A program made the position numbers and the translations under genes. Shown here one piece after another: positions 1 through 39,499 of a stretch of DNA of 39,499 bases; within the stretch, counting starts at the first letter, position 1; each line of letters opens with the position of its first letter. Below the pieces are notes generated by a model. The model did not search any database, was not told the origin of the DNA, and was given only the letters and a program-made list of their open reading frames with translations. Source of the DNA: Pseudonocardiaceae bacterium (GTDB taxonomy: Bacteria; Actinomycetota; Actinomycetes; Mycobacteriales; Pseudonocardiaceae); contig JBOHFW010000055.1 of NCBI GenBank assembly GCA_050699835.1, forward strand, positions 1 through 39,499, given 5' to 3'.

Positions 1-289
1 CTCCCAGGTCAAGACCTCGTTGAGCACATCGAGCGTGCTGCCCTCGACCTGACGTTGCACCCAGGGCGTCCTGGGACACGATCAGCGATGATGTCCGCTT
101 TCGCCAGGCGAAGCAGTCCCGGCTGAACCCCTCGATGTGAATCAGATCCACCCAGCCATCGCTGATTCGGTAGCCCACCAGCGGAGCGTCCTCCCCCGGC
201 GCGGCACGCTGGAAGGTAAAGCCATCCTGCTTGACCTGGTCGAGTAGTCGCTTTGCGATCACCACATCCGGGCTATCAACAGTCTCCAT
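1..289 (-). CDS. Hypothetical small protein; N-terminus complete, 3' end runs off the window (possible frameshift near 60-70)
   Basis: ATG at 289 (cat 287-289 on +). Reads METVDSPDVVIAKRLLDQVKQDGFTFQRAAPGEDAPLVGYRISDGWVDLIHIEGFSRDCFAWRK... Below about pos 70 the neighbouring frame (..VQRQVEGSTLDVLNEVLTWE) looks more protein-like than the continuing frame. No family recognised. Confidence 0.4.
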   Translation of the reverse strand, partial: METVDSPDVVIAKRLLDQVKQDGFTFQRAAPGEDAPLVGYRISDGWVDLIHIEGFSRDCFAWRKRTSSLIVSQDALGATSGRGQHARCAQRGLDLG

Positions 290-295
290 CGCCCA

Positions 296-610
296 TTGTC
301 CTCACTCCGGTTCGGCGAGATGCCCGAACACGTCCGGTGGGCAGCCGGCGAGCTCGGCGCGCGAGTAGATCTCGCTGGTGCCCGCACCCTGCAAGGTGAT
401 CTTGCTGGAGCGGAGAGCGCGCTGGAGGTGGTGTTCGCGTTAGCGCCGGAACGACGCACCGAGGCCGTGGCGCGCCGCCTGACCAGTCTGGGACGCATGT
501 TGGGTGCAGGTCGTTACCGGCACGCCGTGGAAGCGAGCCGCATCAGCGAGGCAATCGAGGACTTCACTGCTCGTAGCCTTCCGCGTGGTGTTATCCGGGC
601 TATCGACTAA
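296..610 (+). CDS. Hypothetical 104-aa ORF, possibly the C-terminal remnant of a helical regulator
   Basis: Track ORF. GC3 is roughly two thirds by my hand count. Helical Ala/Arg/Leu sequence (..ALEVVFALAPERRTEAVARRLTSLGRMLGAGRYRHAVEASRISEAIEDF..) with no DNA-binding or catalytic motif. Starts 7 nt from the divergent ATG at 289. Confidence 0.25.
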   Translation: MSSLRFGEMPEHVRWAAGELGARVDLAGARTLQGDLAGAESALEVVFALAPERRTEAVARRLTSLGRMLGAGRYRHAVEASRISEAIEDFTARSLPRGVIRAID

Positions 611-963
611 CAGACGAATAGCGTGATTGAGGCGTCGCAACCTGTGTCGGTCGCCGAACACGCATTGATGATGATCCTGGCGGCACGGAGACCGCTGTGT
701 GGGCGCGCCGACCGGAGTGCCATCCGGACCTTCGCACGACGACGCTTAAGGAGATCTTTAAGGAAATCGTCGACTTGGACGGGTTGGCGGCTGAGCGGCC
801 GGATCTGCGGATCGCCGTTGACGATTTCGGGCTTGCCGACGACGGCACAGTAGCCGCCTTTGGTGATCGGGGACTGTGGAGTCCGCATGTTGCTGGCATC
901 ACTGTTGAGGCGTTGGCCGCGATGCAGGATGTAGTAGTTCGTGGGGTGGTGCAAGCCGTTCAT
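607..963 (-). CDS. Hypothetical 118-aa protein
   Basis: Track ORF. Third codon positions are more G/C-rich (about 75% by hand count) than in the overlapping + ORF 697-975 (about 64%), so the minus frame is preferred. No motif recognised. Confidence 0.35.
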   Translation of the reverse strand: MNGLHHPTNYYILHRGQRLNSDASNMRTPQSPITKGGYCAVVGKPEIVNGDPQIRPLSRQPVQVDDFLKDLLKRRRAKVRMALRSARPHSGLRAARIIINACSATDTGCDASITLFVC

Positions 964-1009
964 AGTCCAGCCTGAGCCTGCCCGTCCTGGGTCGGGTCAC
1001 CAGCCAGCG

Positions 1010-1260
1010 GTTAACACCGGAAATGGCGCCGAGCTTGGTTACCAGGTGCAGGAGCGGTTTGCGATGTGCTCGACGTTCAAGGTGCTCGCTGTCGCGGCGA
1101 TCCTGCAGCGGCGCCGGACCGACGCCGGATTGCTCGACCGGCTGGTTCGCTACGACCGATCGCACGTGATAGAGAACGGGGAGCCGGAGCTCCGGACAAC
1201 CACCACATCCTCGCCTCGGCCGCCACGATCGTCGCCCGGGCCTTCACCCACAACACCTGA
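1010..1260 (+). pseudogene. Class A beta-lactamase remnant (5'-truncated, internal deletion with frame change)
   Basis: ..VNTGNGAELGYQVQERFAMCSTFKVLAVAAILQR..LLDRLVRYDRSHV carries the class A S-x-x-K box (STFK). Near 1185-1195 the similarity jumps to another frame, giving a typical C-terminal tail ..ILASAATIVARAFTHNT* (stop 1258-1260). No signal peptide; the SDN and KTG boxes are absent. Confidence 0.6.
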
Positions 1261-1273
1261 GGCATTGAGGCGC

Positions 1274-2098
1274 TCACTGCGCGCCAGATACGGCGGCGTC
1301 CAGGGCTGCGCGCATCTGAGTGATCGGTGCGCGGTGGCCGGTCATCAGCTCGACCTGGGCGACGGCCTGGTGCAGGAGGACCGCCAGACCGCTGACGATC
1401 CGGCAGCCGGCGGCCAGCGCCGATGCGGCCAGCGGTGTGGGCCACGGCGTGTAGACGACATCGAGCACGACCGGTCGGGTAACCCACTGCTGAGGTCTCA
1501 GGATGTCGGCGGCACCGGAGGGCAGGGTGGAGATGACGACGTCAGCCTCGGGCAGCTCGCCATCGGGTAGCCCGCCGGAGATCCTCGGCCGGACACCAAG
1601 CCGCTCGGCCGCGGCGCACAGATCCACTGTTCTGGCCGGATCCCGGACGAGAACCCTCGGCTCGGCCTCACCGAGCTCGCGCAGCGCGGCGAGCGCGGCT
1701 TGGGCTGTGCCGCCGGCCCCCAGGACTACCCCGGCCTGGACTCGATCGACACTCGCTTCGTCCAGCGCGGCGAGAATGCCGGCCACGTCCGTGTTCTCGG
1801 CCCGACGGCGCTGCCCTGACGATTCGAGCAGCAGGGTGTTTGCCGCACCGACCGCGCTGGCCAGCGGGGATACCTCCTCGGCCACGGTCAGTGCCACTCG
1901 CTTGAGCGGCATCGTCAATGACAGTCCGACCCATTCCGGGCCAAGCCGCTCGACAAAGGCGGGGAGCGCCGTCTCGTCGCATTCGACCGCGTCGTAACGC
2001 CAACCGGTCAGGCCAAGTGCCGCGTAAGCAGCGCAGTGCAGAGTCGGCGACAACGAGTGCCGGATCGGGGAACCCAGCACCGCTGCCCGTCGTTTCAT
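1274..2098 (-). CDS. aroE: Shikimate dehydrogenase
   Basis: AVLGSPIRHSLSPTLHCAAYAALGL, LSLTMPLKR, ANTLLL and the GAGGTAQAAL Rossmann motif. Start taken at MKRRAAVLG (ATG 2098) rather than the track start 2140. Confidence 0.85.
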   Translation of the reverse strand: MKRRAAVLGSPIRHSLSPTLHCAAYAALGLTGWRYDAVECDETALPAFVERLGPEWVGLSLTMPLKRVALTVAEEVSPLASAVGAANTLLLESSGQRRRAENTDVAGILAALDEASVDRVQAGVVLGAGGTAQAALAALRELGEAEPRVLVRDPARTVDLCAAAERLGVRPRISGGLPDGELPEADVVISTLPSGAADILRPQQWVTRPVVLDVVYTPWPTPLAASALAAGCRIVSGLAVLLHQAVAQVELMTGHRAPITQMRAALDAAVSGAQ

Positions 2099-2307
2099 CG
2101 ACTTGCTAGCCCCCCTCACCGATCTTCCCATGCTGTACACCCATCGTTCACCACGGAGCCAGTATCAAGGATCCGCCAACAGTGCTGGTATGCAGTCTTG
2201 CCCGGACCGTTTCCGGTCTGTTATTGAGGTTTCGCGGAGTAAGGTCGTGTTCGCGGTCTGCAGCTGTTCGGCATCCAACTCGTCGACGTCAGTGAGGAGG
2301 GCGACCG

Positions 2308-3114
2308 ATGGAACTGCCGAGCTGGGCCTCGGACGATGTGGACATCGAGCACCCCAGTCCCGCCCGGGTGTACGACTACTACCTCGGTGGCTCGCACAAC
2401 TTCGCCGTGGATCGGCAGTTGGCCCGCCAGGCGATCGAGCTGTGGCCGGAACTGCCGTTGATCATGCAAGCCAACCGGGCGTTCCTGCGCCGCTCGGTGC
2501 GTTACCTGGTGAGCCAAGGCATCACCCAGTTCCTGGACATCGGCTCCGGTATCCCCACCGAGGGAAACGTGCACGAGGTCGCCCAGGTCGCCTCGCCCCA
2601 GTGCCGGGTTGTGTACGTGGACATCGATCCGGTGGCCGCCATACATAGCCGGGCAATCCTGGCCGGAAATCCGCTCGCTGACATCATCCAGGCCGACCTG
2701 CGCGACGTGATGACAATCTTCGATGACCCCACGGTGCAGAGACTGCTCGATCTGACCCAGCCGATCGGTGTGCTCATGGTGGCGATGTTGCACTTCGTTC
2801 CGGATGCGGCGGACCCAGCGAGCATCGTTGCTCTCTACCGCAAGATGATGCCGCCCGGCAGCTATCTCGTCGTCTCACACGCCACCCACGAAGGCCGGCC
2901 TGATCAAGCCAAGTCGCACACCGAGCTCTACCGGCGTGCCGGTGCACCACTGACCATGCGGTCCCGAGCAGAGATCGAAGAGTTGCTCGACGGGTTCGAC
3001 CTTGTCCCGCCTGGAATAGTGTTCATGCCCCTGTGGCGTCCGGACTCGCCGGCAGACGTCGATGATCACCCCGAACGGTTCACCGGTTATGCGGTGGTAG
3101 GCCGACGAGCATGA
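2308..3114 (+). CDS. SAM-dependent methyltransferase (Methyltransf_19 / DUF574-like)
   Basis: ARVYDYYLGGSHNFAVDRQLA...ANRAFLRRSVRYL...FLDIGSGIPT is the hallmark N-terminal region of this actinobacterial family. The stop overlaps the next start (ATGA at 3111-3114). Confidence 0.8.
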   Translation: MELPSWASDDVDIEHPSPARVYDYYLGGSHNFAVDRQLARQAIELWPELPLIMQANRAFLRRSVRYLVSQGITQFLDIGSGIPTEGNVHEVAQVASPQCRVVYVDIDPVAAIHSRAILAGNPLADIIQADLRDVMTIFDDPTVQRLLDLTQPIGVLMVAMLHFVPDAADPASIVALYRKMMPPGSYLVVSHATHEGRPDQAKSHTELYRRAGAPLTMRSRAEIEELLDGFDLVPPGIVFMPLWRPDSPADVDDHPERFTGYAVVGRRA

Positions 3115-5243
3115 CCGACGTCGATCACGAGGCGTTCGCCCGGCGTTGGGCCGAGGCGATCGTGGGCACGAGCTACGTGTCGATGGGACGCCGCGTGCTC
3201 GCCAAACACCTGCTGGGGCTCACCGGGCAATTGGTCGATGCCGCGCTGGCCGTGGATTTCGACCCGTCGATCGGGCGCCGGGTCGGCGTCGACATGGTCG
3301 CGGCACATTTCACCGGCACCGAGACGCTCAGCAAGACTCTCGCTCTGATCGCTGAGGGACTGCCTGGTTTGCTGGGTCGCGCTCCAGACGCCGACATCGC
3401 CAACCGGCTTGCGCAGCTGGTCGGCGCGCTGGCCGCGGGTTATGCCGGTGCGTTGCGCGAGCGCAGCCTCGATGAGCAGGATGCGGTGTATCGCGCGGGG
3501 CTGCGTGCCCGCAGGCAGGCTGAACAGGCTCTCGCGGCCAGCGAGGCGAAATTCCGTGCCATGTTCATGGAGGCGGCGATAGGGATTGGGATCGGTGATC
3601 TGGAAGGCAACATCACCGACGTCAATCCGGCGTTGCTACAGATGTTCGGTTACACCCGTGAGGAATTCACCCAGCTCCATGTCAGCGCGATGGTCCACCC
3701 GGAAGACGCCCCCAGCGTGTGGCAACTCTACGATGAGCTGATCCGTGGTGAGCGTGACCATTTCCGAGCGGAGAAGCGGTATTACCGATCCGACGGCGGG
3801 GAGATCTGGAGTCAGGTGACCGTGTCGTTGGTCCGTGACGAATCCGGAGAGCCCGCTTACCAGGTGGCGATGCTGCAGGACATCTCTGAACGGCGTCACC
3901 TGGAGGCCAAGTTGCACCACCAGGCTTATCACGACCCGCTGACCACGCTCGCCAACCGGCAGATGGTCACCGAGCAGCTGGCGCAGATATTCGCGGGACC
4001 AGCGGGGGAACGGCGGGTTGGATTATGCTTTCTTGACCTAGATGGTTTCAAAGTAGTCAATGACAGCCTGGGACATGACGTCGGCGATGAATTGTTGAAA
4101 ACCGTCGCCGCACGGCTGACTCGCTGTTGCGGTCCGGGGCGGCTGGTGGGGCGAATGGGCGGCGATGAATTCGTGATTATCGTTGAGAATACCGCCGGAG
4201 AGCAAGACGTGACCGTGTTGGCGGACAAAGTGCTGGCCGCCATGGCTGAGCCGGTTCGAGTCGACCAGCATGAGCTCACGGTGACGACGAGCATCGGTGT
4301 CGTCGAGCGGGCGGTGGCGGACACCAGCCCCGAAGACCTCCTGCAGGCCGCCGATATCACCATGTACCGGGCGAAAGCAGCTGGTAAGGCTCGCTACGCC
4401 ATGTTCGACCAGAATCGCAACGATGATGAGGTGGCTCGTTTCACGCTGTCCGCAACGATGCTGGCGGCGGTGGAGCGCGGCGAGTTCTTCCTCGACTACC
4501 AGCCCCTGATCCGCTTACAGGACCGCTCGTTGGTCGGCGTTGAGGCTCTGGTGCGGTGGCGGCATCCGACCTTCGGGGTCCTCGGGCCCGAACGTTTCAT
4601 CGATCTCGCCGAGGAGAGCGGGTCGATCGTGCAGCTCGGACGTTGGGTGCTCGCCCGAGCGTGCGAGCAGGCCCGGGCGTGGCGGGACGCTTTCGATGGT
4701 GCCGCGCCGTTTGTCAGCGTCAACCTCGCGCTCCGGCAGCTTCACGAGCCTTCCCTGGTGGCTGACGTCACGGAGATTCTGGTCGATAACGGGCTGGAGC
4801 CCGCCAGCCTGCAACTCGAGCTCACCGAGAAGGCCCTGATGGGCGATGAGGCGGGCCCACTCACGGTGTTGACGAAGCTGCGCGGGATGGGCGTGCGGAT
4901 CGCCCTGGACGACTTCGGCATCGGATATTGGAATATTCCCGATCTGCGCCGGCTCCCGCTGCATGAGCTCAAGTTGGCCGGTTCGTTCGCAGTGGGCATG
5001 CAGTCTGCCTCCGGCCTGGTGGATCAGCGGATTGTGGCGGCGCTAGTGGATCTGGCGCACGCGCTGGGCTTGACGGTCACCGCGGAAGGCATCGAGACCT
5101 CGGCGCAATTCGTGCGGTTCCGCGCTGCGGGATGTGACATCGGTCAAGGTTCGTTGATTGGCTCACCCGGTCCTGCCGAACAGATCGACGCCATGCTGGG
5201 GGCCGCCAATTCGCTCTGTGACGTCAGCAGAGAGGCGCGATGA
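3111..5243 (+). CDS. PAS-GGDEF-EAL signalling protein (diguanylate cyclase/phosphodiesterase)
   Basis: PAS segment (..GIGDLEGNITDVNPALLQMFGYTREEF..), GGDEF box (RMGGDEFVI), and EAL domain boxes (GVEALVRW, LELTEKAL, DDFGIGY). Confidence 0.9.
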   Translation: MTDVDHEAFARRWAEAIVGTSYVSMGRRVLAKHLLGLTGQLVDAALAVDFDPSIGRRVGVDMVAAHFTGTETLSKTLALIAEGLPGLLGRAPDADIANRLAQLVGALAAGYAGALRERSLDEQDAVYRAGLRARRQAEQALAASEAKFRAMFMEAAIGIGIGDLEGNITDVNPALLQMFGYTREEFTQLHVSAMVHPEDAPSVWQLYDELIRGERDHFRAEKRYYRSDGGEIWSQVTVSLVRDESGEPAYQVAMLQDISERRHLEAKLHHQAYHDPLTTLANRQMVTEQLAQIFAGPAGERRVGLCFLDLDGFKVVNDSLGHDVGDELLKTVAARLTRCCGPGRLVGRMGGDEFVIIVENTAGEQDVTVLADKVLAAMAEPVRVDQHELTVTTSIGVVERAVADTSPEDLLQAADITMYRAKAAGKARYAMFDQNRNDDEVARFTLSATMLAAVERGEFFLDYQPLIRLQDRSLVGVEALVRWRHPTFGVLGPERFIDLAEESGSIVQLGRWVLARACEQARAWRDAFDGAAPFVSVNLALRQLHEPSLVADVTEILVDNGLEPASLQLELTEKALMGDEAGPLTVLTKLRGMGVRIALDDFGIGYWNIPDLRRLPLHELKLAGSFAVGMQSASGLVDQRIVAALVDLAHALGLTVTAEGIETSAQFVRFRAAGCDIGQGSLIGSPGPAEQIDAMLGAANSLCDVSREAR

Positions 5244-5743
5244 CGCCGGTCGACATCGCGATCCTGCTGCTCCGCGTGGTCGTGGGTCTCACCTTGGTGG
5301 CACATGGTTACAACCATGTGTGGGGAAGCGGCGGGCTGACCGGCACTACCCGCTGGTTCGGCTCGCTCGGTTTGCGACCGCCCAAGCTGCACGCCGTGGT
5401 CAGCGGCGCCGGAGAGCTCGCCGCCGGGTCGTCGTTGGGGATCGGGTTTCTTACCGCGCCGGCGGCGGCGTTCGTCGTGGGGGCCATGGTGGTGGCCGGG
5501 ATCGCTGCGCATCGCCCGAACGGATTTTTCGTGTTCCGAGATGGTTATGAGTACGTGCTCATGATCGGCGTTGTGTGTGCGGTGATCGGGTTGCTCGGAC
5601 CGGGTGCCGCTTCGGTGGACCGGCTGCTCGGTACCGACGTGGCGGGCGCCATCGGGCTGGCCATCGTGGTCGGGGGAGGTGTCCTGGGCGCTGCGGTGCT
5701 TCTGGCCGCCACCTGGCGGCCTGCTCGATCGCTGAAGGACTGA
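5240..5743 (+). CDS. DoxX family membrane protein
   Basis: 167 aa with about four hydrophobic helices. ..VVGLTLVAHGYNHVWG.. is typical of DoxX. ATGA overlap with the upstream gene at 5240-5243. Confidence 0.7.
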   Translation: MTPVDIAILLLRVVVGLTLVAHGYNHVWGSGGLTGTTRWFGSLGLRPPKLHAVVSGAGELAAGSSLGIGFLTAPAAAFVVGAMVVAGIAAHRPNGFFVFRDGYEYVLMIGVVCAVIGLLGPGAASVDRLLGTDVAGAIGLAIVVGGGVLGAAVLLAATWRPARSLKD

Positions 5744-5975
5744 TCACGCGCCGGTAGGAGGCGTCGTGCTGAGCGTGGACGCCTACCGGATGCAACCGAT
5801 CCGGCGCACAGGCGTCTCGTTCATAGCTGCCAATCGCGCCAACGGCCCCTATGATTGCGTAGCGTTGACGGTTGTGCGCGCTACGTGTTCACTTATTACA
5901 GGGCGTGCTCTGGGTGTAGCAGTGTGTGATGTGGATGTGGCAGTGCGTCTCGATGTGTCGAACAGGGGAGGCCTC

Positions 5976-7436
5976 ATGTCTCAACGGGGTTGGCTGACTG
6001 GTCTGCTGGCCAGTGGGCTGATCGGTGGAGCTTCGCTGACCGCCATACCGGCGAGTGCGGAACCGGCGCTCGCACCGCTGTCACCTACACTAGTCGGTCA
6101 ATTGCTGTCGGCAGCCTCTCCTCGGGTGGCGGTGATGGTGCATGGAGCGACCCTTGCCGACGCCGAGCGGGCGGTCAGCGCCACCGGGATGCGGCGCGTC
6201 ACCACCTTCCGCAAGATCGGAGTGGTGGCCGCATCGGCGACCAGGCAACAGGTCGAAGCAGCCCGCACCCAACCCGGCGTGACCTACCTCGAGGGCAACG
6301 AGCCGATCGCGCCACGCGCCGCCAACTCTCAGCTCGCCACCCGTGGCTTAGAGGCCAGGCAGACGCTGATCGGGGCGAACGGCGCAGCGCTGGAGGGTAG
6401 CGGCGTCAGCATCGCGGTGATCGATTCCGGGATCGACCCCACGCACCCGTCTTTCGCTGGTGGCAAGGTGGCGCGCAGCTTGAAGAGCGTGTGCCTTGAT
6501 GAGGCCAGCACCGACACCAACTGCATCGTGGATGTGCCCAACGGCGTGGACACCGACCTGCTGTCCCTAGGGGGGCATGGTAGCCATGTGGCCAGCATCG
6601 CCGCCGGCCGCAGTGTCACTCTCAGTGATGGCACCATCGTGTCTGGCGCCGCACCCGACGCCAAGATCGTCTCGTTGGCGACCGGTGCGGCGGTAGCGAT
6701 CCTCAGCGCGGACACGTCGTTGAACTGGGTGCTGGAGAACCACAATGCGCCGTGCGGAGACTCAGTGCTTCCCAGGTATTGTCCGCCGATCAAGGTAGTC
6801 AACAACTCCTATGGATCGCCCGGTGGCGGCAAGTTCGATCCGAACTCGGCGACTGTCAAGCTTCAGCGCCAGCTGGTCAAAGAAGGCGTGGTCGTGGTGT
6901 GGGCCGCCGGCAATGACGGCGGAGACGGCTCGAAGAGTCTCACCAACCCGCCGTCTCAGGATCCGACCGGCGGGGTCATCTCGGTGGCCTCCTACAACGA
7001 CCAAGGCACCGGTACCCGCAGTGGCCCGATATCCGCTTTCTCCTCGCGCGGTGTGAAGGATGACCCGTCGACCTGGCCAGATATCTCGGCGCCCGGGGAG
7101 AATATCGTTGGTGCCTGCCGTGCCTACTTGCCGATCTGCTCCACCGGGCTCAAGCCGCAAAGTGGTCCGGGTCTTCTCGACGTGGGTAGCTACAACACAC
7201 TCAGCGGCACGTCGATGGCTGCACCGCAGATTAGCGGGATTGTGGCGTTGCTGTTCCAGGTCGATCCCACGGCGACGCCAGCAGAGATCGAGAAGGTGCT
7301 GAAGTCGACCGCGTTGCGTTATTCCAACGGCGCCCCTTACCAGCAGGTGGGCGTATACCCGACATCCTTCGACAAGGGCACCGGATTGGTCGACGCGGTG
7401 GCTGCCTCGAAAGCGCTGGGGGCCCATAGCCACTGA
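5976..7436 (+). CDS. Secreted S8 (subtilisin-like) serine peptidase
   Basis: Catalytic triad boxes AVIDSGIDPTHP (Asp), GGHGSHVASIAAG (His), LSGTSMAAPQISG (Ser). Signal-like N-terminus MSQRGWLTGLLASGLIGGASLTAIPASA, preceded by AGGGGAGG. Start taken at ATG 5976, not the track start 5766. Confidence 0.85.
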   Translation: MSQRGWLTGLLASGLIGGASLTAIPASAEPALAPLSPTLVGQLLSAASPRVAVMVHGATLADAERAVSATGMRRVTTFRKIGVVAASATRQQVEAARTQPGVTYLEGNEPIAPRAANSQLATRGLEARQTLIGANGAALEGSGVSIAVIDSGIDPTHPSFAGGKVARSLKSVCLDEASTDTNCIVDVPNGVDTDLLSLGGHGSHVASIAAGRSVTLSDGTIVSGAAPDAKIVSLATGAAVAILSADTSLNWVLENHNAPCGDSVLPRYCPPIKVVNNSYGSPGGGKFDPNSATVKLQRQLVKEGVVVVWAAGNDGGDGSKSLTNPPSQDPTGGVISVASYNDQGTGTRSGPISAFSSRGVKDDPSTWPDISAPGENIVGACRAYLPICSTGLKPQSGPGLLDVGSYNTLSGTSMAAPQISGIVALLFQVDPTATPAEIEKVLKSTALRYSNGAPYQQVGVYPTSFDKGTGLVDAVAASKALGAHSH

Positions 7437-7445
7437 CCTTCTTGG

Positions 7446-7489
7446 CCGCGACACACGCCAGTCAGCTGGCGGTTCGGCGTGTGTCGCGG
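7446..7489 (+). terminator. Stem-loop terminator after the S8 peptidase gene
   Basis: Perfect 14-bp inverted repeat CCGCGACACACGCC (7446-7459) / GGCGTGTGTCGCGG (7476-7489) with a 16-nt loop, starting 10 nt after the stop. No U-tract. Confidence 0.55.
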
Positions 7490-7570
7490 GCACAATGTGT
7501 GACGGTGCTGCCGTTGGCGATCACGAGGACGTAGGGGAAGACGCTCCTCGTCGATTAGCGGAGGCACCAC

Positions 7571-8062
7571 ATGAGCACCAGTGGGATTGTTTTCGTCCAC
7601 TCGTCGCCGTCTGCGGTATGTCCGCACGTCGAGTGGGCTATAGCGGGCGTCTTACAGACCAAGGTGGACCTGCAGTGGGTTGCCCAGGCGGCGGCGCCGG
7701 GTCAGCTACGGGCCGAATGCGATTGGTCCGGCGAACCCGGTACCGCGGCGGCCTTGGTTAGCGCGCTGCGGGCATGGCCGATGCTGCGCTTCGAGGTCAC
7801 CGAGGAACCTAGCCCGGGGCTGGATGGAGAACGGCTCTGCTTCGTACCTGGGCTCGGCTTGTGGCGATCTCGCACCAGCGCCAACGGCGACATCACGGTT
7901 GGCGAGGACCAGCTACGATCGCTGGCCGCCACCGCTCGTGACACAGAGTCCTTCGCTCATCAACTCGATCAGCTCCTAGGTGCCCCCTGGGACGACGCCC
8001 TGGAACCCTTTCGTCGCGCGTCCGACGGCGCCCCGGTGACTTGGCTCCACCGCGTCGGCTGA
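7571..8062 (+). CDS. DUF3145-like conserved actinobacterial protein
   Basis: MSTSGIVFVHSSPSAVCPHVEWAIAGVL...LQW..QPAAPG..R.E..W.G.PGT matches my memory of DUF3145. GGAGG lies 8 nt upstream of the ATG. Confidence 0.7.
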   Translation: MSTSGIVFVHSSPSAVCPHVEWAIAGVLQTKVDLQWVAQAAAPGQLRAECDWSGEPGTAAALVSALRAWPMLRFEVTEEPSPGLDGERLCFVPGLGLWRSRTSANGDITVGEDQLRSLAATARDTESFAHQLDQLLGAPWDDALEPFRRASDGAPVTWLHRVG

Positions 8063-8127
8063 CAACCCACCCCACCCCTATATGGAGACATATCGGGGTA
8101 AGAGGAGGTGGGGGATAGGCTCTGCGG

Positions 8128-8676
8128 GTGGCGCGGTTTCTCCTGGTGATGATTGTGGTGTTGGCTGGTGCGGCGGGGGTGGGGGTGCTGCTCCAGGACC
8201 AGCCGATCGCTAGGGCTGATAGTGGTCCATCGGTCGTGCAGAACGTACCGCCGAGACCGCCGGAGCCGGGGCCGGCCACCGTGGTGCTGGTCGAAGACGT
8301 GGTGCTGCATCCCGGTGCTGATCGCATCCGGAAGGTGATGCAGCAGTATTTCGACGCGATCAACGCAGGTGATTACCAGTTGTGGAGCGGCGCGGTCATC
8401 CCACAATGGGCTCGTGACACGGGTGAGGCTGCCTGGCGCACCCAGTACCGGTCCACGCTGGATGGGAGCATGGTGGTACACCGCCTGGAGCCCCGAGCCG
8501 GTGGTGGGCTCGTCGCGCTGACGTCGTTCACCAGCCTGCAGAACCCGGCCGACGCTCCCCCTGAGCTGCCGGTGCGATGTCTGCGGTGGTGGGTTTCCTA
8601 TCCTCTGGTCGGCGAGGGTGAGGCGCTGCGGCTGGGTCCGAGCTCGCCGACTGCGAATCGGCTGGTGGCCTGCTGA
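8128..8676 (+). CDS. Hypothetical membrane-anchored/secreted protein
   Basis: N-terminal hydrophobic helix MARFLLVMIVVLAGAAGVGVLL, a Pro-rich linker, then a globular domain (..YFDAINAGDYQLWSGAV.. is NTF2/SnoaL-like in flavour). GTG start. Confidence 0.5.
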   Translation: MARFLLVMIVVLAGAAGVGVLLQDQPIARADSGPSVVQNVPPRPPEPGPATVVLVEDVVLHPGADRIRKVMQQYFDAINAGDYQLWSGAVIPQWARDTGEAAWRTQYRSTLDGSMVVHRLEPRAGGGLVALTSFTSLQNPADAPPELPVRCLRWWVSYPLVGEGEALRLGPSSPTANRLVAC

Positions 8677-8680
8677 CCAA

Positions 8681-10159
8681 CTACAGCGGGATGTTGCCGT
8701 GCGCGCCTCGGCCCGCGGGCGCGGCGGCCAGCGCCTCGGCCAGGCGCCGCCGGGTCTGCGCTGGCTTGATCACCTCGTCCACCACTCCGATCGCCACGGC
8801 GCGGTCGACCCCTCCGGCGATCTTCTCGTGGTGCTCGGCCAATTTGGCGTGCAGGGCGTCGCGCTCGTCCTCCGCGGCCGCTGCCAAGGCCTTGCGGTGC
8901 AGGATGCCCACCGCGGCCTTGGCGCCCATTACGGCCACTTCGGCATCGGGCCAGGCGAAAACCTGGGTAGCGCCCAGCGACCGGGAGTTCATGGCGATGT
9001 AGGCACCGCCGAAGGCCTTACGAGTCACCAGTGTGATCCGGGGAACGATCGCTTCGGCGAAGGCGTGCAGCAGCTTGGCGCCGCGCCGCACCACACCGTC
9101 CCACTCCTGGCCGACGCCGGGCAGGTACCCGGGCACGTCGACCAGAACGAGCAGCGGCACGCCGAAAGCGTCACACATCCGCACGAAGCGGGACGCCTTT
9201 TCCGCTGACGCCGAGTCCAGGCAACCCCCCAGCCGCAGCGGGTTGTTCGCGATCACCCCGACGGTCCGTCCGGCGAGCCTGCCCAGCCCTACCACCATGT
9301 TGGGTGCCCACTTGGGCTGCAGCTCAACGAACCCACCAGCGGGATCGGGAGCCTCGGGGTTGGCCCCGTCCAGCACCGCCTGCAGCAGGGGGCGAACGTC
9401 GTAGGCGCGCTGGCGCGCCGTGGGTAGGTACTCGGAGAGGTCGATCTCCTCGCCGATCGAGTGCAGGTCGAACATCCCCGGGCGGGCGAACAGGCCCGCG
9501 ATATGACGGGCATGGAGCAAGGCGTCGGCCTCGGAGGAGGCCACCACGTGCGCCACGCCGGATTTCTTGCCGTGCGCGCTAGGGCCGCCGAGGGCTTCCA
9601 TGTCGATCTGCTCGCCGGTGACGCTGCGGACCACGTCCGGACCGGTGACGAACACCCGCCCCTCCGGTGCCATGATCACCACATCGGTGAGTGCCGGACC
9701 GTAAGCGGCTCCGCCCGCGGCTGCCCCGAGCACGACGGAGATCTGGGGCACCCGCCCGGAAGCCCGGATCATGGCGGCGAACATCTGGCCGACGCCATCG
9801 AGAGCCTCCACACCCTCAGTCAGCCGCGCCCCACCAGAATGCCACAACCCGATCACCGGTAACCGCTCGCGGATCGCGATGTCGATGGCCTCGACAATGT
9901 GCCGACAGCCTTCCGAGCCCATCGCACCGCCCATGGTGGTGGCGTCGGTGCAGTAGGCGATCATCTTGGCCCCGTCGATGCGGCCGCGGGCAGCGAAAGC
10001 TCCGCTGTTGTCGCGAGGGTGCAGAGACACCAGGGTGGCGGGGTCGAACAGGCACTCCAGGCGCAGTTTTGGATCCCGCGGATCAGCGACCTTGCCGTTG
10101 CCGGGCTGGCCATCCGCGGAGTGGGCTACTGCGCGGGTCCGGTGGGCCAGAGTTGTCAT
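8681..10159 (-). CDS. accD6: Acyl-CoA carboxylase carboxyltransferase beta subunit
   Basis: Carboxyltransferase boxes GLWHSGGARLTEGVEALDGVGQMF and RKAFGGAYIAMNSRSLGA. Located next to the KAS gene, as accD6 (Rv2247) is in M. tuberculosis. Confidence 0.85.
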   Translation of the reverse strand: MTTLAHRTRAVAHSADGQPGNGKVADPRDPKLRLECLFDPATLVSLHPRDNSGAFAARGRIDGAKMIAYCTDATTMGGAMGSEGCRHIVEAIDIAIRERLPVIGLWHSGGARLTEGVEALDGVGQMFAAMIRASGRVPQISVVLGAAAGGAAYGPALTDVVIMAPEGRVFVTGPDVVRSVTGEQIDMEALGGPSAHGKKSGVAHVVASSEADALLHARHIAGLFARPGMFDLHSIGEEIDLSEYLPTARQRAYDVRPLLQAVLDGANPEAPDPAGGFVELQPKWAPNMVVGLGRLAGRTVGVIANNPLRLGGCLDSASAEKASRFVRMCDAFGVPLLVLVDVPGYLPGVGQEWDGVVRRGAKLLHAFAEAIVPRITLVTRKAFGGAYIAMNSRSLGATQVFAWPDAEVAVMGAKAAVGILHRKALAAAAEDERDALHAKLAEHHEKIAGGVDRAVAIGVVDEVIKPAQTRRRLAEALAAAPAGRGAHGNIPL

Positions 10160-10199
10160 CGGTGATCTCCTTGAGAGCAGGTGCCTTACCTGCGATCGG

Positions 10200-11423
10200 T
10201 TACGCCGAGGTGAAGGCGAGCGCCACGTTGTGCCCGCCGAAACCGAACGAGTCGTTGACGGCGGCGTCCAGCCGCACCTCGCGAGCGGAGCCGGTCACGA
10301 CATCGAGTTGCACACCCGGGTCGGCGTCCTCCAGATTAAGCGTCGGAGGTACGACACCGTCGCGCAGCGCCAACACGCAGGCCAGGCCTTCGACGGCGCC
10401 AGCGGCACCGAGCAGGTGCCCCAACGCCCCCTTGGGGGCGGTGACCACCGCGTGGTCGCCGATCGCGGTCCGGATCGCGGCCGCCTCGGCGACGTCGCCG
10501 ACCGGAGTGGCGGTGGCGTGCGCGTTGACATGCCCGATATCGGTCTTGCCCAGTCCGGCGGTGCGCAATGCGGCCGAGATCGCCCGGCCGGCTCCGATAC
10601 CCTCCGGCTCGGGCGCGGTGATGTGGTGGCCGTCGGAGCTGGTGCCGATCCCGGCCAGCCGACCGTGCCGGACGGCTCCCCGTGCGGCAGCGAACTCGGC
10701 CCGCTCAAGCACCATCATCCCCGCGCCCTCGCCCAACACGAAGCCATCCCGCGCGATATCGAACGGGCGAGAGGCCCGTTCCGGCTCGTTGTTGCGGGTG
10801 CTCATGGCCCGCATCTGGGCGAAGCCGGCCAGCGTGATGGGCAGGATGCAGGCCTCGGCGCCGCCGGCCACCACCACGTCGACCTCCCCGGCGCGCAGCA
10901 TCCGCCACGCAATGGCCAACGCCTCGGCACCTGAGGCGCAGGCGGCGACCGGGGCATGCACGCCGCCCCGAGCATGGAGATCCAAACCGACGTGTGCGGC
11001 TGGCCCGTTGGGCATGAGCATCGGGATGGTCAGCGGCGAGACCTTGCGCATACCCACGTTCTCGAGCAGATCGTCCTGCCCGAGCAGGGTCAGCGCGCCG
11101 CCGATACCGGTGCCGACCACCACTGCCAAGCGCTCCGGCTCGACCTCCGGTGCGCCGGCGTGCCGCCAGGCTTCCCGCGCGGCGATGATCGCAACCTGCT
11201 CGCAACGGTCCCAGCGGCGGGCTTCCACCCGCGGAAGTGAGTCGCTCGGATCGACCGCGAGTTTCGCAGCGATCCGGACCGGCAGGTCGAAGCGATCAAC
11301 CCAGTCCTCGGTCAGCGCCACGATCCCGCTCTTGCCGGACCGCAAGGAGTCCCACGTCGAGGCGACGTCCCCGCCGAGCGGGGTCGTCGCGCCGAGTCCA
11401 GTGATGACAACCTCGGTGGTCAT
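10200..11423 (-). CDS. fabF: Beta-ketoacyl-ACP synthase II (KasA/FabF type)
   Basis: Active-site Cys box VAACASGAEAL, plus His boxes NAHATATPVGD and GALGHLLGAAG. Confidence 0.9.
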   Translation of the reverse strand: MTTEVVITGLGATTPLGGDVASTWDSLRSGKSGIVALTEDWVDRFDLPVRIAAKLAVDPSDSLPRVEARRWDRCEQVAIIAAREAWRHAGAPEVEPERLAVVVGTGIGGALTLLGQDDLLENVGMRKVSPLTIPMLMPNGPAAHVGLDLHARGGVHAPVAACASGAEALAIAWRMLRAGEVDVVVAGGAEACILPITLAGFAQMRAMSTRNNEPERASRPFDIARDGFVLGEGAGMMVLERAEFAAARGAVRHGRLAGIGTSSDGHHITAPEPEGIGAGRAISAALRTAGLGKTDIGHVNAHATATPVGDVAEAAAIRTAIGDHAVVTAPKGALGHLLGAAGAVEGLACVLALRDGVVPPTLNLEDADPGVQLDVVTGSAREVRLDAAVNDSFGFGGHNVALAFTSA

Positions 11424-11454
11424 GCGCGCCTCCGGGGCGATGAGTACGCCAGCG

Positions 11455-11694
11455 TCATGTGGTCTTGGCGACGTAGTCCACCGCGTCGCCCACGGTTTTG
11501 AGGTTGGCCAGCACGTCGTCGGGAACCTTGACGCCGAACCGGTCCTCCACCTGCACGGCGATCTCCACCATGGACAGAGAGTCGATGTCCAGCTCGTCCA
11601 CGAAGGACTTCTCCGGGGTGATCTCGCTTGTCTCCACCCCCGCCACCTCGTTCACGATCTCGGCAAGGCCTTGGAGGATCTCCTCGTTCGTCAC
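11455..11694 (-). CDS. acpP: Acyl carrier protein
   Basis: 79 aa with the phosphopantetheine attachment box LDIDSLSMVE. Confidence 0.9.
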   Translation of the reverse strand: MTNEEILQGLAEIVNEVAGVETSEITPEKSFVDELDIDSLSMVEIAVQVEDRFGVKVPDDVLANLKTVGDAVDYVAKTT

Positions 11695-11779
11695 TGGCGT
11701 TTGTCCCTTCTCTCGGTCCCGGTGATCGGAGCGCAGCGCCCCGTCCGGCGATGCATTCTCCAGCTGTGGAGGACGGGCT

Positions 11780-12772
11780 TCACGGCAGGATCACCGCCTG
11801 GCTCGCATAGCACAGTCCGGCGCCGAACCCGACCAGCAGCGCGATGTCCCCGGAACGAATCCGGCCCTCGGCCCGCATGTGGTCCAGCGCAAGCGGTATC
11901 GACGCCGAGGATGTGTTGCCCGAGTGGACGATGTCGTCGGCCACCACCATGTCCTGACGGGCTCCGGCGGCCCGGATGCGCCTGGCGATGGCCTCCACGA
12001 TGCGCAGGTTGGCCTGGTGCGGCACCAGGACGTCAACGTCGGCCGGGGTGAGCGCGGCCCGCTCCAGCGCCTGCAACGCCACCGGCGCGATCTTCGTGAT
12101 CGCCCACCGGTACACCTCCGGGCCTTCCTGGCGCAGGAAGCAGTGACGGTCGGCAACCACGATGGTGTCGACCAGGTCCCCGGCGCTGCCGGCGGCGATC
12201 GGGCCGATCCCGGGCCGCTCGCCGTCCTCGACCGGGCCGATTACTGCTGCGCCTGCGCCATCGGCGAAGATGATGCACGTTGAGCGGTCCAGGGGATCGA
12301 CCCAGTCGGACAACTTCTCCGCGCCGATCACCAGGACGTGCCGTGCGGAGCCGGCGCGGATCATGTCGGATGCGGTGCCCAGCCCGTAACAGAAACCGGC
12401 GCATGCGGCGTTGATGTCGAAGGCGTGGGCGGCTCGCGCCCCGATGCGGTCCGCGGTCTGGGCGGCCGCGTTCGGAATGTAGGAGGGCATCGTGCAGGTC
12501 GCCACCAGGACCGCGTCGATGTCCGAAGGCGCCAGCCCGGCATCCGCGAGCGCCTTGGAACCGGCGTCCACTGCCATGTCCACTACGGACTCGTCGCTGC
12601 GGGCGAAGCGCCGTTCCACGATGCCCACCCGGGCGCGGATCCACTCATCGGTGGTGTCTACGCCGCGGGCGGCGATGTCGGCATTGGTCACAATCTGCTC
12701 AGGTTGCCTGCTGCCCATGCCGATGATGCGCGCGCCCGCGGTCGGTGTGAGCTGCCGGAGTTGGGGGCTCAC
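11780..12772 (-). CDS. fabH: Beta-ketoacyl-ACP synthase III
   Basis: Cys-His-Asn boxes INAACAGFCYG, VPHQANLRI, SGNTSSASIP. The start overlaps the fabD stop by 4 nt. Confidence 0.9.
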   Translation of the reverse strand: MSPQLRQLTPTAGARIIGMGSRQPEQIVTNADIAARGVDTTDEWIRARVGIVERRFARSDESVVDMAVDAGSKALADAGLAPSDIDAVLVATCTMPSYIPNAAAQTADRIGARAAHAFDINAACAGFCYGLGTASDMIRAGSARHVLVIGAEKLSDWVDPLDRSTCIIFADGAGAAVIGPVEDGERPGIGPIAAGSAGDLVDTIVVADRHCFLRQEGPEVYRWAITKIAPVALQALERAALTPADVDVLVPHQANLRIVEAIARRIRAAGARQDMVVADDIVHSGNTSSASIPLALDHMRAEGRIRSGDIALLVGFGAGLCYASQAVILP

Positions 12773-13725
12773 GCGTGGATTCCTGAATGGTCACGGATCA
12801 AGCCAGCGACCTTGTCGAGATCCTCGGGTATCTTTAGCGCCAGGGTGCGGGCGCTCTGCAGATCCCGGCCCTTCAGATCCCGCTTGACCAGCCCTGACAG
12901 CGTTCCGGCGGGCGGGAGTTCGATCGTTGCCGTGACGTTCAGAGTGCGCAATGTCGCCATGCAGGAGTCCCAGCGGACTGGTTTGGTCACCTGAGCGACC
13001 AGCCGGTACAGCATCTCCGCGCCGCCGGTGATCACCTCGCCGTCTGCGTTGGACAGGATCGGGCGAACCGGGCTCTTAGCGGTGAGCTGGGCGGCATACG
13101 CAGCGAGAGCGTGCTCGGCCGGAGCCATGAAACGGGTGTGGAACGCCCCGGCGACCGGCAGCGGCCGCACCCGCGTCAGGGTCGGCTTGTGCGCAGCCAG
13201 CTCCGCCAGCGCGCTGCGCCGGCCCGCCGCGACGATCTGCCCGGCGCCGTTGTGGTTGGCAGCGTCCAACCCGAGCCGGGTCAGCGCTGCCGCGACGTCA
13301 TCGGGGTCACCCCCGAGCACAGCAGACATTCCGGTGGGCTCCAGTGCGCACGCCGCGGCCATTTCCCGGCCACGCACGGCGGCGAGCGCGACAGCCTCGT
13401 CGGCGGTGAGCACCCCGGCTATCGCTGCCGCGGCGAGTTCGCCGACTGAGTGGCCGGCGACCGGGGCATCGGCTGGCAGGTCCACTCGCCGGGTCAGTTC
13501 CTCGGCGGCGAGCACGGATAGCGCCACGATCAGTGGCTGGGTCACCGCGGTGTCCTTGATCTCCTCCGCATCCGCTGTGGTACCCAGGCGCAGCAGATCC
13601 AGCCCGGCGCTGTGCGACCACGCCGCAATCCGCTCTTCGGCGCCCTCCACCGCCAACCAGGGCGCCAGCATGGCGGGAGCCTGGGCACCTTGTCCGGGTG
13701 CGAGCAGCGCGATCATTCGGTCCAC
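12769..13725 (-). CDS. fabD: Malonyl-CoA:ACP transacylase
   Basis: LLAPGQGAQ and the GHSVGELAAA nucleophile elbow. Start is either GTG 13725 or ATG 13716. Confidence 0.9.
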   Translation of the reverse strand: MDRMIALLAPGQGAQAPAMLAPWLAVEGAEERIAAWSHSAGLDLLRLGTTADAEEIKDTAVTQPLIVALSVLAAEELTRRVDLPADAPVAGHSVGELAAAAIAGVLTADEAVALAAVRGREMAAACALEPTGMSAVLGGDPDDVAAALTRLGLDAANHNGAGQIVAAGRRSALAELAAHKPTLTRVRPLPVAGAFHTRFMAPAEHALAAYAAQLTAKSPVRPILSNADGEVITGGAEMLYRLVAQVTKPVRWDSCMATLRTLNVTATIELPPAGTLSGLVKRDLKGRDLQSARTLALKIPEDLDKVAGLIRDHSGIHA

Positions 13726-13794
13726 TGAACACCCTGGCGGGCCACGCCGGTGATGCTGCCGGTCACGAAGTCCACCGAGGCATTCTTGTCGAGT

Positions 13795-13815
13795 GTCTAC
13801 AACAGTTGGGTCTAC
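13795..13815. promoter_or_regulatory. Direct repeat GTCTAC-N9-GTCTAC upstream of the fabD operon (candidate regulator site)
   Basis: GTCTAC at 13795-13800 and 13810-13815, in the 100-bp gap between the PucR-type regulator stop (13826) and the fabD start. Functional assignment is inference only. Confidence 0.2.
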
Positions 13816-13825
13816 TGGCGCTTCC

Positions 13826-15010
13826 TTACCACAGGCCGCGGGAGCGGGCCAGGCGACCGACCGCCAGGCCTACCCGCAGCACCAGCCCGTCCCGTGGGTC
13901 TCCAGGCACTCGCCCGGTGATCTCGGCGATGCGGCGTAGCCGGTAGCGGACCGTGTTGGGATGGACGAACAACCGCCGGGCACAGGCTTCCAGCACTCCG
14001 TTAGCGTCGAAGAAGGCGTCGAGGGTCTCGACCAGCCCACCGCTGGCCGCCGTCAGTGGCCGCATCACCTGGTCGACCAGCAGCCGTTCCGCCTCGGGGT
14101 CTCCGGCCAGCGCGCGCTCGGGGAGTAGCTCGGCGGCTGGTACCGGGCGTGGCGCCGTGGGCCATGCCGCCACGGCGCGCAGCGCGGACAGGGCATCAGC
14201 GGCGCTGCGGTGCGCCTCGGCCAGCGTGGGCACCATCGGTCCGACGACCACTGGACCGTCGCCGAAGGCGTCGATCAGCCATTGGTGGTCGTCCGGCTGG
14301 GCGGTCCGGCCGCTGACGACCAGCACTAGGCGGGAACCCTGCACCCCGACGAGCACCCCCCGGCCGGTGCGAGTGGCGATACCCCGAATGTCGGAGAGCA
14401 GCTCCGGTGCCTCGTCCGGCGGTGGATTGCCCACCAGCACAGTCGCCGGTGCCGATGGTTCCAAGCCGAGTGCTGCCGCACGGGACAGTAGCGACTCCTC
14501 GCCGTCCCCACGCATGATGCCGTCCACGACCAGGGCTTCCAACCGAGCGTCCCAGGCGCCGCGGGCCTCGGCGGCACCGGCATAGGCGCTGGCAGCGGCA
14601 AAGGCGACCTCGCGGCTGTAGCGCAGCGAGGCCTCAGTGAGCACGGCGCGCTCGGCGTCGTCGGCGGCGAGCTCGGGCAGTTGCTGCTCGAACACCAACG
14701 TCGCAACCCGGATCAGGTCGACGGTCTGGCGCAGGCTGACCCAGCGGCTCAGATCGCGCGGAGCGGTCCGGAACGCGCCGAAGGTGAGTCTGGTCGAGTG
14801 CTGAGGATCCTTGAGCCACTCAACGAAATTCGCCACGCTGGTCTGAGTGATCAGCAAGATCTCGGCCCGCTGGTTAGCCGGCAGCCGGCGGAACCAGGGG
14901 TAACGTAGCTCCATCTCAGCCACGCTGGCCGTGGCGAGCCCACCGGAGGCCAGTGCCAGCTTGCGCAGAGTGCTGGCGGACAGCGGGTGGGTACTCGTCT
15001 GGGCGGTCAT
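13826..15010 (-). CDS. fasR: PucR-family transcriptional regulator of the FAS-II operon (FasR/MabR-like)
   Basis: C-terminal PucR HTH LFVHPNTVRYRLRRIAEITG. Position immediately upstream of fabD matches FasR in Streptomyces and MabR (Rv2242) in M. tuberculosis. Start taken at MTAQTS (ATG 15010). Confidence 0.8.
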   Translation of the reverse strand: MTAQTSTHPLSASTLRKLALASGGLATASVAEMELRYPWFRRLPANQRAEILLITQTSVANFVEWLKDPQHSTRLTFGAFRTAPRDLSRWVSLRQTVDLIRVATLVFEQQLPELAADDAERAVLTEASLRYSREVAFAAASAYAGAAEARGAWDARLEALVVDGIMRGDGEESLLSRAAALGLEPSAPATVLVGNPPPDEAPELLSDIRGIATRTGRGVLVGVQGSRLVLVVSGRTAQPDDHQWLIDAFGDGPVVVGPMVPTLAEAHRSAADALSALRAVAAWPTAPRPVPAAELLPERALAGDPEAERLLVDQVMRPLTAASGGLVETLDAFFDANGVLEACARRLFVHPNTVRYRLRRIAEITGRVPGDPRDGLVLRVGLAVGRLARSRGLW

Positions 15011-15123
15011 GAGGCCAGCATCGCACGGCGACGCCAGAGAGAACGGAAGAACAACAGCACAATAACGGGAGAGCAACGGGCAATGGCCGCGCGCGATAGC
15101 GTTGCCGCAGGAGAGGAGAGACG

Positions 15124-15915
15124 ATGGTCAGTGCACCACCGAAGCTCGTGCCCCGAGTTGACGTCCGCCGGGCGGCCGAACGCAAGCACACCTCGCTCGC
15201 CTGGCTGAGCTCCTGGCATAGTTTTTCCTTCGGTCGCCACTATGATCCGGCAAACACCCATTTCGGCCTGCTGCTGGTGAATAACGATGACGTGGTGCAG
15301 GCCGGGATGGGGTTTGAGATCCACCCACACCGTGACATGGAGATCGTCACCTGGGTCCTGGCCGGATCACTGGTCCATGAGGACTCTCGGGGCAACATGG
15401 GGGTGATCTACCCAGGGCTTGCCCAGCGGATGAGCGCGGGTACCGGGATCCAGCACTCCGAGAGGAACGACTCCTGGCGCTTGGACGGCGAGCGGCACGA
15501 TCAGGATGTGCACTTCGTGCAGATGTGGGTGCATCCGGATATCCGCTCCGTCGAGCCCAGCTACCAGCAATTGGACATCGACAGCGAGCTGGGTCCCCTC
15601 GACGCGGGGTCGGGTGAGCTCGTGGTGGTGGCGTCCGGAATGGACGCTCACCGCGACCGCAGGGCGATTTCCATCCAGCAGCAGCATGCGGCGCTGCACG
15701 CGGCACGGCTGCAACCTGGCGCCAGTGTCGAGTTGCCGGTCGCGGCATTCGTGCACCTGTTCCTTGCGCGCGGCGCGGTGGATCTGGAAGGCACCGGTCC
15801 CCTCGACACCGGTGACGCCGCGCGGATGACCGCAGCCGGTGGCCAACGCATCACCGCCGGTCCCGCGGGCGCCGAAATCCTAGCCTGGGAAATGACCGCA
15901 CGCCTCGTCAACTAG
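15124..15915 (+). CDS. Pirin family protein
   Basis: Cupin metal box HPHRDMEIVTWVLAGSLVHEDSRGN and two-cupin length (263 aa). Confidence 0.85.
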   Translation: MVSAPPKLVPRVDVRRAAERKHTSLAWLSSWHSFSFGRHYDPANTHFGLLLVNNDDVVQAGMGFEIHPHRDMEIVTWVLAGSLVHEDSRGNMGVIYPGLAQRMSAGTGIQHSERNDSWRLDGERHDQDVHFVQMWVHPDIRSVEPSYQQLDIDSELGPLDAGSGELVVVASGMDAHRDRRAISIQQQHAALHAARLQPGASVELPVAAFVHLFLARGAVDLEGTGPLDTGDAARMTAAGGQRITAGPAGAEILAWEMTARLVN

Positions 15916-15929
15916 CCCCTCTCTCCCCA

Positions 15930-15963
15930 CGTCCTCCCGACAGGGAGACATATCGAGAGGACG
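15930..15963. terminator. Hairpin between the convergent pirin and aceE genes
   Basis: CGTCCTC (15930-15936) / GAGGACG (15957-15963) with a 20-nt loop containing GGAGACATATCG (also found at 8084-8095). Confidence 0.4.
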
Positions 15964-15965
15964 GC

Positions 15966-18731
15966 TCAGGCGACGCCTGGATCGGAAGTTTGGGGGCCAG
16001 CGGACTGGGGGTCGTCGATGCGGTAGTGGTGGGCTGCTTGGGTGACGATGGACGGTTTCAACTCGCCGCGGCGAGTTAGTGCGGCCAGCGCGGCGACCGT
16101 GATCGACTCAGCGTCGACGAGGAAGTGCCGCCGGGCCGCCGGGCGGGTGTCGGAGAAGCCGAAGCCGTCGGTGCCGAGCGTGACGAACTCGGTGGGCACC
16201 CACGGACGGATGAGGTCGGGCACCGCTCGCATCCAGTCCGACACCGCGACCAACGGGCCCACCGCGTTCTGCAGCACCTGGGTGACGTGCGGTACCCGCG
16301 GCTCGGCCTCGGGATGCAGCAGATTGTGCCGATCCAACTCGATCGCCTCGCGGCGCAGCTCCGTCCACGAGGTTGCCGACCACACGTCGGCCTGCACGCC
16401 CCACTCCTGGGCGAGCATCTGCTGAGCCCGCAGGGCCCAGGGCAGGGCCACCCCGGAAGCGGCCAGCTGTACCCTCGGATTGTCGGAGCCCCTTGCGGGA
16501 GCGGGAGCGTAGCGGTACAGGCCCCGCAGCAGGGCGTCGACGTCGAGATCGGCGGGCTCGGCCGGCTGGCGGTAGGGCTCGTTGTAGATGGTGAGGTAGT
16601 AGAACACATTCGGATCGCGTCCCGCAGGATCGTCACAGTCACCGTACATCCGGCGCAGCCCGTCACGGACGATGTGCGCGATCTCGAAGCCCCACGCTGG
16701 GTCGTAGGCCACTACTGCGGGGTTAGACGCGGCGAGCAGCAAGGAGTGCCCGTCGTTGTGCTGCAGACCTTCGCCGACCAGTGTGGTGCGGCCGGCGGTC
16801 GCGCCGAGCAGGAACCCGCGAGCCATCTGGTCGCCCGCCGCCCACAAGCCGTCGCCGGTGCGCTGGAAGCCGAACATCGAGTAGAAGATGTAGACCGGGA
16901 TCAGCGGCTCGTTGTGCGTGGCGTAGGACGTGCCTGCCGCGGTGAACGAGGCGGTGGAACCCGCCTCGTTGATGCCTTCATGCAGGATCTGGCCCTGCTC
17001 GCTCTCCCGGTAGGCCAGCATCAGCTCGGCGTCCACCGAGGTGTAGAGCTGCCCATGCGGGTTGTAGATCTTCTGCGTAGGGAACATCGAGTCCATCCCG
17101 AAGGTGCGCGCCTCGTCCGGGATGATGGGGACGAATCGTGACCCGATCTCGGGATCTTTGATCAGCTCGCGGAGTTGGCGGACGAACGCCATCGTGGTGG
17201 CGACCTCCTGCTTGCCTGAGCCGCGGCGCAGCACGTCGTAGACCTTGTCGCCGGGCAGCACCAGAGTCTTTGACTTGGTCCGTCGCTCGGGCACGAACCC
17301 ACCGAGGGCCCGGCGACGCTCGCACAGGTACCGGATCTCGGGCGCGTCCGGTCCGGGGTGGTAGTACGGCGGTAGCGCGGGGTTCTCCTCGAGCTGCGTG
17401 TCGGTGAGTGGGATGCGCTGGGCGTCGCGAAGGCGCTTGAGGTCCTCTAAGGCGAGTTTCTTCATCTGGTGGGTGGCGTTGCGGGCTTCGAAGTGCGGGC
17501 CCAGGCCGTATCCCTTGATGGTCTTGGCCAGGATCACGGTGGGCTGGCCGTGGTGCTGGATGGCGGCCTGGTAGGCGGCGTAGACCTTGCGATAGTCGTG
17601 CCCACCACGCTTGAGGTTCCACAGGTCGGTGTCGGACAGGTCTTTGACGAGTTCCTTGGTGCGCGGATCCCGGCCGAAGAAATGTTCCCGCACGTAGCCA
17701 CCATCGTTGGCCTTGTAAGTCTGGTAGTCACCGTCAGCCGTGACGTTCATCAAGTTCACCAGCGCGCCCTGCCGGTCGGCGTGCAGCAGGGCGTCCCACT
17801 CGCGGCCCCAGATCACTTTGATGACGTTCCAGCCGGCACCGCGGAAGAACGACTCCAGCTCCTGAATGATCTTTCCATTGCCCCGGACCGGGCCATCGAG
17901 ACGCTGCAGGTTGCAGTTCACCACGAAGGTCAGGTTGTCCAAACCCTCAATGGCCGCCACCTGGATCTGCCCGCGGGACTCCGGCTCGTCCATCTCGCCA
18001 TCGCCGAGGAAGGCCCAGACGTGCTGGTGAGAGGTGTCCTTGATGCCGCGAGCATGCAGGTAGCGGTTGAGTCGGGCCTGGAAGATCGCGTTGATCGGGC
18101 CCAACCCCATCGAGACGGTGGGAAACTCCCAGAAGTCCGGCATCAGCCTCGGGTGCGGGTAGGAGGGCAGGCCGCCGCCCGGGCCGGCGTGCGAGAACTC
18201 CTGCCGGAATCCGTCGAGCTGGTCGGCGGATAGCCGGCCTTCCAGGAACGCCCTGGCGTAGATACCGGGAGAGGCGTGGCCCTGGATGAAGACCTGGTCC
18301 CCGCCGCCAGGATGGTCCTTGCCCCGGAAGAAGTGGTTGAAGCCCACCTCATAGAGCGCGGCGGAGGAAGCGTACGTAGAGATGTGACCGCCGACGCCGA
18401 CCCCGGGACGTTGTGCCCGATGCACCATCATCGCCGCGTTCCAGCGGATCCAGGCGCGGTAGCGTCGCTCGGTGTCCTCATCTCCCGGGAACCACGGCTC
18501 GTTCTCGGTGGGGATGGTGTTGACGTAATCCGTGCTAGTCAGCGACGGTACGCCGACGCCGGTCTCGCGGGCCCGTTCGAGCAGCCGCAACATCAGGTAC
18601 CGGGCGCGCTGCTTACCGCCGGAGAGCACCGCGGAGTCGAAGGCTTCTAACCATTCCGCGGTCTCTTCGGGGTCGATGTCCGGCAGGTGAGCCGCGACCC
18701 CGTCCCGGATGACTCGCACTCGCGCAGGCAT
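15966..18731 (-). CDS. aceE: Pyruvate dehydrogenase E1 component (homodimeric type)
   Basis: [18 protein letters not shown]-terminus, [24 protein letters not shown], about 920 aa. Start taken at MPARVRV (ATG 18731); uncertain by a few codons. Confidence 0.9.
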
Positions 18732-18994
18732 GCGATCGTTCTGCGTGGTCAAGGGATCTCCTCGCCTTGATCTGTGGTGATACACCTCGTTCTACGGGCG
18801 GACCGGGGCAGGACCGGCCGCCTGAAGGCCATCGTGCCCCATGATTGTCAGCTTGGCGATCGGCGCCAGTGCTATCTGGGCTATCTCGGGCTTTACCTAG
18901 CCCGAACCATCTCGGCAATCCCGGATCGGCGTGTCCCGCTGCCGGCAGTTGCGCTCTAGCCGGACCGCAGTGTTCGCTTGTACGCCATTGAGTT

Positions 18995-19486
18995 ATGAAG
19001 CGCCGGGCGAACGTCGCCGGGCTTGACGTTGGTGGAGGGGTGAACACCGTGGTCGCCGCCGCGGCGGGAGACACCGGCAGACTCGGCGTTGCCGAGAGGC
19101 TCGGGATCGAAACGGACATGGTCGTGCAGGAGCTCGGCTGGGACGAGGACGTCGATGACGACATCCGCGCGGCGATCGAGGAGGTGATTGGTGCTGACCT
19201 GCTTGATGAGGACTCCGACGAGATCGTCGATGTGGTGCTGCTGTGGTGGCGCGACGAGGACGGAGATCTGGTCGACACCCTCGTCGATGCCCGGGGGCCG
19301 TTGGCTGACAACGGAGTGATCTGGGTATTCACTCCCAAGACCGGTCGGAATGGCCATGTCGAGCCCTCGGACATCGCCGAGGCAGCCCCCACTGTCGGTT
19401 TGGCGCAGACGTCCAACATCAGCGTGTGCGACGACTGGACAGCCACCAGGCTGGCCACGCCGAAGGCAGCGAAGTCCAAACGCTGA
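18995..19486 (+). CDS. DUF3052-like conserved protein (Rv2239c-like)
   Basis: ..VVQELGWDEDVDDDIRAAIEEVIG..LLDEDSDEIVDVVLLWWRDEDGDLVD.. is typical of this family. Synteny between aceE and ahpE. The true start may be downstream of 18995. Confidence 0.7.
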   Translation: MKRRANVAGLDVGGGVNTVVAAAAGDTGRLGVAERLGIETDMVVQELGWDEDVDDDIRAAIEEVIGADLLDEDSDEIVDVVLLWWRDEDGDLVDTLVDARGPLADNGVIWVFTPKTGRNGHVEPSDIAEAAPTVGLAQTSNISVCDDWTATRLATPKAAKSKR

Positions 19487-19562
19487 ACCTCGGTGACCTC
19501 GGTACGCGAACGTCCGGTCAGTTGGCCCGCGACATGACGGCGAATCGAGGGAGCTGCGTACC

Positions 19563-20021
19563 ATGCCGCTGGAGGTCGGGGACCAGGCACCGGATTTCAC
19601 TCTGAAGGATCAGAACAACCAGGAGTGGACGCTGTCGGAGTTGCGCGGTGACCGCACCGTGCTCGTGGTGTTCTACCCGTTCGCCTTCACTGGGATCTGT
19701 ACCGGTGAGCTGGACCAGCTGCGTGACGATCGGGCGGAGTTCGCCGACGTGCAGGTACTGGCGGTTTCAGTGGACTCGGTGTTCACCCTTCGGACTTGGT
19801 CCGATCAGCGGGGTTATGATTTCCCCCTGCTCTCCGACTTCTGGCCACACGGCAAGGTTGCACAGGACTACGGCGTGTTCGACGACAAGGTTGGTGTGGC
19901 CAACCGGGGTACCTTCCTGGTGGATACCGACGGCGTGATCCGTTTCGCCGAGATGAAAGGCCCAGGTGAAGCTCGTGACCAGACCGTCTGGAGGCAGGCC
20001 CTGGCCGCGCTGCCAACCTAG
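19563..20021 (+). CDS. ahpE: Peroxiredoxin, AhpE-like
   Basis: VGDQAPDFTLKDQ..., peroxidatic Cys box FYPFAFTGICTGEL, 152 aa. Synteny with Rv2238c. Confidence 0.85.
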   Translation: MPLEVGDQAPDFTLKDQNNQEWTLSELRGDRTVLVVFYPFAFTGICTGELDQLRDDRAEFADVQVLAVSVDSVFTLRTWSDQRGYDFPLLSDFWPHGKVAQDYGVFDDKVGVANRGTFLVDTDGVIRFAEMKGPGEARDQTVWRQALAALPT

Positions 20022-20029
20022 GTAGCGTC

Positions 20030-20104
20030 GGGCGCATAGCTCAGTGGAGGAGCGCTCGCCTTACAAGCGAGAGGTCGCAGGTTCGACCCCTGCTGCGCCC
20101 ACCA
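20030..20104 (+). tRNA. tRNA-Val (anticodon TAC), CCA encoded
   Basis: Hand-folded cloverleaf. Acceptor GGGCGCA/TGCGCCC; D stem GCTC/GAGC; anticodon stem CTCGC/GCGAG with loop CTTACAA; T arm GCAGG-TTCGACC-CCTGC; discriminator A plus CCA. Confidence 0.9.
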
Positions 20105-21293
20105 CTCTGACCAGCTATTATGTGGTCGGCGGTTGGGACTTTCTCGCGGGGCGACACCACACGTGACACAAATCGGCTGCGATGCGGCCTCGTGGCACGC
20201 GCACGCGACGGGTCGCCGGGGCACGAACGAGGTATCGACACGCTGCCCAGCGGCGCACTGCGAGTCCGCGTCTACGCCGGCATCGACCCGGTCAGCAAAC
20301 GCCGTCACTACCTCACCGACGTCATCCCCGCGGGGCCCACGGCAGCCCAGATGGCCCGCAGCGCCCGGGACCGGCCCAGGAGGTCGAAGAACGGCGAAAC
20401 CCCCGCACCGCGGCCACCCTCACTCAACTCCTCGAGCGCTACCTCGACCAATTCGACGGGGCGCCACGAACACTGGAGCTCTACCGCAGTTACGTGCGCA
20501 CGCACATCGGCCCGCTCATCGGCGAGGTGAAAGTCGCCGCGCTGGACGCGGAGATCCTCGACTCCTACGCGGAGCTGCGGCGCTGCCGGGACCACTGCAC
20601 AGCAGGCCGGCGCGGCCAGCTACAACACCGCACACCCGGCAAGCACCAGTGCGACAGGCGGTGCCGCCCGCACACCTGCCGGCCGCTGGGCGCGACCACC
20701 ATCCGCCACATGCACTTCATCCTCTCCGGTGCCTACCGGCGCGCGGTGCGGTGGCGATGGGTCAGCGTCAGCCCGCTCACCCAGGCCACGCCACCGGCCG
20801 CGCCGACCCCGAACCCGAAACCGCCCAGCGCCGCGGACGCGGCGCGGATCGTGAACCACGCCTGGCGGGACCCGGACTGGGGCACCCTGGTCTGGGTCGC
20901 CATGACGACAGGGGCGCGACGGGGCGAGTTGTGCGCACTGCGCTGGTCACACGTCGAGCTGGACCCCGAAAAAGCGGTGCTCTGGCTACGCCGGGCGATC
21001 AGCCACACCACCGAGGGCTGGATCGAGAGCGACCTCAAGACTCACCAGCAGCGCCGGGTCGCGCTGGACCCCGAGACCCTCGCCGTGCTCACCGAACACC
21101 GCGAACGCTGCCAGGCCCGCGCCGCCACGCTCGGACTCGACCTCCACCAGGACGCCTTCGTCTTCTCACCCGAACCGGACGGCGGCAGGTTCCTGGCCCC
21201 TAGCTCGCTCACACAGCGATACGACCGGCTCGCCGAACGCCTCGAGCTGGACACCACCTTCCACAAACTCCGGCACTACTCCGCCACCGAGCT

Positions 21294-21630
21294 CAAAGTG
21301 AGCGGAGTTGCGTTGGGCGCATCATTCGGCAAGATCCGTGAACCGCTCCTGCCTGCGACGTCGCCGTTCGGACTGAATCAGGGTCGGCTGGTGGAGGCCT
21401 AGTCACACAGGTCCTGACCAGGCAATAGATCCTGTTGTTGCATTGAACGTCACGATGTTGCACCCGATTCGGTGGCATCCTGCGCCGGATAGTTGCATCA
21501 GATGCAATCGACAAGATCGGCTGCCGCGTCGCTTCCGCTCCTCAGCGCGCTGCGCGCGCCTGCGGTGCGGGTCGACTTGCCATCGAGCCAGGGGAGGCAT
21601 TCGCGTGGTTGGAACATTGCTCTCTACCAG
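21294..21630 (+). other. About 337-bp non-coding insertion splitting the integrase catalytic domain (nature unknown)
   Basis: Deleting 21294-21630 joins ..HYSATE-L(ct|t)-FTAGVDIRTVAGRLGH.. in frame with canonical spacing. The length is 3n+1, matching the frame offset between the two halves. The insert has stops in all frames; boundaries are good to a few nt only. Confidence 0.4.
21493..21507. promoter_or_regulatory. Perfect palindrome TTGCATC-A-GATGCAA inside the integrase insertion
   Basis: Read directly. Two further GTTGCA words lie at about 21436-21441 and 21456-21461. Function unknown. Confidence 0.2.
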
Positions 21631-22337
21631 TTTCACGGCCGGCGTGGACATCCGCACCGTGGCCGGCCGGCTCGGCCACGCCGGCGGAGGCAGCACCACC
21701 CTCAAGGCCTACACCGCCTGGGTATCCGAAGCCGACCAACGAGCAGCGAAGACCATCAGCGGCCGAATGCCGCCACTGCCCACCCAACCCGACCCCGTCG
21801 ACCGAGCCAAAACCGACCCACACAGCCCCTACCAGCGCATCGCCGCGCGGCTGCGGCATGACATCCTCACCGGAACCCTCACCGACGGCGACCACCCGCC
21901 CTCAGCGAAACACCTCGCCACCCAGCACAACGTCTCGCCCGCCACCGCGCATCGCGCACTGACCCTGCTCAAGACATGGGGATTGATCACATCCAGCCAC
22001 AGCCAGCGGGCGACAGTGACCCGACCGGCGCAGCCCGAACCCCAACCCCACGACACCCACACAGCAACCAGCCAACCAGCCGATACAGACACCGACGCAG
22101 GCCGAGAACTTCTCCACCTCGACGTGCGGTGGCGGGGCACCACCATCAAGAAACTCACCACGGAAGCCAACCCCACAAACCCCACCGAACTCCGCCGGCC
22201 CCTCACCGACGCCATCCGCCGCCACGGACACGACGAATCCCACATCGGCGACTACGAAATGGACATCCGCGACCCCGGCACCCACCATCTCCTCACCACA
22301 TTTGTCACCACCACACCGCCCGCTGAGCCGCGGGGGT

Positions 22338-23483
22338 TCACGCCGTGAGGGTGAAGGCGTCACGCACGACGGTGCTTGGGTCGTCTAGCCACACCGTCTG
22401 GGTGTCGGTGGTCATGGTCATCCCGAAGCGGGTGAGGCCGGGTTTGCCGTGTTCGTACCACCAGTCGTAGGCGGCTACGGCTTCGTCCCACAGCCGGCGT
22501 GGGCCGAGTTGGTGGACGACGAGTGGGTTCGGTGAGGTGAGGTGAGCATCCAGCCGGGCCCATGACTTGGTGGTGATGTCGTCGAGCTCCAGGACGTGGT
22601 GGTCTTCGCCGAACTTGTTCAGTTCGACGGTGAGGGCGCAGCGGGGAACCTGAAGTCCGATAGAAAACCCGGCCTGATCGCTGTTGATCATGCGGAAGAA
22701 ATCCCATCCGTGCACATCGGTGGTCGTTACCTGCGCCTGCTCGATGTCGGTCCGCTCAGGTTCGTAGAACCGGCGTTGGTGGGCGCGTAGCCGCATGAAC
22801 GCCAGATCCCCCTCGAAGCGGCCGGTGGCGCTGTGATCGGTGATCACGCGCAGGGTCAGCATGACGCCATTGCAGTAGTCGGTTCCCCATGGTGTGACGA
22901 TGAGACCATCGGGCCGGGTTTGCGCCAGCCAGGCCTTGGGGACACTCTCGCGGACTGAGGCGGTCGCCACCACCCGGTCGTAAGGCGCCCCGTCCGAGTA
23001 CCCTTCCACCCCATCTCCAGTGACCACCAGCGGTGAATACCCAGCGGCAGCCAGCGCCGCTCGCGCGTCGTCGGCGATCACCGGATCGACCTCAATGCTC
23101 ACCACCCGGCCTCGCATCCCCACTCGCCGGCACAACAGCGCGGCGTTCCACCCAGTGCCTGTGCCGATCTCGAGCACCGAATGTCCGGGGCGTAAGTCCA
23201 GCGCATCGAGCATGCCGGCCACGATCGAGGGCTTGCTACACGAGCTGGACGGTGACCAGCCGATATCACCGGCCGCGGTGCGACCCTCATCGACCTGAGT
23301 GATCACAGGCTCGTTCGCCGAGACCAACTCCCGCCAGCGTCGCGGATGATCGTGTTTGGACAGCGCGGTGAACCCAGGCCGTGAATGAGCAGCGACGATA
23401 TCAAGCCAGATGGTCTCGGGAATAAACGGTTCCCGGGGCACCTGCGCGATCAACTCACGCCAATCGGTACGGGTTGCCACCAC
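22338..23483 (-). CDS. Protein-L-isoaspartate O-methyltransferase (PIMT) homologue with a ~170-aa C-terminal extension (RiPP-associated type)
   Basis: N-terminus ..DWRELIAQVPREPFIPETIW.., SAM box VLEIGTGTGWNAALL, VVSIEVDPVIADDARAAL, VTGDGVEGY...YDRVVATASV, then a non-PIMT C-terminal domain. GTG start at 23483, 6 nt after the stop of the small peptide ORF. Confidence 0.8.
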   Translation of the reverse strand: MVATRTDWRELIAQVPREPFIPETIWLDIVAAHSRPGFTALSKHDHPRRWRELVSANEPVITQVDEGRTAAGDIGWSPSSSCSKPSIVAGMLDALDLRPGHSVLEIGTGTGWNAALLCRRVGMRGRVVSIEVDPVIADDARAALAAAGYSPLVVTGDGVEGYSDGAPYDRVVATASVRESVPKAWLAQTRPDGLIVTPWGTDYCNGVMLTLRVITDHSATGRFEGDLAFMRLRAHQRRFYEPERTDIEQAQVTTTDVHGWDFFRMINSDQAGFSIGLQVPRCALTVELNKFGEDHHVLELDDITTKSWARLDAHLTSPNPLVVHQLGPRRLWDEAVAAYDWWYEHGKPGLTRFGMTMTTDTQTVWLDDPSTVVRDAFTLTA

Positions 23484-23489
23484 GATTCC

Positions 23490-23633
23490 CTAGTCGTCCC
23501 TCTTCTCCGGCTCATCCCTCTCATGCCTGCCGCGACCGTAATCCTTGGGCTTCTCCGTCTTATCCGGCTGGTAGACACCCTGACCATCGCGGTCACCATC
23601 ATGCTTGTTCGGCTTGCTGTCCTGACCCAACAC
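23490..23633 (-). CDS. Unannotated 47-aa highly charged peptide (candidate methyltransferase substrate/RiPP precursor)
   Basis: Not in the ORF track (under 60 aa). GTG 23633 to TAG 23490-23492: MLGQDSKPNKHDGDRDGQGVYQPDKTEKPKDYGRGRHERDEPEKRDD. GAGGGGA lies 4 nt upstream, and an in-frame TGA three codons upstream fixes the start. 35 of 47 third positions are G/C and none is A. Tightly coupled to the downstream methyltransferase. Confidence 0.55.
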   Translation of the reverse strand: MLGQDSKPNKHDGDRDGQGVYQPDKTEKPKDYGRGRHERDEPEKRDD

Positions 23634-23649
23634 CGCATCCCCTCATGAT

Positions 23650-23663
23650 GGCCACTAGTGGCC
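23650..23663. promoter_or_regulatory. Perfect 14-bp palindrome GGCCACTAGTGGCC upstream of the peptide ORF (candidate operator)
   Basis: Read directly. Lies 16 nt upstream of the peptide GTG on the minus strand. Confidence 0.3.
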
Positions 23664-23982
23664 CCACCCGTCGCTATGGCCACAGTACGAGCCCTCCGCG
23701 CCACCACGGCATCCAGCGGGGCGGTCTCAAACAGGAGCCACGGAGGCCGAGTCGGCGGGTGAGGTCGTCGATGGCGGCGGCGAGTACCGTGGGCCGTGGC
23801 GGACGGTATAGGCGTCGAGGGTCGCCAAGGGAGAGGTTGACGACTCGGGCCAACGTCCGCGGCGTGGCGTAAGGAGAGTCGTGAACGGATCAACCCGACT
23901 GCTCATGTCGTCCACGACCGCTGGATACTCTGCGAAAAACCGTCTTCGAGGTCCTCGGCGGGGGGCTGGCAGCACCGTTGCA

Positions 23983-24138
23983 TCAGCGACTCCGCGCTCG
24001 ACCAAATGGCAACCGACGCACGATCACTACCCGCCTGGGCTCATCCACGACGGCGTAGTAGATGAACCCGTAGTTCGTTGGTCCGTAGCAACTATGCCAG
24101 GACACTAACGCTAACGATCTTGTTTTGGTCTTGATCAC
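23983..24138 (-). pseudogene. RelE/ParE-like toxin C-terminal fragment (weak)
   Basis: Small minus-strand ORF, not in the track: ..NYGFIYYAVVDEPRRVVIVRRLPFGRARSR* resembles the C-terminal beta-strands of RelE/ParE toxins (YR.iY.v.d....v.v..v.hR). At 51 aa from GTG 24138 it is too short for a full toxin. No partner antitoxin recognised. Confidence 0.3.
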
Positions 24139-24282
24139 TATAGAGACTTATTCGGCAACGCAAGTTTGGAACAAGGTGTGTCCCAACCCCCTCTACGGTG
24201 CTCTCAGGGGTGAGCTGAGCGGCTCGTCAACGATGACGGTGCCCCCGGAGGGTACCGGCCCGCTCCGGACGCGCGCCACAGG

Positions 24283-24643
24283 TCACTCTGGTTGGCTTAC
24301 GGTCACAGGGACCCTGCGATTGTCAGGGCCGTAAGCAGTGGTCGACGAATCAGCCATGAGCAGATGGTCTCCTTGAGTGGAACCGGCCGGCCACCAGGAG
24401 TCGATGTCGGGGGCCAACGGCTTCAACCGGTGACCGGCCGGGATCTTGGGGGGACGGAAGCTCGAAGTAGGTACTGGCCCGCAGCGCGGTGCACGCCTCG
24501 CAGCAGCAGCCGCGTTCCCCGGACGCCGACTCACACCAGTCGCAGCGGCACCCCTTGTGCCACCGCGAGAGCAGCCCATGGCCGATCAGGTCACTGTCGG
24601 GCTGCTTGGCCTTACCCGGCGGGGTGATGGTCCTGGTCGTCAT
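24283..24643 (-). pseudogene. Small Cys-rich protein (HG..W.KGCRCDWC motif), frameshifted at a G/C homopolymer
   Basis: ATG 24643: MTTRTITPPGKAKQPDSDLIGHGLLSRWHKGCRCDWCESASGERGCCCEACTALRASTYF (GC3 about 90%). After the C6 run (24448-24453 on +), coding-like GC3 moves to the frame of ORF 24283-24579 (..KIPAGHRLKPLAPDIDSWWPAGSTQGD..). The G.RC..C motif is common in actinobacterial mobile-element small proteins (from memory). Confidence 0.5.
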
Positions 24644-24669
24644 GCCGGCGGAGGAACCTGGCACGGCGG

Positions 24670-24885
24670 TCACTTGGCAGCCGCCAGCATCGCCTTCGCC
24701 ACCTCGACGGCCTCGGCACGCGTGAGGATCGTCGCGGTGCCCATCGTGGCGTCCAGCGTCACCACCACCCGGCGCTGAACGACGCCGCCCACCAGGTCCG
24801 TCTCCTGCCATAGGATGATGGTGCGGCTCCGGCCCTCTGGATCTTGAGCGGTGAGGGCAAATCGGTGCGACTGGTCGGCGGTCAT
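24670..24885 (-). CDS. Hypothetical 71-aa protein
   Basis: MTADQSHRFALTAQDPEGRSRTIILWQETDLVGGVVQRRVVVTLDATMGTATILTRAEAVEVAKAMLAAAK. Its ATG overlaps the upstream stop as ATGA (24882-24885). Confidence 0.6.
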   Translation of the reverse strand: MTADQSHRFALTAQDPEGRSRTIILWQETDLVGGVVQRRVVVTLDATMGTATILTRAEAVEVAKAMLAAAK

Positions 24886-25205
24886 CGCGTCCTCGTCTCT
24901 CTCAGGTCCCCGGTTTCCACGCAGAGGCTGAACAGCACCAGGTGCACCCGGCACCACGCAGCGCACGGCCACCGGCGACGACACCACCACCGTTTCGGGC
25001 ACGCCGGGCAACGCCCGTACCGCGGTGGTTGATGCGGCAACAGCACCGCGCGCAGCGCATCGACCAGTGTCGGGTCGTTGCCGGCGCGTTCCAGCTCACC
25101 GAGGCGACCCCATACTGCGCCGACAGGGTTGCCGTGCTTAGGCAGACCAGCCAGGAACCGTTGCGTGGTTTCTGGCTGGTCGTCGTCGCGTTGCCGGATC
25201 GTCAT
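24882..25205 (-). CDS. Hypothetical 107-aa protein with a GRCPACP...WPC motif
   Basis: MTIRQRDDDQPETTQRFLAGLPKHGNPVGAVWGRLGELERAGNDPTLVDALRAVLLPHQPPRYGRCPACPKRWWCRRRWPCAAW... Its ATG 25205 overlaps a TGA (25202-25204) that ends the upstream coding frame. Confidence 0.6.
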   Translation of the reverse strand: MTIRQRDDDQPETTQRFLAGLPKHGNPVGAVWGRLGELERAGNDPTLVDALRAVLLPHQPPRYGRCPACPKRWWCRRRWPCAAWCRVHLVLFSLCVETGDLRETRTR

Positions 25206-25847
25206 CGCCCGGGGTTGGGGTTGGCTAGCGTCTGGATCGCCCGCCTTCGCTTCAACAGCTCTGCGACGAGGGTGTCGTTTGCTGCGTTGCGACCGCGGTC
25301 CGCGTTGTCCAGGAACAGCTTGACTAGCGCCTCCCCCGGGGTCAGAGGAGACACTGCGGGGAGAGCGCGTCGCGGGTACGTCGGCGGGGGCGTTGGTCAC
25401 GGTTGACGAGAATGAACGCCGGTTTTCCTCGCTCCAGACCTGAGCGTTGGCCTCCTCCAGGCGCATGAGCAGCTGTTCTCGGAGCAGTGGATGAGGCGAG
25501 AGGTGCGCAAGCGAGGGCACCACCATGTGATGTACCTGCGTCCGCTTCAGTTCATCTGTCAGTTGGTAGAACATGCCGTAGTACTCCGGCTGGTACTCAG
25601 AGAAGATCGCGGTGAGGCATAAGCTCTCCGCCTCGGCAAGCTTGTGAAGACCACATTCCAGCTGCTGAACGTCGTCATCGTCCAGGTCTTCAGTGACCCG
25701 TAGGTAGCCATAAGCCAGGGGTTTCCTGTTCCTCCGTGCAGCTTTACGTTGGCAGGCCGGATCGGCGATGGGTTCGGAGTGACCAGTGACCAGCAGGCGT
25801 GCCGGCCTGGCCAGCGGGGAAGACGGAGAGGCAGCGCGCATGGTCAT
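25202..25847 (-). pseudogene. Resolvase-N-terminal-like protein lacking the catalytic Ser, frameshifted near 25332-25341
   Basis: ATG 25847: ..RKPLAYGYLRVTEDLDDDDVQQLECGLHKLAEAESLCLTAIFSE..VVPSLAHLS..LLMRLEEANAQVW mimics a serine-recombinase N-domain but has RVT instead of RVS. Past the CCCCGGGGG run the high-GC3 frame (about 80% vs 48%) switches to ..EALVKLFLDNADRGRNAANDTLVAELLKRRRAIQTLANPNPGR*. Alternatively the tail is a separate 50-aa gene from GTG 25354. Confidence 0.5.
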
Positions 25848-26041
25848 CGGGCCCGCCTCAGAATGGCTTCGGCCAGGGTGGTCATGTCCGCTGCTGTCAA
25901 CCGCACGCCGGGGTTGTCCAGTCCATGAATCGTCCAGGTGCCATCGTGCTCGTGGATCATGACTATGGTGCACTGGCTGCCATCGTCGGTGCGATGGCCT
26001 TTTGCTGTGAGACGGGCGCGTTTCGTTGGGTACGTGGTCGG
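25844..26041 (-). pseudogene. Small hypothetical gene with unclear start (in-frame stops upstream)
   Basis: Best-GC3 frame reads PTTYPTKRARLTAKGHRTDDGSQCTIVMIHEHDGTWTIHGLDNPGVRLTAADMTTLAEAILRRAR*, ending in ATGA overlap with the next gene. The only canonical start inside is ATG 25960 (38 aa). The same frame upstream reads MTTEAGARP*SR*. Confidence 0.35.
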
Positions 26042-26218
26042 TTACCTCGATCACGGTCTGGCCCCTGCTTCGGTCGTCATGCTCCAGATGGACGGCACCA
26101 GAGCCGGGGAATACCGGACTGGTGGAAGCGGGGCAGGCGTCCTGTGAAGGACGGCACACCAGCTCAGGGTTCAGCCCGGCCCTGGGGCCAGGGCAAGGAC
26201 GCTAAGGCAGAGGCGAGC

Positions 26219-26249
26219 GGACAACCCGAACTGACAGCTCGGGTTGTCC
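26219..26249. terminator. Strong hairpin after the XRE regulator gene
   Basis: Perfect 11-bp inverted repeat GGACAACCCGA (26219-26229) / TCGGGTTGTCC (26239-26249) with a 9-nt loop, beginning about 15 nt past the TAA of the minus-strand regulator. A T-rich tract follows on the + strand (tggtttcttt). Confidence 0.55.
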
Positions 26250-26264
26250 CGCAGTCTGGTTTCT

Positions 26265-27476
26265 TTAGTTCAGCGATAGCCCGACGCGGGCAGCCAGCTG
26301 CGTGGCCTCGGTGACTACCGAGCGGGGGCCATGTGTGATTACCGTGCGCAAGGTGGCGTGAGCGGCCGGCCGGTGCTGCATGTCTTCAGGGGCCTCTCGT
26401 TCAGCAGCGTGCAGCAGAAGCAGAGCAGCGGCGAAGTTGCGGCGTTGCTCATAGCCCTTGGCTTGATCGAGTAAAAAAGCCACTCGTCGTTCAATAGAGG
26501 GGGAATGTCCGTAGTCGATTTGTTCGGCCAGTCGCAGACCCTCCGTAGCCTCGCCCGCCTCAATTTCGACGGTCACGGCGTACATGGCGACGTTGGTTGG
26601 TCCAAACGCAGTCCACAAGGTGTTGCATTCACCCGTTTGATCGGCTAGCGGAGCGACCTCCCGTAAGCGGCTGCGAGCGGTCCACGCGTCACCCTGACGG
26701 GAGACCGCGACCGCCCCCATCAACAGTAATGTGCCATAGACCGCCGCCGTCTCGGCGCCGCCCTCGGCGATGAGGGGGCGGAGGGCGTCGGCAGCGCGCA
26801 TTGCCACCATTTCTGCGCCCTCGGGCTGGCCGTCGGCGAGCAGCACGTGGGCCAAGTTCCACCGCGCGACGGACAGCCGCAACGCATCGTCCGCGATCTC
26901 GGCCGCTCGCACCGTCCGGTCGGCCGCCAGCAACGACAGATCACATCTGCCGAGTCGTTTGGTCACAGTCCGTACGAGGCTGTAGAGATCAGCAGCGCAA
27001 GTCTGGGCATGTCGCCAGCTCGTCGCGGCCTCAGCTTGAGGTGCTTGCACCGCCGATTCGGTGTCGATGATGAGCTGCGGCAGTTGGCCTGCGAGCTGGC
27101 TGTAGCGCTGGGGTGACGTTTGCCATGTCCGCCAGGCCCGCGCTACCCGCGCGTGCACCTCCGTGGCGAGGGGCACCTCGGAGGTCATCAGCATCGGATT
27201 GACCAATGCGCAGTAGAGAGCCTTTCCGGTCGTCGTATTCGGTGGTTGGTTGCTCCTCGGTAGTTCCTGCCCCAGCAACTCGGCCACCGACACCCCGAGC
27301 ACCTCAGCGAGCTTCGTCAGCACGGCAACGGTCGGCAGCTTCATTCCGCGCTCAATCTGGTACAGGTAGTCGGCCGTAATTCCGGCCAGCCCGGCCACCA
27401 CGGTCTTCTTCCGCCTCCCGGCGGTTCGGCGGGCTCGCACACGCTCACCGATGGCCCGCGCCAGCTGCTCGTCCAT
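26265..27476 (-). CDS. XRE-family HTH regulator with a large helical (TPR-like) C-terminal domain
   Basis: HTH segment LAGITADYLYQIERGMKLPTVAVLTKLAEVLGVSVAELL, followed by about 320 aa of Ala/Leu-rich helical repeats. Divergent from the HAD gene. Confidence 0.8.
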   Translation of the reverse strand: MDEQLARAIGERVRARRTAGRRKKTVVAGLAGITADYLYQIERGMKLPTVAVLTKLAEVLGVSVAELLGQELPRSNQPPNTTTGKALYCALVNPMLMTSEVPLATEVHARVARAWRTWQTSPQRYSQLAGQLPQLIIDTESAVQAPQAEAATSWRHAQTCAADLYSLVRTVTKRLGRCDLSLLAADRTVRAAEIADDALRLSVARWNLAHVLLADGQPEGAEMVAMRAADALRPLIAEGGAETAAVYGTLLLMGAVAVSRQGDAWTARSRLREVAPLADQTGECNTLWTAFGPTNVAMYAVTVEIEAGEATEGLRLAEQIDYGHSPSIERRVAFLLDQAKGYEQRRNFAAALLLLHAAEREAPEDMQHRPAAHATLRTVITHGPRSVVTEATQLAARVGLSLN

Positions 27477-27555
27477 GCCGTTTACCCCTCGTCCGAGGCG
27501 TGATCGACAGGGATGCTACGCCCCCTCAGGCGCCCCCCTTGGCAGACTTCGGGGT

Positions 27556-28308
27556 ATGACTGGACGGGACACCGCGAATCAATCGCCGTACATCCTGGTG
27601 CTGTGGGACATCGACCACACCCTGATCGAGACACGCGGTGTTGGTCGAGCTGTCTACGAGTGGGCGTTTCCCCTGATCACCGGCAAGCCGCTCCGGCAGC
27701 TCGCCAGGGTCGCCGGACGGACCGAGCTGGTCATCATGCACGACACACTCCAGCTCCACGACGTCGAACCGAGCGAACAGACGATGCGCCGCCTGGCTGC
27801 GGCACTCATCCAGGGCTATGAGGATGCTCGGGCGGAGTTGGCCACGACCGGCCGTGTCCTCCCCGGTGCTAAGGAGACGTTGGCGGCCCTGGCCGCTGAC
27901 CCCCGCGTCCACCAAGCCGTCCTCAGCGGCAACCTGCGAGATGTTTCCCGCATCAAGCTGGAGGTGTTCGGTCTTGACTCCTATCTCGATCTCGCGTCAA
28001 GCGCCTACGGCGACGACCACACCGAGCGCCCCGAGCTGGTTGCCATCGCCCAGAAACGCGCTACCGAGCGAATGGCGGCTAGGTTCGACAACCAGCACAC
28101 CGTCCTTATCGGGGACACACCCAACGATGTAGATGCGGCCCTCACGGCTGGGGTACGAATCATCGCGGTCGCCAGCGGCAAAAGCGATGAAACTGAGTTA
28201 GCACAAGCCGGAGCGCCGGTTACCGTCTCTGACCTCACCCACACGACGACAGTCCTACAGTTGATAACCGATGAACTACGAACGTCCGCTGAGCAACCAC
28301 GCACGTAG
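27556..28308 (+). CDS. HAD-superfamily hydrolase (phosphatase-like)
   Basis: Motif I LWDIDHTLIE (DxDxT), motif III/IV ..LIGDTPNDVDAA... Start taken at MTGRDT (ATG 27556), not the track start 27451, which would overlap the XRE gene. Confidence 0.8.
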   Translation: MTGRDTANQSPYILVLWDIDHTLIETRGVGRAVYEWAFPLITGKPLRQLARVAGRTELVIMHDTLQLHDVEPSEQTMRRLAAALIQGYEDARAELATTGRVLPGAKETLAALAADPRVHQAVLSGNLRDVSRIKLEVFGLDSYLDLASSAYGDDHTERPELVAIAQKRATERMAARFDNQHTVLIGDTPNDVDAALTAGVRIIAVASGKSDETELAQAGAPVTVSDLTHTTTVLQLITDELRTSAEQPRT

Positions 28309-28519
28309 GTTTCAGGCGACTGACGGTAACGATCTGAGCTCGGATTGCGATGGAGTGGTGAACCTTATCAACTTGAAGATAAAAACCTGCAGCAGATGAG
28401 CGGAAACTCGTAGCTGCGACCATCTGCTATGAGTCCTCATCATGACTCATGAACCACCCCGGGTTCGATTAAGCACCATAGACATAACAGAACAGTCGGC
28501 CTCTCGACAGGCACAGCGA

Positions 28520-29102
28520 CCTCCCTGGCGCAGCGCGACGATAGGAAGATTCGAGAGGTAGATCAGCCTGACGGCCGTCAAGGTGTTTCATCCGCACTGG
28601 CTGAAACTCAGGCTGTCCCCGCTGCTGTTCACCCACGATGACCCCCACCGGAGCCATTGCGCTTCGATCGCAGCGCACAGGGACCCATCCAGGGAGGCGG
28701 CAGGGATGCCAGGGAGTTCTCCCCGCCGCCTCCCTGGCCCTACCTCCCTGCGCTGAACTGCTGAAATGCCAGTCAGGGAGGCAATTGTCGACCTCTCCTA
28801 GGCCCTGCGAAACCCCCGATTTCGGCGCCAGACACCCCGCCGTTCCCGCCTCCCTCCCTGCCCGAAAACTCCTGTTCCAGGGGCAGCGCGGTCGCCTGAC
28901 CGGATACTGACAGTGGCGAAAAACGGCGGGGAGATGGCCGGGGAGGAGTCGGGGATGGCGGGGAAGTTTCCCCGACACCTCCCCACGCCCGCTTCCCCGC
29001 TGACCAGCCCGCACACCCGAGAGTGACCCACATCAAAGTCCTGCCGACACCGGCCCAAACCCCGGAATCCGGCTACTCACACGCCGGACAGCCTCCCTCC
29101 CC
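28520..29102. repeat. Cluster of CCAGGGAGG / CCTCCCTGG motif copies and nested G-rich/C-rich inverted repeats in non-coding DNA
   Basis: Reverse copies at 28520-28528, 28729-28737, 28743-28750, 28849-28860 and 29092-29102. Forward copies at 28689-28697, 28709-28716 and 28774-28781. 12-bp perfect stem CCAGGGAGGCGG (28689-28700) / CCGCCTCCCTGG (28726-28737). Interleaved pairs GGGGAGGAGTCGGGG (28940-28954) / CCCCGACACCTCCCC (28970-28984) and GCGGGGAAG (28958-28966) / CTTCCCCGC (28992-29000). Confidence 0.5.
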
Positions 29103-29175
29103 GACCCTGCGCATCCCCCCGTTCGACTACTCGAAGTGACACGCAGTCTGGTTACAGGGGCCCGACGTCCGGTGA

Positions 29176-29802
29176 TCAGGCGATCGCGTCTTCGGGCCTG
29201 CGCAATGCACGTGTGAGCGGCGCCGTGGTGTCAGCGAGTCGGGCGGCCAATGGGCGCTGCCCCGAGGAATGCGGACGCCCATCCCGGGCCCGATCCTCCA
29301 ACGCATCCCGCAACCGGCGGGACGTGTCATCGGAGGACCGGCAGGCGTGCGCGACCTCGATCCGCAGAAAGAACCGATCATCCGCATCGGAGAGATCCCG
29401 GCGATTCGCCTGCCCATGCAACGTGATGTCATGCTCCTCCGACAACGTTAGGAGCTCCTCTAAATCCCGGGGCTGGCGCATCAACCGATCCGGATGATAC
29501 ACAATTACATGCCGCAACTGCCCCGCCCGGATCGCGTCCAGTAACGCATTCCACCCCGGACGACACCGATTCCGCTGCCACGCCGACTGATTATTATCCA
29601 CAAACACAGCACCCGGGGCAATCACCAATCCCAGCCGCTCGGCCACCTCACGGCACAACCGCTCCTGGCGATCCACCCCGGTCTGATCCTCATCCCGGGC
29701 TCTGGAGATCCGGCAATAGATCGCCGCCGGCTGCCCAGCCCACCCCGACGACCCACCCTCACCCCGAGTCCTGCCCCGGGTGTGACGCTGCGCGCTGCCC
29801 AT
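29176..29802 (-). pseudogene. Large serine recombinase, N-terminal resolvase domain only (truncated)
   Basis: From ATG 29802: ..AAIYCRISRARDEDQTGVDRQERLCREVAERLGL..WQRNRCRPGWNALLDAIRAG..VIVYHPDRLMRQPRDLEELL.. carries the catalytic Ser in the RIS context. It stops after 208 aa, with no recombinase or zinc-ribbon domains. Confidence 0.7.
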
Positions 29803-29835
29803 AAGGCCGTAGTGTATGAACGAGGCATGAGCCGG

Positions 29836-30048
29836 GTCGACATCGACACCCCGCTCGGCCAGGAGCTCTTCCACGTCACGGTAGGAGAGCCCGAAACGCA
29901 GATACCAGCGCACCGCCAAGGTGATCACCTCCGGCGGAAACCGGAAACCAGCGAACGCCGAGGGCGCGACCGACGGGGCGACACAGCGAGCGGCACTCAT
30001 CAACCAAGCATGACCACCGCTGCTCCAATCCACGGACGCAACAGTGCC
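29836..30048 (-). mobile_element. IS6/IS26-family IS fragment (terminal IR plus first ~50 codons of the transposase)
   Basis: Outer end GGCACTGTTGCG at 30048 (IS26-type IR GGCACTGTTGCAAA from memory). Encodes MSAARCVAPSVAPSAFAGFRFPPEVITLAVRWYLRFGLSYRDVEELLAERGVDVD, matching the IS6 transposase N-terminus (..ILWAVRWY..ISYRDLEEMLAERGV.VDH). Homology ends about 29836. Confidence 0.8.
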
Positions 30049-30218
30049 CATCAGTGCCATCAAACATCCTTTCGCGGATGCGTGTATCATTCTGTCCAGC
30101 TGCCGCTCTTTTTAGTGACCTTGATTACGAGTCCGGAACAGGAATCCAGTGCGCAGCTTTGGCCACACAGCAACGACCTCCCACGCGCCTCGCCGGCATC
30201 TGCCGACGCGACGGAGCG

Positions 30219-32390
30219 ATGAGCCATCTTCCTCGGCGGGGCTGTGAGGTGAAGGAATGGCGCGTGGACAGAGGGACGGCGTCGCGACCGCCTCTCACGG
30301 GAGACCGCGACGCCGTCGCCCGTAGGCAGGTTTCGCGCCCCGCGGGCCTGCCCGGCACGGTCTTGTGGCTTCAGTCCGCGGCCGGGAATGCGCGGGTCGT
30401 CCGGGCGTTGACACTTCTTCGCCAGCATGCCCCGGGCCCTGCCCCTCCGCCTGCCCCCGCCCCCAAAGTGACGTCTCTGCTCAAGCGGGTGGCCGACTTC
30501 ACAACTTCGAAGGCGACGCTCAGCGGCGTCGAGGTGAACGTCACGGGTCGTCTCGTAGTGAGCGGCCAGGCGACAGTCATCGACGCCACACTACCGGCGA
30601 ACGCCGCAGCTCGTGCCGTCGCGGGGAGGGCGAGCGAGCTCCTCGTGGCGGCGCTCGCCGCTGCAACACCTACCGGATCAGCCACTCGTATTGAAGTCTC
30701 CCTCGGGGGGAATCCGCTAGTGCTGGAGCTGACCGCCGCACCCGTGGGTCCGGCCTTCCAGGTGACTGGGCACTTCACCGCGAAAGCCGGAACGCTGTCG
30801 GTGCCTGGGGTGGATGTCATCTCACCCCAAATTACGCTCGACGCGACCATCTGGATCGCGCCGCCGCTCACGACCGGGGCGTCCCCCTCCCAGCCCGCCG
30901 CGGCAGCACCAGGCGACGCCACAGTGAAGACCTACTCCTTCGCTGGAGACCTATCGCGTTTCAGCGACACAGCCATGGGTGGGCGGAGTCGCAGCGTTAG
31001 TCTGAAAAGCAGTTTTGACGAGCTTGACCAGAGGCTGAAGCCAGAAGTCAAAGCGGGCGCACGGGGCTTTCTCACCCGCCGCGAGCAGGTGCTCGCCTTC
31101 TTCCAGGAGATGCGGTCTTACTTCGGCACCGACGACAAGACAATCGACCACTTCGCAAACTTCCGGAAGGCCAACATTAAAGGGGCCACCACGATCCTCC
31201 ATGAGGCGGCCGCTCTACGACTGGAGGCGGTGCAAGCAGAGGTCGGCACAGCCAATATGCCCTCCAGCGGCGGCGTCGGCTGGCCCCGATCGGAGTGCCG
31301 CCTTAGCGGGAAGGCTGGGCTCGACAACCTCCACAACCTCGGGATGGCCATCGACTACAACGCGGCCCAGGCTCCCAACATCAAGGACCTGCGGATCAAG
31401 GATCTAATCAAGATCACCACCGGACGCGGACCAACGGCCAACTATCCATCAACGAGGGGCATAGACAGGCGCAAGGTCGACGAGACGAGTACGACCGGCA
31501 GCGACGCAGAAAAGCAGGCGCTCGCGAACGACGCCGCCGTGACCCGGTGGCTCGACGGGGTGGAGGCCGAGGCCACAGCGCTCGGCCAGGCATCCGAGGA
31601 TTTCCGGGCCAGCCTCCAGACCAAGGCGGACCCGAGTGACCCGAAAAGCGCTGTGGTCGACAACGGACCCAAGCTCGTGGCGCTTCGCACGCGCTGGCAC
31701 GCCGCGGCCGCAAAGCCCCCGGCCCAACGCACAGCTGAGCGGGCCGCCGTGATGGCAGAGCTACCCGCCGTCGTAACGCCTTGGCGAGATAAGATCGTCG
31801 CGTCTCGTACCACGTCGCAGGCGGACATCACCAACAGTGGCGTCGATGCGGCGACGTTGCCCACAGATTCAAAGGCGGTCGCGGATGCCGCCCTTACGGC
31901 CGAGCGCTTGCGCCAGAGGGCGCAGCCGCTGCTCGCCGCCGCAGCGCCACTGCCGAAGACACGGCGCCGCCAGATCGATGTGCTCATCAGGCAGGCGCGC
32001 ACGGCCATCGGAGAGCAAGGCGGATCCCCCTCTGCTGACGACGCAGCCACGATCGCGGAGCTGAAGCGCCTCGATAAGCTTCTGGAGAAACGCGGCATTG
32101 CGCTGCTCGCGCACAGTCGTATCATGCGAATGAACTCGCTTGAGGCTGCGCTGTCAGACGCCAACTTCATGTTCGGATCCGACCCGTCCGCAGCAGTTAT
32201 TAACCCATCGGCAGCGCAGCTCGTCGGCGAGGGCTTCTTCACGCTGAAGGGTGCGCCTAGGGCTGGAGTGGGAGCCTTCAGTCCGGCCTTTGTGAGGTCG
32301 ATGCTCAAGCATGGCTTCGGCCACGGCGCGGAGTGGGGCTCACCTGACCTCATGCATTTCGAGCTTCGTTGGAAGGGCCCCGGCCAGTAA
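30219..32390 (+). CDS. Toxin-like protein: LQxxAGNxxV N-terminal motif plus a split LAS/M15-type zinc peptidase signature
   Basis: N-terminus ..LPGTVLWLQSAAGNARVVRALTLL.. LAS metal boxes DNLHNLGMAIDYN (H-x6-D) and, about 330 aa later, GHGAEWGSPDLMHFELRW at the extreme C-terminus. Start is ATG 30219 or GTG 30264 (AAGGA 7 nt upstream). The track start 30054 lies in low-GC leader DNA directly abutting the IS end. Confidence 0.7.
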   Translation: MSHLPRRGCEVKEWRVDRGTASRPPLTGDRDAVARRQVSRPAGLPGTVLWLQSAAGNARVVRALTLLRQHAPGPAPPPAPAPKVTSLLKRVADFTTSKATLSGVEVNVTGRLVVSGQATVIDATLPANAAARAVAGRASELLVAALAAATPTGSATRIEVSLGGNPLVLELTAAPVGPAFQVTGHFTAKAGTLSVPGVDVISPQITLDATIWIAPPLTTGASPSQPAAAAPGDATVKTYSFAGDLSRFSDTAMGGRSRSVSLKSSFDELDQRLKPEVKAGARGFLTRREQVLAFFQEMRSYFGTDDKTIDHFANFRKANIKGATTILHEAAALRLEAVQAEVGTANMPSSGGVGWPRSECRLSGKAGLDNLHNLGMAIDYNAAQAPNIKDLRIKDLIKITTGRGPTANYPSTRGIDRRKVDETSTTGSDAEKQALANDAAVTRWLDGVEAEATALGQASEDFRASLQTKADPSDPKSAVVDNGPKLVALRTRWHAAAAKPPAQRTAERAAVMAELPAVVTPWRDKIVASRTTSQADITNSGVDAATLPTDSKAVADAALTAERLRQRAQPLLAAAAPLPKTRRRQIDVLIRQARTAIGEQGGSPSADDAATIAELKRLDKLLEKRGIALLAHSRIMRMNSLEAALSDANFMFGSDPSAAVINPSAAQLVGEGFFTLKGAPRAGVGAFSPAFVRSMLKHGFGHGAEWGSPDLMHFELRWKGPGQ

Positions 32391-32520
32391 GGCCAGTGCT
32401 TCGGTAGTTAACTCAGCCGCCAAGTTCTTGATCGAGCCATACCGACGATCCACAGCGCAAGGCGCGACCTTGACACTGGTTTATGAGTGGCGCGCGCATG
32501 TCTGGTTTTCGCGGGCGGAC

Positions 32521-32653
32521 GGCACTGTTGCGTCCGTGGATTGGAGCAGCGGTGGTCATGCTCGGTTGATGAGTGCCGCTCGCTGTGTCGCCCCGTCGGT
32601 CGCGCCCTCGGCGTTCGCTGGTTTCCGGTTACCGCCGGAGGTGATCACCTTGG
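32521..32653 (+). mobile_element. Second IS6/IS26-family end fragment, inverted relative to 29916-30048
   Basis: 133 bp matching the reverse complement of 29916-30048 with 2 mismatches, by hand alignment. Starts with GGCACTGTTGCG at 32521 and diverges after ..GTGATCACCTTGG. Confidence 0.8.
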
Positions 32654-32745
32654 TGTGGGCGACGCGTGAAAACTGACCCCCTCCTGGTGGCGAGGCCTCG
32701 GGCGAGACCCTGGTTGATCGTTGATCAGGGGGAGGGGATGCGGGG

Positions 32746-32853
32746 GTGTTGGCTGTGGAGGATTGGGCTGAGATCCGCCGGTTGTATCGGTCGGAGGGGA
32801 TGCCGATCAAGGTGATTGCGCGGGTGATGGGGTGTTCGAAGAACACAGTCCGT
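32746..32853 (+). mobile_element. IS21-family transposase (IstA) N-terminal fragment
   Basis: VLAVEDWAEIRRLYRSEGMPIKVIARVMGCSKNTVR matches the conserved IstA HTH N-terminus. Only about 36 codons remain, abutting the IS110 fragment. Confidence 0.7.
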
Positions 32854-33135
32854 CTTACGACCCGGCACATGCTTCAAATGCGCGGCATTGACCAACAGCA
32901 CCTCGAAATCATCCTCCAGCAGGTAATACGGCGCCTTCCAATACACGCCCGTGGACTCCATCGCCACATGCGTCACACCCACTGACGCCAGCCAGTCCCG
33001 CAGCTCCAACAGATCCGGCGTAGTCGCTCCGAACGACCGAACCTCCTCGGCCAACTTCCCCCGATCACTGACCACCCGGACACACACCACCAGCAACGCC
33101 TGACCCACATCAATCCCCGCACATCGATCAATCAA
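32848..33135 (-). mobile_element. IS110-family transposase N-terminal (DEDD) fragment
   Basis: From TTG 33135: MIDRCAGIDVGQALLVVCV..FGATTPDLLELRDWLASVGVTHVAMESTGVYWKAPYYLLEDDFEVLLVNAAHLKHVPGRKTD has the characteristic IS110 DEDD boxes (GIDVG, AMESTG, VNA..K...GRKTD). It breaks at about 32848, where the IS21 fragment begins. Confidence 0.75.
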
Positions 33136-33786
33136 CCTGCGCGCCTGACACCTCCACGGCTCACCACGACCACGACGTGCACTCGCAAGGGGGCTGCCAG
33201 AACAGACGACTCTGCTCCACGTGCTCACAGGCAACAGTCCAGGGCGCCGAACAACCCCCGCGACCAGACTTCAGAACGGGCTCACCCGGCACCATGGGGC
33301 GGCCGGCGTCGTCGCAACAGTCCCAGCTCGAGCCGTTTGCATGGCTCTTCCGCCGTCAAGCGCCCTGCACCCAGCGCATGGTCTCCTATCCGAAGCGAGG
33401 CCTCCACAGAGCCGTCGAGTTCGGGCATGGCGCAGGCGACCTCGATCTCCGGCGCGAACCCGATCCTTGCGGTCTCCGCACGCTCCGCGTGCAGCTTCTC
33501 TCCCTGCGTCATGCGCGCTTCACCTCGATATCCACCCACGGCGACGGTTTCGGAGGCTGTGCAGCCATGCGCAGATACTACCCTCGGGCGCTGGTCCAGG
33601 GACTCCTATGAACGTACGGTCGCGAGGTTCGTCGAAGACCTGGAGATTCGGATGCCGATGCCCTACGAAGTGGAATGTGTAAGTTATCTCTATCCGGTGA
33701 GATCGCTCAGAGTGGTCCCTTCGACACTCCTGATGCTGCTCACCAATCTAAAGTGCGCGATTCAGGCCGAACGATCGTCGAATCGC

Positions 33787-34002
33787 TTATCCGTGCGTCC
33801 AGCGCTTCGTCGTGTTGCAGACGTGACATAGTGCACCTCGCACGATGCCGTGCTCGTGGCAGGGGGCCCAGAAGATGAACGCGGATTGGTTTTTCCAGCC
33901 GCCGGGGTTGTTCGCGGCGCTAGGGGCTGTGGCAGCACGTATCTGAGCAGCGTTCCGAAACTGGGTCACTGCGCCGGGTCTCGCCTCGCTGCACAAGTTC
34001 AC
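33787..34002 (-). pseudogene. Endonuclease-VII-like fragment (weak)
   Basis: ..FIFWAPCHEHGIVRGALCHVCNTTKRW.. resembles the Endonuclease_7 core DH.H.tG.VRGLLC..CN. The upstream Cys motifs are not recognisable. Confidence 0.3.
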
Positions 34003-34190
34003 TCGATCAGGGTTGAGTATGCGGTATTTACCAGGCGTTGTTCCTCCTCATTTCCTGTGGGTGCTGGCTTGGATGCCGGGGACGGGAGAGGACGTCGAGA
34101 TGGAGACCAGCGGCGTGGGCAGGCGACGGTCCTTGAGTCCGCGGCGTCGGCGCAGCCGGCGCAATACTTTCGGATGGCGCTAGGACTGCC

Positions 34191-37100
34191 GTGGGGCTAG
34201 AGCTGCGGGCGTTGGGCCCGGTCGAGGCAGTGGTCGATGGCCGGTTGGTCGATTTGGGGCCATTTAAGCAGCGTGCCCTGTTCGCCCTGTTGTTGAGTCG
34301 GGTGGATCGGTCGGTGGCGGTCGACACCCTGATTGAGGAGCTGTGGTCGGGGGAACCACCCGCCGCGGCGATGGCATCGCTGCAGGCGTATGTGTCCAAT
34401 CTGCGGCGGGTGTTGGAGCCGCACCGCCCACCCCGTGCTCCTGCTGTGGTGTTGCGTACCCGCGCGCCGGGTTATGTGCTGGATAGTCACGGTGCAGAGG
34501 TTGATGTCCGTCGGTTTAGTAGCTACGCCACGGCCGGGCAGAAGGCACTGGCCCGGGCCGATCCTGAGCAGGCGTTACAGCAGTTCGACAGGGCGCTGCG
34601 GCTGTGGCGTGGACAGGCCTACGCCGACATGCGCGACGCCGCGTGGGCGAGGTTTGAGATTGCTCGGCTCGAGGAGCTGCGGCTCTCGGTGAACGAACAG
34701 CGGTTCACGGCACTCCTGGAGCTTGGGGCACACCAGGTGACGGTGGCCGAGCTAGAGGGACACGCCCGCGCCCATCCGCTCCGGGAACAGGGCTGTGAGT
34801 TACTTGCCTTGGCGTTGTACCGCAGCGGGCGGCAGGCCGAAGCGCTGGGAGTGCTGCGGACTAACCGGATGAAGTTGGCCGAGGAGCTGGGCATCGATCC
34901 CGGGCCAGCGCTGCAGCGATTGGAACGGGACATCCTCATGCAAGCCCGCACACTGGACTGGCACCCACCGCAGCCGGCGCTCGCTGCGCCCATCACGGCG
35001 CGGGCGCCAGGGCCGGCACCGGCGAGCATCGCCCCGCAGCCACTAGTCAATGCCGAGGTCTTTGTTGGCCGCGAGGCAGCGTTGCAGCAGCTTGTCAACG
35101 TGCTGGGCGTCGTGGCTGACGGTCGCGGGCGGGTGGTGCTGGTCGCGGGCGAGCCGGGGATTGGCAAGACGACCCTACTGCGGCGCTTTGCGGAGCTGGC
35201 CCCTGTTCCGGTGGTGTGGGGTGGGTGTCCGGAGCACGTTGCAGCACCACCTTTGTGGCCTTGGGAGCAGGCGCTGCGCGCGGTGAACGCCCACTGGCCC
35301 GATCGGTCGGTGCCGGACTCGGTGAGCGCGCTGCTGAGTGATCAACCCCTGGAGATATCCCAGCTTGACGTGGCCAGCGCCGCGTTGCGGCGTTTCGAGG
35401 CGATCGGTGAGTATCTGACCTCCGGGCCAGACCCGCTGGCGGTGGTCGTCGATGACTTGCATTGGGCGGATATCGCCTCGCTGCTGCTGCTCACGCATCT
35501 TGCCGAGTTGGTAGCCACCAGCCCGCTGTTGCTGGTGGCCTCCTATCGGCCGCACGAGTCGGCCACGCTGGCCGCCACGCTAAGCACGCTGGCCCGCGTC
35601 GGGGCCGTCCGGATCGAGCTGAGTGGCCTGGGCGCGGCAGAGGTGCAAGTCTTGGCAGGCGCGGTGGCTGGGCGGGTCGTCAGCAAGCACACCGCGCAAG
35701 CGCTGTGGGCCCGCACCGAGGGCAACCCGTTTTTCCTGCGGGAACTGGTCGGATTGTTGGTCAGTGAGCAACGCCTGGACCAGCCAGACACCGCACCGGT
35801 GCCGGTGCCTGTGCGCGAGGTGGTGCTGTGCCGCGTCGCTCGGCTGCCCCACGACACCGCCGCGGTGTTGTCGATGGCCGCCATCGCCGGCCGGGACTTC
35901 GACGTCCAGGTCGTGGCCGAGGCCGCCGCAGTCGAGATCGACGCCGCGTTGGAGGCGATCGACGCCGCGGTGGCCGTCGGGCTGGTGGTCGAGGACGAGC
36001 AGCGACTGGGCTGGTTCCGCTTTACCCACGTGCTGGTCGCTGAGGCCCTGTATCAGGCGACCGGGCGGCTGCACCGCGCCCGCCAGCATCGCCGGCTGGG
36101 GCAGGCGACCGCCCAGGCGTGGGCCGGGCACGACGAGCGCGCCGGCGAGATCGCCCGGCATTGGCTGCTCGCCGCCGAACTCGACTCCGCCACCGCCGCA
36201 CAGGCTGCCGCCTACGCCAAGGTCGCGGCTGGGGTGGCCGATGCCCGGCTGTCCCCCGAGGACGCCGCCAAACTGTGGCAGCAGGCTCTGGCCGCCGCCG
36301 AACTGGCTAGCGACGTCGACCGCTACCCGCTGCTTACCGGCCTGGCCACCTCGCTGTACCGGGCCGGCAACTACCGTGACGGGCTGCCGTTGTTCGTCCA
36401 GGCCATGGAACAGATTCTCGTCGAAACCGACCCCGAGGGCGTCAACAGCTCCCGCCTGGTTACCGCAGCGCTTGGGGCCATCGGCGAGCCCGCCTGGTAT
36501 CCGGGCGATTACGGCATCATCGACGAGCCGCTGGTTGGGGTACTTGAGCGCGCCCTGCCGCAGCTTATTGACCCCAAGCAACGTGCGTTAGTGCTGTCTT
36601 GCCTGGCCGTCGCCCGCTACTACGACGACGATCCCTCGGGTCGCGCCGCGCTATCGGACCAGGCCCTGGCTTTAGCCCGCGCCACCGCGGACCACCTCGC
36701 GCTGGCCCACGTGTTGCGCTTGCGGACGTTGGCGCTGTATGGCCCCGACTACCCTGCGCAGTGCCTGGAAGCGACCACCGAGCTACTGGAACTGCCCGGC
36801 GTGCCCCAAGCACTGGCGGTATCCGCCCGGCTGCTCCGCGCCCACGTCCTGATGATGCTGGGCCGCATTGCGGACGCTGCCGCTGACTTCGATCTGCTTA
36901 TTCCCCTCGTCGAACAACTGCGCTCACCACAACTTCGCAGCCAGCTCGATTGGTCCCGGGCCGGGCTGCTGCTGCTGGCTGGGCGCTGGTCAGAGGCTGA
37001 GGAGCTGAGCCAAGCCACATTTGACGTGTACGCCCGGACGGAGTGGTTCGTTGTGCGAGCCGCCCGGATGGCCCAATGCTGGGAGGCGGCGTACTTAACC

Positions 37101-37589
37101 GGGCGCGGCACGGACCTAGTCGACAAGCTGCGTGCCGCCGCTAAGGCTACCGGTATGCCCGCGCTGTACAGCATTCTGGCCATGGCACTGGTGCAGGCCG
37201 GCCGAGCAGAGGAGGCCCGCCGTGAACTGTGCGACTATCAGCCCGGCCCTAGGGACTACACGTGGCTCTACACTCAGTGTTGGGCTCTGCTAGCAGCGTC
37301 GCGGTTGGGTGACACTGAGCTGGTGGCCCGACTACGCGGCGAGCTGCTGCCCTACCGTGGGCTGGCCTGCGTGGTCGGGTGGGCGGGCGCCAGCGGGTCG
37401 GTGGCCTATTTCACTGCTGAAGCAGCGTTGGCTCTCGGTGACCCCGATACCGCCCTAGCTGACCTCACCATCGCTATCGAGACCACCGAACGGATGGGCG
37501 CGCTGCCCTGGCTGGCTCAGGTCCACGAGACCATCACCCGGGCCCAGCGATTGCGCCAAACCCACATCAGTGAGCGTCAAGCGCGGTAA
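34191..37589 (+). CDS. SARP/AfsR-family regulator: OmpR-type wHTH + BTAD + P-loop STAND NTPase + TPR
   Basis: LRALGPVEAVVDGRLVDLGPFKQRALFALLL.., BTAD ..ALRLWRGQAYAD..LEELRL..ALYRSGRQAEAL..R..L.EELGIDPGP.L. Walker A LVAGEPGIGKTTLL, Walker B VVVDDLHWAD, and a long helical-repeat C-terminus. GTG start. Confidence 0.85.
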   Translation: MGLELRALGPVEAVVDGRLVDLGPFKQRALFALLLSRVDRSVAVDTLIEELWSGEPPAAAMASLQAYVSNLRRVLEPHRPPRAPAVVLRTRAPGYVLDSHGAEVDVRRFSSYATAGQKALARADPEQALQQFDRALRLWRGQAYADMRDAAWARFEIARLEELRLSVNEQRFTALLELGAHQVTVAELEGHARAHPLREQGCELLALALYRSGRQAEALGVLRTNRMKLAEELGIDPGPALQRLERDILMQARTLDWHPPQPALAAPITARAPGPAPASIAPQPLVNAEVFVGREAALQQLVNVLGVVADGRGRVVLVAGEPGIGKTTLLRRFAELAPVPVVWGGCPEHVAAPPLWPWEQALRAVNAHWPDRSVPDSVSALLSDQPLEISQLDVASAALRRFEAIGEYLTSGPDPLAVVVDDLHWADIASLLLLTHLAELVATSPLLLVASYRPHESATLAATLSTLARVGAVRIELSGLGAAEVQVLAGAVAGRVVSKHTAQALWARTEGNPFFLRELVGLLVSEQRLDQPDTAPVPVPVREVVLCRVARLPHDTAAVLSMAAIAGRDFDVQVVAEAAAVEIDAALEAIDAAVAVGLVVEDEQRLGWFRFTHVLVAEALYQATGRLHRARQHRRLGQATAQAWAGHDERAGEIARHWLLAAELDSATAAQAAAYAKVAAGVADARLSPEDAAKLWQQALAAAELASDVDRYPLLTGLATSLYRAGNYRDGLPLFVQAMEQILVETDPEGVNSSRLVTAALGAIGEPAWYPGDYGIIDEPLVGVLERALPQLIDPKQRALVLSCLAVARYYDDDPSGRAALSDQALALARATADHLALAHVLRLRTLALYGPDYPAQCLEATTELLELPGVPQALAVSARLLRAHVLMMLGRIADAAADFDLLIPLVEQLRSPQLRSQLDWSRAGLLLLAGRWSEAEELSQATFDVYARTEWFVVRAARMAQCWEAAYLTGRGTDLVDKLRAAAKATGMPALYSILAMALVQAGRAEEARRELCDYQPGPRDYTWLYTQCWALLAASRLGDTELVARLRGELLPYRGLACVVGWAGASGSVAYFTAEAALALGDPDTALADLTIAIETTERMGALPWLAQVHETITRAQRLRQTHISERQAR

Positions 37590-37615
37590 CCGACGGTGTC
37601 CACATTTGCCTGCGG

Positions 37616-38548
37616 TTAAGGACGTTTACACGCGACGGAGCTCTCATCGATTGTGGCCTTGAGAAAGCGCGGGTAATGGGAGAAGCGAAAGTCGTGTGCG
37701 TTCTCCCAGTCACGCAGGCAACTTAGTGTGGTCTCCGCGTGCAGGTATTCTGCGACTGACAAGCCTCCGGCGATTTTATCATCTCCTTCGGCCTCTAGTT
37801 CGGCGGAAACTAGACCTCGGCCTGTACGGATTGCGGCGCTGAGTTCGCGATATCCGCGGATGGCGAAGAAGTACGGGCGGGCGTAGCAAACGATCGACCC
37901 TTCAGGGTCATCGGCCACCGGTTGCTCGCTGTCTGGCTGCAGGTATTGCATACAACTGCCCGTTGGGATGACCCGGCGAGGGCTGATCCAGAGCTGGGGC
38001 GCTGTCACGGGGTTCATGACGTGCTCGATCAGGGCAATAATGTCATCTTGGGAAGCGTCGCTGCTGTCGATAACGACGTCGTAATTACTTAAGCGGGAGA
38101 TGTCGACTTGGTACTTGCCCAGAAACCGTGCTTGTTCACTAGCCGCTCTTGCCTCCACTGCCGCTTGCGCGGCACCCACATTATCGTATTTCTCTACCGC
38201 GGACCCGGTCCGGTTATATATCCGTTCCGCCCCGATGTCGGGTGCCACGACAATGTGAATCTTGAGTGCGGAGGGCACGAAGTGCCATGCCATACGTGAA
38301 TCAAAAACGGTTGGTGGCCCAGTTTGGCCCTCATCAAGCAGCATACCATCGATCTGCAGATCGATGGACTCATCGGTCTCGGCGTCGAGGTTCGCTTGCA
38401 GGGTGCTAATTCCCCGCTTTGCGGCGATGTCACGCTGCAACATTCCGGTGCTGATGAGCCGACCACCAGTCCGCTGCGCCAATATAGCCGCTACGGTGCT
38501 CTTTCCGCTACCAAGGTCACCGCTAATGGCTAGGTGTTGCTCCAGCAA
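37616..38548 (-). CDS. Cytidylate-kinase-like P-loop protein fused to a ParB/Srx-like C-terminal domain
   Basis: P-loop LAISGDLGSGKSTVAAILA, CMK-like VFDSRMAWHFVPSALKIHIVVAPDIGAERI and YDVVIDSSD. C-terminus ..LWISPRRVIPTGS...IVCYARPYFFAIRGYRELSAAIRTGRGLVSAEL resembles the ParB N-domain layout with GYRE in place of GHHR. Start taken at TTG 38548 (AGAGGA upstream); the track start 38716 is unlikely. Visibly lower G+C than its neighbours. Confidence 0.65.
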   Translation of the reverse strand: MLEQHLAISGDLGSGKSTVAAILAQRTGGRLISTGMLQRDIAAKRGISTLQANLDAETDESIDLQIDGMLLDEGQTGPPTVFDSRMAWHFVPSALKIHIVVAPDIGAERIYNRTGSAVEKYDNVGAAQAAVEARAASEQARFLGKYQVDISRLSNYDVVIDSSDASQDDIIALIEHVMNPVTAPQLWISPRRVIPTGSCMQYLQPDSEQPVADDPEGSIVCYARPYFFAIRGYRELSAAIRTGRGLVSAELEAEGDDKIAGGLSVAEYLHAETTLSCLRDWENAHDFRFSHYPRFLKATIDESSVACKRP

Positions 38549-38738
38549 GGTGGGTCCTCTCGGTGTGAGCGTGAGCGATGAGGTCGCTAGTATATCCGGC
38601 CTCAGCGCTCGTATTGTGTGTGCACATTGTATTCCTCCAGCAGCGTGTGGAAGGGGGCTCAACAACAGCGCTGAGGAGTAAATCCTTGGCCTGGCAGCCC
38701 AGATCCGCGCCCTCACCCGAACCTGACCGCTCTGCCGG

Positions 38739-38843
38739 TTACCAGGTCGGGTGCGCTGAGATCCCGCCGTCGACCACGAGATGCTGGCCGGTGATCCACC
38801 CGGTCACCACGGCCACCGTCCCGCTGAGATCCACGTCACCCAT
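38739..38843 (-). pseudogene. Short-chain dehydrogenase mini-remnant (in-frame internal deletion)
   Basis: MGDVDLSGTVAVVTG|WITGQHLVVDGGISAHPTW*: the SDR N-terminal cofactor-binding start is joined directly to the SDR C-terminal ITGQ.L.VDGG tail. 34 codons in total; ACCGG microhomology at the junction. Confidence 0.6.
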
Positions 38844-38936
38844 CGTCCCAGCCGAGATCACCGGCGCTGCACCCCCAACCGTGAGATGCTCCAGACGCGC
38901 ACAACGCGATGGGGGTCACGAATGGAAGCCCTCTGG

Positions 38937-39499
38937 ATGAGCGGATTGACTGGGCTGCTCGCACAGGCCGCGCCGCCTGATCTGCTCTACGCCCGCATGC
39001 AGATGGCGTTGTCTTTGGGCTGGCACATCGTGGTGGCCTGCTTCGGGGTGGCCTTACCGGCGATGGTGTTGTTCACCGAGTGGCGGGCGTATCGCAACGG
39101 CGACCCGGATATGAACGCGCTGGCCCGCACCTGGGCCAAGGCGCTGGGTGTGCTGTTCGCCGTGGGCGCGGTGTCCGGAACGATCCTGTCCTTCGAGATG
39201 GGCATGCTCTGGCCGGGGCTGATGGCCCGGTTCGGGCAGATCTACGGGTTCCCCTTCACCCTGGAGGCCTTCGCGTTCTTCATCGAGGCGATCTTCGTCG
39301 GGGTGTACCTGTACGGGTGGAACCGGCTGCCACCGCGCATCCACCTGCTCTCCGGCCTCCCGATGATCGCGGCGGGAGTGGCCGGGGCGTTCTTCGTGGT
39401 AGCGGCCAACGGGTGGATGAACACCCCGACCGGGTTCGAGATCCGCAACGGGGAGGTCGTGAACGTCGATCCGTGGGTGGGGTTGCTCAACCCCTCCAC
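38937..39499 (+). CDS. cydA: Cytochrome bd-type ubiquinol oxidase subunit I (5' part; continues beyond the window)
   Basis: Open to the window end, so absent from the track: ..LLYARMQMALSLGWHIVVACFGVALPAMVLFTEW..GAVSGTILSFEMGMLWPGLM..GFPFTLEAFAFFIEAIFVGVYLYGW..VVAANGWMNTP is typical of CydA. In-frame alternative starts at 38886 and 38922. Confidence 0.8.
   Translation, partial: MSGLTGLLAQAAPPDLLYARMQMALSLGWHIVVACFGVALPAMVLFTEWRAYRNGDPDMNALARTWAKALGVLFAVGAVSGTILSFEMGMLWPGLMARFGQIYGFPFTLEAFAFFIEAIFVGVYLYGWNRLPPRIHLLSGLPMIAAGVAGAFFVVAANGWMNTPTGFEIRNGEVVNVDPWVGLLNPS

Follow-up and report, generated by a model that had tools for sequence, protein, structure and literature searches.

Organization of the Locus

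We analyzed a 39,499-nucleotide stretch of DNA (hereafter the window), in which a short gene encoding a 47-aa peptide lies directly upstream of a gene encoding a 381-aa methyltransferase (Table 1). The peptide gene ends with TAG at 23490–23492, and the GTG of the methyltransferase follows 6 nt past this stop codon on the same strand; the methyltransferase is probably translationally coupled to the peptide gene. An in-frame TGA (23643–23645) precedes the peptide gene, with three codons separating it from the GTG. A sequence-only reading of this DNA had described both ORFs, and their coordinates, the GTG, the TAG, the GAGGGGA, the upstream TGA and the 6-nt gap were confirmed.

A recount of the peptide gene also reproduced the earlier figures: G or C at 35 of 47 third codon positions without any A (22 G, 13 C, and 12 T), 13 acidic and 11 basic residues, and two Asp-Gly dipeptides, at residues 12–13 and 16–17. 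The peptide has 9 Asp and consists of 13% Gly, 9% Pro, 19% Asp, and 13% Lys. It is net acidic, with a charge of -2.7 at pH 7.4 and a pI of 5.6. No Cys is present in the 47 residues, nor was a hydrophobic segment, a recognizable leader or a cleavage site found in them.

Table 1. Features of the peptide–methyltransferase locus, with positions in the window.
Feature	Position	Strand	Basis	Sequence
Precursor peptide gene, 47 aa, GTG start	23490..23633	-	ORF list; homologues immediately precede the methyltransferase gene at related loci	MLGQDSKPNKHDGDRDGQGVYQPDKTEKPKDYGRGRHERDEPEKRDD
Shine-Dalgarno-like GAGGGGA, 4 nt before the GTG of the peptide gene	23638..23644	-	Read from the sequence	
Asp16-Gly17 codons, predicted methylation/aspartimide site	23583..23588	-	Predicted from conservation only	
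Peptide L-aspartyl O-methyltransferase, PIMT homologue (PAMT), 381 aa	22338..23483	-	GTG start; Pfam PCMT, TIGR04188	
GXGXG S-adenosylmethionine-binding motif, G107-T-G-T-G111 in VLEIGTGTGW	23151..23165	-	Columns invariant in a 14-sequence alignment	
Extra C-terminal domain, residues ~236–381, acidic, predicted substrate-recognition domain	22338..22778	-	Outside Pfam PCMT; covered by TIGR04188	
WXXXGXP motif, W342-Y-E-H-G346-K-P348	22440..22460	-	W and P invariant in a 14-sequence alignment of relatives	

The pair is located in an integrase-bearing island adjoining tRNA-Val. Nearly every neighbor had been described as decayed, which held only for part of the island genes, namely an interrupted integrase and a piece of an IS110 element. 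The housekeeping genes in the 20 kb to the left of tRNA-Val were intact, and so, to its other side, were the ORFs of the HTH regulator, the HAD hydrolase, and the resolvase-domain protein. The palindrome GGCCACTAGTGGCC, to which attention had also been drawn, is indeed present 16 nt upstream of the peptide gene (23650–23663) and is unique in the window. As a conserved operator it was rejected, since it occurred in 0 of 84 related loci and the DNA upstream of the ribosome-binding site was not conserved. Neighbor decay and the palindrome add nothing to the case for an imiditide presented below.

The sole conserved stretch upstream of the peptide ORF in an alignment of eight loci was a GAGAGGGG-like block. 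A promoter and terminator scan of positions 22000–24400 found nothing. In a search for the island ends, the 3' end of tRNA-Val did not recur even with up to 3 mismatches tolerated, and long direct repeats of a convincing kind were lacking. An Rfam scan of the window returned tRNA only.

Conservation of the Peptide–Enzyme Pair

Stretches of 47 or more codons without a stop number 510 in the six frames of the window, and the peptide ORF is not significant by length alone in this GC-rich DNA. We accepted it as a real gene because it is conserved next to related enzymes, not because of its length. Among non-redundant, evaluable loci with an enzyme identity of at least 50% (n = 37), the charged peptide gene was intact upstream of the methyltransferase in 32. 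In the remaining five loci, the small ORF was frameshifted (one locus), present as remnants (two) or absent (two). The gap between the two genes was at most 10 nt wherever the small ORF was intact. Altogether, roughly 40 peptide–enzyme pairs were assembled.

The substitution pattern was determined in eight close loci. Differences in the peptide gene numbered 97, 118, and 368 at the first, second, and third codon positions, respectively, and 278 of the codon differences were synonymous compared with 185 that were non-synonymous. Judged by these substitutions, purifying selection acts on the peptide frame. Overlapping ORFs in alternative frames across the peptide gene, such as 23450–23893 (-) and 23385–23648 (+), were rejected as selected frames, because the most variable position is the third of the 47-aa frame. 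Moreover, the pairwise identities of peptide and enzyme were correlated (r = 0.78), and none of 2000 permutations gave a value as high.

The neighboring genes varied from locus to locus around homologous pairs, and the peptide–enzyme pair is therefore the sole conserved unit. When a conserved downstream partner was sought, the small ORFs that follow the pair at four homologous loci resembled neither one another nor the ORFs flanking the pair in the window. A conserved protease, transporter or immunity gene adjoining the pair was found in none of the loci examined. These comparisons indicated that both genes are real and are kept as a unit. Loss of the small ORF beside orthologous methyltransferases had been named beforehand as grounds for abandoning the pair; its retention and the third-position pattern speak in favor of the pair instead.

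Annotation of the precursor is uneven. The gene is sometimes uncalled in genome records, and the record of one locus (L002) assigns it to a regulator gene upstream, as the tail of that gene.

Probable Assignment to the Imiditide Class

The two genes very probably form an imiditide (type I pamtide) module, in which the 47-aa peptide serves as substrate for the methyltransferase whose gene starts 6 nt further on. The conservation of the pair and the clade of the enzyme both support the minimal precursor-plus-PIMT module that the sequence-only reading had suggested. Since the imiditide class was already published in 2023, the pair adds a member to a known class.

The published mining pipeline for imiditides selects enzymes of 300–450 aa with GXGXG and, as precursors, same-strand ORFs of 30–75 aa that contain Asp and lie no more than 500 bp upstream or 1000 bp downstream. 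The pair passed all of its explicit filters. The 381-aa enzyme matches Pfam PCMT (E = 7.7e-29, residues 80–203) and has GTGTG at residues 107–111. Its canonical PIMT core is extended by about 78 residues at the N-terminus and by about 145 at the C-terminus, in agreement with the earlier description of a PIMT-type enzyme with an additional C-terminal domain. [quoted passage not shown] The computed pI of this domain was 4.95, and the published supplement gives 4.90 for that of NmaM. The enzyme also has a conserved LELDD patch with a possible part in recognition. The precursor likewise has the features of the class, namely a length of about 45 aa, a sequence rich in Gly, Pro, Asp, and Lys, and a conserved Asp near Gly or Pro. 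Its Pro and Gly contents lie under the class means of type I pamtides (16.8 and 17.3%, respectively), while its Asp content is above the type I average.

The layout is that of the characterized pairs NmaA-NmaM of Nonomuraea maritima and SpaA-SpaM of Streptomyces sparsogenes, in which a precursor of about 45 aa, often unannotated, is encoded directly upstream on the same strand. As in the window, imiditide enzymes are PIMT homologues of 370–380 aa with GXGXG and with additional regions at both ends, the C-terminal one being an acidic domain that bears WXXXGXP. Their precursors are linear, Cys-free, and charged, with Gly, Pro, Asp, and Lys and a conserved Asp adjoining Gly, and no further conserved biosynthetic gene accompanies them.

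Close counterparts were found within the Pseudonocardiaceae. Loci of Amycolatopsis rubida, other Amycolatopsis spp., Actinopolyspora, Saccharopolyspora, and Actinoalloteichus (L019–L031) encode enzymes 50–58% identical over the full length to that of the window (57–58% for the homologous pairs of Amycolatopsis). Their homologous peptides are acidic, with a DGQG core and a C-terminal G-x-K/R-H-acidic tail, and the gene gap is at most 10 nt. The supplement of the imiditide preprint lists Amycolatopsis among the imiditide-encoding genera. Compared with these loci, the window falls in a distinct subclade with 72–87% enzyme identity and a longer peptide of the pattern KPNKHD...YQPDKTE.PKDYGRGKHE. 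Most genomes with this subclade were from uncultured Pseudonocardiales, and a Pseudonocardiales homologue in NCBI (P0004) is 85% identical. Net-acidic precursors occurred both in MAGs of Pseudonocardiales type and in isolates of the Pseudonocardiaceae.

More distant members showed the same arrangement. Over residues 8–373, the enzyme shared 43% identity with an Actinomadura enzyme whose upstream peptide is rich in Gly, Lys, Pro, and His, and it also aligned over its full length with Amycolatopsis enzymes bearing similar upstream peptides. Cao et al., whose 2023 list comprises 670 clusters, search for the class by a 41-aa C-terminal motif; identity to this Actinomadura enzyme of the described type served here as a proxy for that motif. 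Together with the motifs, the family-model matches and the predicted fold, these alignments place the enzyme in the RiPP-associated PIMT clade. Actinomadura-type peptides share the motif frame of the window peptide, with KH near the N-terminus, DG, and then G-x-K/R-H near the C-terminus. However, the window enzyme is only 40–45% identical to the Actinomadura and Streptomyces types, and its precursor is net acidic whereas the Actinomadura peptides examined are neutral to basic.

Cysimiditides (type II pamtides) have the same two-gene layout of precursor and methyltransferase, but their precursors need two CxxCxGxG zinc-ribbon motifs, and the Cys-free window peptide does not belong to them. The pair adds a conservation-backed member and a coherent subclade to the RiPP class, and the current picture of the class is unchanged.

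Predicted Modification Site and Mechanism

One Asp-Gly was kept across all peptide groups (A–F) and aligned to Asp16-Gly17, while Asp12-Gly13 was substituted in several close relatives. Asp16 is the best candidate for the modified residue on the basis of this conservation, and the invariant Asp-Gly provides a clear predicted modification site. In the cysimiditide FcaA, the conserved Asp-Gly is the modification site according to the published supplement, which describes synthetic ITVTSDGK peptides. In the characterized NmaA, on the other hand, the modified Asp is followed by His and not by Gly as at the likely site of the window peptide, so that analogy does not secure Asp16 as the site.

By analogy with NmaA/NmaM and SpaA/SpaM, the peptide is probably the substrate of the enzyme, with methylation and then aspartimide formation. 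The disordered, highly charged peptide would be bound via the extra N-terminal region and the acidic C-terminal domain of the enzyme. The methyl group of S-adenosylmethionine would then be transferred to the side-chain carboxylate of one specific L-Asp, likeliest Asp16 in DRD-G-QG. Attack of the backbone nitrogen of Gly17 on the methyl ester would yield an aspartimide 18 Da below the unmodified peptide, which may last or hydrolyze, chiefly to isoaspartate. In an AlphaFold2 model of a direct peptide–enzyme fusion, a weak set-up with a peptide lacking alignment depth and no linker, the peptide was undocked (pLDDT 31–38). With a 47-aa peptide and a 381-aa enzyme, the pair is a compact system for studying how one of 9 Asp is picked in a disordered peptide.

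Possible Biological Role of the Peptide

A second explanation retains the linked pair and takes the peptide as an intracellular disordered small protein, in which enzyme-driven conversion of Asp to aspartimide or isoAsp would provide a switch or a modification with set timing, e.g., in the physiology of stress or dormancy. It overlaps the imiditide explanation in chemistry and differs only in biological role. The lack of conserved protease, transporter, and immunity genes beside the pair in the loci examined is consistent with such a role, as is a net-acidic peptide without hydrophobic segment, leader or cleavage site. An XRE/TPR-type regulator also stands upstream of the pair in 6 of the 12 other close loci, and the window has one 2.8 kb away; however, regulators of this family are very numerous in these bacteria, and those compared shared only 24–32% identity with the one in the window. 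Furthermore, published imiditides also occur without such accessory genes and are treated as RiPPs all the same. We consider the switch explanation unlikely.

For an imiditide module, the charge of the precursor deserves attention. According to a 2026 review, imiditides carry a strong positive charge. The peptides of groups A–D, from Pseudonocardiales-type MAGs and Pseudonocardiaceae isolates, had pI values of 4.3–6.0 with one exception, and the net-acidic precursors of the subclade argue against the general idea that imiditides act on membranes via positive charge. It is conceivable, though with a low probability, that net-acidic Asp-Gly precursors represent a functionally distinct imiditide branch. 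Its members would be intracellular disordered mini-proteins with aspartimide or isoAsp at the invariant DG as a switch or timer, rather than cationic membrane-active exports, and the module could travel on integrative islands, often under XRE/TPR-type regulators.

Relation to Other PIMT Families

The best curated family match of the enzyme was TIGR04188, the methyltransferase of ATP-grasp peptide maturase systems (291.7 bits, E = 9.3e-87, full model length), and mobile-element genes in its island are decayed. Both observations would fit a tailoring enzyme that outlived the decay of a graspetide, lasso peptide or lanthipeptide cluster, with the small ORF not being its dedicated primary substrate. 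However, the TIGR04188 score remained below the cut-off of 380 bits, and the window has no ATP-grasp domain, so that membership in a graspetide system is not indicated. TIGR04364, the methyltransferase of FxLD/lanthipeptide systems, matched the catalytic core only (residues 80–199) with 127.7 bits compared with a cut-off of 320, and Lan enzymes were lacking.

As is usual for imiditides, no primary RiPP enzyme (ATP-grasp, lasso cyclase/peptidase, LanB/LanC or YcaO) was found nearby. A Pfam scan of 30 ORFs of the window gave no ATP-grasp, Asn-synthase-like lasso cyclase or Lan enzyme, as the sequence-only reading had stated, and such enzymes were also absent beside most homologues. The neighbors of six homologues varied, which runs against orthologues being embedded in full lasso, graspetide or lanthipeptide clusters, an outcome that reading had listed as damaging to its proposal. 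The one exception was locus L085, where a graspetide cluster lies at a distance of 1.4 kb, but this cluster is separate and has its own distinct methyltransferase. The ATP-grasp-linked enzyme of L085 was 36% identical to that of the window in a partial alignment, and its N-terminal region was not alignable. Taken together with the retention of the pair as a unit and the purifying selection on the peptide, these results largely refute the idea of a cluster leftover, which is now very improbable.

Graspimiditide enzymes such as AmdM and ThfM (TIGR04188) belong to the same superfamily and have the same domain order as the window enzyme. Their chemistry, from Asp methyl ester to aspartimide, is what we infer for the window. 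Their substrates, in contrast, are already cyclized by an ATP-grasp enzyme, for which the window has no gene.

That the enzyme is a general protein-repair isoaspartyl methyltransferase, and the upstream ORF an unrelated small hydrophilic protein or no gene, has next to no probability: its catalytic core does match canonical PIMTs in sequence and fold, but it missed the cut-offs of all canonical models (TIGR00080, 84.5 vs. 159 bits; NF001453, 98.6 vs. 188 bits), exceeds the single domain of about 210 aa of canonical Pcm by its two extensions with WXXXGXP, and is preceded by a conserved ORF that co-varies with it. These sub-threshold scores, the WXXXGXP motif and the full-length, sub-cut-off TIGR04188 match agree with the earlier view that this is not a housekeeping PIMT.

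A role in defense was considered and rejected, as PADLOC gave a generic methyltransferase-core match to mad2 (E = 6.9e-16, residues 84–200) and no other component.

The AlphaFold2 model of the enzyme had a mean pLDDT of 79. In this model, the C-terminal domain follows the order strand-helix-four-strands-helix and then three more strands. The best match among solved structures was the PIMT of Thermotoga maritima (1DL5), which aligned across both the catalytic and the C-terminal domains. It is only 19% identical to the window enzyme and is of the repair type, for which no peptide is known as a dedicated substrate. According to Lee et al., 1DL5 is the only solved structure within the RiPP-associated PIMT clade.

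Conservation of the Peptide Gene and the Methyltransferase Gene

The minus-strand peptide ORF described in the sequence-only reading was found again in the ORF table and the sequence, together with its GAGGGGA element, the in-frame upstream TGA, 13 acidic and 11 basic residues, two Asp-Gly dipeptides (residues 12-13 and 16-17), and the gap of 6 nt between its stop codon and the GTG of the intact methyltransferase ORF. The computed third codon positions were 22 G, 13 C, 12 T and no A. Because the window contains 510 stretches of 47 or more codons without a stop, the size of this ORF is not evidence of a gene, and its reality is therefore decided by conservation. The palindrome reported upstream is present in the window but absent from the related loci searched, and no conserved sequence was found upstream of the peptide ribosome-binding site in the related loci compared.

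Features of the window and of related loci (L numbers) carrying relatives of its methyltransferase
Feature	Position	Strand	Remarks
Peptide ORF	GTG 23633 to TAG 23490-23492	-	47 codons; ORF table and minus-strand sequence 22200-23900
GAGGGGA	4 nt upstream of peptide GTG	-	read from sequence
In-frame TGA upstream of peptide GTG	23643-23645	-	read from sequence
Palindrome GGCCACTAGTGGCC	23650-23663		upstream of peptide gene; sequence search of window
Methyltransferase ORF	GTG 23483 to 22338	-	381 aa
GXGXG motif	enzyme residues 107-111
WXXXGXP motif	enzyme residues 342-348
tRNA-Val(TAC)	20030-20104	+
Tyrosine-integrase ORF	20182-21402	+	3' of tRNA-Val
425-aa ORF	24882-26159	-	no Pfam match; degenerate resolvase-like AYGYLRVT segment
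XRE-type HTH_31 regulator	26265-27476	-	TPR-like repeats
304-aa ORF	29176-30090	-	Resolvase N-terminal domain
169-aa ORF	32725-33234	-	fragment of IS110-family (DEDD) transposase
XRE-type HTH_31/TPR-like regulator in relatives	L003 2329-3807; L087 4306-5793; L036 4608-5825		also L007, L005

Among the candidates scored, 2370 database relatives of the methyltransferase had E <= 0.001, and the closest named ones came from Pseudonocardiales and Pseudonocardiaceae metagenome-assembled genomes. We fetched 87 related loci and inspected the same-strand ORFs ending just 5' of the enzyme gene. The count was made on 38 non-redundant loci whose enzyme was at least 50% identical to that of the window (L037 was not judgeable). 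An intact homologous peptide gene ended at most about 10 nt from the enzyme start in 32 of them, in line with the expectation that the small ORF is kept beside orthologous methyltransferases; it was frameshifted in one (L001), reduced to a remnant in two (L006 and L011) and absent from two (L020 and L038). In a 36-codon core of the eight closest loci, the differences at codon positions 1, 2 and 3 numbered 97, 118 and 368, with 278 synonymous versus 185 non-synonymous codon differences. The codon-position pattern indicates that the 47-aa frame, and no overlapping frame, is under purifying selection. Moreover, the pairwise identities of peptide and enzyme were correlated (r = 0.78 over 42 pairs, reached by 0 of 2000 permutations), and the genes flanking the pair varied between loci. 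These comparisons indicated that the small ORF is a genuine gene that has been conserved, and that peptide and methyltransferase together are the conserved unit.

Gene calling by JGI and NCBI recovered the peptide only sometimes, with lengths of 45-54 aa. In locus L002 (3244-3993, plus strand), from a public Pseudonocardiales MAG, the peptide frame extends without a stop into the preceding gene and appears in the annotation as the C-terminal end of a 249-aa HTH_31/DUF5753 protein, probably an artefact hiding the precursor. Some relatives show a decayed precursor gene. L011 (1-300) carries a tandem pair of methyltransferase genes with only a peptide tail (..SGKHSEDDK) between them, and L006 (5900-6001) retains only a C-terminal remnant (..DHNDRKDN) immediately 3' of a DUF397 gene. 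In L001 (3834-4004) the frameshift follows KTENP, after which the sequence continues out of frame (PPGYGHGRHQKDEPPKQDD); this frameshift may stem from an assembly error.

Peptide Groups and the Predicted Modification Site

The upstream peptides sorted into six groups that match the enzyme tree. One Asp-Gly is retained in all of them, equivalent to Asp16-Gly17 of the window peptide, while Asp12-Gly13 is substituted in several close relatives. From this conservation, Asp16 is the predicted modification site. A net acidic charge is the rule in groups A-E, where only the peptide of L036 (group A) departs from it; the group F peptides range from neutral to basic, except for that of L082, which is slightly acidic.

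Upstream-peptide groups
Group	Members	Pattern
A	window clade	..KPNKHDGDRDGQGVYQPDKTE.PKDYGRGKHE.D..
B		..DRDGHK.D.YDHSKTKDV.ESGGGKHDKDD..
C	Amycolatopsis	MAKHE.K.EGDGQGT.DP.KTKDV.DAGGGRHDSED..
D	Actinopolyspora, Saccharopolyspora, Actinoalloteichus, others	MGKRD.DRDGQG..QP.KWENWGSKDDGNKHE.D..
E	Streptomyces	..NPQDDSDSGNKHGGGGSDEGGNTNDGQGPADG.
F	Actinomadura	MGKHDEKKDGDGKWDKP.PP...PPGGGKHEKGK

Domain Structure of the Methyltransferase

The Pfam PCMT match was limited to residues 80-203 of the enzyme. NCBIfam TIGR04188 (ATP-grasp peptide maturase system methyltransferase) matched end to end (residues 5-363) with 291.7 bits, below its cut-off of 380 bits, and TIGR04364 and the canonical PIMT models gave core-only matches far under their cut-offs. 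[quoted passage not shown] In the AlphaFold2 model (mean pLDDT 79.1), the C-terminal part has the strand-helix-four-strands-helix order given for the clade by Lee et al. (PMC10787088). The best solved-structure match to this model was the T. maritima PIMT 1DL5, with both domains aligned; the sequence search of solved structures returned PIMT cores only. The Actinomadura meridiana enzyme was 43% identical over residues 8-373. A defence reading through PADLOC mad2 of the MADS system (core residues 84-200, E = 6.9e-16) was rejected, since the other MADS components are absent and the match looks like shared methyltransferase-fold similarity only.

Comparison With Imiditides and Type I Pamtides

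The same kind of pair makes up the imiditides (Cao et al., 10.1101/2023.04.07.536058) and the type I pamtides (Lee et al., PMC10787088): a precursor of about 45 aa, frequently missed in annotation, accompanied by a PIMT homologue that carries a C-terminal domain. For the two classes, 670 and 1414 clusters were reported, respectively, and Amycolatopsis is named among the genera with imiditide clusters (supplement of 10.1101/2023.04.07.536058). NmaM and SpaM (Streptomyces sparsogenes) were shown to act on the linear precursor, methylating a single Asp that then becomes an aspartimide (10.1101/2023.04.07.536058; PMC10787088). The window pair passed all explicit filters of the imiditide pipeline (10.1101/2023.04.07.536058); the 41-aa class motif is published as a figure only. 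No ATP-grasp, lasso or Lan enzyme was present among the window ORFs scanned, as previously stated. The observation was correct, and the interpretation as an imiditide-like two-gene module is supported. The class is already described and this pair is a further member, for which methylation of Asp and conversion to an aspartimide would be expected by homology. A 2026 review presents imiditides with strong positive charge and the idea of membrane interaction, with which the net-acidic precursor clade of the window, a modest point of interest, is at odds.

In L085, whose enzyme is 84% identical to that of the window, a separate graspetide-type cluster (8594-10806, minus strand) lies on the opposite strand 1.4 kb downstream of the pair. 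Besides an ATPgraspMvdD enzyme, this cluster has a methyltransferase of its own, a 414-aa protein with a PCMT domain. That methyltransferase, adjoining the ATP-grasp gene, was 36% identical to the window enzyme over residues 79-374 only, with many gaps.

Genomic Context of the Pair

Left of 20 kb, an intact core-metabolism block (8681-19590) in the usual actinomycete arrangement carries genes for a carboxyltransferase, ketoacyl synthase, FabH, FabD, a PucR-type regulator, pirin and pyruvate dehydrogenase (PDH) E1; an AhpC/TSA protein gene is also intact in this part. The decay earlier ascribed to nearly every neighbour is thus limited to the island on the right side of tRNA-Val. This island-like stretch contains an interrupted tyrosine integrase, a GntR domain, the pair, the XRE/TPR regulator, a HAD hydrolase, a resolvase-domain ORF and an IS110 fragment. 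The catalytic C-terminus of the integrase (..AGVDIRTVAGRLGHAGGGSTTLKAYTAW..) resumes only at about 21625, within ORF 21443-22348 (plus strand), which also bears a GntR HTH (residues 129-191); a lower-GC segment of about 320 nt (~21296-21625) thus splits the integrase. No att repeat of the tRNA-Val 3' end was found in the window. Further mobile-element traces in the island are the resolvase-domain ORF (304 aa), the IS110 fragment (169 aa) and the 425-aa ORF. The location beside tRNA-Val is a modest point of interest.

A same-strand XRE-type HTH_31/TPR-like regulator lay upstream of the pair in 6 of 12 other close loci, and in several Streptomyces loci too. The distance from its end to the enzyme gene is usually about 180-510 nt, compared with 2.8 kb in the window. 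Since the copies of the relatives are only 24-32% identical to that of the window and the family is very large, the link between regulator and pair may be loose.

Follow-up and report, generated by a model that had tools for sequence, protein, structure and literature searches.

What does an orphan gene between two inward-facing insertion-sequence ends encode, and is the segment that carries it a mobile unit? The gene belongs to an uncultured Pseudonocardiaceae bacterium and was analyzed within the whole 39.5-kb stretch of DNA around it (the window). A sequence-only reading had proposed an effector-like protein that is stranded between truncated IS6 ends and combines a split LAS/M15 peptidase with a leader of the type associated with the phage-tail-like extracellular contractile injection systems (eCIS), and our results support this core. 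We consider it fairly probable, at roughly 0.6, that the gene at 30264-32390 is a member of an eCIS cargo or effector family, comprising a leader and a split LAS peptidase, that has been stranded between IS6 fossils.

Results

A genomic island full of mobile-element debris

The gene lies within an island that begins at a tRNA-Val gene and an integrase, with core fab and aceE genes upstream of these. GC3 is lower in the island genes, with a value of 0.76 for the effector gene versus 0.85 for the core genes. A BTAD/SARP regulator is located nearby (34191-37589). As had been described, delivery machinery and an adjacent immunity gene are missing: no eCIS gene, no DUF4157 and no immunity-like neighbor is present anywhere in the window. 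The mobile elements are as follows.

20030-21402, + strand: tRNA-Val, then a tyrosine integrase; the genomic island around the gene starts here
29176-29835, - strand: fragment of a serine recombinase (resolvase domain), directly next to the truncated left IS6 copy
29836-30048, - strand: left IS6-family fragment, coding leftwards for roughly the first 46 transposase residues
29916-30048: left arm of the inverted repeat, 98% complementary to the right arm
32521-32653, + strand: right IS6-family fragment and right arm, with the terminal repeat and about 13 first transposase codons, cut at 32653
32654-33234: insertion-sequence debris, an IS21-like left end and then an IS110 fragment

The recombinase fragment matches Pfam Resolvase (E 1.4e-21, residues 122-272 of ORF 29176-30090), and this ORF reads through both the recombinase and the left IS6 copy. 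On the other side, the IS21-like end retains about 30 first amino acids of istA (ORF from 32746, + strand; transpos_IS21 positions 1-30, E 0.002), and the IS110 remnant is a DEDD transposase fragment at 32725-33234 on the - strand (NCBIfam transpos_IS110, E 6.8e-19). The IS6 copies were truncated later, the left one by the serine-recombinase fragment and the right one by the IS21-like end.

The gene and its lost upstream partner

Between the IS6 copies there is one intact ORF, in which all conserved residues are kept; the whole open frame extends from 30054 to 32390.

30049-30231: spacer, 183 bp from the left IS6 end to the onset of homology, containing ATG 30219
30232-30263, + strand: remnant of the upstream gene (last ~20 bp of a lost partner gene) and an AAGGA ribosome-binding site
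30264-32390, + strand: effector-like gene, giving 708 aa when translated from the conserved GTG
32391-32520: downstream spacer, 130 bp from the stop codon to the right IS6 end, without homology to the relatives' downstream DNA

The product had been given as 709-723 aa. The upper figure is correct for ATG 30219, but the lower one includes the stop codon. The GTG at 30264 is conserved in L016, one of the two closest relatives, whereas ATG 30219 is not conserved, and GTG 30264 is the native start. The gene caller started its product P0001 (633 aa) at GTG 30489 and so lost the leader. The dN/dS ratio against the other closest relative, L015, is 0.19.

Homology to L016 and L015 starts only at 30232 (blastn, MAFFT), which reveals a second breakpoint, located 183 bp inward of the left IS6 end. 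The stretch from 30232 to 30263 aligns with the 3' end (...LGGAVR-stop) of a 365-aa upstream gene that is conserved in both relatives; the breakpoint at 30231/30232 removed this translationally coupled partner. This copy of the gene may be silent: it has lost its native upstream gene and presumably its promoter as well, and a search of the 30049-30231 spacer gave no match to a sigma-70-type consensus promoter.

The flanking IS6 copies

The two arms form a 133-nt inverted repeat with 2472 nt between them, as the sequence-only reading had reported, and for a repeat of this length and 98% complementarity in 39.5 kb a chance origin is impossible. The inner end of each arm reads GGCACTGTTGCGTCCG...; the IS6 terminal inverted repeat begins GGCACTGTTG..., and that of the left copy ends at 30048. 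The assignment to IS6 is borne out by the left copy, which matches positions 1-40 of 202 of the NCBIfam transpos_IS6 model (E 9e-13) and aa 7-48 of a complete 236-aa IS6 transposase (67% identity, E 4e-18), and whose DNA is 73-77% identical to IS6 transposase genes of alphaproteobacterial plasmids. Both arms are truncated IS6 left ends, pointing inward.

If the 2.47-kb segment were an active IS6/IS26-type compound transposon now spreading a toxin gene, one would expect just such a layout, in which exactly one gene is bracketed by IS6 left ends that are 98% identical, within an island with many mobile elements. The lower GC3 of the gene relative to the core genes would fit as well. However, the copies have been cut to 133 bp (right) and about 213 bp (left), no intact IS6 copy is present within the window, and a search of the metagenome collection for the 24-nt IS6 end gave no match. 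The copies are also inverted, with their left ends inward, whereas IS26-type pseudo-compound transposons use direct repeats. No target-site duplication is recognizable at the IS6-flanked segment, the 30231/30232 breakpoint is an additional, unrelated rearrangement, and L015 and L016 have no IS6 beside the gene. This explanation is thus very improbable: the IS6 copies are fossils, and the segment is therefore not an active transposon. The earlier description of a cargo "captured" between IS6 copies is right in that the gene is bracketed by them, but it overstates the case, because the copies are inverted and truncated and the native upstream gene was lost at another breakpoint.

A LAS-type signature split by a helical bundle

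Residue numbers follow the 723-aa reading from ATG 30219.

30369-30398, + strand: LQSAAGNARV leader motif (residues 51-60), inside the predicted disordered N-terminal region (residues 1-74)
30465-31004, + strand: conserved beta-rich domain (residues 83-262, pLDDT ~85-94)
31005-31454, + strand: N-terminal half of the LAS/M15_4-like domain, with GWPR and NLHNLGMAID
31467-32174, + strand: helical bundle inside the putative catalytic domain (residues 417-652), Ala/Arg/Leu-rich, with seven helices at pLDDT >90
32181-32372, + strand: C-terminal half of the LAS/M15_4-like domain, with DLMHFELRW

Structure prediction gives a pLDDT below 50 for residues 1-74, and the beta-rich domain matched nothing in Pfam or by Foldseek. 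The protein has no transmembrane or signal-like hydrophobic stretch (top Kyte-Doolittle 19-residue window, 1.19). The first box, NLHNLGMAIDYN (residues 370-381), contains H372 (31332-31334) and D379 (31353-31355) and is preceded by R357 (31287-31289) in GWPR. The second, DLMHFELRW (residues 710-718), contains D710 (32346-32348) and H713 (32355-32357), which lie in a loop with pLDDT <50. The two boxes had been placed correctly, about 330 aa apart; from D379 to D710 there are 331 residues.

Of the two families that had been brought up for this protein, one was recovered. The intact protein reaches 25.2 bits against Pfam Peptidase_M15_4, where the cut-off is 25 (E 2.5e-5, profile positions 42-70), but there is no DUF4157 match at E<0.1 in Pfam and no HExxHxxQ. 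When the insert is spliced out, a single collinear Peptidase_M15_4 match covers positions 9-70 of 70 (34.8 bits, E 2.4e-8), and the halves alone score 12.8 bits (N-terminal, profile positions 8-26) and 20.2 bits (C-terminal), each on the matching half of the profile. The sole PDB match of the spliced profile is the Ply500 L-Ala-D-Glu peptidase (2vo9), with both motifs in order (E 1.1), and hhalign aligns the C-terminal half with PlyA500 at E 2.3e-4. For the N-terminal half, a sub-model with pLDDT 91.3 gave nine weak Foldseek matches, five of them to VanXYc (E 2.9-4.8). The full model had no match in PDB or BFVD at E<=1e-3 by Foldseek.

Judged by its sequence, the protein is a member of an undescribed, unnamed and widespread family. 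A word-indexed search returned 35 close homologues, and an exhaustive search extended the family to at least 267 clusters (50% identity) at E<=1e-3; the count is 199 at E<=1e-10 and 93 at E<=1e-30. In alignments of 33, 67 and 99 sequences, H372, G375 and D379 are invariant and R357, D710, M712 and H713 are at least 90% conserved, which makes the motif residues the most conserved of the family. Peptidase_M15_4 is matched by 23 of the 67 remote members. The boxes are roughly 45-60 aa apart in known M15 enzymes. Thus, the earlier remark that the insert is unusually large for M15 holds for the 331 aa found here, but the insert is not peculiar to this protein: in 111 of 111 family proteins with both motifs the spacing is 230-498 aa, and the helical insert therefore defines the family. 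These results support the view that the two boxes represent halves of one LAS/Peptidase_M15_4-like domain split by the insert, and the family likely consists of cell-wall-cutting toxins. A literature search found no paper tying Peptidase_M15_4 to a secreted effector.

The leader motif and the link to eCIS

Of 177 family proteins, 72 carry the LQxxxGN motif, versus 2.0 expected, nearly always within residues 1-85. It is shared by unrelated neighboring proteins, and the similarity between L011_605 and L014_546 is confined to the leader. The motif is also found in 10 of 120 small DUF4157 proteins from an unbiased sample (0.25 expected), and in the eight of these ten in which the spacing was measurable it lies 96-102 aa before HExxH. 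An eCIS_core (DUF4157) domain is fused N-terminally in 6 of the 35 close and 15 of the 67 remote members, among which no other secretion marker recurs. A literature search turned up no paper describing the leader motif.

Five of ten homologue loci, independent of each other and from four phyla, adjoin eCIS genes. The family gene is directly beside sheath, gp19 tube, Pvc16_N and WHD-AAA genes at L008; beside GPD, base_V, PAAR, gp25 and Tail_P2_I at L009; and beside four eCIS_core proteins, Pvc16_N and AAA at L013. At L005 and L006, WHD-AAA is upstream and a leader plus eCIS_core protein downstream. No eCIS gene was found within 10 kb at L007, L010, L011 or L014, which belong to the close subclade, nor at the more distant L012. 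The close subclade is thus tied to eCIS through the leader that it shares and through its more remote relatives, and distance from eCIS genes, being typical of the whole subclade, was not caused by IS6.

Prior work fits these observations. According to one preprint, eCIS cargo has a disordered loading region at the N-terminus, in some cases a DUF4157, and an effector part at the C-terminus that varies (bioRxiv 10.64898/2026.05.27.728243). DUF4157 marks eCIS toxins, many of which lack immunity genes (PMC8213781), and Peptidase_M15_4 is enriched in eCIS operons with an odds ratio of 11.3 (supplement of PMC8213781). Taken together, the results support a link of the family to eCIS, and the leader, strongly enriched and fixed in position, bears out the eCIS-type assignment made from the sequence.

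Discussion

Family members are built from a disordered N-terminal region with the leader (LQxxxGNxxV), in some cases DUF4157/eCIS_core, a beta-rich domain and a putative VanY/Ply500-type LAS domain, whose first half has R357 and H372-x6-D379 and whose second half D710-x2-H713, always with a bundle of ~230-500 aa between them. In the model that we propose, the leader region would direct loading into the tube of the contractile particle, aided by the AAA+ ATPase of the eCIS. Once the protein is injected, its two halves may assemble one zinc site, which could cut a peptide bond of peptidoglycan or of precursors containing D-Ala-D-Ala or L-Ala-D-Glu. The producer would require no immunity protein, because a toxin without an export signal stays in the cytoplasm.

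An enzyme with chemistry suited to the cell wall could instead act on the wall of its own producer, in endolysin-like release of eCIS particles or in CIS-linked developmental cell death. Several M15_4 genes in eCIS operons, for example in Photorhabdus, are indeed small endolysins beside holins (supplement of PMC8213781), and Streptomyces CIS act within the producer (PMC11126660). We regard this as unlikely, however: no holin lies by the gene at the examined loci and there is no signal sequence, a length of 700-950 aa with a disordered leader or DUF4157 is a cargo architecture whereas endolysins have 130-300 aa, and the leader is common to neighboring proteins with unrelated C-termini, as for a delivery tag. 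Quite unlikely, in our view, is that the LAS motifs are vestigial or ligand-binding and that the protein acts through its helical bundle, either as a membrane-active, pore-forming toxin or as a tape-measure-like protein of the tube lumen. The insert is as constant a feature as the motifs, Streptomyces has coiled-coil CIS effectors of a tape-measure-like kind (PMC11126660, PMC13277306), and the best full-length Foldseek matches include alpha-pore-forming toxins of the ClyA type, among them SmhA, AhlB and MakA, although at a non-significant probability of <=0.2 and at noise level (E>=0.16). Against this, invariance in the 67-99 divergent sequences is confined to three residues of the first box (H, G and D), and their conservation, together with that of R357 and D..MH, points to catalysis. 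Moreover, the maximal hydropathy leaves no room for a hydrophobic helical hairpin, and the insert is predicted to be a compact seven-helix bundle with no long coiled coil. Finally, the leader could serve another export route (T7SS, Sec or Tat), with eCIS proximity coincidental, as the half of the examined loci with no eCIS gene within 10 kb might suggest. We give this almost no credence: no WXG, LXG, PAAR, Rhs or signal peptide occurs in the 67 remote members or the window protein, eCIS_core is the sole recurrent fused domain, and both the fixed leader-to-HExxH distance in unrelated small proteins and the loci directly beside eCIS genes argue for eCIS. Delivery as eCIS cargo therefore remains our preferred reading.

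Comparison with known systems

The locus shares with IS26/IS6 pseudo-compound transposons near-identical IS6-family ends (GGCACTGTTG) around a single passenger gene, but differs in that the copies are inverted, truncated to 133-213 bp and encode no transposase; with no recognizable target duplication, it is a fossil rather than a mobile unit. Like the Streptomyces proteins Tme and Sle1, tape-measure-related CIS effectors (PMC11126660, PMC13277306), the protein has large helical regions and is actinobacterial, CIS-linked and of a DUF4157-associated kind. No sequence or fold relationship to these was detected, however, and the helices here form a predicted compact bundle inside the enzyme domain, without transmembrane hairpins or a nuclease domain.

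Similarity to LAS/MEROPS M15 enzymes of the VanY type (Peptidase_M15_4, Ply500 2vo9, VanXYc 4mur and 4oak) extends to the order (S/N)xHxxGxAxD then DxxH(F)E, a conserved upstream Arg and the secondary structure flanking the boxes (strand, helix ... helix, strand, strand). The Pfam match is above the gathering threshold, whereas fold-level similarity is non-significant with the tools used. In contrast to these enzymes, the putative catalytic domain is split by a conserved bundle of 230-498 aa and preceded by a 180-aa beta domain, and the protein has neither a cell-wall-binding domain nor an export signal.

A further parallel is with eCIS-associated toxins (EATs) and eCIS cargo such as the AlgoCIS proteins Cgo1 and Cgo2 (Geller 2021, PMC8213781; Danov 2024, PMC11297309; PROCIS preprint 10.64898/2026.05.27.728243), which have the same disordered N-terminus, optional DUF4157/eCIS_core and variable enzymatic C-terminus. 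Further shared features are the position of homologues, 3' in the eCIS operon or next to the AAA+ ATPase gene, the lack of a signal peptide and the frequent lack of an immunity gene. A BTAD/SARP regulator like that in the window has been reported near eCIS loci. The window copy differs in having no DUF4157 and no eCIS gene in 39.5 kb, and its C-terminal module represents an undescribed family. Although the EAT and eCIS cargo papers report no conserved loading sequence, the leader described here carries a clear conserved motif, LQRxxGNxxV.

Sequence evidence for a probable split LAS/M15 peptidase

The effector gene (window 30264–32390, +; residues are numbered from ATG 30219, the 723-aa reading) carries its motifs where the sequence-only reading had placed them: LQSAAGNARV at residues 51–60, NLHNLGMAIDYN at 370–381 and DLMHFELRW at 710–718. 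The first metal-ligand box, N370-L-H372-N-L-G375-M-A377-I-D379, fits (S/N)xHxxGxAxD with H-x6-D spacing, and the distal D-x-x-H box (D710-L-M-H713-F-E) aligns to DYPHFEL of Ply500; D710 comes 331 residues after D379. The intact protein matches Pfam Peptidase_M15_4 at its C-terminus only, scoring 25.2 bits at profile positions 42–70 (gathering cut-off 25). Residues 340–404 joined to 684–722 give a single match to profile positions 9–70 of 70 (34.8 bits, E 2.4e-8), while the separate halves score 12.8 bits (profile 8–26) and 20.2 bits (profile 41–70), so both boxes fit the correct halves of the profile in the correct order. Against PDB sequences, a profile of the spliced alignment found one match, the L-Ala-D-Glu peptidase Ply500 (2vo9; E 1.1), with HNYGVAVD and DYPHFEL aligned in order, and hhalign of the C-terminal half with PlyA500 gave E 2.3e-4. 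The full-length family profile returned coiled-coil noise only from the same PDB sequences (ATP synthase b, tropomyosin; E≥5) and was set aside.

The residues that define the boxes are strongly conserved. Alignments of 33, 67 and 99 sequences show no variation at H372, G375 and D379 and at least 90% conservation of R357, D710, M712 and H713. R357, which lies within SGGVGWPR, may correspond to the substrate-binding Arg of an SxxR or SGYR-like motif, judged by its position and not by a significant alignment. HxxGxAxD and DxxH[FWYL]E occur together in 111 of 177 family proteins, at a spacing of 230–498 aa (median 354) that is never short. The large insert between ligands, earlier remarked on as unusual for M15 enzymes, is indeed present, and it is a trait of all 111 members with both boxes. 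On sequence evidence we assign the effector as a probable split LAS peptidase, with predicted zinc-peptidase activity.

An AlphaFold2 model built from the 33-sequence alignment reached a mean pLDDT of 80.4 and a pTM of 0.69.

Regions of the effector protein predicted by the AlphaFold2 model
Residues 1–74: predicted disordered region, pLDDT <50
Residues 83–262: predicted beta-rich domain
Residues 263–412: predicted mixed alpha/beta region with the first box (H372/D379)
Residues 417–652: seven predicted helices
Residues 655–718: predicted final helix-strand-strand unit with the second box (D710/H713)

The modelled loop 703–714, which holds D710 and H713, has pLDDT <50. A Foldseek search of PDB and BFVD with the full model gave no match at E≤1e-3, and its top full-length matches (Cys-loop receptors, ClyA-type toxins and levivirus maturation proteins) were rejected as noise. 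A model of the contiguous N-half (pLDDT 91.3) had nine matches, of which the five to VanXYc have E 2.9–4.8; structural support from these models for a LAS fold with the three ligands at one metal site is weak.

The family is widespread. A word-indexed search found 35 homologues, and six loci turned up among 185,579 scanned species genomes, spread over Thermoleophilia, Leptolyngbya, Ardenticatenales, Thermoanaerobaculia and Chloroflexia. An exhaustive profile search returned 267 clusters at E≤1e-3, of which 199 pass ≤1e-10 and 93 pass ≤1e-30, many remote members aligning only to profile positions ~290–709 behind N-termini that vary. The dN/dS of the effector gene relative to L015, one of its two nearest DNA relatives, is 0.19. 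Among the family members scanned there were no T6SS or T7SS markers, and the only other toxin-type domain was a single Tlde1 domain (a T6SS L,D-transpeptidase-type peptidoglycan toxin; E 5.6e-7) in one remote member, there a predicted second cell-wall-directed module on the same scaffold.

Genomic setting of the effector gene

The window opens with core actinobacterial genes (accD, fabF, fabH, fabD, a PucR regulator and aceE), and its AceE is 94% identical to proteins from Pseudonocardiaceae MAGs. The effector gene lies in an island that follows.

Features of the island
20030–20104: tRNA-Val, island start
20182–21402: tyrosine integrase directly after tRNA-Val, left island edge
22338–23483 (−): PCMT-type methyltransferase
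29176–29835 (−): serine recombinase, probably a fragment, abutting the left IS6 stub (Resolvase domain, E 1.4e-21)
~29836–30048: left IS6 stub
30264–32390 (+): effector gene
32521–32653: right IS6 stub
34191–37589 (+): large SARP/BTAD plus AAA_16 (AfsR-like) regulator, 1.8 kb downstream of the effector gene

No attR repeat of the tRNA-Val end of at least 13 nt was found within the window, so the island extends past the contig end at 39499. GC3 is 0.76 in the effector gene versus 0.85 in the core genes. The methyltransferase is similar to TIGR04188, the 'ATP-grasp peptide maturase system methyltransferase', at 291.7 bits (under the 380-bit cut-off), and the ORFs beside it at 23450–26159 have no family match; the region 22338–26159 could be what is left of a ribosomal-peptide maturation cluster. 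BTAD regulators are found beside eCIS operons (Geller 2021), and the homologue at locus L007 likewise has a BTAD/AAA_16 protein nearby. Synteny with that locus was rejected because the two regulators are only 28% identical, over the BTAD part.

The inverted repeat around the effector gene was recovered as first described, with arms of 133 nt at 29916–30048 and 32521–32653 that are 98% complementary and 2472 nt apart. Both inner ends begin GGCACTGTTGCGTCCG, and both copies carry GGCACTGTTG ends as the IS6-type terminal repeat. The left copy extends to ~29836 and matches positions 1–40 of the NCBIfam model transpos_IS6 (E 9e-13); its alignment to residues 7–48 of the complete IS6 transposase (236 aa) encoded on a Neotabrizicola plasmid (67% identity, E 4e-18) bears out the original IS6 assignment, and a CTGTTGC core is common to the window ends and the end of the plasmid element. 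The right copy ends at 32653. Both copies are truncated, as had been proposed, with 133 and ~213 bp left. The transposase stubs both read outwards, and two left ends face the central segment. A complete DDE transposase, both element ends and direct copies are absent from the pair, the copies being inverted, and no 8-bp target duplication is recognisable at them, the outer flanks having been replaced by resolvase and IS21/IS110 fragments. On the left, the serine recombinase stops ~30 aa past its domain, and the usual C-terminal domains are missing; in the listed ORF, its catalytic domain and the IS6 stub share one reading frame. The right IS6 stub is cut short by an IS21-like end (istA residues 1–30, E 0.002), beyond which lies an IS110 fragment. 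No intact IS6 copy came up when the metagenome collection was searched for exact matches to 24 nt, and the plasmid collection contained distant IS6 genes only (73–77% identity). The IS6 bracket is an ordinary fossil, and the arrangement in the window is an ordinary outcome of insertion-sequence decay.

Between the IS6 ends, 30054..32390 is the only gene-like ORF, in line with the single ORF first read there. The nearest DNA relatives are two metagenome contigs, L016 (84–89% nucleotide identity) and L015 (74–79%), and their homology to the window runs from 30232 to the stop codon at 32390. In both, a conserved gene encoding at least 365 aa (L015 1–897; L016 2–1099) lies upstream and is coupled in translation to the effector gene, with a TGA that overlaps the effector ribosome-binding site. 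This upstream gene has no Pfam family and could encode a partner, a chaperone or a second cargo. The window retains only its last ~20 bp, which places a second breakpoint at 30231/30232, at a distance of 183 bp from the inner edge of the left IS6 copy. A tblastn search with the relatives' neighbour proteins found no remnants in the window. A sigma-70 promoter scan of 29800–32800 found no sites, which says little for Actinomycetota. In the window, then, the effector gene is intact, without its upstream partner and amid insertion-sequence debris.

The limits of the gene bear on its leader, the LQxxxGN motif near the N-terminus. The conserved GTG at 30264 (VDR..., with AAGGA 7 nt upstream) is the native start and gives 708 aa, and ATG 30219 sits in DNA not homologous to the relatives. 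The automatic call (P0001, 633 aa) starts at 30489 and loses the leader. Across the family, automatic gene calls frequently begin at too late a start codon or break the gene in two, and the leader is then lost; at homologue loci L009 (~9662–10001), L010 (9174–10004) and L011 (~9380–10001) the leader is in frame upstream of the called starts. A frameshift splits the family gene into two ORFs at L010 and L016, and may be an assembly error or mark a pseudogene; the upstream ORF of L010 matched the window by tblastn and is thereby shown to be the N-terminal part of the family gene, shifted out of frame.

Link to contractile injection systems

A family member lies directly beside extracellular contractile injection system (eCIS) genes in 5 of 10 examined loci.

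Homologue loci with adjoining eCIS genes
L008 (Leptolyngbya): sheath, gp19 tube, Pvc16_N, WHD-AAA and another eCIS_core toxin
L009 (Thermoanaerobaculia): GPD, base_V, PAAR, gp25 and Tail_P2_I
L013 (metagenome contig): four eCIS_core proteins, Pvc16_N and AAA
L005, L006 (Chloroflexia): WHD-AAA ATPase upstream, small leader plus eCIS_core protein downstream

No eCIS gene lies within 10 kb of L007, L010, L011, L012 or L014, and these eCIS-free loci take in all close-subclade members with long flanks. The scan of ~30 ORFs in the window (among them all gene-like ORFs of at least 180 aa) likewise matched no eCIS component. The sequence-only reading had the effector gene captured between IS6 copies and separated from any delivery machinery. 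The separation stands, but IS6 is not its cause: since all long-flanked close-subclade members are without eCIS genes, orphan placement is a trait of the subclade.

That reading had also suggested searching for DUF4157 (eCIS_core) and the M15 peptidase. Peptidase_M15_4 was matched, but DUF4157 was not, with no Pfam match in the window protein at E<0.1 and HExxHxxQ absent throughout the window. The protein has only the leader that precedes DUF4157 elsewhere, and the ~79-aa HExxH domain (PF13699) is missing. In relatives, eCIS_core is fused at the N-terminus of 6 of 35 close and 15 of 67 remote members, and DUF4157/eCIS_core is encoded in adjacent genes at L005, L006, L008 and L013. The N-terminus is predicted to be disordered, without a Sec/Tat signal (highest 19-residue Kyte-Doolittle window 1.19). 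Peptidase_M15_4 is enriched in eCIS operons with an odds ratio of 11.3, and some of these genes encode small holin-linked endolysins (supplement of PMC8213781). PF13539 is absent from the supplements of Danov 2024.

The leader is enriched well beyond chance. Of 177 family proteins, 72 contain [LMIV]Q..xGN..x, versus 2.0 expected from shuffling and nearly always within residues 1–85. The leader is present also on neighbouring proteins otherwise unrelated to the family.

Leader-bearing neighbours of close family members
L011 11733–13550: 605 aa (L011_605)
L014 7726–9366: 546 aa (L014_546)

These neighbours are 49% identical to each other over the 37-aa leader region, with nothing else alike, and have no Pfam family; they look like further cargo in small 'cargo islands' outside eCIS operons. 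For an unbiased test of the leader we used the DUF4157 domain alone, from a Chloroflexia protein, as the query. Its best 120 matches were all small DUF4157 proteins, and 10 of the 120 bear the motif, versus 0.25 expected, which upholds the association between leader and DUF4157 put forward in the sequence-only reading. In the 8 of these 10 with measurable spacing, the leader lies 96–102 residues before HExxH. The motif is absent from cyanobacterial family members, a lack that fits loading regions specific to each system (bioRxiv 10.64898/2026.05.27.728243). A search for the motif strings found no papers in the literature library covered, and recent papers state that eCIS cargo has no conserved loading sequence.

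Discussion

The match to eCIS cargo architecture, together with the enrichment of Peptidase_M15_4 in eCIS operons, leads us to infer that loading, injection and cleavage is the most likely mechanism. The leader would steer the protein into the eCIS tube, the protein would then be injected, and peptidoglycan or its precursors would be cleaved in a zinc-dependent manner. Because an export signal is missing, the producer would need no immunity gene.

Our broader reading is tentative, and we give it a probability of about 0.35: LQRxxGNxxV would be a lineage-specific loading tag, the split-LAS proteins a new class of injected enzyme and the orphans cargo encoded in trans. Such a tag may be common to Actinomycetota, Chloroflexota and Acidobacteriota, on many unrelated cargos with or without DUF4157. 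If this is true, these proteins would need the helical insert in order to function, for instance for unfolded threading through the tube and refolding or for silencing the peptidase in the producer, and orphan copies could be loaded by any resident eCIS that recognises the tag. Cargo recognition by eCIS is poorly understood, and a short enriched motif at a fixed position, on unrelated neighbours as well as DUF4157 proteins, is a testable tag that could help in finding cargo encoded outside eCIS operons and in loading engineered payloads. The family itself, at least 267 clusters without a name, a Pfam model of its own or a structure, is a candidate antibacterial cell-wall enzyme of unusual architecture, in which a large conserved insert splits the catalytic domain.

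Toxins associated with eCIS are a known kind. Their cargo is described as having a disordered N-terminal loading region, an optional DUF4157 domain and a variable C-terminal effector (bioRxiv 10.64898/2026.05.27.728243; PMC8213781), and the window protein shares this layout in its predicted disordered N-terminus and C-terminal effector, although DUF4157 is absent here and present in some relatives. LAS/M15 enzymes have a compact, contiguous catalytic domain, whereas the boxes of the split family stand 230–498 aa apart with a predicted seven-helix bundle between them. What is new is an unnamed family whose catalytic domain is always split and whose conserved, predicted beta domain has no known fold match, together with a sequence-defined leader common to this family and DUF4157 proteins.
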